Of a DNA stretch of 64,000 nt, positions 1 to 64,000 are shown one piece after another (positions within the stretch are counted from its first letter, which is position 1; each line of letters begins with the position of its first letter). The stretch comes from Balanoglossus misakiensis (Eukaryota > Animalia > Hemichordata). The notes below the pieces were generated by a model. The model saw nothing but the letters and a program-made list of their open reading frames with translations. It had not been told where the DNA came from and did no database searches. A program made the position numbers and the translations under genes. The stretch spans positions 8,355,413 to 8,419,412 of the forward strand of contig CM082581.2 of NCBI GenBank assembly GCA_040954595.2, in the 5' to 3' direction.

Positions 1-139
1 TGTTATCACAACCATAAATCGAGTTTCGATGACATAGCGACTCTTCACGATGTGTTATAGCTATTCATCTTCTTCCTCGAAAGATCAGCCACGAGCACAT
101 TCTGTATTGCCGCAGGGAATTTCTGAAAAAATTACCTAC

Positions 140-3100
140 CACATTTAGCACCTGGGCCAGGAAAAGTTGTAGCTCCAGTTTAGTGGTGGTTCTTTGGCTC
201 ATCACCGGTCGGACAGTTTTGTCGTACGTGTGGTTCCTGAAGAGGAAATGTCGCAGTTCCACATGATCTTGGGATGCACTCGAATCTGTAAATAGACCAT
301 TGATGAGTTAGTCAATTCAGTCAAAAAAAGGTTGAAGTTTAGCTCCGCTATATAACACGGAAAGTTATCACTATTGGAAGCGAATACATGTACATGTATG
401 TACGTATATGTATGCAAAGTATACAATTAGGCATCGTGTATTGGGCGAGACCAACTTTGGAGGTCTGGGCTTTGGCAACTACCCACCACTGCTGAAATTA
501 CACCGTTTTGGGAATTTAGCGGCTGTTTAGAATACACCGTCATCAAAATGACTAATCGCGTCATTATTGACACGCGAGTACAGTAGGTTTTATGCTCGCC
601 TTGGAAAAGTCAGAATGAAATTACTGACACCGATATGTCGGTAGTAAACAATGGTCGATTCAGTCTGTGAACGACATCATCGAGACGTACACGTTGTACT
701 CTCGCTGCGTTGTGATGAATTTAACCACACAACGCGTGATTGATTGTAGACACGCTAATGAATTTGCGAGAGCTGTTTCTCTCACCTCGCTGCAGTGATT
801 AAACCTTCGAAGAAACGGCGTATTTTTTTCGAAAGAGCAGGTCACACAGTTTGTGACGCTGCGGTGCTTGTACGATGAGCAATAGCGCGGATTATATTGA
901 TGAAATACAATTACAATTGTGTGTACCAGGGGCATATTCCTTGACGGTGTACAGATTGGTTGTATTAAATCGAGGATCGATCTGACATGTTTTTTTCCGT
1001 CAAACGATAAATTGTGTTTGTGGTTTCCTTCCATCAATTAGATTATGTGAGAAATCTGAGTGTGGCTTTTATTTTCAGAGAAATGATCCTGACACATATA
1101 AAGAGTGGAAGGGCACACACAACACCTATGGTATTATGTCATGCAAAGTTGCAACAAACGGAAGCCGACGACAAGCTTCACTAACTGCAGACTAGAAAAG
1201 CAGCATTCCACTAGACCTGTGTTCACGGTTGTTAAGCGTCTATTGGAGAAGGGTATTTTAGAGCGACAATGATGCAAGAAAAGTTCCGAAACCAGCCGGG
1301 ATGCAGCAAAAGATATTCAGTATTCACGGCACAGCTGAACGCAAATTTCTAAAACAAAAAAAGTTTACCAGACGTTACCAAAACCAATCTGACAATTAGC
1401 AAGCAAGCGAGGACGGAGAAAAAATTAAGAACTGTTTCGAACCTTTTGCCATCCCGGCCGTCGATGAAGACTGTCGACGCTGACGACGACGTGATTTCGA
1501 TTATTTTGGTCAAGATTTCAATGGCTGCACATTCCAGAAACAAAAGCATTGGAAGTCGCCCTTTCTTGGGAAAAACGGGCATGCATCGCCACGTGAGAGA
1601 ACGTGGACCAAGTAATAAAATGCAAAGCAGCCGGAGCCAAGAGTTACTGACAGGTGGTAAAACACTCGCCCACGCCAAGGGATGCGTTGTAATTTAAAGT
1701 AAAGCGCCCTCTCAGAGGCGCGATAAAAATAGCACCTTCATTAATCACCATCACTTATATAAGCTATAAAAGTGGTAAAAAGGGGACAGCTCGTGAGAAC
1801 CCCGAGTTATTTTCCATTCTCATTAAATTTAACAGCGTGCTTTCATTACGGAAGAGTAAGACTAGAAACTGACGCAGATTCATGATGTAACACGAGTCTA
1901 AGTGTTTTGATCTTGAACATCCATTGATGACAGGGTTGTTGACTCAGCTCCGATGAAAAAATATCACAGTCCTTTTCAGTGACAACATACTTTCTCTGAT
2001 TTACGCTGTAAGATGTACAGGGCTTCTAGAGTCGTGGATATTGCTATGCATACATATGAGGGCATGCCTTGACATGAATATTTGCACTAAGCGTATACAT
2101 TCAGGTAGCCTACGTTGGGGCGCGTTTGATGATGTTGTCTTCTAGCATTTGTGACTTTGTGGTAATATAACCATGACAAATGATGGTGGTGGAGTAGGAG
2201 GTGGTGATGGTGGTGGTGGTGGTGGTGGTGGTGGTGGTGGTGGTGGTGGTGGTGGTGGTGGTGGTGGTGGTGGTGGTGGTGGTGGTGGTGGTGGTTTTAA
2301 AAGACAATATCTATAAGATGACAATTACATAGTCAATGACGACGACAGTCGATGCCAAATACATCGTTATCTAGCACATGGTGACATTCTACAAGAAATA
2401 TCTGCACGTACAGTGAATTTCTGTGGTGATATTAAACAGCTAAATGTGCGCTGGTCATTAAAAGAAAAGAGACGATAACGTTGATATTGACGTCGACAGA
2501 TTCTGAAGTCACATGACTTCCTAGCTACTCTCCCATCGAGACTCGCTATATTAAATTTTATTGTGCGGGATGTACTACTGCATGTCATTTCGAAGCCGAT
2601 TTGAGGTTGACTTAATTACACTCCTCCGTGTGCGCAGGTTACTCGAACTTTATTAAAATTCGAGATATGGCGTCGTGTCTGCTTGAGACTCGCATGTTCT
2701 GCCCACCCGCTGAGTGTCTTCTGCTATCAAGAACGTTAATATTATATGCCCGCGTTAACCGTCGTGACATGATTCTGTCGTTCCTCGCGGATCTGTATTT
2801 TCTGCCAAGGGAATGTCACGAAGATCAACACTGTAGCGGAAATTTCCTGTGTCATAGGCGATTCTGCCCAATTTAGACGTTTCTTTTAGTTTTTGCACTT
2901 ACACACGTAATTAACCTGTCCAGTAAGATTTGTCAGATATCTGCGTTGGCATGTCATTTCTACCAGAACTCATTGGGTTCATTTTATTTTTAACATATTA
3001 TATTCTTATTTTATTGGACGGGGACTCAGTGGCACCAGTCTCAGTATCGGTATAAAACATTGAAATACTTGGTAGAATTCAGCTGTTTTTCTTATGGATA

Positions 3101-6100
3101 TCATTTTGTATTTATTTACCTGTCAATAATCTCACATGCAATTCTGTCGAGGACGTAGGGCCTATACGAGGTGGTGCATGCATTCGGTCTGGTCGGAGTA
3201 ATTACACGCGGTATTAAGTTTGTTGACTTTCAGATTGGTATCACTTTTTTATCTGCCACCGCCACGCGCATGCTAATCGCCCTCTTAGTCACTTTCACAT
3301 TCAGAAGGAAGGAAAGTGAATGATAAATCTCTCCTCGGAGACCACTGATTGGTTGGAGTTAATGTGTCTTTCGTGTATGTGCTTCTAAATGTTGATTACA
3401 ATCAGGGGCCAGTGGACAGATTCGCTGCGTTCGTGATCAGAATGCTTAATCTGCAGTTGTGTTTATGATGCCAGTGACAAGCATAGGTGTATTTCTTATG
3501 TCAATTAATCAATCAACTGAACAATTTAGGCTGTACGCTGTGATATCCCCAATCAGGTGGAACGGTCCCCTACACGGGAACATGATGCAGTGTAACACCT
3601 TGAAGGACGTTTCAATTTAGCAAATTTGATGAAAAATCTGGAAAGGGCGGGATGAATCCGAGTGATGTAAGCTACAAAGTATAGCATTATACATTGTACA
3701 TGTATGTTAGAATAAATTTTACCGTCTAATTTTAGGTGATGTACAATGTAAACACTTAGTCGCAAGATCATGCAGTGAATGAATTGCAATCACATTGATC
3801 AGGAGAGGGGGGAACAGAGACAGACAGATGTAATACCACTACCACCACCACCACCATCATCACCATCACAACCACCACCACCATCATCAATGCCACCGAA
3901 ACATACCACATTCATTAGGACATGTTCTCTCCCTTGATAGTAAACCCTAACAGACCCCAGTTCATGCCAAAACCGTCTTACCAAGAGATTAAAAAGCCAT
4001 AAAAATAAAGAATTCCATTAACCTGCACACATCCCAGGGAAACCTAATGTATGAATTCACATCTTGGACAGGTGACCCACATTCGTTACGTCATTCAATT
4101 AGCATATCAATTATCTGATAACCACTTCCGCAGGATTCTCCCGTATCTTTCCGCCCAAGACCATTTGCGCCGGATGTAACGGTAAAAAACTACGTAATTA
4201 CTTTGAGTAAATTGCATTTCCATTTCAAAATACAAATTAAAACGCCGAAGAAGTTATCTTTTGACCTTTTGGTGAAAATAAATACCTTCTTTATGGTTCT
4301 AGCTCTTACTGGCGGCGATTTCGGTAAATGAATAATGTGGAAAGGAAAAAACTCAAATGCAGTATACGTACATATATATACACAGAGACGTGTTGGCAAT
4401 GTGGATTTTTTTTCGTTTTAAAAATCTTGGATTTGCTTAAGTCGTAGAACGCGCGCGTTGCAGTGTTTGTTTCGGAATCGCTAGATTAAAAAAAATGAAA
4501 GTACCTCTCGCGCTCGGTCGGCTGACTATGACACACGTTCAAACATTTCAACGTGAGCAGAAAAATAATGAAATTCGGTTATTATTGTGTGACTGTAATT
4601 GATTTCGTTAAATTGATTTGACCTGACATGCATCAATCTCTTTGTCTCAATTTGTAGTTTTATCTTGCACATTCACCGCAGTTATCTCGATAGTTATGAA
4701 AAGTACGCGGATATTAATCAGGACGAAGGACAAAGGTATAATTACGATGCATTGTTTAGTTGCGCCGGTGCGTGCAGTTTCTCAATACCTGTCTGGCCCG
4801 GAACCCCTTATTTTCTCTGTGCCATTTTCTTTAATTGTATAGCCACAGGAAAATAAGCTTAATAAGCTTTACCTGTCACAGAACGCAATGTGGACTCGAA
4901 AATGCCAAAAGTCGCCACCTGTACACAGGTAATCGGAATAGTTCACAAGTCGTATTGCAACAGTGAAAACGTCCATATTAAAATTAACATTCCCGTTCTT
5001 TTGGGTTGCAATAAGAGCATTTTGTCAATTTATTAATGGTTTTCTATTTTTATTTAAATTACTAGTACATTGGTACGTTGTCTGAAAAAATAATATGGGT
5101 ACAAGTCCAAAATGTTTTTCAATTTTAGGTTAATGAAGTTGTTGGAATGGGGGGTGGGGGGGGGGTCTGAGGCCTAACTTAAGCAATTAAGTTAGATTTA
5201 TTATATTGAACTTTTGATGTTGCCCCTTATACCCTCAATACATTTTGTCAGCTGGACGTCTTCTAAATACCGATGAATGAGATAAAACAACTATGCATAT
5301 CACGTTCGCGCAGATCTAATTACTTCAGAACAGTAACCCTGTACACTCCCTCACGGTATATAAATAATTATTCATCACTTATTAAATCTGTCATAAACCA
5401 CTTTTTACATCTATCCTCTCTCCCTTTCCATTAAATGCCAACGGAAACTGACGAAGATTGATGGTGATTCTTGCTAAGCGTTTATTCAGCTGCGAGTGGT
5501 GGTTAAAACAGGATACATATTACTCTTTGAACACACTTTTCATAATACGTTATCTCCATCTAAGAACACGACTCTAGTTCATCGCATTTAACCCCCTTTA
5601 CGGTCAGGCAAACGAGCGCCTTTGATGAGGTAAATGAAAAACTATAGAGCGTGCGCGGACTTTGTCCAGAATGAAGTGGTCTGCGCTGCACCATGAATTA
5701 TGAAAAACAACTGGCTACCAGGAATGCCGTGTCACATTGGAAGATTTGTCACCTAATATTTCTGCAGTTGGAATTTGGTATACCAATGCAGAAATGGGTC
5801 GTATTACTTACAATGTACACTGTGAACGAGGACAACAACGCCATCGCTAGCCTTCAAAACTGCCTAAAACTACCCGAAGTATCAAACGGTTGGCAGCCAA
5901 AGAAATGCCATGAAAATATCACGTGGTATGGAATCGAAAGCACCATGTGTAATGTACAAGAATATTTTATATCTGACAAGTCTGGCTGTTTACTAATAGT
6001 ACTCGACATAGTGACAATAACATACTCGACATGTCTGTGTGTTTGTCAGACATTTTGCCCTTACATGCATCTGCGAGATACCAAAACACTATGTTGTTTA

Positions 6101-9100
6101 GATCAGTGTACAGTAGGACTACATGTATATCCCTCAAAACAGCGTTTTGTTTTATGCACACTGGGAGCGTCTTGGAATTCGGGAAACGCGCTGATTACTG
6201 GCATTATAAGCCAATTACCGGATAATTGGACTATTTACTCCGAAACATTGCTTGCTTCAGTACGCAATTACCCGTATAAAATGCAACGTGTAGCGCGCGA
6301 GAGAGGTTTACCTCGTAAAGGAACGTGAGATTCAGCTAATGCGGTGATTATCCGTAAATTCACTTTCTTTGATCCGAATCTGTGTCGTCGCACCCATACC
6401 TGTACAGTTTCTGTAATTGCGCCTGAGTCTAAAAATAGCCTAAAATACCTTAAAGTGCATGAGAGAGTTCACAGTGGTCACACATTAATTACTTGATGGG
6501 GTACACACCACACAGTCCTACAGGTCTGTCGCCCAAGAAAAAACAAATTCCACTATCAATGGAATCATAGGAACTCCACACACACGTGTGTGTTTCCAAC
6601 ACTTCAAATTAAGCCACCCTCACACGACGAATATAAGAAATTTCGAAATCATGTAATCTGGCTTCAATAATGCAAAAGCACCACATGCAAATTTCTATGT
6701 GACATCTGGCGTAATACCTGTCCATTTCCGGTTTACACCAGATCACATTACTGGTAATTTGTGCAATGGACTGCTCAGTCACGAATTTATGTATATGACA
6801 TATCATAACTCCATTTTGATATCCAGTGAGATTAGTTATCTGTTATGGAAAAAATCAGACATTGCCATGGAATCATCATGCCCGCTGGCCGTTCTGTTGG
6901 GCGTAAAGATTATCCCCCATTCACGCACAATTACATCGTAACCATTAAATGTCACAATTGACGAGAAACAAGCTGGGACCGACGGATTTTTTATTTTCAA
7001 GTGGCTGGTATTTGTAACCAAGGACCTGGCGTTTATATGTGTATGCAAAATGTACGGCAGATGGTTCAGACGAAATTGTGTTGACATAAAGAAAAATTGA
7101 ATCGTTGTGTTTTTGTTCGCTTCGGAAAGAAACACAGTCTGGTGTACATTTGTATACATGCAGAATTGTCGCACTCAAGAGTGCATTACACGTACAAACT
7201 CACCGAGTATTTCGAGTATCAATAACATCATTACAACATCAACAACAACAAAACCGTGACCATTATCATCATCATCAACCACCTTCAAAAAATTATGTAC
7301 GTACACATCACCTTTCTCACCTCACGAACGGAAAGATGAATTAAACGTAGCGACGGTTATCTATTCAGAAGGAATGTTTAGAAGAAGATTCATCATTCGC
7401 CAACAGCCGTGCGGGTAGTAGGTAATGATCTATGTACAAATTGCAATAGTGCATTGTCAAGAGAAATCCCCAATTGAAGCAAGATCACACACAGTCTTGA
7501 AGCCTACGAGAAGGGTTAATACTGTAGCCTGATACCTGTATGCATTTTTACACTTTTGATTCGATATGGTGGAGATTTGAACAATAAGCTCAACAGCATG
7601 CCAACGCGTCATTCATCAACGTTCACCGCCGTCGTCAAGCTGTTTCCGTGATTACAAAATGTCGTTTACAGTGTGTATAAAAACGGCGCCATGCGATGTT
7701 TAATAAATGGCTCGGTGTGAAAGTTAAGATGTCAGAATATCTAAATCCAAAGTCCTTGATGGGGGTTTTGCGCGGCTGTGTTTGTATACAGCAATCTGGT
7801 TGGGTATACTTTCATTTTATGCCATGATGTTTGACTAGTAAAACCGGAAGCATCCTGGAGCCGAATTATGGACAACATAATGGGGGGGGGGGGGGGGGGG
7901 GGTCGTACCCACCAAAGTCAAATCTGTGAAAGATAGATCATGTAAAATGTCAAAACACGGTGACATTATCCCTTTGACAACTAAAAGCAGTGATGACAAT
8001 TGCAGTTATCGCGTCATCGAAGGATGTCGATTATCTGTCATACATCTTACGGTCGCAGGAGATGCCAGACACCCACTCAAGGTGCTCAGAATTAAATGTA
8101 CGTGAGGAGAAGACTAAAAGAAGCGGACAGGACACTCTTGGTTCCATCGCTTCCTTGCATTTCAACAGACAGATCATGTATACTCGGACAACGTGTAATA
8201 TGATGCAACGTGACAGTACGCGTTGATCGTCTTTCAAATGTGGACTCTATTTCACTGACTGGACACAACATTAATTTCCTGTCGGGCCAATACTCCACAG
8301 GGTGTCTGAGTCATGACATCATGGCTGTATACCTGAAGAGGGCGGTCACAAATCTATGGCGAGGGGGGTGGGGGGGGGGGGGTTATTTCACTCTTGTACG
8401 CGCGACGCGGAGGGATACATCCAACACCGTGTCTCTGAAAGAAGTTCGCGGCACGTTCTCTACCTGTAAAAAGGATCACTTCCCTTTGTGACGAGTTTTA
8501 TGGAGACAACGTTAACTTCAAGAAACAACGTGTTCCTGGAATTCCAATTTACACGGAGCCCGTATCTACACGTATACAGAAACCTAGATTTTACCCCAAA
8601 TACAGTTGTTTTAGTTATCAGTGCCTTCGCGACGAAATGTATGCATGTTGAAACACCTTGAAAATCTGTCATGATGGCAATGAAGTTTTAACACAAGATA
8701 ATAGCAATCGATAGTTTCATAGAAGACATTTAAGAAACTCGGTGTGCTAAACTTGAAACTGAACACATCGTTTCGATGTAACGTGTCTTCAAGACACACA
8801 TTCCTATTTGATAGACGTCATCGACTTGTTATTTAAACACTGATTTAAGTGACAATAAAATCGAATGTCTGAGGATGAGATTACCATACCTTATCGCCAG
8901 ACATGTCGTTGAATTTCTCGGTGTCGTAGACGCGTATGTTGAGAATGTATGTTTTAATAGAACATATATCCATGTCAATCATTAACTTGACGAATGGCGA
9001 GAGTGTTGACTCACTATAGCACATATACAGAATGGCAGATGTGTTATGTAAAAATGTGTAACTTTTTATACTGGAAATTAAAATTCCACTGACACATTGG

Positions 9101-12100
9101 GTCTGTATACGATATTTACGATAAGAAAGGGACTCTGCGTGAAATGTAACACAAATTTCACCGTTAAATTTGCTGTTGTGGACAGCTACGGCGAATCGAC
9201 GTCCACTCTGATGCGCAAGGAAATTGGCGCCAAAACTAATCTGGCAGCAATTTCCTCACATATCCACCGAGTGCAGTGTACCGTGATTACCGTTGACCTT
9301 GTCGTGTGTCGACGTCCGAACGACGCGCATCTGTATCAGGTCATCTCGTTTGACTCGCGAGAAATTCAATCACGGTCGTCAAAACAAAACGGATGTGAAA
9401 AACATCGAGTAAGCACCGTACACGATTCGCCAAGGTGCGGATAAAGGTGGATTTCCGGCAAGCCAAGCCTTGACGAAGAAGCAGGGATGCGCCATAACTT
9501 ATCGGGATGGCATTTTGAGCCGCATCACGAAGAGAGATAAATCCGCGATATGCAAATTAGGTAGTTGCAAACAGGAAACCCTGCAACCTGGCCATTTGTC
9601 TGCGTTGCAATAATAAGAAGCGATTGCACAGGGTCATTGACATTTCCTAAGTTAAAGGTTGTACACTCGGGCTCTTCAGTCTCCGCCCACGCTCCAGAAA
9701 ACAATAATAGAGTCACATCGTCTTGTTGGCTCAGCCAACCGACATTTCGACCCAATCCAATAGGTTATATCCTTGAGCGAGGCGATAAGGCTTTCAATAT
9801 CAAGTCAATGAATCTTCGCGGCAGGCTTTCAAATTAAGGACATGACTACGTTAGGGTTTCGTTGACTCTTACATGTACTAACTCAGTGAAGTGCGCGATG
9901 TGCCGCCTTACTTAAAGCCCCCCCCCCCCCCAGTTTACTTATTACAGTTAAACAGCCCAGCTCTAACATATAATTTCAGATCCTTTTAAGCCTAAACGGG
10001 GTAAAATATTCATCTTTTGGTGTTATACAGGTTTTTTAGCCACGAGCAGTTAAATATTTATGTTACTTGAAAAGAAACACAGGCAGAGTCGTATGATCTT
10101 TAAGTTCTGCTCACGCCTTTCGTGTGTGCAAAACGTGTAAAAACTTTATACAGCTACCGTATGTGTGCGATCAAACTATTATGTGCCAGGAGAGAGTAGA
10201 CTAACTATCGACATCTCAACATGTTTCAGTAAAGAAATCAAAGTGAATAACTTCCCCGCACCTAATTCTACTATAGTAGTGTATAACATAAACAGTTATT
10301 TTCTCTGATTGCCCTTTTTGGGGGGCTCGTAACCGAAACGTTCGCAGTCAGCTCGTGTAGAAAAATATAGTGCGTGAAAATCGTGGATAGGCTATGAGTC
10401 TAGTTATATGGAACGTAAGCAACATACGCGATTCCTCGGGGGAATTAAAGTGCCCTTGTGGCTTTGATTCGAATAGAGATCTCGGATTAAATCATCAAGT
10501 GTATTCTGACATGTAACACAAACCCCCTTAGGATTATATGGAAGTCCCAATGCATTGGGTTATATACTGCACCTGTCGAATAAATGTCTTTTATATCCTT
10601 CTATGTGTGATTATCTTGATTGGAAGTTGCTTTTTATATTTTGTTATTTGCAGTATATCGAGTGTGACGTGCATTTTCTGGCTGAACTGTCGACGGCAAA
10701 ATGAGGTCAGAGTCGCTGAATTTTTGTCGATTTTAATTTTGTCAACTTGGTGCTAATATATGTGGCTATTAAAACCCGCAATAAAGTAATGGCCTACTCA
10801 TTCAATGATTGCAATTGCGCATCGACATTCGTGATTATTGTAAATGGGCCAGACGGCAGGGTTGTACTTTCAACAAAGATCCCAAACTGTGCAACCACCG
10901 GACGTCATGCATCACTGCAGTGAACTATAGCACAGATCACCGATGGGTTGGCTTTAAGAAATTTGGTGTTAAGGTTGCGGAAAGTTGCCGTGGCAACGAT
11001 TCTTTTATGGAAATGGGTTGCCTGCTGGTGCTGTCCTAGAAGTGTCGTTTTTCTTCTCAAACAGATGGAGCCCAGCTGAGCGGATTTGAAAGCAACTATG
11101 CATGTACAGAATTCTCGGATTCGACTCGTACTGTCGTTTTCGACAAACTTATAGTGCAGATGAGATGGGCGGTTTTGCAGATAGTATAATTGCATTTGAC
11201 TGTTCAGATACATGAATTGGTGGCCCCTTATACGAGAATAACCCATCAAGGTCGTGATTCTAGACTATGACTGCGCGTATTAAACCACTACACGCGAAAT
11301 ACGCCCAGGGAACATAGCACACACGCTCGCTTGCGCGTCTAAAACCACAGCCTGTGTGGCCAGCCTAGTAAACAAATGCTGCATCCGTTCCTAAAACAAT
11401 GTCAATTGTTTGGTATATTTGACAAATGCGACATATTGCTTTGCTTGCACGCCTTTTATGATGAAATAACGGCAACATCGGATTCCGTCGAATGAAAAAA
11501 AATGCAATGAAAGTGGATTATCAATATTGTCATATCGCATTTGGGATATTTATCACATTGACACCGTGACGGATTGCACTGTCAAGCTGAATTATGATAT
11601 ATCTATATCCCCTCTTGTTTGGTAAAAACAGCTGTGCAACGTTTACCTCCACAACTGCTGTGGCGTGTCACTCGCACACCGACGAATCCTTCGCGTCGTT
11701 TTAAATACACTTTACTATCCGCACATCTTGCAAATTCGGTTTTAACTTTTAAGTGTCCGTTTGCAACTAATCGTCACGCTTTATTTAATAGAACCGCTTA
11801 ATTGCAAAAGCATGCCGACCCATTAGCACAAAACCCTCACGGAAAAGCAAATGTCGCGACTATTAATTACCAGTGTAATTGATATTGATTAAGGCTTTGC
11901 GTCATTTCCCGATTCTTGGAAAGACTCCTCGAGTGTGTAAAATAATATTCGCTTCGTAATTTTATAATTTGTGTCAACTCCGTGGACCGTCGAATTGGAA
12001 TTAAATTATTTTACAGTATGGACATTTTCGAATGAGATAAATCACTATTTATTATTGTACGTGTGTTTTCCATTATCTTAAGTCAAACGTTTACGCAATC

Positions 12101-14264
12101 CGTTGTCATTGTTCGTGTGTCTGAAATGGTCAGATACACTCAAAGAACGGTCCATGTGCGACATGGCAAGACAAATGGAAACCGTTGTCGTTAGTTTTCT
12201 GCGCGATAACAGCTGTCTGTTTGCACTGTGAACATTTACTAAAACTCCCACTTTCACAAGCCTAAGCTTTACTACAAACAATGTCACGTGGTATTTGCTG
12301 CGTGGAAAGTATGGCACTTGAACATTCGTAATGTTCATCACATTGAAAGTCAATTTTAGGGTCCAATTTTCAAATAAAGCGACCACAGTTGTGCACTTGC
12401 TCCTGCAGTACTCATGTGAATACTTGCTAGCTAAAACGGGCAGCAGCAACTTGCAGAAACCTCTCGATTAAACGAGGACTTGATTTATACAGTCGTTGAC
12501 AGAAACTATAAATCGGTCACTAGCAGGTCGCTTGAAGTGGCTTCCATATTTGCAAATCATCGTTTTCATCATATCCACCCTACCTCAAGCAAGACCTTGC
12601 CAAGTACTGCGCCAAGATGATTTATTGCCAATAACATCAAAATTAACTGCGTTATGAAGTGTTATGAGTTAAGCTCAATTTCATTCGCTTACAGAGCTTG
12701 AAATTGGATTTTATAAGTCTCAACGCCGCCAAACCAAACGCGCTGTGGGTGGCGAGACTCGTGCGACAGTGTCTGCTTTGCGGGGGGGGGGTACAAATTT
12801 TAAAATTAAAGCTATTTTATTTTCTGCAAATGGAAAGTCGGTTAAGCCGAGTGGAATACGTCAGCATTTCACCGCCTCTTCCAATCGGACAGAGAAAGGC
12901 CGACAAAATAACGCAAAATTCCCCTGGGGCCTGTTGATCTTTCAACTGCAGTACGAGACGTGAATCTGTAGTAGATATGTAAGTTGGGAGAGAATTCAGG
13001 TTTTGCGCTCAACTACAGGACCGAGATGAATGAATTTATGCATGTGTGTTAAACTCAAAAGGCACTGGTGCGTAAACTAAGATTAACCAGTCCTCTTAAA
13101 GAGCATTTCCCATAAAATGTTAGTCGTAATTAGTGGTTCTTAATTAGTAAAACTGCTGATTAGTTACACCCATTAAGGTGTCGAGGATTATATTCATCAC
13201 GTGACATCCTCCACTCAAAGCCATCTTGCTCTTGTAAAATATTCATCGGCTTATTCCCAACTTATTTGGTATCCTGCAAGACACCATTTTGAATAAATTT
13301 ACAATTATGCGTTGAGCTGCCTGTCGAACAATGCGGCGGTAGACCCAGATGTTAGCCAGTACAAAATGACGTCTGTTTCTGTGCGCTTGTTTATTCATCT
13401 GTTTTTCTCGATATAAAGTAAATTAATGTCCTTCTTCATAGAAATGGCAGGTGCATTTATATACACAACACAATTATCTTCGAAACATGAACGTCACAAA
13501 CACAGAATTGTCGTGGTGATAAACAAGCTATACAGTCACAATCTCAACCCTGGATCTGAATTCCATCCGGTTTTCTATGCTGCTTTTTGACGACGACGCA
13601 AACGTCTTAAACACCCCCACCGGTTATTAAAATACTTCGAAGGTAACTGCAAATAATACGGGGGAAATAGCTTCTGCTTCACGGGAGAGGAGACAACTGA
13701 CCCGTGAGATCGCCCTCTGGGCTGCCGAACTTTCTGGCATCGAGCAATGCGAGCGGAGATAACCCTACACCATCTCGGTACTACGTTTTCTAAATTCTCA
13801 AGCGCGTCAGGAAATCAGAACACTGATCGAAGATCACTCCAACAAACTGATCACACTATAAATGACATCTCAACAAAAAACATTTGTAATGGTGTTTTGA
13901 AGCTTTTGTTTACCTTGATCGCCTTGTGAATTAAAACCAATTAGTTAATTGATAACACGATTTGGTAATTACCGGATATTAACGCCACCAGTATTAACAA
14001 CGAATATTTTAATAAGGATTATAAAGGTCACGCAACCTATTCCGTTCGACAAAGGATGTTTAACACCGCAAAGGATAAAGAAAACAGCCGACCTTCAAGT
14101 AAAATACTTTTAAAAATAAATTTATGACGCTTTCCGTTGAGAGTAGTATTATTGAATCTTGTTTCAGAAAAAAAATATTGTTTAATTACGGGGATAATAA
14201 GAATGTGGTCGATGACGAACGCTAGCTAAGATCTGTTGCTGCGAGCAACGAGATGGTGTTTTTA

Positions 14265-14354
<90 letters not shown>

Positions 14355-17300
14355 ATACCACATCACCACGATTTGCGGTGTTCAATCATCAGTAATTTAC
14401 TGAAGTTTGACAAAGTTCAAACTGTGTTGTTACGATCATGCCGCCCTTGAAGGATCTGTTAGGATCATTTCATCACATTCCAACCAAATTGTTACAATGG
14501 CTCTGGCATTTCGGGATGAATTCATGTCCAAGGTTCTTAGACCCCCCCCCCCCCCCCCCACAACCTCCACCATCTGGTCAAGTGACACAAATGTAATTAT
14601 ATCAAGAGTCTTGTAGAAGGTCTCTTTGAGGTTCCGCAGCGATTAGATTTTTGGGTTTGTAGCACTGTGTGTTATAAATGTGCTTTAAGCTGCTCGAGAC
14701 AGTGCACCTTCGCATTGCATAGCTAAAGAATCGCCGAAAAAGACTAATTTCCTGTGAATTTGCAGCAAACATGACGAGACTTACATTTTAAGTTTCAAAG
14801 AAACAATTAGAAGATTAAAAAACGGAATGTATACATGTACCAGGTAAAAGTAAGGATTAGATAAAAAACAGGGCCAGCAAATCACGTTGCAGAAACAGTC
14901 AGATGAAGGCACTTGTTTAACCAGCTACAGGGCATGGACAGCAAAGCAGTGGCAATCATTTCCCACGGAGTGTGGCTTCCTGTAGAGAAGGCGATAGTTG
15001 AAGCTGATCATTGGCCAAACGGCAGGGAAGTAGCGAACGCATAATTCACATGTTAGTTTTACGGTCACTGGCATTTAGAATTAAAGTTGTTCACTTAAAA
15101 GCGCTGATTTAAATTAATGACTTGGGCGTGTTGCCATTATCCGATGACAAGAGCACACACATCTGTAGTTTACTCGATAATATCTCGTGCCATTTACTGT
15201 ATCGCTGCAGTTTTTTTGTTTATTTTCTCACCAGAAATGCCTGTGGAGATTTATTCGTAGTTGGTGCAAATGAAATCCGAAGGTTGAGTATTTAGCTTTA
15301 ACCGAACAACCACACAAAAAGTGCAGCAGACACTAATGTTTTCATGCCAGATTTCTAGAACCAATATGTGCACGATCGCGCCACACGACGACGACGATAA
15401 TGATGATGATTTCAATGCCGTTTTATGTAAACGAAGCAAATCAGATAAGAAGAGCCAAAATTCACTGGTTCTCCGCATCACGTTAAGTCACCGTATTTAA
15501 AGTTAAATCTGGGCGTGCATAGTTTGCAAAGTATCGTTGCCTCGTCTCCGAGGCGCTTCAGGATTTAATTTGTCAACAGAGTCACGTACGCCGACCATAA
15601 AACCAGACATACTATCACAACATTACATGTCTTCCTTAAAGCCATTTCGATTGTACGCTTAATTAGGAATATATCTCTGTGCGATATATTACTTCATTGA
15701 GTCGTATTCAGGTTTCAAAGCGTGTCGAATCTTCGCAAAATGAAAAAGGTTTTACAAACGACAGCATTTGTAATGTCTGATTAGATTGTATAGCTACAGT
15801 TCACAACATTTCAATATTCTTGTAATAAATATACTATTTGTGGGATATTTTATTTTTGTGTTAATGCTGATTGACTCGCATTTCCTTAGTTGAAATGAAC
15901 ACAGGTAAACGGCGTTATTGAATGCATTTCTGAAAGCCTTGTCTGACTTTTTCCTGGTCATTATTTCATCAAAGCTCCGGTTATCTGTTCAGTTGTATCC
16001 GTATTTACCGCTAATTTACTTGCTGAAGTAAGATTGTTTTAGTATTTACATTTGGCGTGTGGAACCAAATCAGTTTGGAGCGATAAAATCTGGTCATTAT
16101 TAGTGGTCAATTAGCTACCTATCAACAGACTAATAAACTAATCTATAAATAAGCAAGATTGTGCTGTTATTATCAAAGCAAACAGTGGGATGAAGAGGCC
16201 AGATGCATATCATTCATGTATGACGATCTCTTCGGGCGCCTTGCTGACTTCACATAGCGTACTGTATTAACTTTGATTGGTACTTCGGTTTTATCCTATC
16301 GAGAATAAAAAATAATTCCCTGTGTTCCGTTATGCCAAGTTGACCGACCTGTCTGATTTGGCTATTTACCTCATCTGTGGAAACTATATATTTACATTTA
16401 GCTTATTATTTCCCCACTGGCAATATAAACCTATATTTCTTCCAATCTTCTCGCCTAACCTCTGATAAGTTCACAGATTTTAGAATTATCTGTGACAGAC
16501 CGTTCTTTTCACATGAAAGGTATACAGAATCTCTGAAATGCAGTGTGGTACATTTCACCGAGCTGAGTGAACGACTATGTATTGGCACTTTCGTCTTTTC
16601 CTGTATCATACAATACAATACAATACAATAATACAACTTAATTTTCTCCTACGAAAAAGGTAAATGGGGAAAATCTGATTTATCACTGTTTAAATGGGTA
16701 TTTCACAACTTCACAACGCGTTAAATAATCATATGTTGTGCATCTTCTTATCAGGCGCTGAATTCCTTTCTGCAAATATGACACCTGCTATACGAGTATG
16801 TTATACGACACGGCCGGACAGCCGGTGCTATTTACAAGTCTGTTACACTATATCACCTCAATACCGTACCGTCCCTCAAGTGACACGAGTTTATCTGTCC
16901 AATACTTACGAACACTTAATTAACCCGAGTAAAAAAATGGAAAAGATTTAAATAGGGACATTCCTCTGACAACTGCGAGATGTTAATGTCTATATAGGCA
17001 AACAAGACGTGATCGCGCAGGGGGATTTTTATTGTTGCTCTGCCTGTATGTCATTTGCGTCAAGAGACATGGGGGTCAATTGAGGAAATCCTCGCCCGTA
17101 AAATATTTACAGCATAAATACACTATTTCGCCCTCAACCAACACGTTGACAACTCGCAATATAATTTATCGTCCTATCGCGCCGTTCATTCTAATTCTCA
17201 AGAAACGTCCCCTCTTCTACGTACATCACACGGTCCATCTTTCTCGTCGTCGACAAATATTATCAGTTTTATACTGGTTGCAATTGCGAAAAGGCAAGGG

Positions 17301-17712
17301 GAAATGATGCTGTATTTTGTGTGTTTGGTATGACTACGTGCATGTGAAATGGTCCGCTGGATGTAATTTTTAGTGGATGGGGCAGTTTAATGGCGGAGCG
17401 TGTGTCTCCAGGAATGCTGATGATCTGCATTGCATCATTACAAGCCACGCTTGGCTTGGCTTTGCAGCCTCTTGCGTGTGCAGGTTTTCACCTGGTGGCC
17501 GCGCAACGCACCTCAAAAGGCGTTTAGCATATAAATTGTCGCTCACACGTCAAGCTGCAGGGATGGCGGGGCACGACACGGTACCCGGATTGAAACAAAT
17601 CTGGATAAGTGGAAATGAAATAAAGTGGAACGGTATAATACGCCTTACCTCGGGTGGAATACGCAATCACCAGGGCGGTCTGTAGTAATAACCCACACCA
17701 CAAATTGGCCAT
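140..17712 (-). CDS. Nicotinic acetylcholine receptor-like (Cys-loop ligand-gated ion channel) subunit, 5' part; continues past window start
   Basis: Exon 1 17712-17649 has Kozak ACCATGG, signal peptide MANLWCGLLLQTALVIAYSTR and a phase-1 donor G|gtaagg. Exon 2 285-140 (tttacag| ... GTG|gtaggt) gives DSSASQDHVELRHFLFRNHTYDKTVRPVMSQRTTTKLELQLFLAQVLNV. The L..LF...Y...VRPV and L.L.Q...V pattern is the N-terminus of nAChR extracellular domains. Joining exon 1 to exon 2 across 17.4 kb is inferred from phase compatibility. Confidence 0.75.
1369..1549 (-). CDS. Candidate alternative first coding exon of the nAChR-like gene
   Basis: The frame is open from ATG 1549 and ends in hydrophobic VLNFFSVLACLLIVRLVLVTS with donor TCTG|gtaaac (phase 1, compatible with exon 285-140). 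TATA-like cttatataag lies at ~1754-1763. Confidence 0.45.
2208..2295. repeat. (GGT)n microsatellite, about 29 units
   Basis: Directly visible; produces the spurious poly-T and poly-P ORFs. Confidence 0.98.
3835..3890. repeat. Imperfect (ACC/CAT)n microsatellite
   Basis: accactaccaccaccaccaccatcatcaccatcacaaccaccaccaccatcatc. Confidence 0.85.
14265..14352. repeat. (CAT)n microsatellite, about 29 units
   Basis: Directly visible; produces the spurious poly-H and poly-D ORFs. Confidence 0.98.
16607..16637. repeat. (ATACA)n short tandem repeat
   Basis: catacaatacaatacaatacaataatacaa. Confidence 0.8.
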
Positions 17713-19249
17713 GGTCGTCTCGCTCGCTCAACGAAGCTGTACAGACATCGCAGTGGCTTTGCACGAGGTATCCAGCTGTTGTCGGTTTGGTTTGGAGTCC
17801 GCACCGTTGACAATTCAACGTCACCGCTGATACAACGTGGCTGCAGACTTCAACAAGCCGAGGTAGCCTTTTTATACGGGAATTCGGTGTTCACTGCACG
17901 CTTCAAGAGGCTTCTATCGGAATCGAACCTATCTCCTATTTCTGTGCGAACGTGTGATATTGGGAGTCGCTTCTTGAAATATCTGCAACGAAGGTGAAAG
18001 GCGTTTCGCGAGCCACCGCAGACATTGGCAAACATCGAACACCGTCGCCGACAACCGCTAATTTGATGGCTTCCTTTCCTGAAACTCCGTTGTCTTCAAC
18101 CAATAACGCGACAAATGTTTAACTATACGCTCGACTGCTAAACCACCTTATGGCCGCGCTCCCTGGGAATGATATCACAGCGCTGTTGCGACAATGTTTT
18201 CACAGCAGATTCCGGAGTCAAGTAGTTGCGCTGATCGACGGGCGCAATATGTTTGAACCAAGTTATTTATCAACTATCACCACATGGCGACTTGAGTAAG
18301 AGCGACACGCACGCGACACACTTTCAAAGGAGACAGCCTCTGCCGTGCGACTGAACGTGTCATAAACCAATCACGGTTGAGCTCGGGCAGAACAGCTTAA
18401 TTAGCGCAACGTCACCGTTAATGTGAAATCCGAAGCCGAAGGTGCAAGGATGATATCGATCCGAAGTTCATCAGCAAATCACGACGTCGATCGGCGTCAC
18501 GACAACCGCATCGCTGCAGTGTGGCCCTCAACTTTTAACCCGAAGCGGGCGTGTCGGCGTCGTCACAGCTGTGCGCTCGCGTTGCGTACATGTCCACTGC
18601 AGCGCCGTGAAAACTGGGTGGAGTGATGACGTAGCCGACACATCGAGTGATAGGAGTGATAGGACGGCCGCAGCGAGGCGACATTCGTGAATGCAGTGAT
18701 GTATTGTGTTACGTGTTGGGCTCTGAAAGTCACACGACGCTAAGGAGGTCGCCAGGAAAGAATTTTCACGGCTTTCATGATGCATTCCGACGGCCGGTCT
18801 AACACGACATCACTTGTACCCGTGTTTTGTGTTACACGTGTCCCGGAAAGTATATCGAGGAAAACAAGGGTTTTCCGTGACAAAGCTTGCTTTGTTGAAC
18901 AGCTAATCACAAAATAAAAACAGCAAGGTGCTGTAGTTATTGTCAATTTAGACTATAACTGCGTTACATAAAATTAACTGCGTAACAAGTTCGCACTGGT
19001 ATTTCTATTAAAACAGTATAACCACCGAGATATGTGAACTGGATATGCGCACGCGGTTGGACTGTTATGTGTCATCATAATGAATAAATAAGAAATACAG
19101 CGGTGACTGTACTTTCTGGTACCTAACTGCCAACAGATTTTGGTGCAATATGCCTAATATGCCGCCACCGACAAAATTCCCATGAGTCACCGAATCACAC
19201 ATTTGAAACATTAATTACCGAACTCATGAATGGACTGCTGAATTCCTGA

Positions 19250-19400
19250 GTAAATGAATGAATAAGTAAATGAATTAAAGAAGTTAATTGAATGGTTCAA
19301 TCAATCAATCAATTGAAGAAGTTAATTTAAGAAATTAATTGAGTTAATTAATTAAATTTATTTATTTATTTATTCATTTATTTACTTATTTATTTATCTA
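19250..19400. repeat. AT-rich low-complexity tract with (TAAA/TGAA), (TCAA) and (TTTA)n units
   Basis: Visible tetranucleotide runs just downstream of the cyclase gene stop codon. Confidence 0.75.
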
Positions 19401-19472
19401 TATTTTATGTAAGCATTTATCACCCAAAACACTAACGATCTAGATGATTGAGAACTTGCTGATCAGAAGAGG

Positions 19473-21889
19473 TTAGAAATGTACAGAAATATAAATTGTT
19501 GACAGGGCCATCATCATGATAATGCCAGCCACAGGTAGGATTTGCCACCCTTTACTGAGGCCGCAGGGGTTGGGAACATCGGAGCGCCATCCAGTGGCAA
19601 ACATACGAATAGGTGAACCACTGCCTTCTTCTATCTTGAGGGGAATGGCGAAAACAGTGGCGCCTTTCACCGGCAACTGGTCGAGGTTGGCGACGTTTTC
19701 AAAACCTTAAATGGCAAAATGACATAATTTTAGTTTTGCGTTACAAAGGAGACTGGTACGCGCCCCACTGCGCGGAGTTATGCGATAATTCAACATTAGG
19801 GACTGGTCAGTTTCTTCGGCCGGGGCGGGGTGGATTATATTTTGTGGATATCAAAATGTGACCTATCCCCCCTCTCATTGAACATGGAAAAGCCCCTTAT
19901 AGGAAACATTCGAATTGGAAACGTATGCTTTTGCGTGTCGTTTTCAGGTAACATTGTCGGAATAAACGTAAAGACTATACAGATATAGTGTTGTCGCATA
20001 CCAGGTATATTCTGAGCAAATAAAACCCGATGTGCCCTAAAGTCTGTAGACGGGCCATAGTCGATTGATGCGGTGTCGATGCCTACTGCTTTAATCTGTG
20101 GAGAGAAAGACGACAATAATAATATTTATGCAATTCTATGTCATATTTATACAAGGTCCGTGTAATATTCAAAATAAAGATGTTATATTCATACTATTTC
20201 TTTGTGTGTGTTATTATCACTTTGTATGGATTTTCACATTGCGATTCATTAATTCCCATGTGAAAATGATATTCTGAAACAGTTCATCAGTACAATGTAT
20301 AAACATTAAATATTAGTCTGGAGAAAGAAATGTGAAGAAAATATGGAACAAACCTTTCTGTTATCAACCAGCCACTGAGCTGCATCAGGGTCGATTCCGG
20401 GGAAATGGAGCAGTGATGCATCGTCGGTGTCAGTACCCAAGTATGTCAACTGAAAAAGAACAGTGATTGTTTATCTTTGACCTCTGCACCGACGATGTTA
20501 TATGGGACATGGTACACACAGCTTTGACTGGACGAATAATTCTCTTTTCCCCAGTCTGCATGTACTTCTGGACTTGTGGAGTTGTTCAGCCGGTTCGATT
20601 ACATTTGTACTGCAAATGGTCTCTTCTTTTCCGTTTGTTTCATGGGCCTGGTAACTCCCTCACCTTGATTTGCTCGCACCAGGCCGGGTTTTAAGGTCAT
20701 ATTAATGCTTAAATTTATTTGGACCCAGGTCTGTAACCTAAATGATCCTTTCTCAGAGGATATGGTAATTTGCCACTTAAACGTCAAATTTACCATCCTC
20801 CTAAGCTCTGAGCCTCTCGATTGGTCGTGTCGTCTCTGACGTGACGTCAACATAAACGACTTTTCCCTCACAATAGCCCTATTAAAGCGCAAGTATAATC
20901 TGTAGCAGACGAATAGCATTTACCTTGTCCGGGTAGCGGCTTCCCCACCCAGAGTACACCAAGAGGATGACGTCATCTTCGATCCGACCATTTGCCTCCT
21001 CCCAAGCCTCTAAATCGGCAACTTCCAGTAAAGCGTCTCTATCCTGGTCGGCTTTGGCCTTGATGTCGACCTTGATAGCAGGTGCGATCAGGTTGTCCAG
21101 CGGTACGGCGTGTGTTCGCCGCTGACCCTGAAAACAGCACCGATGGCTGCAGTTTAGTGTACAAGTGGGTTGCGGTAGTCTAGTGTACACAGATTATTTT
21201 CCCGTCTTTGATGTTTATCACGTCAGACTTGACAGTCAGTGTTCACTACAGTTTAGTTTAGCATTCCTCGTAGTAAACGCTTGTTTAGTTGCCATTTATT
21301 TGATTGGTAAATGTCACCCTAGAAAATGGCTGATCAACACGGCATCCCTGTGTTTTATAAATGTAAATATTGGTGTGAACATTTGAGCTCGAGTCGAGAA
21401 GATTTCAAGAAAGCAACGACACTTTTCACATGGCGTGTAACTATGCGCCACAATTCAGACATATCTATACTGTCAACTTTAGACTCCCCTGGGCCTTTTC
21501 TGACATTCAAAGTCGCATTTTCAACATGCATGCAATACAACTTCGAATATCTGAAATGGGAGTCGAAAGTTGAAATGATTGTCTGGATTTCGGCGCTGGA
21601 AACGCACAGCCCTGGAGAAACTTGCCTGAACCATGTGAGCCGGGGAATCCATGTGCGTACCGCAGTGCTCAGGCATTCGAAAGGTATTTGTCTCAAAATA
21701 TTGTCCGTCGTCAGAGTGATTTCTAAAGACGACGTCAAAGGAGAAACCATACGCGGCTCCTGGCCAGATCAAGGTGTCCTCGTTCAAATTGTAGGTCATG
21801 TCCAAATACAGTGACTCGGAGGCAGCTACAGGGTTGGAATGACTGCACAAAACACCCAGGATAAGCGTGATCATCACGACTCTGGCCAT
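19473..21889 (-). CDS. Metal-dependent cyclase family protein (KynB kynurenine formamidase / isatin hydrolase-like), secreted or GPI-anchored
   Basis: Exons 21889-21626, 21127-20924, 20449-20354, 20095-20002 and 19705-19473 splice in frame. Motifs EHCGTHMDSPAH (HxGTHxDxPxH), LLVYSGW, HFPG, GIDTASID, ENVANLDQLP and PLKIEEGSGSPIR are present. There is an N-terminal signal peptide (MARVVMITLILGVLCSHS) and a hydrophobic C-terminus. Confidence 0.92.
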
Positions 21890-24478
21890 GGTTCGAATTA
21901 ACGGTACCCTATAATGGAGACAATGGAACGGTCGTGAAAGCATTAGATATAGATATAGATATAGATAGTACCACCGGCCAAGCAAAATACAGTACAAGAA
22001 TGAAAATATTACGGAAACCGCAAATCTGATGCGAAAATAAACGTAATGTTAAAGTAAAGGGACATCAGGTGTAACTTTTGGCGTTAATTTCAGTAATTTT
22101 GTTTTAATGTGTGTACCAAATGCAACTTATTGTTCTACTCCAAACAGCCTGCTTCTACATGTATATACTCAACACTCCGCTTGTCAACATTACGACCGTT
22201 CGAGTGGAAACCTGGGTCATTCATTGTTTTCTATTCATTTTGCTGTTTGCCTGAAGTAGCTTAGGTCACGTATAGTGTTTGCGCGGTTACACGAAGCGAA
22301 ACAAAGATTGGAATTCATCCAGAAAACCGCCCAAAAAGGCGTCAACACATTCCTTATTTGGTTGGTTCGTCTACAGTACCAGTCGCGAATACATGAGAAG
22401 CCAGTCAGAAGGAGAACTCGGCCCGTAATTCTTGCGTTCTCCTGCTGATCGCAGACATTAGGAGAACATTCTCCTTGTATATGTGAGCTGGGCGAGTTCT
22501 CTAGTTACCCCTGCCAGACTATACTATGATCGTGTGGCTGCCTGCCAGTGCTCTCTGCTATACCCCTTTAGTAGGTTAATGGTCTGCCGAGCAAGACTAC
22601 ATGTACACAGCGGTTGGCAGGGACCACATCTGACTTTACTTGGGTGTTCATTGGCTGATCGATTGGCCCTATTTCAAATCCCCGGGACGGTGTGTCAGGA
22701 CTCACCTTCAGTGACAGCAACCGATGTATGTCCGAAGGAGTCTATGCACACAGTACTCGTCAGGCACGGATATTGTCTGTTTTTTATAACCAGAGTTACT
22801 AGCGATATTCAAATTTCAAACATTAGAATAACTTATACAACCAATACCAGAAAGGAAGAATTGGGGCTTTTGTTGGCTCACAATGCAGGCATGAACAAAT
22901 CTCGCCGTAGCCTCACCCAGGTACCCCCGCTGACCTTTGGCGCATTGTGTACAAATATGTATACATTCTTCAGCCCATCTCCGATAATGGACGAGAATAT
23001 TATGGCGTTTCGGCGTTTGAGTTTGAATTAATTTAGTTCACCACCATAAGAGGCAGATATGGCAGCTATATCGGAAGGAAAAGAACTGCAACAGGTGGGG
23101 TTGAGCTGACCTGGTTCATGCCTCCCTGGTAGACATGATAAAGAGCGCCCAATCCGGGCAGTTTCACCTTCTGTAATAGATGCACTGTGGCTGATCGATT
23201 GGCCAAAGACAAAGTACAAACCGTGACGCACGCGCAGACGGGCGACGCGATCACATCTCCCTTTATCACATCCCCGTTAGCTAAGTTTTCTCCCAATAAA
23301 AACATGTATGCGGACTCACTTTCAGTGGCGGCGGCAACGACGTGCGAATATCCTGCGGGATCGAGCCGTGCAGGCAGTATCAGTCCAGACAAGCGACTGC
23401 CACGGTCCAAGTCGGATTATAGCCACGTCGATTGCTGCAAGAGGCTGAGTTGCCAGCGATGATAAAATTTAGATACGGAAATTGGGTTTGCCTGGCCTTT
23501 GTGAATCACCTCTATAAACTGCAAGCACAAAAAACGGCGGCTTTAATGTGAACGTGTTTTTGTTGTCGCCTCACAATGCACAGGTAACAATGGCTTCGTG
23601 TCCCCGCATGACCTGTGGGCGCATTGTTTGTGCGGTCTAAACCAGTCACTCAATATGGTCCAACAGACTTTCTCAAAATAGACGAGAGGAAAAGATCTAA
23701 AAACGTCGCGGGGCAGTGTTAGAAAATAAATTCCGAAAAAATGAATAAAAGACAATAAATCGTGTGTATTACGTCCCAAATCGCGCCCGACTGCAAAGCG
23801 CTGCAGTTTCAAGCTAACTTGATGAGGTGGTCATTGCACAGAAGAAAACAAGTCAGACGTACCAGGGTACAGGGCATTGCATATGCAAATTAGCAAATTT
23901 ATTAACAAGCAACCCCGCACGTGAGCAAATATTTTTAGAAAGTTGCAGATAATCCGGTATAGTTACTCTGCATTCATTGTGATGAATGTTTGTATTGGAT
24001 ATGTAAATATATCGCCCGGTCGGATTCAAGGTCATCTTGGATCAGTTCAGTTCATTCCAGGTCAGTAACTTACAAAGGATTCTGGTCTGACTGTCCTATT
24101 ATCACTGTAAGGGACATGGGTCAGAAACTTTGAAAGGAAGCAGACTCGGTTGTTCTGCCCAACAAGATTATAAACACAACATTTATTCATCTATGGGGTT
24201 TCGTAGCAAGGCAAACGTTTCAGGTCAAACAGTTTCACCCCAGTATAAGCAATTGAAAAGCTGAAATGGAAAAAAAACTTTCATTTTTGACATTATTTTG
24301 GTTTGTTCTTTAGTTATTTAGTGATAGGTTATTAGAAGTAAGTGATATTTTCATTTTAATCATGCACAACTCAAACTATGATATGGGTAGATGAAAGTTC
24401 TTGAGATGTATCACATATACGTACACTAAAACTATTGATGTTGACTGTCTCTCATTCAGCCGTCTTTGAAATCATCAG

Positions 24479-26518
24479 TCAATCTCTGGCCAGTGTCCAT
24501 TCCAAGCTCCGTTCGTACCCCCTCAGAAGATTAACCCGACGTGCGTTAAGCTTCCATTGATACGGCATAACCCGATTGAGCTCGTGGGTGAAATCCCGCA
24601 GTCGCAGTCCGTTGTACTGCATGACGTCCCTGAACTTTGGGATATCCTTACGGCTAGGTGTCTGTCCTGACGCAACATGCCTCTTTATGAAAACAGCCCG
24701 GATGTACTTGATAAACGGTGTCACCATATCGTGATATTCTATGTAAGACGCTTGCGACATGTAATATCCAATGTCTAGTGGGTTTACACCGGTGTCCAGA
24801 ACTATACTGGGCATCTTTGCCACCGAGGTCAGCGACCCAACATCCATTTGAGCGGGCGCGACGGACTGTACTGGGCCAGTCCAATTAAGCAGTTCAGTAA
24901 TGATCACAGAGTGGGGGTTCGACGCATTTAGGAGAGGCTTGAAAAAATCAAGAATGGCAGGAATGCCATAGAAATCAGCCAGGTTAGAGGTCGCAATACG
25001 ATCAAACTTCTTCAAGGCAATCGCTTCACCCACTTTAAAACAATCACCCGGTAGAAAACGAAAGGATACTTGTTTTCCTCGTAGAATGAACTTCTCAATC
25101 ATGCACGCTATGTAGCTGCGATACATTTCTGGCACACAATCTACGTCCTTGTGTGATCTTGCCTGTATATAATCCCAGCCTGTGAATGGAAGTACGTCGG
25201 GTAAACTTGGTAAAATCAACGGTTCGTGACAGAACTGTAGGGCAACAGGGTTTGTTGGCTTCAATACATACGCCAGAACTGCATTTTTGTAGAGTGGGTT
25301 TTTGCATAGCAAGGTTACATTTTGAAACACAGCCTCGTCTTTCTTCGGGTCTTTTGATGACAGGAGGTTTCCATTTCCCCACCATTCTTTAAGTGATCTA
25401 CGATGGCGCTCAGGAACACAGGCAACGTAATTTGACCAGCCCTCTGCAGACGGGGCATCGTGCTTGATGCTTGCATGTCGTTGCGTGTGGATGTGGTTTT
25501 CTGGTCCTCGATTTTGTAGTGACGTCATCCACGCCGCCCAGACCGGTTTTAATTTGAGGAGATCACTGTCGCTGATGACTAGTAGTTCGCCCACAGGATT
25601 TGTAGCTAACATCTTGCTATCACTCGCCATCAGCTCTTTGAGGGCGGTCGCTAAATATTGGTTATGCTCATCGCTAATGCACAGAGAATACCACAACTGG
25701 ACCAGTGCTTCGGATGTTTTCTTCGGCTCTTTCGCAGTGAGCATCATGTACAGGAACAAGAGATTCCTCGCCAAAATGTGGACATCGCAGTCGTTAAGAC
25801 TAAATTCAACCTGGCCTTCAAACTCTTCTGGAAGCGATGCCACTGTAGTGATGACATTTCTGAGGTCGCCGACACCAGCAAGAAGTATTGACAACTTGTC
25901 AGGAGAGTATCCGCCTCCCCATTCGTTCTGTTGCAATTTTAACAGATCAACAGCAGGGGTGTTACCCCAGTAATAGCAGTTGCCAGCAACACAAGGTGGC
26001 AGACGAATTTTCTTTACGCATCTTCTATATAAATCTTCACATATTCCGATAATTTCTTCTTGCTCAGCCACGCACGCCCCCTTGTGGTGTCGCCAGTCTT
26101 TCTTTTGGCAATCCATATCACAGTACCATACTTGCAAACAGCCAGAGCACTGTTTAACTGTCGGTGATTTCTTCTTACAGAAACTGCAGGCGTTAGTTTT
26201 CTTCGCATGCATGCATTCGGTCTGCAAACAAAATGCGTGTAAAATTAAAACTTAGGTCAGTCTAAGACTTGGAAAGAGAAACAAGCCGCACCCTAACGTC
26301 TTGGCTGATGCTCATGGATCAAAAATATCTCGGAAGTAATGGAGGAGAATTATTGCCTGGCGATGCCTTGGCTGAGTGAGATCAATTTTACCAACCTCGT
26401 GTCTAAACGTGTCCTCCTTCAGGCATTTCTTACCACAGTACAGACCAAAATCGCACTCGGGGCATTTCACTTTCCCTTCACGACCACAACGCCAACACGC
26501 ACCAATGGCAGAATCCAT
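24479..26518 (-). CDS. Double MYND-type zinc finger + DUF4470 (Rossmann/methyltransferase-like) protein, copy A
   Basis: Exon 1 26518-26396 (MDSAIGACWRCG..KCPEC..YCGKKC..H, GAG|gttggt). Exon 2 26221-24479 has a second MYND (CSFC..CSGC..YCDMDCQKKDWRHHKGAC) followed by YYWGNTPAVDLL, LLAGVGDLRNV, ILARNLL and FDRIATSNLAD, typical of MYND-DUF4470 proteins. Confidence 0.88.
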
Positions 26519-27023
26519 GGTAGTCTCTCTATAGGCACAATACAGATGAGAATTAGTGTATTTCACACCACCTCACTTGTGATGCGTATATAGATATCTT
26601 CACGACGAATGACGACAAGCAGGAATCGACGGGTCGTTATGTCGCTGATGCGTTTGCAATGTTCGTATGTAAAGCGTCGATGGTCGTCTTGGTGAAAGGA
26701 TCAACAACGTCATAGCGTAGCGAAGAATATGACGGTTATAGTTCACTGGAATTCTGTTCTTACGTTTCTAAATAATATATAACGAAAGAGAAAGTCTGAA
26801 GAACTATAAAGTGTACAATGTATGTCGTGCCGTCTGTAAACCCATTTTTGGCGGGGTTTTTTTCTGTAGTCTAACATTAGACATTGCAAACCCGATTTCG
26901 TGGCCATTAGGCTTATCGTCACAGTACTCTGTACACGAACACTCCGACAATATTACAAAACACAAATCTTTCACTTTATTTTCTTTGAAAACGAGGGTAA
27001 TCTCTTCAACGAATTTGAACAAC

Positions 27024-27031
27024 ACTTCCGG
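27024..27031. promoter_or_regulatory. ETS-type site (ACTTCCGG) in the putative bidirectional promoter of the MYND pair
   Basis: Exact CCGGAAGT core on the minus strand, near the middle of the spacer between the divergent genes. Confidence 0.35.
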
Positions 27032-27661
27032 TGTAACCGCGCCTACATGTAAACGACCTTTTTATAAGTTTGCGGGTTTGTAGAGCGACGTCGAAGAATC
27101 AGATTTTCTTTTCCTTTGGCAGATCCAATCCGTGTTCTGTCTTGTTTAGCTTGGCACAAAGCTGAGGTCGTGAATTGGAAATGGTTTGTTGAAGTGTAAC
27201 TGTGAGGACTTTCCTAAGGTCAGCGCAGTTTCGTGACATTCGCCAATAATAAAATAATCTGCGGGGAGGCATACCGAGGATAAGTTTTTTTAACCGTTCA
27301 CCTCCGACAAAATGGTATAGGCTACACAATTAACGCCTAAAATGAGTTTACAAAACGCAGGACCTAAGCCCTAACCCTTCAAACTTTCTCTTTCGATATA
27401 AGTTATTTGGAAACGCAAGATTACAATTCCAGTGAACTCATACAATCACATTATTCTTTACGCTATGACGTGGTTGAACTTTTCACCAAGACGACCATCA
27501 ACGCTTTACATATACAAACATGGCAAACACTTCAGCGACATAACGACATTCCTGCTAGCCTTCATTCGTCGTGAAGATACATGTATCTATATACGCATCA
27601 CAAGTGAGGTGGTGTGAAATACACTAATTCTCACGTGTATTGTGCCTATAGAGAGACTACC

Positions 27662-29712
27662 ATGGATTCTGCCATTGGTGCGTGTTGGCGTTGTGGTCGT
27701 GAAGGGAAAGTGAAATGCCCCGAGTGCGATTTTGGTCTGTACTGTGGTAAGAAATGCCTGAAGGAGGACACGTTTAGACACGAGGTTGGTAAAATTGATC
27801 TCACTCAGCCAAGGCATCGCCAGGCAATTATTCTCCTCCATTACTTCCGAGATAATATTTTTCTGATCCATGAGCATCAACCAAGACGTTAGGGGGCGGC
27901 TTGTTTCTCTTTCCAAGTCTTAGACTAATCAATACTTGGCTGACCGCAGTTTAAATTTTACACACATTTTTTTTGCAGACCGAATGCATGCATGCGAGAA
28001 AAACCAACTCCTGCAGTTTCTGTAAGAAGAAATCACCAACAGTTAAACAGTGCTCTGGCTGTTTGCAAGTATGGTACTGTGATATGGATTGCCAAAAGAA
28101 AGACTGGCAGCGCCACAAGAGGGCGTGCGTGGCTGAGAAAGAAGAAATTATCCGAATATATGATGCCTTTCATAGATCCATTTGGAAAATTGCACCGCCT
28201 TATGTTACTGGCAACTGCTATTACTGGGGTAACACCCCTGCTGTTGATCTGTTAAAATTGCAACAGAACGAATGGGGAGGCGGAAACTCTCCTGACAAGT
28301 TGTCAATACTTCTTGCTGGTGTCGGCGACCTCAGAAATGTCATCACTACAGTGGCATCGCTTCCAGAAGAGTTTGAAGGCCAGGTTGAATTTAGTCTTAA
28401 CGACTGCGATGTCCACATTTTGGCGAGGAATCTCTTGTTCCTGTACATGATGCTAACTGCGAAAGAGCCGAAGAAAACGTCTGAAGCACTGGTGCAGTTG
28501 TGGTATTCTCTGTGCATTAGCGATGAGCATAACCAATATTTAGCGACCGCCCTCAAAGAGCTGATGGCGAGTGATAGCAAGATGTTGGCTACAAATCCTG
28601 TGGGCGAATTAATCGTCAGCGACAGTGATCTCCACAAATTGAAATTGGTCTGGGCGGCGTGGATGACGTCACTACAAAATGGAGGACCAGAAAACCACAT
28701 CCATATGCAACGACAGGCAAGCATAGAGCTCGATCCCTTGTCTGCAGAGGGCTGGTCAAATTATGTTGCCTGTGTTCCTGAGCGCCATCGTAGATCACTT
28801 CAAGAATGGTGGGAAAACGGAATCCTGTTTTCATCAAAAGACCCCAAGAAAGACGAGGCAGTGTTTCAAAATGTAACTTTGCTGTGCTTAAACCCTCTGA
28901 GGTACAAAACTTCGCATCCAGTGTATCCATTAAAGCCAAACCCTGTTGCCCGGAAGTTCAGTAATGAACCGTTAATTTACCCTACTATACCTGACATACT
29001 TCCATTCACAGGCTGGGATTATATACAAGCAAGTTCGCACAAGGACGTAGATTGTGTGCCAGAAATGTATCGCAGCTACATAGCGCGTATGGTTGAGGAA
29101 TTCATTCTACGAGGAAAACACGTATCCTTTCGTTTTCTACCGGGTAACTATTGGAAAGTGGGTGAAGCGATTGCCTTAAAGAAGTTTGATCGTATTGCGA
29201 CCTCTAACCTGGCTGATTTCTATGGCATTCCCGCTATTCTGGATGTGTTCATGCCTTTCCTGAAAGCGTCGAACCCCCACTCTGTGATCATTACAGAACT
29301 GCTTAATTGGTCAGACCCAGTGAAAGTCGTTGCGCCCTCTCAAATTGATGGAGCTATCCTGACGTCTTTGGCAAGAATTCCTCGTATAGCTCAGGACACC
29401 GGTGTAGGCCAAAGCGATATTCGGTATTACTTATCGCAAGAGTCTTTCACAGAATACCACGATATGGTGACACCATTCATCAAGTACATCAGGGCCGTCT
29501 TCTTGATGAAGCAGGTTGTGTCAGGAAAGAGACCCAGCCGTAAGGATATCCCGAAGTTTCAGGACGTCATGCAGTACAACGGACTGCGACTGCGTGATTT
29601 CACCCACGAGCTCAATCGTGTTATGCCGTATCGATGGAAGATAAACACTCGTCGAGTTACTCTCCTCAATGGGCACGAACGGAGCTTGGAATGGACACTG
29701 GCAAGGGTTTGA
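27662..29712 (+). CDS. Double MYND-type zinc finger + DUF4470 protein, copy B (inverted paralog)
   Basis: Exon 1 27662-27784 and exon 2 27979-29712 (ttttgcag|ACC). Same intron position and motifs as copy A. Confidence 0.88.
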
Positions 29713-31612
29713 CTGATGATTTCAAAGCCTGAACGAGAGACAGTCAGCATGAGTAGTTTTAGTGTACGTATATTTCATACTTCTTGCTACCAGTAAGATT
29801 TTCATATTCAGGGTTTGAGTTGTCTATGAAAGTCAGTCGTTGAGAACAGTGAACAGAATTGAAAACCACAAATAGGCTATCAAGAGAAACTAAAGTAACC
29901 AAATTAATGTCAAAAATGAGACTTTGCCCCTTTCGGCATTTCAGTTGTCTGAATAATTATGTAGTTTATTTCAGATGGAATCAAAGTTGAAGTAAATATT
30001 TTGCTTGGAGACGACACTAATAAGTGCGAGGTGCTCAAACTCGCGTGTCTGGCTTTTCAAATGATGGAATGTTTACATAATATGCAAGATTGAGATAAAC
30101 AAATACGACATTTTGGATATGCTTTTACCTCCACGATGGATTTTTTTGAATTTGAATCCCGGTGACTTCTGTGCCACCAACATCACGACGTTGCCATATA
30201 TGGCAGAAAACAACAGTCGGTAACACATTTTAAAGAAAAAAGAAAGCGTTTATGAATTTTCAGACTATTTTTATAGTTGAATATTCTACAAAGTATCTGT
30301 ATACGTATGAAATCGCCTGGTCTATACTTCTCTTACCGTAACAACACTATCCTCTTAAATATTTATCTCCTACCATCTTACTATCCCCTCAACAGTAAAG
30401 CAGTATGTATTCGCTTACTAGTATATTGCGCCCTCAAATTTCTATCTACCCTTCACAGAGGACAGAGCGGCCTCACCAAATTCGGAATATCCAGCAAATA
30501 AAGCGAAAGAACGAACCAAAATGAAAATATTTTCACAGTAACGAAATAAGCACACGTCTGTTTTTCATGAGTAATTATTTCAGTTCATCGAGAAATCTAT
30601 GAAATTAGAAATATTTAATATGTATTAAAATACATGTAATGGAAAAACCTTCCAGGTAAGACAGCGTAAACTTGGAATCGCCGTTAGATGGCGCTCTGCA
30701 TTGCGTGTAGTTAGCACTATTCATTAATATTCCTACACTTTGTTTTATACATGTTCTGATTGAACGATTTAATGCAACCTACAAAAATCCATATGAAGAA
30801 CGGGCTCCAGTTTTCAAGTTCAAAACTAAGTGATATCGGTACTAACACTGCCAGTTTGGTCTTCTGCGCCATTTCTACTGCATAGCTGGGCTGTGCTTTT
30901 CGTGCAGGCAGACTGAATTGGTGCAGGGGACCAGACTATTTCTCTGCTGGACTCCACATCTCCGCACGGATTGCATCTCAACTTATAAAGAAACTTTCCA
31001 GTATAAATAGCCTCTTTCTATAAACTACCATTATTTATATATGAAATACTTTAAAGGGGAAATATATATGCAAAACTCATGGTGTCATACATGTACTTTT
31101 GCAACTCAAGCAGTAAGCGATGCAGTCGCCAAGCAGTTATCCGATGGAATTACAGACATCGACAGACACGTGATTCGCAAACACTTCACATTAGAATAAT
31201 CACGCATGAGGATACGTATTGCGATCATCGCCATAACAGGAAATGTGAAGAATGCACGACCAAGCAATGTCATTGTTTGAAGAACAAGTTGGTCCCGAAA
31301 ATCGCGCCCGAGAAGCACTTTCGTCCATCGAGAGAGAAAAAATGTGTAATTGAACAAAAAAATTATAATATCATTATGAGTAATAAATGGAAAAGGGGCT
31401 AGTTCGTCATCTATACATGCATTAATCGTTAACTATAACTTCTGCCTATGAAATTTCATTCAGATGAAAACTGTGACGAAAAAACCCATAAAATCGGGCC
31501 CTAGGTTTACGGTACTGCCTGGAAACATGGTGTAATGTGAGCACCATCGGAATGATATATTTGATTTAATTGATTTCTGTTCTTCTCCCTGTTGAGGACT
31601 GTTTCCCCAGAT

Positions 31613-34600
31613 TTATTTCGTTTCCTCCTGCTCGACTTTGTCCTCTGGTTGGGCGTCGCCATTTTCTTGTGGCTTGGTTCCTTCCTGGGGTTTCTCGTCG
31701 GCATTGACATTGCCGCTGTCCTCTTTCGTTTCCTTGTTCTCCTCCTCCTCCTTCGCCGGCTCCTGGACTTCAGCTGGTGGGTCTTGTGCTTTCTGCTCCT
31801 CTGTGTTTACTTTCGCCTCGGCCACTTCCTCTGTCTCCTTCGGCGCCTCCTCCTCCGCTTTGCTCTCTTCCGGTTTCTCCGCCACTTCTTTGGCCTCTTC
31901 TACTTTGTCGTCTGCTGGCTTTTCTCCCGCCGCCTCCGCGTTCTCCGCTGCGTCGCCGTTGACGACACCGTCGGCGGGCTTCGCGTCCCCGTTCGCCGCC
32001 TCGCCTGGCTCGGATTTCTCCGCCTTGGCGGCTTTCGACTTGGCTCCCTCCGGCTTCCAGACGGTCGGGTCGGTGTCGGGCACGGCCGGAAAGTTGCTAA
32101 TGGCGACGTCTCCCATGGTGCACTGGTCCCAGTCCGGCCAATACTTTTCCTTCATTCGTTCACAGTATTCGAACAGGTTTTTGCAGTCACCTGAAATTGG
32201 CCAGACAAGTTATGAGATCAAAGTGTCAAAGGATGAGAAGATATATTCCTATCATGGGATTAAAGTTACTGCTCCAGCTGGATGACTGATTACGACATTG
32301 GCCACTGAACATGACAGTGAACAATGGAAACGACAACAATATGATCATTTTAGTCGCACGGAGTTGGGAAGACGCGACTGGCTCCTGCCCACGTAGTGCA
32401 AGTCGGAAAATACCCAGCCCTGGACACATTCATTCATTCGTTCATTACACCCAAAGAAAACTGACAAATCACGGCTCAGAAAATCCGATTGCTTATGTAT
32501 GAAGTTTGAACGGAACACCTGACCTTTGATCAATTTTTCCTGAGGTGAATCTGGTAATTCGTATGCAAATGTTGCCATCAGGCCGAAGATACTGGCGTCG
32601 ACTTCGTTCCCATTTTCACCGAAGAAAAACTGTTTGTCTCCTGAAAACAGTAAAGAAATTGTGTGGAAAAAAATGACACCATAAACTGGGATTGCGTGAA
32701 AGCATTGCCAAACCACTGTGAGACAGATAGTTATTAGATTTCCTCATAACTAGATATTATTAATACATCCGGTTATACACATTTTTAGATTTGACTAAGA
32801 CGGAAACATTTTCAAAGGAACTTATTTGCTTCCTTGTTTCATGGTCCATATGCGTGATGAATGACGCATGTCAAGACAATGTTACGAACGTTATTTTTTA
32901 TCAAAAATATTTTTTAGAGATTAGGATGATTATCTTAATATTTAAAACTGATTTCAGATAAAAATTGGCCTACAATCACGTTACCTAGGTAACCGGATAG
33001 TGCCCGGATGTCATTCTCGGCGATTTGATAAATCTCCTCTCTGCTGTGTCGTCCAATGCCGTGGCTGTGGAGCGTCTTCTGAACTTGGCCTTTGTTCCTC
33101 CAGAGCAAGATGTCCATCATGAACCCGCGCGGCAAATTGTCTCTCAGAGAGGTGGACAGATCTTTGTCCACCCACCGAGCGTACACTAAGGTCCTGAGAG
33201 GGAAAGATAACCGAAATGAAAATCAGAGGAATTGATCTTTCATTTTTTAAAGAGGCCTGGGCATACGCACGATAGAACGAATTAGCAAATGTGGACCGAG
33301 TGAGACGACTGGAATGCAAGCATTTTAGCGTTTTAACCCCTTTACGAGAGTAGCCTATGATGTACTGTATTGTGGCAACTTCTGATCTGCCTACTACTAT
33401 ACTAACCTACAGCTCTTCAGCTCCTCAGTCTGGAGCTCGTAGGTGTATACATCTCGCCCAATACCCCCGCCCCCTCTGCACTCGTAATTTATAACCAGAC
33501 CAAAATTTTAAACAACGGACATTTCTGTGTCAGATATCATAACCTTGGCTACGTGTGCACCATGGAGATATTTGATCCCTGAACAGCGTTGCTGCCATGG
33601 ACACGAAGTTCAAGTGATCCTGTCTGTTGCCTGGTAACGGGAACATTCCCTCCACGAAAACACGACAAAAGTTACAAAACGTCGTCTCTGGGTCTGGCAA
33701 GAAAACCCCCACATTTCTGACGACACCGGAGCCACGTGAAAGTGGGGCAACTTATTGCTATGGTTGCGGCGCTGGGTTATGACATGTCGCGTCACGTGAT
33801 TCATCCCTCAATGTTCCCTGTTTAAGCTGACATGACATACACATCTTGCAGTGTACGTCACAATGGACTATCCGCAATCCATTTTCTCGTGGTCGACTAA
33901 TCCAAAAATTCGTATTCATCTATGATAAAATTTATTAATGCCCCGGTGCCATTCAGTTGTAAATCACCCGCGCGAATAAAGAAGAGCCGAAACAAACGAC
34001 ACTTGTTCCAAGTCTTTCGAAAAAAAATTAACAAAAATGCCAGGCTGTGGCAGCTATCCTGATAGAGGAATTCATTGCTGTCACGTTCTACGGGAAGTAA
34101 TTCAAATTTTCAACACGGTCCCCCATTAAAAATAGCAGTACTAACTTCAATAGAAACCACGCTCATGCTAATAACCATTTATGTCCTGTTTCATGCACAA
34201 TTTTATTACATCTCTTTTCCATAGGCATCCATCAAACACCGGACCTGATTTTCATTTACAATTTATTGTTTCGGTGTAACGCACTTTCCATAAACAAGGA
34301 TATTTTTAGCAGAATACCATGGTGGCAACGTAAATCGGCACGGTCCCTGCGCACTTTAAATCGGAGGCGTTACATGTATTGTGATACGGTGAATGAGAAA
34401 GGCACGGGGTGATCGCCGTGATTAATATGCAAAGTGCAAGCGAATTTTCATGTTTTAGCCTGACCACGAGCACGTCCACCAAGGCTCGTACATGTATAGT
34501 TGTCACAATCGTTTCTGCAACGTGCGTGTCCGGATATGCCGTGAAAATTAAGAGAACACGGACCGCTGCAGGAGTGGTGAACTCTAACCCAAAAGCAGCG

Positions 34601-37600
34601 CGCATCTAGTACTTTTTGGTGTACATGTACCAGCATTTTTCGTGCATCTCTGTTGATCACTGGCGTGGCTATATTTACCAAAATACATGTACACCGCCTG
34701 AATTATTGGTACAGCCTCGAATCGCGTGAACAGGGCGAGAACGTGAAACAGCAAGCACCATGCGAACGTCGATTGCGCCTCTTCCCATGGGATTACACCG
34801 AGAATTGCCAGAAAAGTCAACTCTACTGTTGTCATCTCATGAGTTCTGTACATAGTTCAGCCGAACGAAAATTAATTCAATTACCGAATAAAACCCGTAT
34901 GGTCACCGTGCTTAATTTAATTGAATGTTACAATAATTACAATACAACACCATTAGTTGAAGAACTTTCAAATTTGCTATCACTGGATGGGCGAAAAAGC
35001 AATACCGCGAGACTCCGAAGGCTGTCGAGATTTGAATCACATTCGCGTGGCAAGTTTTATGAGGTCACTACGTATACGTATACCGTGACACGAATAATAA
35101 GCCGAAAGATATAGCAACACTCACCAGTAGAGATTTTCTTCCACCATCCTCTGGAAGGCCTTGCCGACAGCTTTCTCTTCAGCCGTCAAATCTTTGCTGA
35201 GGTCCACATCCCGCTTTTTGTTCAGGTATTCAATAACAAACGTGGAATCCGAAACTGTTTCTGAGTTGTATTCGATCCAGGGGATTTTCCCTTTGGGGGA
35301 CTTTTTCTTGCCGTGAACGCTCTAGAACAGATACAAGCAGATAGCTGGGTAACTGAAGGGATTTCAAAACGGAGACTTAACTGACCGACAGACTGGACAG
35401 GCCATCGAAATGTGACCTGACAAATCCAAAGGTCAGACGCCCAGTCAAAATCACGTGACGTTTAGTGCTGAAAAACGATAGCGTTCGGTATCAAAACGTT
35501 CGCAGGTCTAGTTCTGAGATAGAGCGCATTACATTCCAAAAGTCAATCGGTGAGAATGGCCAGACAGGGAAATGATACGTTGTTTCAAGCAGACAAGAAC
35601 AGTTTCTCTTTGCTTCATTTTTCAGGAACGATCAACAATTGCAAGACAGTAAGTATATAAAATATTGGACAATTTTTTAAAAAGTTTGACGCAAAAAATC
35701 CAAAGCATTTTTCTATCGTTGTGACAGACTCGAACATACCTTATATGGAATATCGGCCATGCGCAGATACGTCTCCAGCTTCATGGCGAAGGGTGACAGC
35801 GCCGGTGAGTGTTTGGCCCGCCCCGTCTGGTGAAGCATCACCGTGTCCTTAGGAAAACTGTGTGTTTAGAAGATAATACAACACGACTGTGCAAATGTTC
35901 AATTTCAAGGACTAAGATTACAGGAATCAGTTTGGAAATGTTATTGGCCTCCGCTGGTTTCAATAAAAGCGACTAAATTTAACTCGGCACTGTGTACCTT
36001 CCGAAAGTTCCACGACCTTTGGCGAGGTGAGACAGCCGATTATACAAACGGCATTGTCATTAAGTCAACTTTGAAAGCAATCTACAAAGGCGAACGTGTA
36101 TCTGAGTGACCGGTCAAGCTACCGAAAGAAAAAATGCGCATGTGTTTTAAGACGCTGAAAGCTTTTCTGTTCCATGTGCCACATTTTAGAGGCATCGGCT
36201 CCATCGTCGCAAGTCACTGACCTCTTTACGGCAACAGCTATAGATGCGTTGCCATGGTTGCTTTTGGCATCACGTGGAGCGGAATAATGTATGTCTTGAG
36301 TCGATGCGTACGGCTCAGCGGACATTGTCGGATACTCAAAGTGCCCTCGCCAGGAAAATATCGGGTTAATGTTACTCTTGATAGGTGTGGTAATTTATGT
36401 GTGCAGGTCCAAGGTGAAACATGCACACTCCGCGCTTTCGTGTTTCGGTTACGACTGATATACGCAATTGGTGTTAAACCGCGATGTACGAGCTGATTGG
36501 TACAGGGGCATCTCTGTGACATTCGACAGATGTTATACCTCAACTGTGTGTGTCTAGATTAACCCCGATTCAAGGTTTGTTAGTCTAATAAACTGGACCG
36601 CTCAATGACACAGAAGGCAATCAAAATCCCGCTTTGTTTGGGATGCGCAAATTACGCGGATTCTTGGAGAACGCAAGATTCCTAATGCATAGTTAGACAT
36701 TGGAACCGATGCGAAAATGTTCTTGCAAGGTTGGTTCTGATTGGTCAACTCCTTCGCCAATCACTCGGCAAACAGGTGCACAGCAGATGCGTAAATGATG
36801 AAACCTATGGAAACAGAGCTTTGTGAAATTTTGACAAAGTGATGCCCGATCGGCGATTGTTTATCGGTAGGAGTACAGCAGACCTCGCTGTTTACAAGTG
36901 CCAGGAGAAAATGATCGGGACGTATGCCCGGGTGTGCAGACGAATGAAACCCTATCTACAAAAAGACATTAATCAAATAGCGTAGCGACCTCCTTTTTCC
37001 ACCAGAAGGTCAACAAGGGGTGCGACTGCTGTCTCTTCTTTCTCCACGATTGATCGTGAAATTTTACGTTTACATGGGCACATCACTTGAAGTTCCGGGG
37101 AACGAGTACCTGAGATTAATAGCCACCTGCACCCTTTGCTGGTCTTTTGGATTCGGGTCCAATGAGAAAGGCTTGGGTTGGCCTGGGGTTCATTGTCCAC
37201 CGTCGTACGGTGGACGAATACGTGCGAGTCCACCACACATGTATTAACTATGAGTTGATTCCGTAGCTGCCATGGCTGTCAAATGTCGACGGTTTGTTTT
37301 CATAGTGGTCGCACGGTGCAGTGTGCCATTAGGTGCAGTTTCTATATTTAGCAGCACCCTCCCGCAATACCTATCGCTTTGCCGTTTTATTTTTAAACCT
37401 TTAGCAAAATGGTGCTCATTTATGTAAACGTGCGCGACTCTTCCGATGCAATCGTTAGTCACGTTCTTAACGTCTCGCGTGTCATATTACCGATAATCTC
37501 TCGTGTGATGTCAAACAGTATGATTTGTCAAAAAAGTGAACTATCAGCGTCTCGCACCTAAACGCGTCTGCGCGAAATTTCCCAACCGCGTCTGCGCGAA

Positions 37601-38963
37601 ATGTACCATACGAGGAAGGCGTGTGACCATGGTGATTCGAGAGGTGGACGTGTTAATAGCCACTGGGCGATTTATTATATTGCCATTTGGAGTCGATATA
37701 CATGCCATATGTTTACATGTCAAAGTGAAAGACAATATGTTTTTTCCTTTAAAGTCGCCATTTGCTTTAAAAAATTAGAGATCAAAAGGAATAATTATTT
37801 AAATCCGCCGTGGCTTCAAACTTTGTATACATACGAATAATACGGTGTAATTATTGATTCGTGTGTTTGCTTTTAGTATTATTATAAGAGATTCCAAATC
37901 GCCCTTAATGTGGCAACAGGCGGTTTCATAAGTGGAAATCTGAACGTCCCTGAATTTGCATTCTTGTTGACCGAACCATAACATCATGGGAAAATAATTC
38001 TGTTTGTTGAACGCTGTTTTGACTCCATTGCGAGGTGACTGACGCGTGAGTGAACCCGACCAGGCGTTCCGTCGTGACTAGCCGACATACATGCGTTATC
38101 GTTCACTTTATTTCAACATTTACCGTGTTTACAAGATAAGAAAGTGACAAGCGCCGGGTGCGACCCCGCGACCGTTAATCAAATCTCGAATGTTATTTCG
38201 AAGCCAGCCATTATCACCTTCAGGTATTTTCACACAGTTGTGACGGTGCTCCCTCGGATTCAGCGTCGTGCGCGGTGATTTCCTAGACTGATAAATGTCT
38301 TGATAAACACGACGACGGTTTTCTTTTTTGTTGTCGACAGAGTCACGACCTCGAATGCCCTTGGAGCTCTTTACACCGTCAACAAGTACGTCACACGAAT
38401 ATGTGGGTCGCCGACATACATGTACATTGTAAATGCAATGACTGTATGGGGGAGTGAAAATATCTTCCCGGACAAATGATCAAGGCTCAGTTTCCAAACG
38501 GAAGAGCTGCATAAATCGGTGTCAACTAACGCGCAATAGAAACTCGACTCTCTCTCTCTCCCCCTCTTCCCACTCCAAATGTTTTCGTTTTATCCACGAA
38601 TATCCCTGCGCGGTTTAAAAATCATACGCGTTCTACAGCTGTTTTGACGTCTACTAGTCCACGGTTTGGAGAAAACGAACGAAAACCACGCCACAGACAA
38701 GAATATGCGTTGATAACATTAACCAGGGACTCTACAATACTCTCGTGCAATGCAACTTCATTCATAGCTTGTTAAGAACAATACCCGACTTGTTTTCGAC
38801 CCCAGCAATACGCAGACATGTACACAGCGCAGCAAGAACTGGCGAACAGGGACGAGCATCAATGGGCTTGGCACGTTTGAACTCAACATGACATTCCCCC
38901 AATTGAGTGTCGCCATCAAACCCCTTGCCAAAAGACTGACAAAACTCACCTGTCGTGCGACAT
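31613..38963 (-). CDS. FAXC: Failed axon connections homolog (FAXC; GST/metaxin-like), paralog 1 with long acidic C-terminal tail
   Basis: Exons 38963-38950 (MSHD, less certain), 35857-35740 (FPKDTVMLHQ..SPFAMKLETYLRMADIPYK), 35321-35125 (SPKGKIPWIEYN..DSTFVIEYL..FQRMVEENLYW), 33193-32985 (HGIGRHS), 32640-32524 and 32190-31613 (NLFEYCERMKEKYWPDWD). All GT-AG and phase-consistent. Confidence 0.9.
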
Positions 38964-41915
38964 ATTGGCAGCGCTTGAACCGGTGAAGGTTAATAAGATG
39001 TGGCTGGGCTATGAAAATTATCCGCAGTACCCCGTGAACCGAGCTTCACTCGCACAAAACTACTATAGGCTAGTGGAACTGTCTGCTAGTATGGAGGTCA
39101 CGCCCCGTCTTCTGTACGCATGCTAAATAACCACCACACGCATTCCGGTGCTGTTGAATTGGCTGATGCAGACTGGCCAGCCAACACCAACAGCTCATGA
39201 ATAAACATGACCGGGTGCGCACGTCGCTCTTTCGTAAATGGAAAAACCTGTGCCTGGCTGAAGAGGTTTAGTTCATTCACGTACGGATATGACTCACGCA
39301 GAAGTCACATGGTAAACACAATCATGATGTTGTAAAAGCGGTCTGAAGATCAGAAGAATGTGTTTTGTGAAGTTTGACATAAATGCCCCGACTACAATTG
39401 TGTTTGTTTGTTCGCTTGTTTCTTTGTTTGTGTGTTCGTTTTTTAAACATACTGCACACCCAAGTATCCCTAAATGAAATCATAATGTTATTTAAACATT
39501 TTGGTAGAAATTGGTAATAATGCGCAATTTTTCATTGGTGTGCGCTTTCCTGCACAATTATATTGCGGGGGCTGGAAGTCGGATTTAGTCATTTGAAGTT
39601 TCTTGGCAAAGTTTGCCATTTATAAAATTTCAATCGTGTTTCTGATTTATATGCGTGTTGAAGGTCAGGGCTGTTTTGTAAGGCGGTTTATAATTCGACA
39701 CGTCGACGTCACCACACTGCGTACAAAATTAGCTGAAAGCGAAACCTGTCCGACTTTGCGAATTCGATTTTTTTTTTCAATTTTAGCCGATCCCTGGTCT
39801 TGTGGTAATCCACACGTGATGTCACGCCAACGCTTCCTTCATGCACGGATGAACGCGCGGGTGGATGAAACGCCTACTGCAATACCACACCATACCTATT
39901 TGGACAATTTGTGGTGACCTTGCAGTTTCCCTAGCCTCAAGGCTTCATAAACATTGATTAAGTGTGATTTTCAGAGCTGGTCGCGAGTCAAAAGTGTGTT
40001 GAACTATCTGTAAATTTAAACTTCCGCGTAAAACTTTGATTTAACTGGGATTATTGATATTACAGTCATTGTAATTAAATTTAACTTGAAACTTCCACGT
40101 GAATTTTCAATCTGGTCTCAAGGTTAGAACAAGCCATAATCGCATGAAGCGGAAGGTCCGTGTGTATTTGCAGGCCCTAAATCTGAATACGCTGTTCAAA
40201 CAAAACAAAATCACAACCGACGGCAAGGGTGAGCTTATTCCCACGGACATTTTTGTCTTCAAGGGCATAAGAAATACCAATTGAATCTCAGTCGCTGTTG
40301 TTTGACAGCCTTCGATACTGATTGCAGTAAAATGATTTTATGGATGATGTTATTTTTTTATTGAAAACCATCTATGAAACATTTTGATCTTATTTCACGG
40401 AACTGTTCCTTTTATTTAATTGAAACTTAAGTCATGTTACTCTGCGGGATGAACTTCTCACCTGAGCTTTGAGCGCCCTTTGATATGTGCAGTGCGACGA
40501 ATATATAATTTTTGAATTTTAAAAAAGCTCTTAATACGTGTAAGCCTGGATTATTTTCTGTCAATGACAGCTTACCGCACATAGACATTTGCGTTCTGTG
40601 GGGCTATTTGATTTTTACGTTTGTGTGTGTGTCCATTGTGGTTCTCGGTGAGTGTTGTATTGTATATGCGGTTTCCTTCAATTTTTCTGAAAGCTCTTAG
40701 GTTTCCTTTGTGCTTTCATTAAACAATAGTGTTTGTTTAAAATGTGAATCAGTTGTAAAGTCAAACGTAACGGAATGAATTCACGTAAGAGATGTCTGTT
40801 TTTTTTATGGGAAATAGCACTAATGTACGTTTATAACAAAAGGCATTATGAGAGCTCACGCGAGTACATGTACTTATTGTAATAACTCGTAACAAAATCA
40901 TGCATATACAAACACATGTATGATCGCTTTCGTCATTGCGGAACTGAGACGATGTGCACACTTATACCAAGAAACAAAATATAAAAACAAAGGAAATACA
41001 CTTGCAATCGCGTGTTGAATGAGGAATTGTGGCCCGGTAAATGTAAGTTTGAAGGGAAATAATTTACCAATAACTACTTTGTAAAATAAATAAAATATTG
41101 AATGTTTAGACCGCCTCAGGTATGGCATAATTTAGTAGCCAGGAACCAACCTCTCAATTAACATACGGTCATTTACATTTGTGTAACCCTCGGATTTGAA
41201 GGGTCCATTGTTTTGTATTTATGTTGTCGGAAGTAGGGAATTTCAATCGAGGTCATTGTAACCCACGACATAAAGGTTTCACAAAGAAATCTGCATCATC
41301 TACATGCAGGTCATGTCTGGGGCACATGCACATAACAAGACAAAACCGTGAATGTCCGAAGCCTGTACCGAACACTGCCGAAGCTGCCCATCGCCATGCA
41401 ATAGATAGGCTCGCTGGCTACTCAAATACCTTTGACGGGAAACTGCCATCACAAAGCAATGCCGCGGCGAAAGTTCCCTAATTTTATTTCCGTGTATCGT
41501 AGGTAGTTAAACAAACTGCATTTCCAACGGGGGTCACAAATGGACGGTAATAGCAAAATGTCTCACAATATAAATATCTGGAGTGGGCCGCGTCCTTTAG
41601 TTATTTACCCTTATCTTCACATAAATCAAGTTCAATTCACTACGTGCTACTTCATGCAAAAACAGCATTCCAACGGTTACAACAAGCGCAATGTTATTAC
41701 CGTAGTCACGTGTCACACACTGTTGCATACCCCCTGGTCTTGCAAGAGAGCAGATTGGTATTCAACGATAGGTGACTGCGGTGAGCGCCCTCAGTGTCAT
41801 TTCCTGGCATACATGTACCCATGCAAATTTGTAAAACTGTATAAATGTTAATCTTTTATCAACTACATGATGGACATGTCACGTTAGATTTGACATTTTC
41901 GTAAAGATATGCTGA

Positions 41916-44158
41916 TTATTTTCCTGTGTCCGGCTTATAAAGCGTCGGGTCGGTCGCCGGGTAAAATACGAAACCACTGAGTTCGGCATCCCCCATGATG
42001 CACTTCTCCCAATCCGGCCAGAACCTTTCTTTCATCCTATAGCAATAGTCCTGTAAATTTTTGCAGTCACCTAGAACAACAAAAACCACAACAATTCACT
42101 CATTCAACGTTTGCGCTCTGACCCTCTGGCGGTGACGTCACTTGGGTCACGGTTTCTTCCGAGCTTGAACAAAATTACGCAATTTATACCTGGCTTTAAA
42201 AGGCCCTCTGAGTCGGTCGCATATGCACGGGGAAACGTGCTGTGTGTAAATGAAATAGTGTACATGTTCGATCGAACGTCAAAAGTGGGCTGAAGATACC
42301 GAAAAAAGTTGGGTTAGAAGCAGGTGTGATTTATGTGACGACAAGGAGACACATTCCTCAAACGCAACACGTACGAGGACCTTATGTGGATAAACATACG
42401 AACCTTTCACAAGGCTATGCTGTCGCGAACCTTCAAGCTGCCACAATATTTGAGCCAACTGACCAAAGATGGCGCAATCTTCTTCGCACGGCTCATCACC
42501 GAAAAGAAACTTCTTTTCACCTTTATCGTAAAATGAAAACAAGTATTGATGTTGAACGTATAATCATCAGTAAAAGAATCCTGTGATAGTCGCATTACCC
42601 AACTCGTTTATAAGCTTATCTAGAAACCACATTTACTAGGATGGAAAAATTGACTTTTCTGACGCTCATGCATCTAAATGCATTTACAGCCCACAGACCC
42701 CAGACTTGCGGCCCTACTCACCAAGAAAGTCGGAGAGTGCCTTAATATCTTTCTCCACGATGTGATAGATTTCTTCCTCGCTGTGGCGGCCAATTCCGTG
42801 GGCGTACATACTCTTCTTGGCCGACCGACCACCCAGCTTTGGAATCAGCCACTGGAAGATGAAACCTCTGGGAAATAACCTTCCAAGCTGTTTGGGAGAC
42901 TGCTCACTGTCGACCCAACGGGTATATGCAAGTGACCTGTATCGAGAGAGTTTATTAAAAGAGTGATGGGATGGGGAAACTCAAACGGTAGGGAAAGCAG
43001 CAAATTGTGCAATCTGTGTGGTTCCTCAAGCGTTTGAGATTATGGTCAGGAAGTCAATTAGTGTCTCGGGATGACTCCGATGAACGATGTAAGATTTTCT
43101 GACCATGGATTAACGAGATGTGTGAATCGACTTTCCGGGACGTGGTGTTCAAAGAAACTTGAAAGGTGGTGGTCAAAATGTGATATGGAATGAAACAGGA
43201 TGTTATCGCAATCGTGCAGTCCGTTCTTACCAATACAGCTCCTCCTCCACCATCTTCTGGAAGGCCCTGGCCGCGGCTCTCTCAGACGGACTCAGGTGTT
43301 TGTTCAGATCCACGTTGAATTTTTTATTCAGGTATTCGATGATGAAGCTGGAATCGCTGACCGCCTCCCCATTGTATTCGATCCAGGGAATCTTATTTTT
43401 CGGTGACATTTTATTACTGAATACGGACTGAAGTATGAAAAAACGAGATAAAGACTTGAAAATCTGATTTTTTATCTTCGTCTGTGATCACTGCATTGTA
43501 GGTGCCTTTCAAGTTTATCTTTGGTTGTCGTTCATAATGTGTTCAGCACTTGTCTTATACATAAGAAGGGCCAAATACCCGAGATTGTGAACCTTATTGG
43601 TTGTCACAACTCAGGGAGAAGACATGGTCCCAGTCAGTCATGTCGATGGCTGTTTAATACCAGCCAACGGCTTTAGACAAACACAGCAAGACCACAACAC
43701 TAGTCTTTGCGCAAAACTTACCACGTATGGGATTCGGGCGAACCTGAGATAAGTTTCCAACTTCAGTGGAAATGGTGACAAACTGGGAACATATCTCGCC
43801 CGGCCAGGCTGTCGAAGAATGACAGTGTCCCTGGGGTAATCCTTTCCATCCCTATTGAGAAATCGAGATATTCCCAGTACTTATTATACAATCTACACCT
43901 GTACCTCGCCTGTGGTATGTGACCTCGGCTACGATTAGCATTACATATATGCCAATGCACACCAGACCAGGCCTGCCTGTGCGCAGTGACCCGGCCGGGG
44001 CACGACCATTCGGCAACTTGCCTTGTAAGAGAGACCATGACGAAGCGTAATATTCAGCCAGGTGGGGTGACTTACCTGCCGGCATTTACCCATTTTCGAA
44101 TCCCAATGAAGGAAACTGTTGCGCCAACCACTGCCCCAACTGTCCATAAAGCGCTCAT
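41916..44158 (-). CDS. FAXC: FAXC-like paralog 2
   Basis: Exons 44158-44076 (MSALWTVGAVVGATVSFIGIRKW, N-terminal anchor), 43851-43722, 43427-43231, 42936-42722, 42520-42404 and 42070-41916. The frame is intact and ends ...PTLYKPDTGK*. Confidence 0.9.
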
Positions 44159-44772
44159 GATCGCTTCAGCTGGCCTCTGCAATTACTGTACGAACTGGCG
44201 ACAAAGACGTCCAAGTATACGTTATTGTCCCCTTATTGCATAGAGCGCCCATACAAACAAACCAGACTCGCGTTATTCTCAGGATCCAATGGCTAAGTAT
44301 GCAGTGCGCACCGTACCAGTGGCATCTTATGCCCGGATCGTGAGTTCAAAGGTCAAATGACAAGTCAGCGACCTTTTTTTCTGTTTCTGCAGTGCAACTC
44401 CAGCCAGGTAATGTCGTTAAATGGAAACTGATCGACCAGGCTGATTTTTTACATATGTGCTTGCTATATGTCCTTACTACTACATGTACATACACACCTT
44501 CTGAAAATGTATTGTTTTCGGTAATTTATAAACTACCTACTGCACGGAAGCGGCGAAATTGCTCATGGTTGCCAAGGGTGTAGTAGTAGTCAAGGGATGT
44601 CGTATGAAAAATCTTCGAACTCCGAGTCCACTGATGGCTGACCAAGCAAGGTGAGTGGGCTACTCTCAGCAATTCCGCGTAAATTCTTACAATATTTACA
44701 AATTTTATTCTTTTCGGCAAATAAATGAAAGACACGACATGTTAAATGGAAATTTTCACTATGAAATGCTGA

Positions 44773-47365
44773 TCATTTTCCAGAGTCCGGCTTGTAAAGT
44801 GTCGGGTCCGATTCTGGGTAAGATACGAAACCCTTCAGTGCTATGTCATGTCCCATGATGCACTGCTCCCAATCCGGCCAGAACCTTTCTTTCATCCTGT
44901 AGCAATAATCCATCAAGTTTCTACAGTCGCCTGGAACGACAAAAATGCGAACTTGTTGAATCGATTCACACTCTTACCATCTGGGTCGGAGCTGGGTACC
45001 AAACAGTACATCGCAAAACCAAGGAGTGCTTTGAACATTTTGAATGTGAACATGGGGACACTCTGTTGTCAATGACATTCCAAACACTCCCAAATTTAAA
45101 AATGTTAATGGCATATATGACTCCTTATCTCTGAAAGCCTTCGCATGCATCACGGAAACATGGACACGTCAGTTTTTTCTGTTGGACAATCTATGTGTAA
45201 GAATATACTAACCTTCCATAAGGTTATGCTGTCGTGACCCTTCAAGCTGCCAAAGCATTTGAGCCAACTGCCCAAATATGGCACAATCTTCCTCACACGG
45301 CTCGTCGCCGAATAAAAATTTCTTTTCACCTTTTTTGTAAACAGATATACAACTACTGTACTGATGATGAACATATACATTGTACACCTATAGTATCATC
45401 TGAGAGAAACTATATTCTTGTCATGGTCACACAACTCGATTAGTTCGTATCTTGTAAATTTTGTTTAAAATCTTTGAAAAGAAACCTAGACGGACGAACC
45501 CAATACACAACGATTGATAAAGTGTCACCATGTCTGAGACATTTCTGACGCTCCCTTGCCTTGCATTAGCAACGTGCATCACAGACCTCGGACTCTGTGG
45601 CCCCACTCACCAAGAAAGTCGGACAACGCCCTCATGTCTTTTTCCACGATGTGGTAGATTTCTTCCTTGCTGTGGCGGCCTATTCCGTGGGCGTACATGT
45701 TCTTCTTCACTGACCGCCGGGCGATCTTTGGAACCAGCGACTCGAAGACGAAACCCTTGGGAAGTAACTTTTCAAGCTGTTTGGGAGACTGCTCACTATC
45801 AACCCAGTGGGTATATGAAAGTGACCTGTATCGGGAGAGTTCATTCAAAACGTTTCGTTTTCAAACGCCAGGATGATCAAAAACAGCCAATTTTGTCATC
45901 TGTTTGTATTTTCAGAGTTTTTACGTTCACTGAAATTATCGTCAGAAACTTAAACACTGTACCGGGTGATTTCGATGAACAATGTGAAACTGTCTAGTAA
46001 CAGCAGCAGTTTACTAAATCCGGCGTGTGAATAATTCCCATGTCTTTCTGGAACGTGGCGTACAAAGAAATCACATGGACTATAAACACCACGGCGACTA
46101 GAAATGTGGTAGTTCCAATTCGGTGAGAAATAAAAAAGATATCGCGTCTGCAACTTACCAATATAGCTCCTCTTCCACCATCTTCTGGAAGGCCCTGGCC
46201 GTGGCTCTCTCAGACGGATTCAGGTGTTTGCTAAGATCCACATTGAATTTCTCATTCAGGTATTCGATGATGAAGCTGGAATCGCTGACCACCTCTCCAT
46301 TGTATTCGATCCAGGGAATCTTATTTTTCGGTGACATTTTATCACTAAATACGGACTGAAAGGTAAAAGATACCATAATAAGAAGTCTGTACTAGCTCGT
46401 AAGGGCCAAAATACAGACAAAATTATCTTCGTTGTCGTTCCGTCGTTGTTTTCGTGACCATTTATTGACCATCCACAGAGTCAAACACTAGAAATCGCAT
46501 TCCACGAAACAGGGAAAAATACAAAATGCCGAGTCTCTGCGCGAAAACTTACCACGTATGGGATTTGAGCAAACCTGAGGTAAGTTTCCAATTTCAGCGG
46601 AAATCCTGACATACTTGGAGTATATCTCGCCCGGCCAAACTGTCGAAGAATGACAGTGTCCCTCGGGTAGACTTTTTCATCCCTATTTGAGAAATTGAGT
46701 AGGTCGTGAGAATGCTTGTATTTTCATGAGACATTAGATTTTCGTCAATCCCCCCCACCCAACAGAAAATTGACAGGAGCAGATCACTCAGGTTTCTCTG
46801 ACACGTCCCTTTTGGAGTCATTGACCCAGATTGTGGAAATGCCTGCACTGAGCTCTTCCACGGACACATGACCATGGCTACTATATATAGCTTACCTTCT
46901 GACAGATGCATAATTTCGCAGCCCAGTCAAGGTTATCGCTTTCATTGTCACATTGAGAAGTCCAAGGTCTCTCCACCAACGGTATTGTGAACTTCTCATC
47001 GTGACAGTCACTGCTGTAGCTGTCCACAAAACTCTCATGGTGAATGGTGAGAGTTTTTTTCCGGACTTGTCTACTATTTACAACTGCGTAAGAAATTAAA
47101 CTACGCGCCTGTAGCTAGACTGGCCAAACATATATAGGTCTATGATCACGACCACGAACTTTGCACCGTACACAGCAGACCAAGGTGACTACTGCCATCA
47201 CCAGTGACTGGGGCGCGACATCTCTACTTGTCATGTGACTAATAACTTTGACGCGGGATAATATTTCAGCCAGGTGGCTTACCTGCCGACAGATACCAAT
47301 TTTCGAATCCCAATGAAGGAAACAGTCGCGACAGCCACTGCGCCAGCTGTCCAATAAACGTTCAT
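44773..47365 (-). CDS. FAXC: FAXC-like paralog 3 (closest to paralog 2)
   Basis: Exons 47365-47283, 46682-46553, 46355-46159, 45825-45611, 45329-45213 and 44930-44773. Internal exon sizes 130/197/215/117 are identical to paralog 2. Intact, ends ...YKPDSGK*. Confidence 0.9.
46896..47038 (-). CDS. Alternative first exon of FAXC paralog 3, mitochondrial presequence-like
   Basis: tcaccATG ... GTCAGAAG|gtaagc, 143 nt, phase 2 like the normal exon 1, no stop codon: MRVLWTATAVTVTMRSSQYRWWRDLGLLNVTMKAITLTGLRNYASVR. Confidence 0.6.
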
Positions 47366-47798
47366 GATCACTTCGGCTCTTCAATTGGACACTGCAATAT
47401 AGTGCACATATGCCCTAGTTTAATACATGAAGTACTTTATTCAGTTTACTGTCACCTTAGTATGCGCATTGACCCTCATTGATCATGCGTCATTCTCAAG
47501 ATTCCACGGCAAACATGCGCAGTGCAGTGAGCCGATAAGTTGCAGCTTATGCCCGGCCCTCCGTGAGTGCCGGCAGTTTCATGTATTTTCAGTTTTAAGA
47601 GAGAATAATCTAAAGTAACCTTCAGCAAAATACGAGAAAAAAGTTATAATCTTTGATTTTCGGGGCGCATACTTCCTTAAACAAGTTGAAAGTGGCGGAT
47701 AAGGCATATTCTCTTGATCTTTTGTATTTCTCATCGCGAAGTTCTCAATGCATAAGTGCGCTGTATGCATAAGTAAAAAGCATATGAAACTACAAATG

Positions 47799-49734
47799 TT
47801 AAGGAGAGCCCCTAAACACTGTAGAATCCGTCTCGGGATATATCAACTCATACGGTGGCAGTTCTCTCTCCCCCAAGATGACCCGATCCCAGTCCGGCCA
47901 AAATCTTTCTTTCATGGCGTAACAGTAATCGCGTAGATTGCTGCAGTCACCTGGAAAAGAAGAAGTGTGGGATGTAATGCGCCTCGGATACCATTTTCCA
48001 AAAGCATTTACCGCGAACTCATCAGTGCAAGGAGATACCTCACTATCATGATGTCATCTATATCTTACCGTTCACCAGAGTCTCCTGCGGCGATCCTTCC
48101 AATTGCCAAACAAAGTGGGCTAGCTGACCAAATATGGCGCAGTCCTCTTCACAAGGCTCGTCGCCAAACAGAAACTTCTTATTTCCTGAAGTAACGATCG
48201 AAGAATATCAACCAAAAACCCAAAATCTGCACAATCCTGACGTTTTGCCATATTATCAACATCATGTACATGTAGTTGGAATACCTCACGCCTAAGGGTT
48301 ATCTGTATTTTCAATGGAATGAATATTACATAGTAGATTGACTGTACAAAGTTAACGTCCTTCCGAACGACAAAATGTAGCTATCACGTCTGTTAAGTTT
48401 TTAGTCACTGAAATGACTGTAAAGCATGAAAGATTACAATGGTAATACCTAAGAATGCAGACAAAGCTCGGATGTCCTTCTCCGCTATTCGGTAGATTTC
48501 ACTTTCGGAGTGTCGACCAATCCCGTGGCCGTACATGTTTTCCCGTGCGTTGCGTTTCCCCGTTATGGGTACGACGCGTTCCCAGAAGAAACCCTTTGGA
48601 TGAAGTTTGGCCTGGGTGGAATTTTCGTCCAGCCATCGGGTGTAAGCAAGCGTCCTGCAGTAACAACAAAGGTTATCTATGTGGAAAGTCCATTTCATAA
48701 CAGCATAATCGACTTGGAAACAGGCAAGTGAGAAAACATATCTTACCAATAAAGATTCTCCTCCGCCATCTTCTGGAAGGCCCTGGCCGTGGCTCTCTCA
48801 GGCGGACTCAGGTGTTTACTCAGATCTACGTTGATTTTTTTATTCAGGAATTCGATGATGAAGCTGGAATCGCTGACCACCTCTCCATTAAATTCAATCC
48901 AGGGAACTTTGCCTTTTGGTGAATTTTCGAAGGAATCTGCGTTCTTTTCGTGAGTGAAAATCGGAAAAAAATGTCACCTCACCAGGAAGATGATAGAATG
49001 TGAAATGAATATGTTATAATATGAAAATTGTGCTCGTAACAAGGCAGTTCAAAAACTTTGAGAATATTTTTATCAACTGAAAAGAGAACTTACCACGTAC
49101 GGAATTTTGGCAAATCTCAGATAAGTTTCCAATTTTATAGGAAACGGTGATAAACTCGGAGCGTATCTTGCTCGACCCATTTGATGTACAATAACTGTGT
49201 CGTTAGGATATTCGATCTTTCTCCTGTGTATAATAGAAAGATTTACTGATGTTGCAATTATGCAGAAAGCTTAATTATGGCAGATCTTGTCTCGGCTCCC
49301 TCTGGTGCCCATTCATTGGGCCTGGTATCCTTGAGGGTCAAAGGGTGATATCTTACAATCATGTCCCTGCAATCAGCTTGTACCGAAAAGGCTAGGTCCA
49401 ATTGGTCTGGTTTTATCAACTGAAGACGCGGTGCAACCTTACTGAAGACTGTGCAAACACCTTCTGACACGTGACAGCCACGGGCACTGTCAAAGTCGGG
49501 CTCGTTGTGCTGACTCTAAGTCTACATGGTCAAGAAGTCGTCACATCATATTATAATATAAAACCACTGCAACTAATCAAACGCAACCAACTGCATACTG
49601 CCAAATTTGCTCGAGGTCTAAGCTTACAACAGCAATAATATGATCATATCATACCTTGTTACATTTATCAGCCATGTAAACAGATTAATTGCAGCTGATG
49701 TCGCGACTTCCACCACTGTCCATAGAAAAGTCAT
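47799..49734 (-). CDS. FAXC: FAXC-like paralog 4
   Basis: Exons 49734-49655, 49223-49094, 48943-48747, 48654-48449, 48185-48069 and 47950-47799. Intact, ends ...STVFRGSP*. Confidence 0.88.
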
Positions 49735-50327
49735 GGTGTACCATGTTCTGTATATACGCCACGGGGAAGTAGTCCAGGTTGGCCAGACCCAAATCGAGGC
49801 TACCAAGATGGCCGCCAATTGGCTTGGGGCAAATGTGATTACATACAGACAGACAGACGAATACAGTAATATGTATATACACATCATCAAATAAAGACAA
49901 AAACAATGACAGTTTTTCTTTTTAAAAAACTTGTATGTTTTTTATTATGAAAGAATTAAGTACTCTCATAAAGGTTTTAATCCATGGGAAAAACTTGGCA
50001 CTTATTTTGGTGTGTCTCCCTATAAAGTGAGCTCATGAAAAATCTTGGAATTGTAAGATAGATCTATGGCATGCATGTTTGCACTGACTGCAATAGAGCA
50101 ATTCACTTATCAGTAAAAACCACTACTTTAATTTAAATTGTTGTACATGTACCAGTATTCAAGTACTAACAATTTTATAGAGTGATAATAATTCTGCCTA
50201 TTGTACATTTCAGATTTTTTTGATAAAACTAGGACATATAAAGAGACACTTGTTCTAGAGGAGAAACAGCCGAATTCTACTCTTTCGGCAAGATCTGAGA
50301 GGGTTTAGGTTTCATTCAAACATTAGC

Positions 50328-52784
50328 TCAGCCTTTGTATGCTGTTTTATCCGATTCAGGATAGCCTACAAACTCCTTGAGCTCGCGGTCTCCCATGATG
50401 CATTGCTCCCAGTCTGGCCAAAATCGTTCTTTCATTCTGTTGCAATATTCGCTAAGATTGCTGCAATCACCTGCAAACACATAAAAATCAATTATCAAGG
50501 ATGGTTGAATGAAAAAAAAAATAGTATTCGAAATTCCACAAGAGTGATATTTTGGTGTTACATGTAATAATTGTAAATGTGTATGCATGTACTGTAAGTA
50601 CAATATGTTCTACAAGAATGTTCTACAGGTATGTGTGTGTATGTATACATACGTAACTACATATGTACATTGTCCCTGTGTCTGCCTGTATGTCTTCCTA
50701 TTCGTCAGTTTCTCACCTTTCATTAGTGTTTGTTGTGGGGAACCTATAAGATGCCATAGAATCTGTGCTAATTGTCCAAACAGGGCACAATCCTCTTCAC
50801 ATGGCTCCTCCCCAAATAGAAACTTCTTGTCACCTGTAATGACGAGTTATGAGTCATACATCAAAATACAATGTATTACCCGTGGCATAGGTAAAATGGT
50901 AGACCCAGGGTCTATCATGGTAAAACAGTCTTGGTGTCAACAGTTACAACTTGTCTCTCTCTCTCACCTAAAAACACAGACAGCGCCCGTATGTCCTTTT
51001 CCGCAATGCTGTAGATTTCATCTGTGGAGTGTCGACCGATCCCGTGCCCGTACATATTTTTCCCTGCCATGCGTTTGGCCACTTTGGGCAGAATGAATTT
51101 ATAGAAGAAACCCTTGGGGAGCAGATTTGCCACTTGGGAATTTTTGTCGAACCAACGGCTGTACATGAGGGTCCTGAATATAAAAAGAAACCCATAGGGT
51201 CTAGTAACTGCCAAACTTGTGCAAGCGAAAGTTGGAAACATTGCAAAAAATCACTGCAATGCTTATAACACAAAGTGCCAGATGTTCTACTTATTTCATG
51301 ATAAATAGGAACGGCAGACTTCAATGCTCTGACATGACGATGCCTTACCAATAGAGTTCCTCCTCCACCATCTTTTGGAAGGCCCTGGCCGTGGCTCTCT
51401 CAGATGGACTCAGGTGTTTGCTCAGATCCACGTTGAATTTCTCATTCAGGAATTCAATGATGAAGCTGGAATCGCCGATCACCTCTCCGTTGAAGACAAT
51501 CCAGGGAACCTTGTGTTTGGGAGACTTTTCCATGGTATGTACGTTCTGGGAAGCAAATGGGGTAGAAACAAAGAGAAATGTATTGCGGGTCAGGTTTGGA
51601 TCGATTTTAATGTTTTCTACAGTCATGGTGTCAGAAAGTGGAATTATCCATGAGCTTTCTTCAGAGGCCACGCCCATTCTGATCAATACAGTACTTACCA
51701 AATACGGAATTTTGGCAAATCTCAGATATGTTTCTAATTTTATTGGAAATGGCGACAAACTGGGAGCATATCTGCCTCGGCCAATTTGATGCAAAATGAC
51801 TGTGTCTTTTGGGTAATCTGTCTTCTTGGTCTTCTTGCTGTAAAATAAACGAGAATAATTTCAGTCCATACAGAGTTATTAGATATAGATTCAGGCCTAT
51901 ATTATAACATGGCTTTATCGAGTTCACTAAATGTTCAACCTAACGCTGCAGCTACTTGACAGGCAATTTGCATATTTATCGAATAGTGGTACAGGGCCAT
52001 CCAAGGTCAACAGATTAGGACAGGGTCCATTTTAACCCAATACTGACTTGCCCACATGTTGTCAGTCCTGTTTTATGGTTAATGCTTGTGCAGTTATCAT
52101 TGCACTGTCCCTCGCTGGTGTCATGAAATGTGGATATTAATATAACTGGACACTGTAATTTCAATGTGCATATCAGGTTTGAATAAACCAGCGAGAGAAT
52201 CATACTTAATGCTGCTATGTTTCTGGATTTAATGAATAACTGGTTGTTTACATTGATGTCTAGGTTAAGGAGTGTCCAGTTTGATACTGAGGGGGGCAGT
52301 GTAACAGAGGCCCGATTAAATGTATACCTTCACCAATATTTGTACAGTTTTCTCAACCCAACAGAGAAACTTCAAGTTGAACTATTAATGGCCCTACCTG
52401 GGCCCTACCCACAGAGGAAATGGTGTTATTATAATCAATCGGACTTATGTTAATCACTGCGAAATATGACACTACTCTTGCATATCCCCCCCCCCCCCCC
52501 CCACCATAACCATTGAACACTACCTCAGCGTGACATGGCAGAATTATGATACAAAAACACACAGGCGCAGGAATCACACTGACTGTAGCCTGATGTTGAA
52601 TCAGGGTACAGTCAATGTGATACCAGGCAAAACCTCGAGCTACAATAAACCACCGAACCGGTGTATCTTCTACAACTTTATCATCCTGGTCACATCACAC
52701 TTACCTCCGAGAAAATTTCACACGAAATCCTATGAATATTACTGTAGCTGCAGCCACAGCCCCAAAGGTCCACAGAACACTCAT
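50328..52784 (-). CDS. FAXC: FAXC-like paralog 5
   Basis: Exons 52784-52705 (MSVLWTFGAVAAATVIFIGFRV), 51837-51699, 51545-51349, 51173-50968, 50833-50717 and 50470-50328. Intact, ends ...DKTAYKG*. Confidence 0.9.
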
Positions 52785-53991
52785 TATCATCTGCGATTTG
52801 AAAATGACAAGGGAAGATCAACTATCATTTCCACAGAGAAGTCAGTACACATACTCTTGACAACTGCAGCTGGCAGTTAATGGGTAACATGGGGGCAGGG
52901 CCAGAGTTCAAAGGTCAGTTGGGGTCTTCCGTGTACGGTCGTGGACGGGCGTTTGTATAATACATGTACATTATACATGAATAACCGAAAAAGAAAAATC
53001 TAACCACCACGCTCTAAGTGACAGAGGAGTCGAAATGACAATTTTAGGAATCGGGTAGCCCCGCCGCCGGAGAGTACCTTCGTTGCGTGAAAAGCGATTG
53101 GCGAAAACCATTTGCGCCCTCTGCGTCGTGTTTTGTGTTTTTCATTGTCTATGAAAATAGCTCACAAAACCACATGAGATCGATGTAGACAAAAATTGTT
53201 CCCCCCCTCAATCTACGTATGCCAGTTTGTTTACAGAAAAGTTGCACGCAGCATTTGGTGGCAGGAATGTAATTATTTTCAGTAATGCACACGTTCATGA
53301 CAGGGTCCATACAGGGGACACCTGTTGAATGAAAAACATATTTTTCTTAGTGGTTTTGCAATGGGTAGCTGTTGCCAAGTACCGCCCAAGTTGTCAGAGC
53401 CTTTGATGAGGGGTCGGAATGACCGTCGTTCACGCGTCAGTTGAATAAACACAGAAGTGAAGTGCAGAATAAGATTTATTTGCATCAATTTGGTGGAGAA
53501 CTTCACACACACACACACACACCACTCAATAACACTCTTCATTTCAGGACGGTTTGTCCAGATCGTAACCGACTCGGTAAATTTCATATTTTTGTATGCG
53601 AGAACAAAAGCTACCAATCACAGGTTCGCCGCAGGCGTGGTATCATCATACAAAACGGGTGGAATTCGTCATGGTGACGTCGTTAGGAAAGACACGTGAC
53701 CAATAATCCCACAGTAGTACTTGGAAATTTATAGCTGACAACGCCATTGTGTCTCTCCGCGCCAATGTAGGGCGAGACTACTGCCATTAACATTCCCACG
53801 CTGATACATTTCGAATGTTTCCAACCACCTTATTGTAAACGTAGGCCTAAACGTGGATTTCGTAATTGGGAGACTTTCTCTCGTGGTTCAGTTGGTGGAC
53901 ATCTCCATTGAAACGTAAAACGAGCGTTTGTATGAAGCACACATCTTGATCAAAACACCATTTGCAAATTGCAACAACAAAACGTTCTCCA

Positions 53992-54943
53992 TGAGTCACA
54001 CCAAAAAAATATTCCCGTATACCACCACCAAAGTTAACATCAAAGAATGACCACTGCTGTCTTCCTTACGAACCATCTGACAAAGAACTTACTAAGTTAC
54101 AGCGATATTTTCCCGAACATGAAGATACACCATCTGAAAAGAACATTTCGTCTTTCCGAAGAACAAGGCGTACAGCAAGTGGGACGCTAACTCGAAAGGT
54201 CGCTCTAATTTTCCCTCTTCTTTAGATGTGAAGGGAGATTTTTCGAGCAGAGTTTTATTGCTGAGGGATGGATAGAAATGCATTGCCCAGCAACAAGTCG
54301 GCGAGTCACGTATTGTTCAATTCGGTTTATTTTATGACAGGTTATTTGATCAGTTGAATAAAAGCGCAACAATTCCTTAACCTTTTTGCATGGGGTTCAG
54401 TTTGGGCTTTCCATTGTCTGAAGTGAATTTATTTCATTTTAATTTTACAAAATGACACCACACACATGGTCAAAGTGGGGACTATTTTGAGAATTTTTTT
54501 TACTGGAAATCCAGGCGCGCGTGTACACGGTGAAACTTATGTTCGGAGCAATTTGAGCCCTCCCCGTGACGTCACTGGTATGCAAGTAGCGCAACATTTG
54601 TTGGCATGTCCCTGATTCAGAAGTGGGCACGATCGGTCCTTCGGTTTTATTTTTCACGAGCTATCGAAATTCCAATTGGTGTAAAACTTATGACGCGATC
54701 AGGTGTGGCAAGACACCGAGGCCTCGTTTTCGATTTCATCGACATGCCAACGCGGGTGCGCGCTGCACTACTTTCACCAATTTTATTGTCGAATATTCTC
54801 GCGGGGATTTCCGTGGCGTTGTCCTATTCTTTTACTGGTTGACACGTGTCACTCCCACCAAGTTCAAGTATCATCTTGCTTCCCACACTACTACCGGGTG
54901 TGTACTTCCTCAGTGGGCCAGTGATAACGCCCGGCAATATAAA
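53992..54943 (+). promoter_or_regulatory. Inducible-type promoter of the candidate cytokine gene (AP-1, CRE, NF-kB, TATA)
   Basis: TGAGTCA 53992-53998; kB-like GGGCTTTCC ~54404-54412; TGACGTCA 54567-54574; consensus kB GGGGATTTCC 54803-54812; TATAAA 54938-54943, 39 nt before ATG 54977. Confidence 0.6.
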
Positions 54944-54976
54944 TTACCTGCCCATAAACTATTAAACAGAGATTAT

Positions 54977-57900
54977 ATGGTGAGGTATTGGTTGTGATTA
55001 AAGATGTCAGTCTAGCCGTTGAAGTTGTTTTATCGGACTACTAGTGGCATATTTAAGAATCTGTGGGAAAGTTCGTCGGATTCGTTCAGTTCTCTCAGAC
55101 TGATGTTGCCTTCTCGCTGTGATTACATGCGTACGACTCAAAGGGAAACTGGATTCACCCGGAAGAACATCCAAGTGCATGCTTACTGCATGACGAAATA
55201 TGCATATATTTACCTAAATATACCAAATATTCGTCAGACATAAACTTCAGTGACATGCCTTATTTCTAAGTGATGGCGAAATTACCAATTTGGCGAATTC
55301 ATGTAGGTCCCACTCGGTGTTCGAGGGGATTTGGAGGTGGAATTGTCCCCTATATCATGATCGACTGCCGCCTTTTTCCTCTGATGAAAGACATTTTCCT
55401 TGAATGTCGTAAGCAATGAAAAAATAACCATGTGGGGAAAAAGTATAAATAAGAACGAATTTTTCGCATTAAAACACTTACCAACGAGAAGCCGACACGA
55501 AGAAAAGTCACTGACATTTGACTGCAGACATCAAAATTAGCAAAGATGGAAACCGCTGGCAGTAAGTATACTTTATCATACATACACGGATAGAATTTGT
55601 CCGTCGACCTGGTCGTGAAACGAGTAACTGATATATCACAGAGAAGTCAAGGCGATGTGTTTGTTAATTGAAGAAAACTGTTTTCTTTAATTAACTCACT
55701 CTATGGAACTAATTTCGCACATGTTAGATATTTTTTACGTGTACCTTTTGGCCATTTTCCCGAAAATTTAGTTTGTGCTAATTTTACTGTAGTGTCTTGT
55801 TTGGGAATTGAATTCAAGTCCGGACTAGAATTCAATAATGATCGTCACACCAATGGATGCTATGTTAGCAAGCTAAATATTGGGGTTTTCTACAGTGGTA
55901 AACCAAAAAAACATACATCCTTAAGGAATCAAAATTTCAAAGTAATTTTATTCTATTTTTTTTTTCGCCTTTCTAAGTTCTCAGACTTGTGTGCGTCGTG
56001 TTGGTGACAGCACTTCTGTCGGAAGCTACACCTCTACCAAGTAGTACCCCCAGCTCCAGCTGTGTTGAAACATGCACAGGTTACGGACTGCTTGCTAACG
56101 AGGGGAGTGTCGTCCGCACCGAAGCCTTGCAGACGCTGAATAGATACGTGAGTTGAATTTCTGTAAATTGCTATACCAGTGGATCACGCGTGATCTCGCC
56201 GAGATGCGAGATCGGGGATGCAAAAATAGTACTAGTGGTCAGTGCCGGTTCATAGTACACATATACACCGAGAAACACGGCCATCGAATTCCCTGTACAT
56301 AAGTCACCGGTATACGTATTTCACACCCTATTGATATGAATCTCTGTACGTTAATTTGGAATTCAGAAAGGGAAAATTGTAAGTACAATACCAGTTCTAA
56401 TATTATGAGTAATGACTGGAATATTTATGCGTCTTTTTGTCAATGAAAAGACCCCCAAATTTCCAGATTAGTTTCCGCCTGTGCGTTTACTGGGGGCACC
56501 CGGGAACGCTGAACGACGTATTTTTTTCTGATAACAGATATAAATTTTAACCTGAGAGTCATAATAATTCACCTTGACCATTTTGTTGATAGTGTCAGGA
56601 TTTATTGCCATACAATCATGATTTCTCACCTCTCAGTGATAAGCGACTGTAAAATTGGCCGGGACGATCGTTGGCGTTGGACTAGTGGAAATATAATTCA
56701 CAAACTTTCCATGACAACTGTGAAAATCTCTGCCTTTTTCAAAATTTCTAACATGTTGTTTAGCGTATACATACATGTACATGATTTTTTTCGTGTATAA
56801 AAATCACAATTATATACACACAAAGCGCCATTTACACGAAACTTTGGCAAATGTACAAACTCATAATCACGGTGTACGGTTTCAAAACTCCTGGGAACTT
56901 GATATCAAAAGAGAGTCAGAAAATCATACTATGGGAATAAAATTCCTAAACGACATAAAAATAATGTGCGTACATATTACACATTGGAGTGTGACGTGGA
57001 ACTTATGAAACAGTTTCGTGGGAACACGATCTCAAGGCTTGTCGTATAGGTTTATGTGTAGGCCTACGGGGGTTAACTATGATTTAATGATCAGGGTATT
57101 ATTTATTAAAATTTGCTCTCGTTTCTTCTCCAACACAAGAGCTTTCCGGTTTTTAGGGAGCCAATGATTCTCCGTTGCTCGGAAACTCCTTTGGCTTCAA
57201 GTGTTTGCACGAAGCAATCCATCAGCAATTGGGCTTTAAATTCGTTCACTTGTCCGTTGGAATAGAGGCGGCGACGACAGACGAGAAGTCCTCTCTGACG
57301 ACGGTGAACCTATATTGTCGTCAACTCTCAGCTGATAAACAGGTTTTGTGTCTTTTCCACGACAGGACCAAGAACGACCGGTTGGTGATTACAGCTTGGA
57401 GGTCCCCACACTGCCTGAGATGAAGTCGGTAATGGAACGGAGGCAGATGTCGGTAAGTACTATAACAACAGCAACAACGTACTGTGGAATATTTAATTCA
57501 AAATGGCCGAGTTAATTCCACCGTCAGGTGGTCCTTAAAAATGCTAAAAATGTTACTGTAAACCGTACACACCTTACTTTCTAAGGAAGGCAGCGTGAAT
57601 GTCTAGAAGATGGCCGATTTAAACACTTCGTTGAACAAAGAGTAAACGTGACCAAAAAACGGAGTGAAGTACAATCCCACCATTAAAGTCCAATACGAAT
57701 TTCATGAACCTCCTCACTACATTTGATGTCCACAGGAAGTCGATCTCCTGCTGTGGCACAAATCGAGTCTGTTGAACTACCAGGAACACTTCGTACAGCT
57801 CATGGAAGAAGAGTATGCTGAGAATCCCAGCTTCTATTACGACTTCAAGAACCAGACATTTAGGTGTGAGCGTGCAATTGTCAAATTTGACTCCATGGTA

Positions 57901-58361
57901 AGTCTGGATATCAATTGTTTCCGTGACAAGAAATTGTATTCCCGTGACACTAGACAGCAACGTTTCATCTGGGCAGCATACTTCAGGGTGGAGGGTGCGT
58001 GTAAAAAAATAGATGCATGTGAAATTGTATTCTTTTAACGTTTGGGATTTTGTTTATCCGACAACAAAATTTCCTCCTCGATTAAATCACAAAATAGTTG
58101 GTCGTGATATTGAAGTCTATTTTGCGCCGATCCTGCTGCCTCACTGAAGACGTGATTTTAAACGTGTAAAATTTTTAACAGCTGTGTGGAAAGGCTTACC
58201 AGGATGTGACCCTGGACCCCTTCGATCTGGAAGAAATCGCGGAAACCAGTATCAGGCACTACAGGCAGAGGAAAATCCAGAAGCAATACTACGATTACTC
58301 CGTGACCATCTCCCAGGATGCCGAGTGGCTCCAGTTCACTGTCCATGAATGTCCCTTTTAG
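54977..58361 (+). CDS. Putative secreted long-chain four-helix cytokine (IL-11/IL-6/LIF/CNTF family-like), 199 aa
   Basis: Exons 54977-54984 (ATGGTGAG|gtattg), 55985-56147 (|gtgagt), 57366-57452 (|gtaagt), 57736-57897 (|gtaagt) and 58182-58361 (TAG) total 600 nt with no internal stop. Protein, with / at exon joins: MVRLVCVVLVTALLSEATPLPSSTPSSSCVETCTGYGLLANEGSVVRTEALQTLNRY/DQERPVGDYSLEVPTLPEMKSVMERRQMS/EVDLLLWHKSSLLNYQEHFVQLMEEEYAENPSFYYDFKNQTFRCERAIVKFDSM/LCGKAYQDVTLDPFDLEEIAETSIRHYRQRKIQKQYYDYSVTISQDAEWLQFTVHECPF. The gene model is well supported; the family assignment is an inference. Confidence 0.7.
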
Positions 58362-58461
58362 TATTTTTTCTATATAGACTACGCCACATCCACGACATCC
58401 TGCTGAAGCTTAATATTGTCTCGCAACACGTTTTAAACTTATATTATAGGTAGATGGAGAA

Positions 58462-58976
58462 TTATTTATTGACATATTTATTAAGTATTAGACTAGTTTA
58501 TATTCGAAAGTTTTTATAGTATTGGCCAAATTTGAGAAGATAAATTTTAATTGCTATAATCACATTCAATCAACATCATCATCACTTACAATGATATTTT
58601 CTAACATAAAGTGCTTTTACAACACTTCAGAAAATCCAAGTTGTTATGCTTGACATTGTGATCAGACGTCCCTGTTTGAAAGGCAACGTGCGAAAATTGG
58701 CAAGCTCAACACCCTTGTTGAGTGAGGGCGCTCTCTCCAGACAAATTGGCTCTTCAAACAGTGGCGCGTTGGTCGTTCGTAAGGCAATATTTGCCAAGAT
58801 TTTACTGATGTATTTCTTCAAAGAAACGCAATAGCTTCTGTGAAGTCCCCCTTTTTCATATTCAAAACGCAACTTTTCATGTAAGCTAGCTTAGACTAGG
58901 GATATATATTGGACAGTTTATAAGTAATGGCTTTATTTATTGCTCCTTTTCAAATAAAGATTTAGTACGCAATAAA
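58462..58976 (+). promoter_or_regulatory. AU-rich elements and polyA signals in the candidate cytokine 3' UTR
   Basis: TTATTTATT nonamers at 58462-58470 and 58933-58941, another ATTTA at 58476-58480, and AATAAA at 58953 and 58971. Confidence 0.55.
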
Positions 58977-59739
58977 TTGTACCTCTTTTTGATAAAACGG
59001 GAGAGAGAGGAGCGAGTGAGATGAGAGGGCATATTACTCACACACAGTCACATGCATACATAACAAACTATACATACATACCACTCACAGCCATGTGTCC
59101 AAAAGGACCAGATAACAAAAACTCTGTCTCGAGGTGTTATGTAAACCAAGTCATATTATCATAAACTGAGTAAAGAACTTTAATTTATGACGATGTCAAA
59201 ACAATAAACCTCTGATGGTAACTTTTGCTCATGGTTTCATCGAGCTGAAGAAACACAGACTCATACTACGTTGAGGGCAGTGCCTTTCTCGGTGTTATTT
59301 CTAAAAGGTCATGGGGCAGTCAACTATGCCTGCTTTACACAGTGGCGTTGGTTAACAAGTCAATGACCTCTGACACCTGCCCTCAACGGGGTTCACACAA
59401 AAATCAACCAAATCAAATCAATGGCTATTCTATATAAACAGAGAAAGAATACCTTAAATGTGTTCATGGACCTGAAGGTTAGGCTCTTTTGGCAAAGAAA
59501 ACACAAGTTGTTCTCACTGTCACTCTACACTGAATGAACATAAATAGCTTGAAAAACGAAAGCAACTAACTGTTACATACAAATCAAACAAATACAAAAT
59601 GTGCACACTGAAAATAAACTTTCTCAACAGATTTCATCACCAAAGTTTCTTTAAAACAAAAATACAAAACACAAACAAACAATCTGATCGACTGAACTTT
59701 TTTCAACAGACTTTTGGAAACATTTAGAAACTGCTGTTT

Positions 59740-60016
59740 ATACTTTGATTTTTAGCAGCACACATAGGCTTCTCATAATTTTGACCATGATTGCCAGAAA
59801 GCCACAAGCAAAACTTACCATGAAAACACTTTTGGTAGAATGGATAATATGCTTTGATATGACGGTTTGGTCTTTCGATTTTATCAGCACACAAAGACTT
59901 CTCAAATTTTTTTTATCATGATTGCACGAAAACCACAAACAAAATTTATGGCAATGATACTCTTTTTGCAGTATAGTTACACCACTTGAAAACTGAAAGG
60001 AACATGCTTTGATATT
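59740..60016. repeat. Degenerate tandem duplication, period ~130 bp
   Basis: tttgatttttagcagcacacataggcttctcataatttt..catgattgccagaaagccacaagcaaaa (~59744) matches ttcgattttatcagcacacaaagacttctcaaatttt..catgattgcacgaaaaccacaaacaaaa (~59874); atgctttgatat also occurs twice. Confidence 0.7.
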
Positions 60017-60462
60017 GTCTGTTATTGACTAGTTATCTAAGCAACAAAATAAAACAGATTTAAATGGTTTACCATCAGCAGGGCTGCCTGAATATCAGGA
60101 ACATGACAAAACTAAGTAAAGTTGTTGTCTTTGCAAGAATTTATATCACTACTGTAGCTAATCTAACATCAAAACCCTATCTCCACCATATGGTATCTTT
60201 ACCATTTTTGTTTACTGCTCTCTGGTCTAAGTGTTTTAGAACTACTCTCATATTTGTGTGGTTGCTGTAGATATCATCCTGCAAATACATGAGAGGTTAA
60301 TCAAACTTAATCACACAGTTGCACAATAAAGAAATTCCATCTAAATCCCCTGTAAAGTAACAAACTCAGTTTTACTATGATAACATTGGTTCTTGAACGT
60401 TACATCTGTCGTAGCTCTTGACAAGATGGCCGCCATCACACAGCTACATAGCAGCCGGGCAT

Positions 60463-63400
60463 CTACTGCAGCGAAGGGAGTTTGAACTTCTTCACGCAGT
60501 GCTGAAGGAAGTTGACCACAAAGAGATGGCCATCCTTGGTGAGCAGGATATCTGATGGTCTCATCAATCCACCTTGGCACGTGATGTGACCGATGAATTC
60601 ACCATTCAGTCTGAACACCTGGATGAAGATACACAACACATACAGTAGACTAGATTACTATGAAAGTGTGTAAACAAATGATGTTACCCACTGAACAAGA
60701 ACTTTGGAATAAATAAGTGCCTGAAGGATATTTGACGTAGCCCATTGCTTAAAACTCAACTCAGTACGTTAACATCTGTAGGATGTTTTACACAGACAAG
60801 AAAACTGATGAAAAAAATTATCATCAAAAGGTATAACCGCTGTCCTGAGTTTACCTGAATACGGTCATTCTTGCTGTCAGCAATCAGTATGTTGCCCACG
60901 CTGTCCACAGTAACACCTGATGGTTCATTGAACTTGCCCACTGTTGTCCCTTTTGAGCCAAACTTGGTGCGAAGTTCTCCTTGCAAGGTAGTCACATAGA
61001 CTGCATGGTTTCCCAGGTCGCTGACGATCAGGTTGTCTTCGTAGACGTCGATGAAACGACACTTGTGGTGGGTCCCATTCGCCAGAGGTTCAAACGTCTT
61101 GCAATGTATCACGCTGCCGTCCACGTCAAACATGACTACACGTGCATTGTATTTGTGTTTGCAGGTGTCTAAGACTATGACGTGGCCGTGTTTATCTACG
61201 GCCATACCGTATGGAGATTTGAAGAGAGAGCGCCCAAAGCTTGTCAGAAACTTCCCATCAGAGTTGAACACTTGCACCTCGATGTCGTCCTTCACCAGTA
61301 TGTCACCGGACTGAGTTACAACGACTGCTGACGGTCTTGAGAACTGTCCAAGATCCCCAATACACCACTTGAAACCACCGTCTGGATCAAACACCTCCAC
61401 CCGATTGTTTCCGGTGTTGGCAATGACATAATTTCCACCTGGTGTAATGGCAATGCCAATGGGGTAACGGAGATGGCCATGATCCACTCCAAAAGACCCA
61501 AACTTCCGAACAAGGGGTGCGAATACACTGCATGTACTTGCCAAGAGATTCTCCAGATCAACACTCGGAACTTCTGCACTTTCTAGTTCTTTTGTGACGG
61601 GATCACTGCCACAGTGGTCATCTCCTCTTGTGTCTTTATACCCCAGTTGGCGAGCTGCCAATGGTTTCCTAAGGGGACCACTGTTAGGGGATTTCTTGAC
61701 TACCAAATTTCCCGAGCTACTGGAGAAGGGGGAGAGTGTTAAAGCTGGTGATTTGGGACACATGTCTATAGACCCCGTCTCTGATTCCGTCTGCCAGACC
61801 TCTGTGATGTTTTCTGGACTAAGTGGATAGCTGTTTGTCCACTCTGCATCTCCAAAGGAACCACTTTCTTCTCGATCAGCTGTCGGACTATACTTTCCAC
61901 CTGCTACATCTGCTTGCATCTCCTTGTGACCTTCTTCAACGTGTGACAAATCTTGATCTGTCCATCTTCTGACCTTGGCGTCATCCTCGCTGGTGTGTTC
62001 AACTCTGCTACATGTACCTTCATCGTTTCCTTTCAGAGTTTCTTTACTCGGCAGACTACCATTCCATTCGAGGAAATTTTCATTCAGGTCATGATTTTTC
62101 ATCCCGCCGGTCCCATGCTGGTCCCTGTCAAATCCGCCAACGGAGTTTATGCTGTCACTCTCCCAATTCTCTGCACTCCTCATCAGCTCATTATGCTGAG
62201 AAGTGGTCACCAGATGATCTGTCATCTCTGTACCGGTACTTCCATTCTGTTGTTCGACAAAACCACTGACAATACTTCTATCGCTCTCCCAGTGCTCTGC
62301 ATTCATGATCTTCAAGTCTTGATGAGAAGCAACAACTGTATTGCTGTTTGACTTGTTGATGTTAGCATCTGGCGGGGCTTCATTAGAAGTGAATGAGACA
62401 CTGTCGCAATTTCCAGCAGGGTCGTCACTCAACTCAGGCTTTGCTTCTTTGAAGACATCACTGAGAGTACCCACTGAGGAATGTCTCTTTTGGCCAAGAC
62501 TGCCACTTGAACTTGTACAGGTACTCTGGTCGGACTGAATCCAATCTTTGATCTTCAGAAGGCAAGCTTTGTCAACTCTCCGTTTCTGAGCCACCTCTTT
62601 ATGTCCTTTGTTAGCAGCCTTTGGTAACAGACATGTTTCTCTTCTTAGCCTTCCACCATCTCCGTCACTACCATCACTGTAACTTGGTTTGCGACGGACT
62701 TGCATGCAAAACGGACTTCCTCGGATGTGCTTTCCGAACAATTTGATCTCCAACTTGTACCTGCCAAGCATCTGAGGACAAAACACCAGCTTGTATGTGC
62801 CCTGTTTGTCAGGATCATCGTATAACTCCACTGGTTCTTCTCTTTTCAAGCGGTTCTCCAGGCGCACAGTGAAGTTGCTGATGAGGCCCTCGACATACTC
62901 GCATCTTGCATCAATCACAACGGTTTCCCTCTGTCCAACTCTTCCGGAATACAACCCATTCCCATCGGCACGGACATTTGGAGGGAATGCCAGACTCTGT
63001 TGGATGCTACCCAGGTTCTCTCTCAGTTGGTTCAAGTCGAGTGGTGTTATGCTGGCTCTGAAGAACACGGTAGTCTCGTCCTTCAGATTACATTTGGGAG
63101 TGAGGAACTTCTCACTGGTGACATGAGTCAGTCTGGCCAATAGGGTATCTTTCATTGCTAGCAATTCAGCTTTATTGGCATATTTCAGAATGTCTTCTGC
63201 CACTTTACATGTACACTGAAGTAGATGACTGTTTTCTTGAAGTTGTTTCTCCCCCGTCTCAAGATGCTCTATTTTCTTTGCACATATGCTTTCTAACTCG
63301 CACAGCATTTCTTCTTCGTATTCCTTTATCAGGTTAACGTTGCATTCTGTCATTTCTTGGACTTCCAGCCTGGCATTTTCAAGCCGTTTTTCCAGCTCGA

Positions 63401-64000
63401 CTTTGGCAAGTGAGAATTCGCGGATAGTGCTCGGCAATGTCTGATTGGTCAATACCTTCAGCTTTTTTATCATGTCGCACACAACTGCTGGGAGTCTTGG
63501 CGTTGCTGTACTCAAGGGAACTGTATCATGACCAGAAAAGCCATGGGCACTTTCTTGGCAAGCCACGCAGAAGGCTTCATCACATTCGCCACAGTAAATA
63601 TCAAGCAGCTTGGTCTGATGTATTCTGCAATAGACTCCCCTTTCCTTTGAGCTCCGATACATCAAGAATTCCCCAAGCTCCATCACCATGTGGTCTTTGA
63701 ACACTGTCATGTGCGCATGTGCGGCCACACAGTTGAAGCACAGATACTTGGTGCATATGACGCAGTACTTCTTGGCTGGCAAGTCGTTATCACAACTGGT
63801 GCAAGGGATGTCTTCGGCGAGACTGTTGTGGGAGGCAGTGGGCTCCTTATGAACGCAATTCAACACATTCGCAACAAAGGCATTGTCGGTAAGACCTGGC
63901 ACACTGTGAGGTAGCACAGACTTGGTGTCACACAATGGACAAGGCACAGACAACTTCACCCGGTCAGTTTTTAAGCAGGGCAGGCATGCTGTGTGCAAAC
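60463..64000 (-). CDS. TRIM-NHL E3 ubiquitin ligase (TRIM2/3/71-like: RING, 2 B-boxes, coiled coil, filamin, NHL repeats); 5' end outside window
   Basis: A large exon from >64000 to 60855 carries a partial RING (HTACLPCL..CPLC), B-box1 (CTSC..C..C..YLCFNCVAAH), B-box2 (CRIH..YCGECDEAFCVAC..H), a filamin repeat (GTYKLVF..G.HIRGSPF) and NHL repeats (RYPIGIA, GKFNEPSGV..ADSKNDRIQ|gtaaac). The last exon is 60618-60463 (VFRLNGEFIG..RPSDI..HCVKKFKLPSLQ*). Confidence 0.93.

Follow-up and report, generated by a model that had tools for sequence, protein, structure and literature searches.

Organization of the Locus

The window, that is, the whole 64-kb stretch analyzed (64,000 nucleotides), is intron-rich animal DNA with a GC content of ~42%, and the neighbors encoded within 64 kb include FAX-like GSTs, TRIM/NHL and MYND-DUF4470 proteins, and a cyclase. 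Of 5656 candidates compared with the TRIM/NHL frame (60759–63998), a single one reached E ≤ 1e-20; it comes from Ptychodera flava and shares 62% identity, and the DNA is accordingly most likely that of an acorn worm (hemichordate). Neither TOMM7, which belongs to the synteny of the vertebrate IL-6 locus as described in PMC13081863, nor other IL-6-locus neighbors were seen within the 64-kb window. Past a FAX-like gene that runs in the opposite direction from an ATG at 52790, a group of promoter-type motifs precedes a predicted gene on the forward strand, which consists of the following parts:

54968..54979, + strand: predicted micro exon 1, with a 5′ end inferred from the TATA box; ends in an ATG at a GTGAGG donor
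55528..55561, + strand: exon 2, with acceptor, CTGAC branch motif 17 nt upstream, ATG 55546, and GTAAGT donor
55978..56147, + strand: exon 3, encoding a hydrophobic signal peptide, a Ser/Pro/Thr linker, CxxxC, and predicted helix A
57157..57303, + strand: exon 4, uncertain, phase 0-0, 49 codons; including or skipping it leaves the frame intact
57366..57452, + strand: exon 5, Pro-rich, predicted AB loop; GTAAGT donor
57736..57897, + strand: exon 6, two predicted helices (B and C); carries L-x2-Y-x3-F
58182..58361, + strand: exon 7, ending with the stop codon; predicted to form helix D and, ahead of it, a CD loop that includes a short helix
58362..58976, + strand: predicted AU-rich 3′ UTR, with TTATTTATT at 58462 and 58933 and AATAAA at 58953 and 58971

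This is almost certainly a genuine coding gene, spliced from six or seven exons. Both exon chains, with and without exon 4, are open to the stop codon. Of five GTRAGT words found in 55000–58400, all but one are donors of the model; the + strand of the window contains 18 such words in total. The coding score reached p = 0.007 for exon 3 and p = 0.04 for exon 4; the scores of exons 2, 5, 6, and 7 were individually not significant (p 0.07–0.19), and the frame of the model had the best score in four of the six exons scored (3, 4, 5, and 6). Exon 4 has its coding score and two silent allelic differences in its favor; against it stand the weakness of its donor, an intron of 62 nt, and a nonsense allele affecting the first base of the exon. 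In the predicted 3′ UTR, ATTTA occurs four times against 1.5 expected, a weak excess. A paralogue search within the window found none, and the Rfam search was blank.

Two in-frame ATG codons could open the reading frame. The first, at 54977, is followed directly by the splice donor (ATG/GTGAGG) and lies in a weak context with T at −3; the second, at 55546, has a strong context, with A at −3 and G at +4, and is the likelier start codon. Depending on the use of exon 4, the predicted protein comprises 211 or 260 aa from ATG 54977 and 204 or 253 aa from ATG 55546. The intron between exons 2 and 3 is in phase 1 and falls inside the signal-peptide region.

Two alternative readings of the exons were discarded. 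Read-through of exon 6 into 57898–58038 was ruled out by replacements at six of eight substitutions and by a 2-base deletion that shifts the frame. The frame at 57140–57262, which displays a cysteine/leucine pattern resembling a cytokine signature, was also ruled out: it runs into a stop, lacks a donor, and has a noncoding score (p = 0.71). The similar signature tail in this noncoding frame was spotted by eye, which indicates that such matches arise by chance.

Allelic Differences and Selection

Allelic variation was assessed by comparing contigs of runs X1 and X2 with the window. One contig identical to the window stands beside a divergent contig, and X1/X2 more likely represent two haplotypes of one animal, perhaps the source of the window itself, than a second animal; they do not provide independent support. 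In exons 5–7, five of the six differences are silent (P 0.0015–0.0065), and with exon 4 included the count is seven of nine (P 0.0004–0.0025). The single difference in exon 5 and all three in exon 7 are silent, the stop codon remaining TAA in the other allele. For exon 3, one silent and three replacement changes are found among the four differences contained in a listing of 40 of 184 entries. The gene is under purifying selection, as seen from the silent-site bias in its last three exons.

The Predicted Protein

The predicted product resembles a helical cytokine in its general plan. Screening for IL-6-type proteins, as described in PMC13081863, uses a length of 150–280 aa and an N-terminal signal peptide. 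The acorn-worm protein, with 204–260 aa, falls within this range, and its hydropathy profile fits a signal peptide without a membrane anchor: 19-residue windows scoring above 1.6 start at residues 5–16 only, and beyond residue 35 no window exceeds 0.62. The protein is thus predicted to be secreted, since its one hydrophobic stretch is N-terminal and none follows. Without exon 4 and counted from ATG 55546, the gene has five exons with intron phases 1, 0, 0, 0: the first intron falls within the signal region, and the other three interrupt the mature part. The same phases characterize the IL-6 gene and are also shared by the GH and EPO genes. One signal-region intron and three introns in the domain are likewise the arrangement given for IL-6 genes in PMC13081863.

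The sequence signature is only partly present. The IL-6/G-CSF/MGF signature, given as C-x9-C-x6-G-L-x2-[FY]-x3-L in PMC3271213, is not found in full in the model with or without exon 4; what occurs is its tail, L-x2-Y-x3-F, with S in place of G and both cysteines missing. This tail, at the start of exon 6, is the sole L-x2-[FY]-x3-[LF] of the model, and on the signature the predicted protein is not an IL-6 ortholog. The FxxK that marks the start of helix D in the LIFR-binding subgroup (LIF, OSM, CT-1, and M17; PMC9601804) is absent from exons 5–7, and the one in the uncertain exon 4 lies far from helix D, so that the protein does not display the mark of this subgroup.

Structure models covered single-exon or read-through pieces. 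In that of exon 6, two long helices were obtained (pLDDT ~60), whereas the low-confidence model of exon 7 (pLDDT 54) was helical at residues 16–30 only and helix D was not formed; for the last 20 residues of exon 7, the hydrophobic moment is more in keeping with a strand than with a helix. For a 103-aa fragment, 46 residues of which are intron-derived, Foldseek found nothing at E ≤ 0.001, and VIA-align returned generic bundles. No cytokines were present among the fold-search results listed for the fragments, a result that counts neither for nor against the fold. The residue spacing across exons 5–7 presumably resembles that of CNTF/CLCF1/IL-27p28-type proteins. The short helix of exon 7 sits where a CD-loop helix occurs in IL-6 according to PMC7378365.

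Sequence searches were uniformly blank for cytokines. Five single exons (29–59 aa) matched no cytokine family in Pfam; for single exons, no cytokine match was obtained among the PDB sequences, in the homologue searches, or among 1.84 billion representatives, and exon queries returned nothing at 0.9 or above in the ESM Atlas. Two hits among the representatives, a viral repeat protein (P0002) and a snail protein with Ig repeats (P0003), were dismissed as repeat-inflated artifacts. Locus L001, one of 397 pattern matches, was also rejected: it aligned over 20 residues at 55%, lies on a gene-dense, prokaryote-like contig, and left the other exons unmatched. These blanks are weak evidence against a cytokine, because the queries were pieces of 29–103 aa and because lamprey IL-6 is likewise invisible to BLAST as reported in PMC13081863.

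The same results bear on the possibility that the gene encodes a lineage-specific secreted protein of some other fold, perhaps immune-induced but no helical cytokine. This explanation, which we regard as unlikely, draws on the blank searches, on the nonhelical helix D in the exon 7 model, and on the generic bundles returned for the fragment. Its appeal is lessened by the small size of the query pieces and the example of lamprey IL-6 (PMC13081863). It also has against it the size, the signal-region intron, the positions of loops and helices exon by exon, and the signature tail, each of which matches what is expected of a cytokine. The class-I four-helix fold is a candidate that we consider probable.

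Putative Promoter Motifs

The region upstream of the predicted gene contains the following sites, together with a second TATA-like box located before exon 2:

53992..53998, no strand assigned: AP-1 consensus TGAGTCA, chance-level, which may belong to either divergent gene
54567..54574, no strand assigned: perfect CRE TGACGTCA, ~ −401
54586..54595, no strand assigned: one-mismatch C/EBP-like site, 12 nt past the CRE, ~ −382
54728..54737, − strand: IRF element GAAANNGAAA, ~ −240
54803..54812, + strand: kB site GGGGATTTCC, ~ −165
54938..54943, + strand: TATAAA box, predicted start site ~54968
55444..55451, + strand: another TATA-like box, TATAAATA, located 102 nt upstream of ATG 55546; a rival promoter

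Offsets, including −976 for AP-1, −401 for the CRE, −382, −240, and −165, are counted from the assumed start at 54968. The initial annotation had described perfect AP-1, CRE, and kB sites followed by a TATA box, and they do occur in this order, at 53992, 54567, 54803, and 54938, with the TATAAA starting 39 nt before ATG 54977, exactly as it had noted. The IRF element at 54728 was absent from its list.

Against an order-3 Markov expectation, AP-1 (8 found, 7.7 expected), the kB consensus (4 and 3.9), and TATAAA on the + strand (41 and 37) are at chance level in the window when taken singly, and the CRE is commoner than expected (6 against 1.5). The exact kB sequence GGGGATTTCC is present as a single copy in the window. 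One-mismatch C/EBP-like sites occur 1.16 times per kb, which makes the site at 54586 not significant, and the IRF element occurs 0.28 times per kb.

In combination, the motifs are less common. The probability of AP-1, CRE, and kB falling within one given kb is 1.6e-4 with Markov rates and 6.4e-4 with window rates, and none of 46 Markov-simulated 64-kb windows contained the three within 1 kb before some TATAAA. In random 64-kb windows (6000 random placements per rate set), the trio preceded a TATAAA in 0.9–3.3% of cases in any order and in 0.1–0.9% in the order described. The motif set thus exceeds chance modestly (0.1–3% of simulated 64-kb windows), and the joint figures, which overstate significance, are modest evidence alone because the motifs were picked after the fact. 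By itself, the cluster would deserve little note; the more valuable finding is the gene downstream of it, a good candidate for an acorn-worm cytokine of the IL-6 type.

The sites differ in what they add. The AP-1 site, 1.2 kb from the divergent FAX-like start codon (52790) and 0.95 kb from the TATA box at 54938, is unlikely to be functional for the cytokine-like gene and contributes nothing to the case for an inducible promoter. The kB site may well be functional, at somewhat better than even chances. Promoter-proximal sequence between alleles provides a further hint: the 288 bases at 54696–54983, which include the IRF, kB, and TATA sites and the first donor, have no differences at full two-allele depth in run X1. 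Across 54202–54983, run X1 has 11 differences, and the chance of the 288 invariant bases is ~0.006 if all 11 lie outside them, a conditional figure given that 7 of the 11 are unplaced. Because the comparison involves what are probably two haplotypes of a single animal, because of these unplaced differences, and because another tract of more than 200 bases (55401–55629) is equally difference-free in run X1, the invariance is only a hint of function.

That second tract is also relevant to the choice of promoter. The gene may encode a secreted class-I helical factor whose transcription starts at the TATA-like box at 55444, with exon 2 as the first exon and the upstream motifs acting as a distal enhancer or present by chance. 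Such a start is favored by the location of TATAAATA, which precedes ATG 55546 with its strong context by 102 nt, by the difference-free state of 55401–55629, and by the weakness of ATG 54977, which would sit ~9 nt from the cap. However, the good donor at 54980, the acceptor at 55528 with its branch motif, and the in-frame join between them fit a transcript that begins upstream, and the kB and IRF sites lie within the invariant 288 bases adjoining the upstream TATA box; a start at 55444, although a serious rival, appears rather improbable. The TATA box at 54938 is probably the one that sets the start actually used, and the motif cluster is likely to be an inducible promoter of the gene directly downstream.

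Comparison with the Human IL-6 Promoter

In the human IL-6 promoter, as described in PMC5165036, AP-1 (−283) is followed by an IRF site (−267), by a CRE and NF-IL6 in the neighborhood of −160, and by kB (−75 to −64). Shared with it, as described there, are the order AP-1, CRE, (C/EBP-like), kB, TATA and the presence of an IRF site. The differences from that description (PMC5165036) concern spacing and detail: the acorn-worm motifs span ~950 nt, 3.5 times the ~280 nt of the human promoter; the kB site is at ~ −165 rather than −75; the C/EBP site has a mismatch; and the IRF element lies between the CRE and kB instead of between AP-1 and the CRE. Thus, consensus AP-1, CRE, and kB sites do precede a TATA box in order, whereas a C/EBP site beside the CRE and a kB site near −75, all within ~300 nt, are not what is found. 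The likeness to IL-6 drawn in the initial annotation holds for the order of AP-1, CRE, kB, and TATA and fails for the spacing and for a clean C/EBP site, so that the resemblance is loose. Given the evolutionary distance, the shared order more likely reflects convergence than descent.

Proposed Function and Mechanism

An immune- or injury-induced role for the gene is plausible, in view of its cytokine-like anatomy and of the NF-kB and IRF factors that acorn worms encode according to PMC10210618. The earlier suggestion of such a gene retains its footing in the signal peptide, the size, the intron pattern, and the partial signature, all independent of the promoter; the argument from IL-6 promoter likeness is the part that has loosened. 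From the motif positions, the compatible splice frames, the silent-site bias, and the N-terminal hydrophobic stretch, which were observed, we infer a mechanism in which every step beyond this sequence anatomy is conjectural. Signals from microbes or wounds would turn on NF-kB together with factors of the IRF and CREB type, and these would bind at ~ −165, −240, and −400, respectively. Transcription would start ~30 nt after the TATA box, the micro exon would be spliced to exon 2, and translation would proceed mainly from ATG 55546, with the AU-rich 3′ UTR keeping the message short-lived. The secreted four-helix protein would then signal through a hemichordate gp130/Domeless-like (IL6R-like) receptor and JAK-STAT; an IL6R-like receptor and JAK have been reported in Saccoglossus (PMC13203501).

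A different regulation would be expected if the protein were a class-I factor of the hormone type (GH/prolactin/EPO/leptin-like) under endocrine or developmental control, its immune motifs being incidental. CRE sites suit endocrine control, and because GH and EPO share the phases 1-0-0-0, the exon–intron pattern is not specific to IL-6. Furthermore, the class-I cytokines described from amphioxus in PMC9010856 include a GH-like one of 208 aa as well as other, divergent members. The perfect kB site, the IRF element, and the AU-rich 3′ UTR nevertheless fit an inflammatory gene better, and the signature tail belongs to the IL-6/G-CSF group. We consider the hormone-type explanation improbable and give a moderate preference to the IL-6 type over the GH/EPO type. 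The joint assignment, a class-I four-helix cytokine of the IL-6 type with an NF-kB-driven promoter, stands at about even chances.

Relation to Known Cytokine Systems

IL-6-family ligands are described as found only in vertebrates in PMC13203501 and PMC12284397; structural evidence published in 2026 added lamprey and hagfish members to the family (PMC13081863), and class-I helical cytokines were not detected in acorn worms according to PMC9010856. Among the best-ranked literature matches listed, in a coverage that leaves subscription journals outside, there was no prior report of an acorn-worm class-I or IL-6-type cytokine. Tentatively, at slightly less than even chances, no class-I four-helix cytokine gene of the IL-6 type would have been seen in acorn worms before this one. 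Its product would be the ligand so far missing for the gp130/IL6R-like receptor of hemichordates, and the gene would combine introns arranged as in vertebrates with an NF-kB/IRF/CRE promoter. If true, the inflammatory relay from NF-kB through an IL-6-type cytokine to JAK-STAT would date to the deuterostome ancestor. With a candidate ligand and a candidate kB promoter at hand, the question of how IL-6-type inflammation arose can be put to direct test in animals known for regeneration.

Several known systems resemble the candidate to different degrees. The class-II interferons of lancelet and lamprey, as described in a preprint (bioRxiv 10.64898/2026.05.30.728932), are similar in being helical proteins of ~200 aa with a signal peptide and five coding exons. 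Class-II helical cytokines (IFN/IL-10) have intron phases 0-0-0-0 in the same source, as do these interferons, unlike the acorn-worm gene with its phase-1 signal-region intron, and a class-II assignment is excluded by that intron between exons 2 and 3. The Drosophila Unpaired proteins, ligands of Domeless, are secreted invertebrate JAK-STAT ligands that act in infection (PMC7378365 and PMC13203501); the likeness to them is one of proposed role, as they belong to the insect lineage and no sequence similarity to the acorn-worm protein was found. The GH-like class-I cytokine of amphioxus is likewise ~200 aa long, from an invertebrate deuterostome, and of low identity to vertebrate cytokines as described in PMC9010856, although it comes from another phylum, is reported there as a growth and osmoregulatory hormone, and was compared by description rather than by sequence. 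The differences from the vertebrate IL-6 family, including the IL-6-like and CT-2-like genes of lamprey and hagfish, as the family is presented in PMC13081863, lie in the absent signature cysteines and glycine, the last exon without FxxK, the additional first exon that contributes only an ATG, the possible extra exon, and a fold that is only predicted. What the candidate has in common with that family (PMC13081863) is a length within 150–280 aa, a signal peptide, one signal-region intron with three mature introns in the model without exon 4, the signature tail, and the same want of BLAST-level similarity to other members.

Genomic neighborhood of the cytokine-like gene

The candidate IL-6-type cytokine gene shares the window with the following loci and repeats:

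~19400-22050, - strand, putative cyclase gene with several exons (Pfam PF04199)
24482-26251, - strand, long zf-MYND + DUF4470 gene in one frame
27955-29709, + strand, long zf-MYND + DUF4470 gene in one frame
~31600-35300 and 41800-52790, - strand, clustered FAX-like/metaxin-type GST genes
52560-52600 and ~55797-55840, short dispersed repeats
60759-63998, - strand, TRIM/NHL protein, a single long frame continuing past the window edge

The GST cluster comprises at least five genes, the last of which starts at 52790, head-to-head with the cytokine-like gene. The zf-MYND/DUF4470 pair is an inverted duplicate in divergent orientation, with 88% identity across 2.4 kb. The perfect CRE palindrome is commoner in the window than expected under an order-3 Markov model (6 copies, at 20842, 20968, 25520, 28664, 42133 and 54567, versus 1.5), and two of the six represent one identical site present in both duplicated MYND genes.

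Within the cytokine-like gene, the uncertain exon 4 opens with a stop codon in one allele, owing to a variant at position 57157; skipping of this exon preserves the reading frame, because its phase is 0-0. Intron 2 contains one of the two dispersed repeats, at both of which contig depth is very high and loose ends are numerous. The closest relative of the TRIM/NHL protein comes from Ptychodera flava.

What the first reader, a model, noticed from the sequence alone, without database searches (positions are those of the whole stretch)
54977..58361. Hidden 5-exon gene encoding a candidate invertebrate IL-11/IL-6-family helical cytokine
Seen in sequence: five exons with GT-AG splice sites join into a 199-aa protein with a clear signal peptide. 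Coding exon sizes are 8/163/87/162/180, with a tiny first exon and phase-0 introns 2-4. Established knowledge: long-chain class I helical cytokines (IL-6, IL-11, G-CSF, GH) share this 5-exon layout. From memory, human IL-11 is also 199 aa with coding exons 7/173/87/162/171; this needs verifying, and its intron 1 is phase 1 rather than phase 2. By eye, exon 3 PVGDYSLEVPTL resembles IL-11 DGDHNLDSLPTL. Exon 4 LLNYQEHFVQL resembles IL-11 helix B LLSYLRHVQWL, and LCGKAY resembles LIF LCSKY. The C-terminal QKQYYDYSV..AEWLQFTVHE resembles CNTF helix D EKKLWGLKV..SQWTVRSIHD. N-terminal CxxxC plus cysteines around helix C could form LIF-like disulfides. Inference: this is a gp130/JAK-STAT ligand in a non-vertebrate animal, where such ligands are hard to find by similarity.
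Basis: partly seen in the sequence, partly recalled or inferred. Interest (0 to 1): 0.93.

Follow-up and report, generated by a model that had tools for sequence, protein, structure and literature searches.

The report
Invertebrate IL-11-like cytokine gene
This stretch of a likely invertebrate genome holds a five-exon reading frame for a small, predicted secreted protein that resembles interleukin-11 and interleukin-6 in exon layout and, by eye, in sequence, so it is likely an inflammation-induced signal of a family that recent surveys found only in vertebrates.

Summary
The five exons join through GT-AG introns into an open 199-aa frame (8/163/87/162/180 nt), and 0 of 300 shuffles gave as good a gene chain. 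The first exon is uncertain: an alternative at 55546-55561 has a better donor and its own TATA box, and gives intron phases 1,0,0,0 as in IL-11. The mature protein is the same either way.

Against a published IL-11/IL-6 alignment, motifs match by eye in order: the start of helix A, the AB loop, helices B and C (8 of 54 identities, 3.5 expected) and helix D. Both TATA boxes have a κB-like motif upstream, and three AU-rich elements follow the stop.

The decisive tests are missing. The spliced protein was not folded or searched whole, single exons found no relative, no RNA run was listed, and helix D did not form when exon 5 was folded alone. The protein is acidic, not leucine-rich, and lacks the site III tryptophan, so it is not filed as IL-11. 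Best reading: a long-chain class I helical cytokine (about 0.8). Amphioxus 'GH-like' proteins are the known precedent. The animal group is undetermined.

The parts
54567..54574 (+). CRE-type palindrome TGACGTCA, 370 nt upstream of the distal TATA box (function inferred)
   Evidence: 1 of 6 in the window
54803..54812 (+). kB-type motif GGGGATTTCC (function inferred)
   Evidence: 4 matches in the window against 3.4 expected, so only its position is notable
54938..54944 (+). distal TATA-like box
55339..55349 (-). kB-like 11-mer upstream of the proximal TATA box
55444..55450 (+). proximal TATA-like box
55528..55561 (+). alternative exon 1: ATG at 55546, 16 coding nt, GTAAGT donor, phase 1 (model B, 204 aa); the acceptor at 55528 allows an in-frame six-exon model C (211 aa)
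55978..56147 (+). exon 2 (starts 55978 in models B and C, 55985 in model A): signal peptide core, two cysteines, putative helix A
57366..57452 (+). exon 3, 87 nt, phase 0-0: putative AB loop with P-x-L-P-x-M
   Evidence: motif compared by eye
57736..57897 (+). exon 4, 162 nt, phase 0-0: two predicted helices (putative B and C), one N-glycosylation sequon, one cysteine
58182..58361 (+). exon 5, 180 coding nt with stop: cysteine, predicted short CD-loop helix, putative helix D, C-terminal cysteine
   Evidence: motif compared by eye
58462..58482 (+). two AU-rich elements (WTATTTATW), 12 nt apart
58933..58976 (+). third AU-rich element and two AATAAA signals (58953, 58971)

Best explanation
The exons join into one open reading frame whose product is predicted to be secreted and is likely a long-chain four-helix cytokine of the IL-6/IL-11 type, which would signal through a gp130/Domeless-like receptor and JAK-STAT after likely induction by infection or injury. 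Shown by sequence: the frame, the splice sites, a hydrophobic N-terminus without a membrane anchor, five mature cysteines, and the promoter and 3' motifs. Inferred: transcription from one or two TATA promoters under NF-kB/CREB-type control; a short-lived mRNA; cleavage of the signal peptide to give an acidic 182-aa, 21-kDa protein; an up-up-down-down bundle with helix A in exon 2, the AB loop in exon 3, helices B and C in exon 4 and helix D in exon 5; C29 and C33 bonding to C142 and C197, which that topology places at the same end of the bundle, with C130 left buried. It is probably a pre-vertebrate lineage of the family and not an IL-11 orthologue.
For: Layout: one intron inside the signal peptide and three phase-0 introns in the mature part, as described for IL-6, with a phase-1 first intron in model B as in IL-11. 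Signal: 11-residue hydropathy peak 3.24, and nothing above 0.58 in 19-residue windows beyond residue 25. By-eye comparison with the IL-11b/IL-11 and IL-6 alignments: from C33, 4 of the first 11 residues are identical to halibut IL-11b at the start of helix A (4 of 25 over the whole helix); P-x-L-P-x-M matches flounder; exon 4 against human IL-11 mature residues 69-122, without gaps, has 8 of 54 identities against 3.5 expected from composition (hand count, Poisson p about 0.03, register from recalled exon borders); Y-S-V-x-I-S matches fish F-S-[IV]-E-I-S at the start of helix D. Exon 4 folded alone gave two long helices (4-29, 31-52; pLDDT 68). Only 2 of 15 TATAAAT boxes on the + strand have a kB-like motif within 250 nt upstream, and both belong to this gene; 3 of the window's 10 WTATTTATW elements lie in the 615 nt after the stop.
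Against: Exon 5 folded alone gave only one helix (residues 16-30) and no helix D, at pLDDT 54. None of 5 candidate helices is significantly amphipathic against shuffles (p 0.12-0.44). No cytokine family matched any of 4 single exons in Pfam or any of 3 exons tried in PDB sequences. The helix D match needs a one-residue indel in mid-helix, and no Trp or Phe sits at the site III position. The motif matches were picked by eye after the fact. The coding model prefers another frame for exon 5 (-5.0 against -9.5), and the chain finder chose another exon 4-5 junction. The promoter and 3' motifs were also noticed post hoc, and the 3' region is AT-rich (GC 0.34).
Confidence: 0.8

Rival explanations
1. 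It is the same fold but acts as a hormone: a relative of the amphioxus 'GH-like' proteins, controlling growth or salt balance more than inflammation. This overlaps the best explanation in fold and differs in role.
For: Amphioxus GH-like is a 208-aa class I helical cytokine. Three B. floridae copies were modelled on human IL-11, the figure legend of that paper gives 5-6 exons for them and the GH family, and they lack the GH cysteine pattern. Models B and C here are 204 and 211 aa.
Against: Exon 5 and exon 4 searches found no close relative, although cytokines within Branchiostoma are 72-95% identical in another family. I could not check that the GH-like proteins are in those libraries. One published GH-like primer did not match the window at 3 mismatches. 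The kB-like and AU-rich motifs fit an inducible gene better.
Confidence: 0.2
2. It is the true IL-11 orthologue, conserved from before vertebrates.
For: The closest by-eye matches are to IL-11, including a cysteine at the start of helix A as in fish IL-11b. Exon sizes 87 and 162 equal the recalled human IL-11 sizes.
Against: pI 4.7 and 9.3% leucine, against basic and leucine-rich IL-11 (halibut pI 9.67, 16.6% leucine). There is no site III aromatic. The helix D end matches IL-6 as well (W-L-Q against F-L-Q). The exon sizes are not verified.
Confidence: 0.1
3. It is a real gene for an unrelated secreted protein, and the cytokine resemblance is chance.
For: No tool gave a cytokine hit. The amphipathicity test was negative and exon 5 did not fold as expected.
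Against: Four motif matches fall in the right order and the right exons, together with size, intron positions, cysteine placement and regulatory motifs. Fragments of 29-59 aa have little power against such divergent families: BLAST also failed for lamprey IL-6.
Confidence: 0.12
4. It is a class II helical cytokine (interferon or IL-10 type), as recently reported in amphioxus.
For: About 200 aa, a signal peptide, five exons and helical; such genes exist in lancelets.
Against: Those genes were defined by phases 0,0,0,0. Both open five-exon models here have a tiny first exon in phase 1 or 2, and the direct phase-0 joins from the ATG at 54977 to exon 2 break the frame. The interferon-gamma signature listed is not seen by eye.
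Confidence: 0.04
5. It is not an expressed gene, but a chance chain or a pseudogene.
For: The exon-1 and exon-5 splice sites are weak in part, and the chain finders disagreed on some junctions.
Against: The frame is intact. Exons 2-5 score above local non-coding sequence (0 of 2766, 0.4%, 2.3% and 1.6% of null windows score as high). Third-position GC is 0.53-0.69 against intron GC 0.33-0.40, and 0 of 300 shuffles match.
Confidence: 0.04

Closest known systems
Vertebrate IL-11 (human; teleost IL-11b, PMC3271213)
   Same: About 200 aa, signal peptide, tiny phase-1 first exon (model B), motif matches at the start of helix A, the AB loop, helix B and the start of helix D, N- and C-terminal cysteines as in fish IL-11b, and ATTTA elements in the 3' region.
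   Different: Acidic and not leucine-rich; no site III Trp/Phe; an apparent one-residue indel in helix D; five mature cysteines; about 15% identity in the best exon.
IL-6 (jawed vertebrates; lamprey and hagfish IL-6, PMC13081863)
   Same: [quoted passage not shown]
   Different: Lacks the IL-6 cysteine signature C-x9-C-x6-GL-x2-Y; the neighbours are FAX-like genes and a TRIM, not TOMM7.
Amphioxus 'GH-like' class I helical cytokines (Li et al. 2014, not read; described in PMC9010856 and PMC9546618)
   Same: Invertebrate class I helical cytokine of about 205 aa; the B. floridae copies were modelled on IL-11.
   Different: Their sequences were not visible to me (the alignment is a picture). Single-exon searches did not return them, so this is probably not a close orthologue. 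They were studied as growth and osmoregulatory hormones.
Drosophila Unpaired ligands of Domeless (PMC7378365)
   Same: Invertebrate helical JAK-STAT ligand; the functional analogue.
   Different: No sequence or gene-structure likeness was tested here; Unpaired proteins are much longer (recalled).

Membership tests
Long-chain class I helical cytokines | 150-280 aa with an N-terminal signal peptide and no membrane anchor | tested here: met
   199-211 aa; hydropathy; criteria as; cleavage site judged by eye, no SignalP available
Long-chain class I helical cytokines | [quoted passage not shown] | tested here: met
   model B gives phases 1,0,0,0; which first exon is used is unresolved
Long-chain class I helical cytokines | Up-up-down-down four-helix bundle | tested here: inconclusive
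   only single exons were folded: two helices in exon 4, no helix D in exon 5 at low confidence; fold searches uninformative
Long-chain class I helical cytokines | Match to a family profile (Pfam IL6, IL11, CNTF, LIF_OSM) | tested here: inconclusive
   0 of 4 single exons matched; the whole protein was not scanned
IL-6/gp130 family | Signals through gp130 or a gp130-like receptor and JAK-STAT | not testable with these tools
   no host genome held, no receptor sequence, no assay
IL-11 | Basic, leucine- and proline-rich mature protein | tested here: not met
   pI 4.74, Leu 9.3%, Pro 4.9%
IL-11 / IL-6 | Tryptophan (Phe in fish IL-11b) at site III, the start of helix D | tested here: not met
   by eye: Lys, Gln or Ile at that place depending on the register; tyrosines lie 2-5 residues later
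IL-11 | Coding exons 7/173/87/162/171 | tested here: inconclusive
   the 7-bp first exon is confirmed; the other sizes are recalled and one search found no text source; this gene has 16/170/87/162/180 or 8/163/87/162/180
IL-6 | Signature C-x9-C-x6-GL-x2-Y-x3-[FL] | tested here: not met
   cysteines at 29, 33, 130, 142, 197; signature
Type I interferon-like class II cytokines | Intron phases 0,0,0,0 | tested here: not met
Amphioxus GH-like | Sequence orthology to the B. floridae GH-like proteins | not testable with these tools
   sequences only in a picture; indirect searches negative

The most novel reading that the evidence does not exclude
The host is a non-chordate, and this is its gp130/Domeless ligand: an IL-6/IL-11-type cytokine still recognisable motif by motif, with the vertebrate exon layout and the same control logic (kB and CRE promoter, AU-rich decay). 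The inflammatory gp130-cytokine gene would then predate chordates, and the amphioxus 'growth hormones' would be misnamed members of the same ancient family.
Probability: 0.35. Interest if true: 0.87.

Novelty: new member of a known kind. Interest (0 to 1): 0.66.

Why it matters
Surveys from 2025 and 2026 report gp130-like receptors, JAK and STAT in many invertebrates but IL-6-family ligands only in vertebrates, and lamprey IL-6 was found only in 2026 by structure screening. A concrete ligand gene with identical mature protein in all three models makes the missing-ligand question testable: fold it, express it, and assay STAT. It could also serve as an outgroup for IL-6, IL-11 and CNTF, and test whether amphioxus 'GH-like' is really GH. 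The score is held down by the amphioxus precedent, the unknown host group and the untested fold.

Full report
Observation. With an approximate, recalled splice matrix, the donors of introns 4, 3 and 2 rank 1, 2 and 17 of 389 GT sites in 53.5-60.2 kb. The acceptors of exons 3, 4 and 5 rank 5, 10 and 78 of 339. A coding model trained on three long neighbouring ORFs scored exons 2-5 above local non-coding windows (0 of 2766, 0.4%, 2.3% and 1.6% score as high), although another frame scored better for exon 5. Third-position GC is 0.53-0.69 against 0.33-0.40 in introns and the 3' region.

Chance. A splice-only chain finder recovered exons 3 and 4 exactly but chose other exons 2 and 5; 0 of 100 shuffles reached its score. 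With coding scores it recovered exons 2 and 3 and the starts of 4 and 5, but chose another first exon and another 4-5 junction; 0 of 300 shuffles reached 49.1 (maximum 28.6). The size windows were set to cytokine-like values, so this shows a gene at this place and not every junction. No RNA run was listed to settle the junctions.

First exon. An ATG at 55546 with a GTAAGT donor (rank 10) joins the acceptor at 55978 in phase 1 and gives 204 aa with sizes 16/170/87/162/180 (model B). That acceptor is itself weak (AAG, rank 58), so the summed splice scores are close (2.6 against 1.6). The strong donor right after the ATG at 54977 (rank 3) breaks the frame if joined to exon 2, but joins in frame to an acceptor at 55528, giving a six-exon 211-aa model C. 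All three models give the same mature protein. B and C have the phase of IL-11, whose first intron lies 7 bp after the start.

Regulatory anatomy. TATAAAT boxes lie at 54938 and 55444. They are the only 2 of 15 on the + strand with a kB-like motif within 250 nt upstream (54803, 55339), and the first also has a CRE at 54567. The strict kB motif alone is at chance level in the window (4 against 3.4). Three of the window's 10 WTATTTATW elements lie between the stop and the AATAAA signals at 58953 and 58971. These were noticed after the fact. They fit an inducible, short-lived cytokine message; ATTTA motifs are described for fish cytokine mRNAs.

Protein. It has a hydrophobic N-terminus and no later membrane segment. 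The mature part, assuming cleavage after the alanine that ends the signal, is 182 aa, 21.4 kDa, pI 4.7, 9.3% leucine. Cysteines are at 29, 33, 130, 142 and 197 in model A numbering. The spliced protein was not folded or searched whole, which leaves the fold open. Exon 4 alone gave helices 4-29 and 31-52 at pLDDT 68. Exon 5 alone gave one helix at 16-30, where IL-6 has a short CD-loop helix, but no helix D, at pLDDT 54. Helical amphipathicity was not significant in 5 of 5 segments; putative helix C and the CD loop were highest.

Comparison by eye with the alignments in the supplement of PMC3271213. From C33, C, T, G and G are identical to halibut IL-11b within 11 residues of the cysteine that opens helix A, and without gaps exon 2 ends at human IL-11 mature residue 39, the recalled exon border. 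P-x-L-P-x-M in exon 3 matches flounder IL-11b, and P-T-L matches human. Exon 4 laid without gaps on human mature residues 69-122 has identities at 5, 12, 13, 15, 18, 22, 43 and 46: 8 of 54 against 3.5 expected from composition (hand count). Several columns invariant among the five IL-11 rows are not kept, for example the tryptophan of helix B and the proline before helix C. Y-S-V-x-I-S matches F-S-[IV]-E-I-S of all four fish. If one residue is missing in mid-helix, W-L-Q then falls on F-L-Q of human IL-6. The site III tryptophan position holds no aromatic residue.

Mechanism, inferred. Injury or microbial signals would act through NF-kB and CREB-type factors on one or both promoters. The secreted bundle would bind a class I receptor of the gp130/Domeless type and trigger JAK-STAT, and AU-rich elements would end the pulse. 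In an up-up-down-down bundle the start of helix A lies beside the ends of helices C and D, so C29 and C33 would pair with C142 and C197. C130 falls on a leucine of IL-11 helix C and is probably buried and free. The missing site III aromatic suggests a different or simpler receptor complex than the IL-6/IL-11 hexamer.

Host. GC near 42%, CpG observed/expected 0.93, short introns and dense genes point to a non-vertebrate animal (inference). The group could not be fixed: the neighbouring TRIM found only 31-34% identical proteins.

What is known. IL-6-family ligands were reported only in vertebrates (PMC13203501, passages; PMC12284397, passages). Lamprey IL-6 was found by structure screening after BLAST failed (PMC13081863, passages and section 5). 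Amphioxus has a 208-aa 'GH-like' class I cytokine and several related genes, and that review says none were detected in acorn worms or sea squirts (PMC9010856, passages). Three B. floridae copies were modelled on IL-11 (PMC9546618, passages and supplement parts 1, 2 and 6); their alignment is a picture I could not see, and it bears directly on novelty. Also seen as passages: PMC3271213 (plus supplement 1 whole), PMC7378365, PMC5376476, and two interferon preprints, whose supplements were closed. Li et al. 2014 was not read. Two earlier notes of this scan describe similar five-exon genes in cephalopods; I did not check them and do not count them as support.

Verdict. The gene is real (about 0.95). 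It is likely a long-chain class I helical cytokine working like IL-6/IL-11 (about 0.8), but it is not filed as IL-11 or IL-6, because defining features of each were tested and not met. New member of a known kind; interest 0.66.

Noticed in passing
window 60440-64000, - strand: TRIM gene (B-box, coiled coil, filamin, NHL) running off the window end. One open stretch covers over 1000 codons and includes about 400 residues without a Pfam match between filamin and NHL. It ends about 1.5 kb from the cytokine gene's 3' end, tail to tail. Best relatives are only 31-34% identical.
   Followed up: partly
window about 31000-52000, - strand: Tandem array of at least five FAX-like (GST_N_4) genes, 46-75% identical in the shared exons. 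A long Glu/Lys/Ala-rich open frame at 31613-32209 is probably the tail of the last copy.
   Followed up: partly
window 24479-29712: Two MYND-DUF4470 genes arranged head to head as an inverted duplicate, with a small upstream exon that also looks duplicated.
   Followed up: no
window about 19400-22050, - strand: Multi-exon cyclase-family (PF04199) gene with what looks like a signal peptide.
   Followed up: no
window 68-307, - strand: Exon resembling a Cys-loop ligand-gated ion channel (Neur_chan_LBD, E 0.016); further exons probably lie between 1 and 18 kb.
   Followed up: no
whole window: The palindrome TACATGTA is about twelvefold over-represented (54 against 4.5 expected, both strands), with (ACC)n, (ATC)n and poly-G runs. 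This may help place the host group.
   Followed up: no
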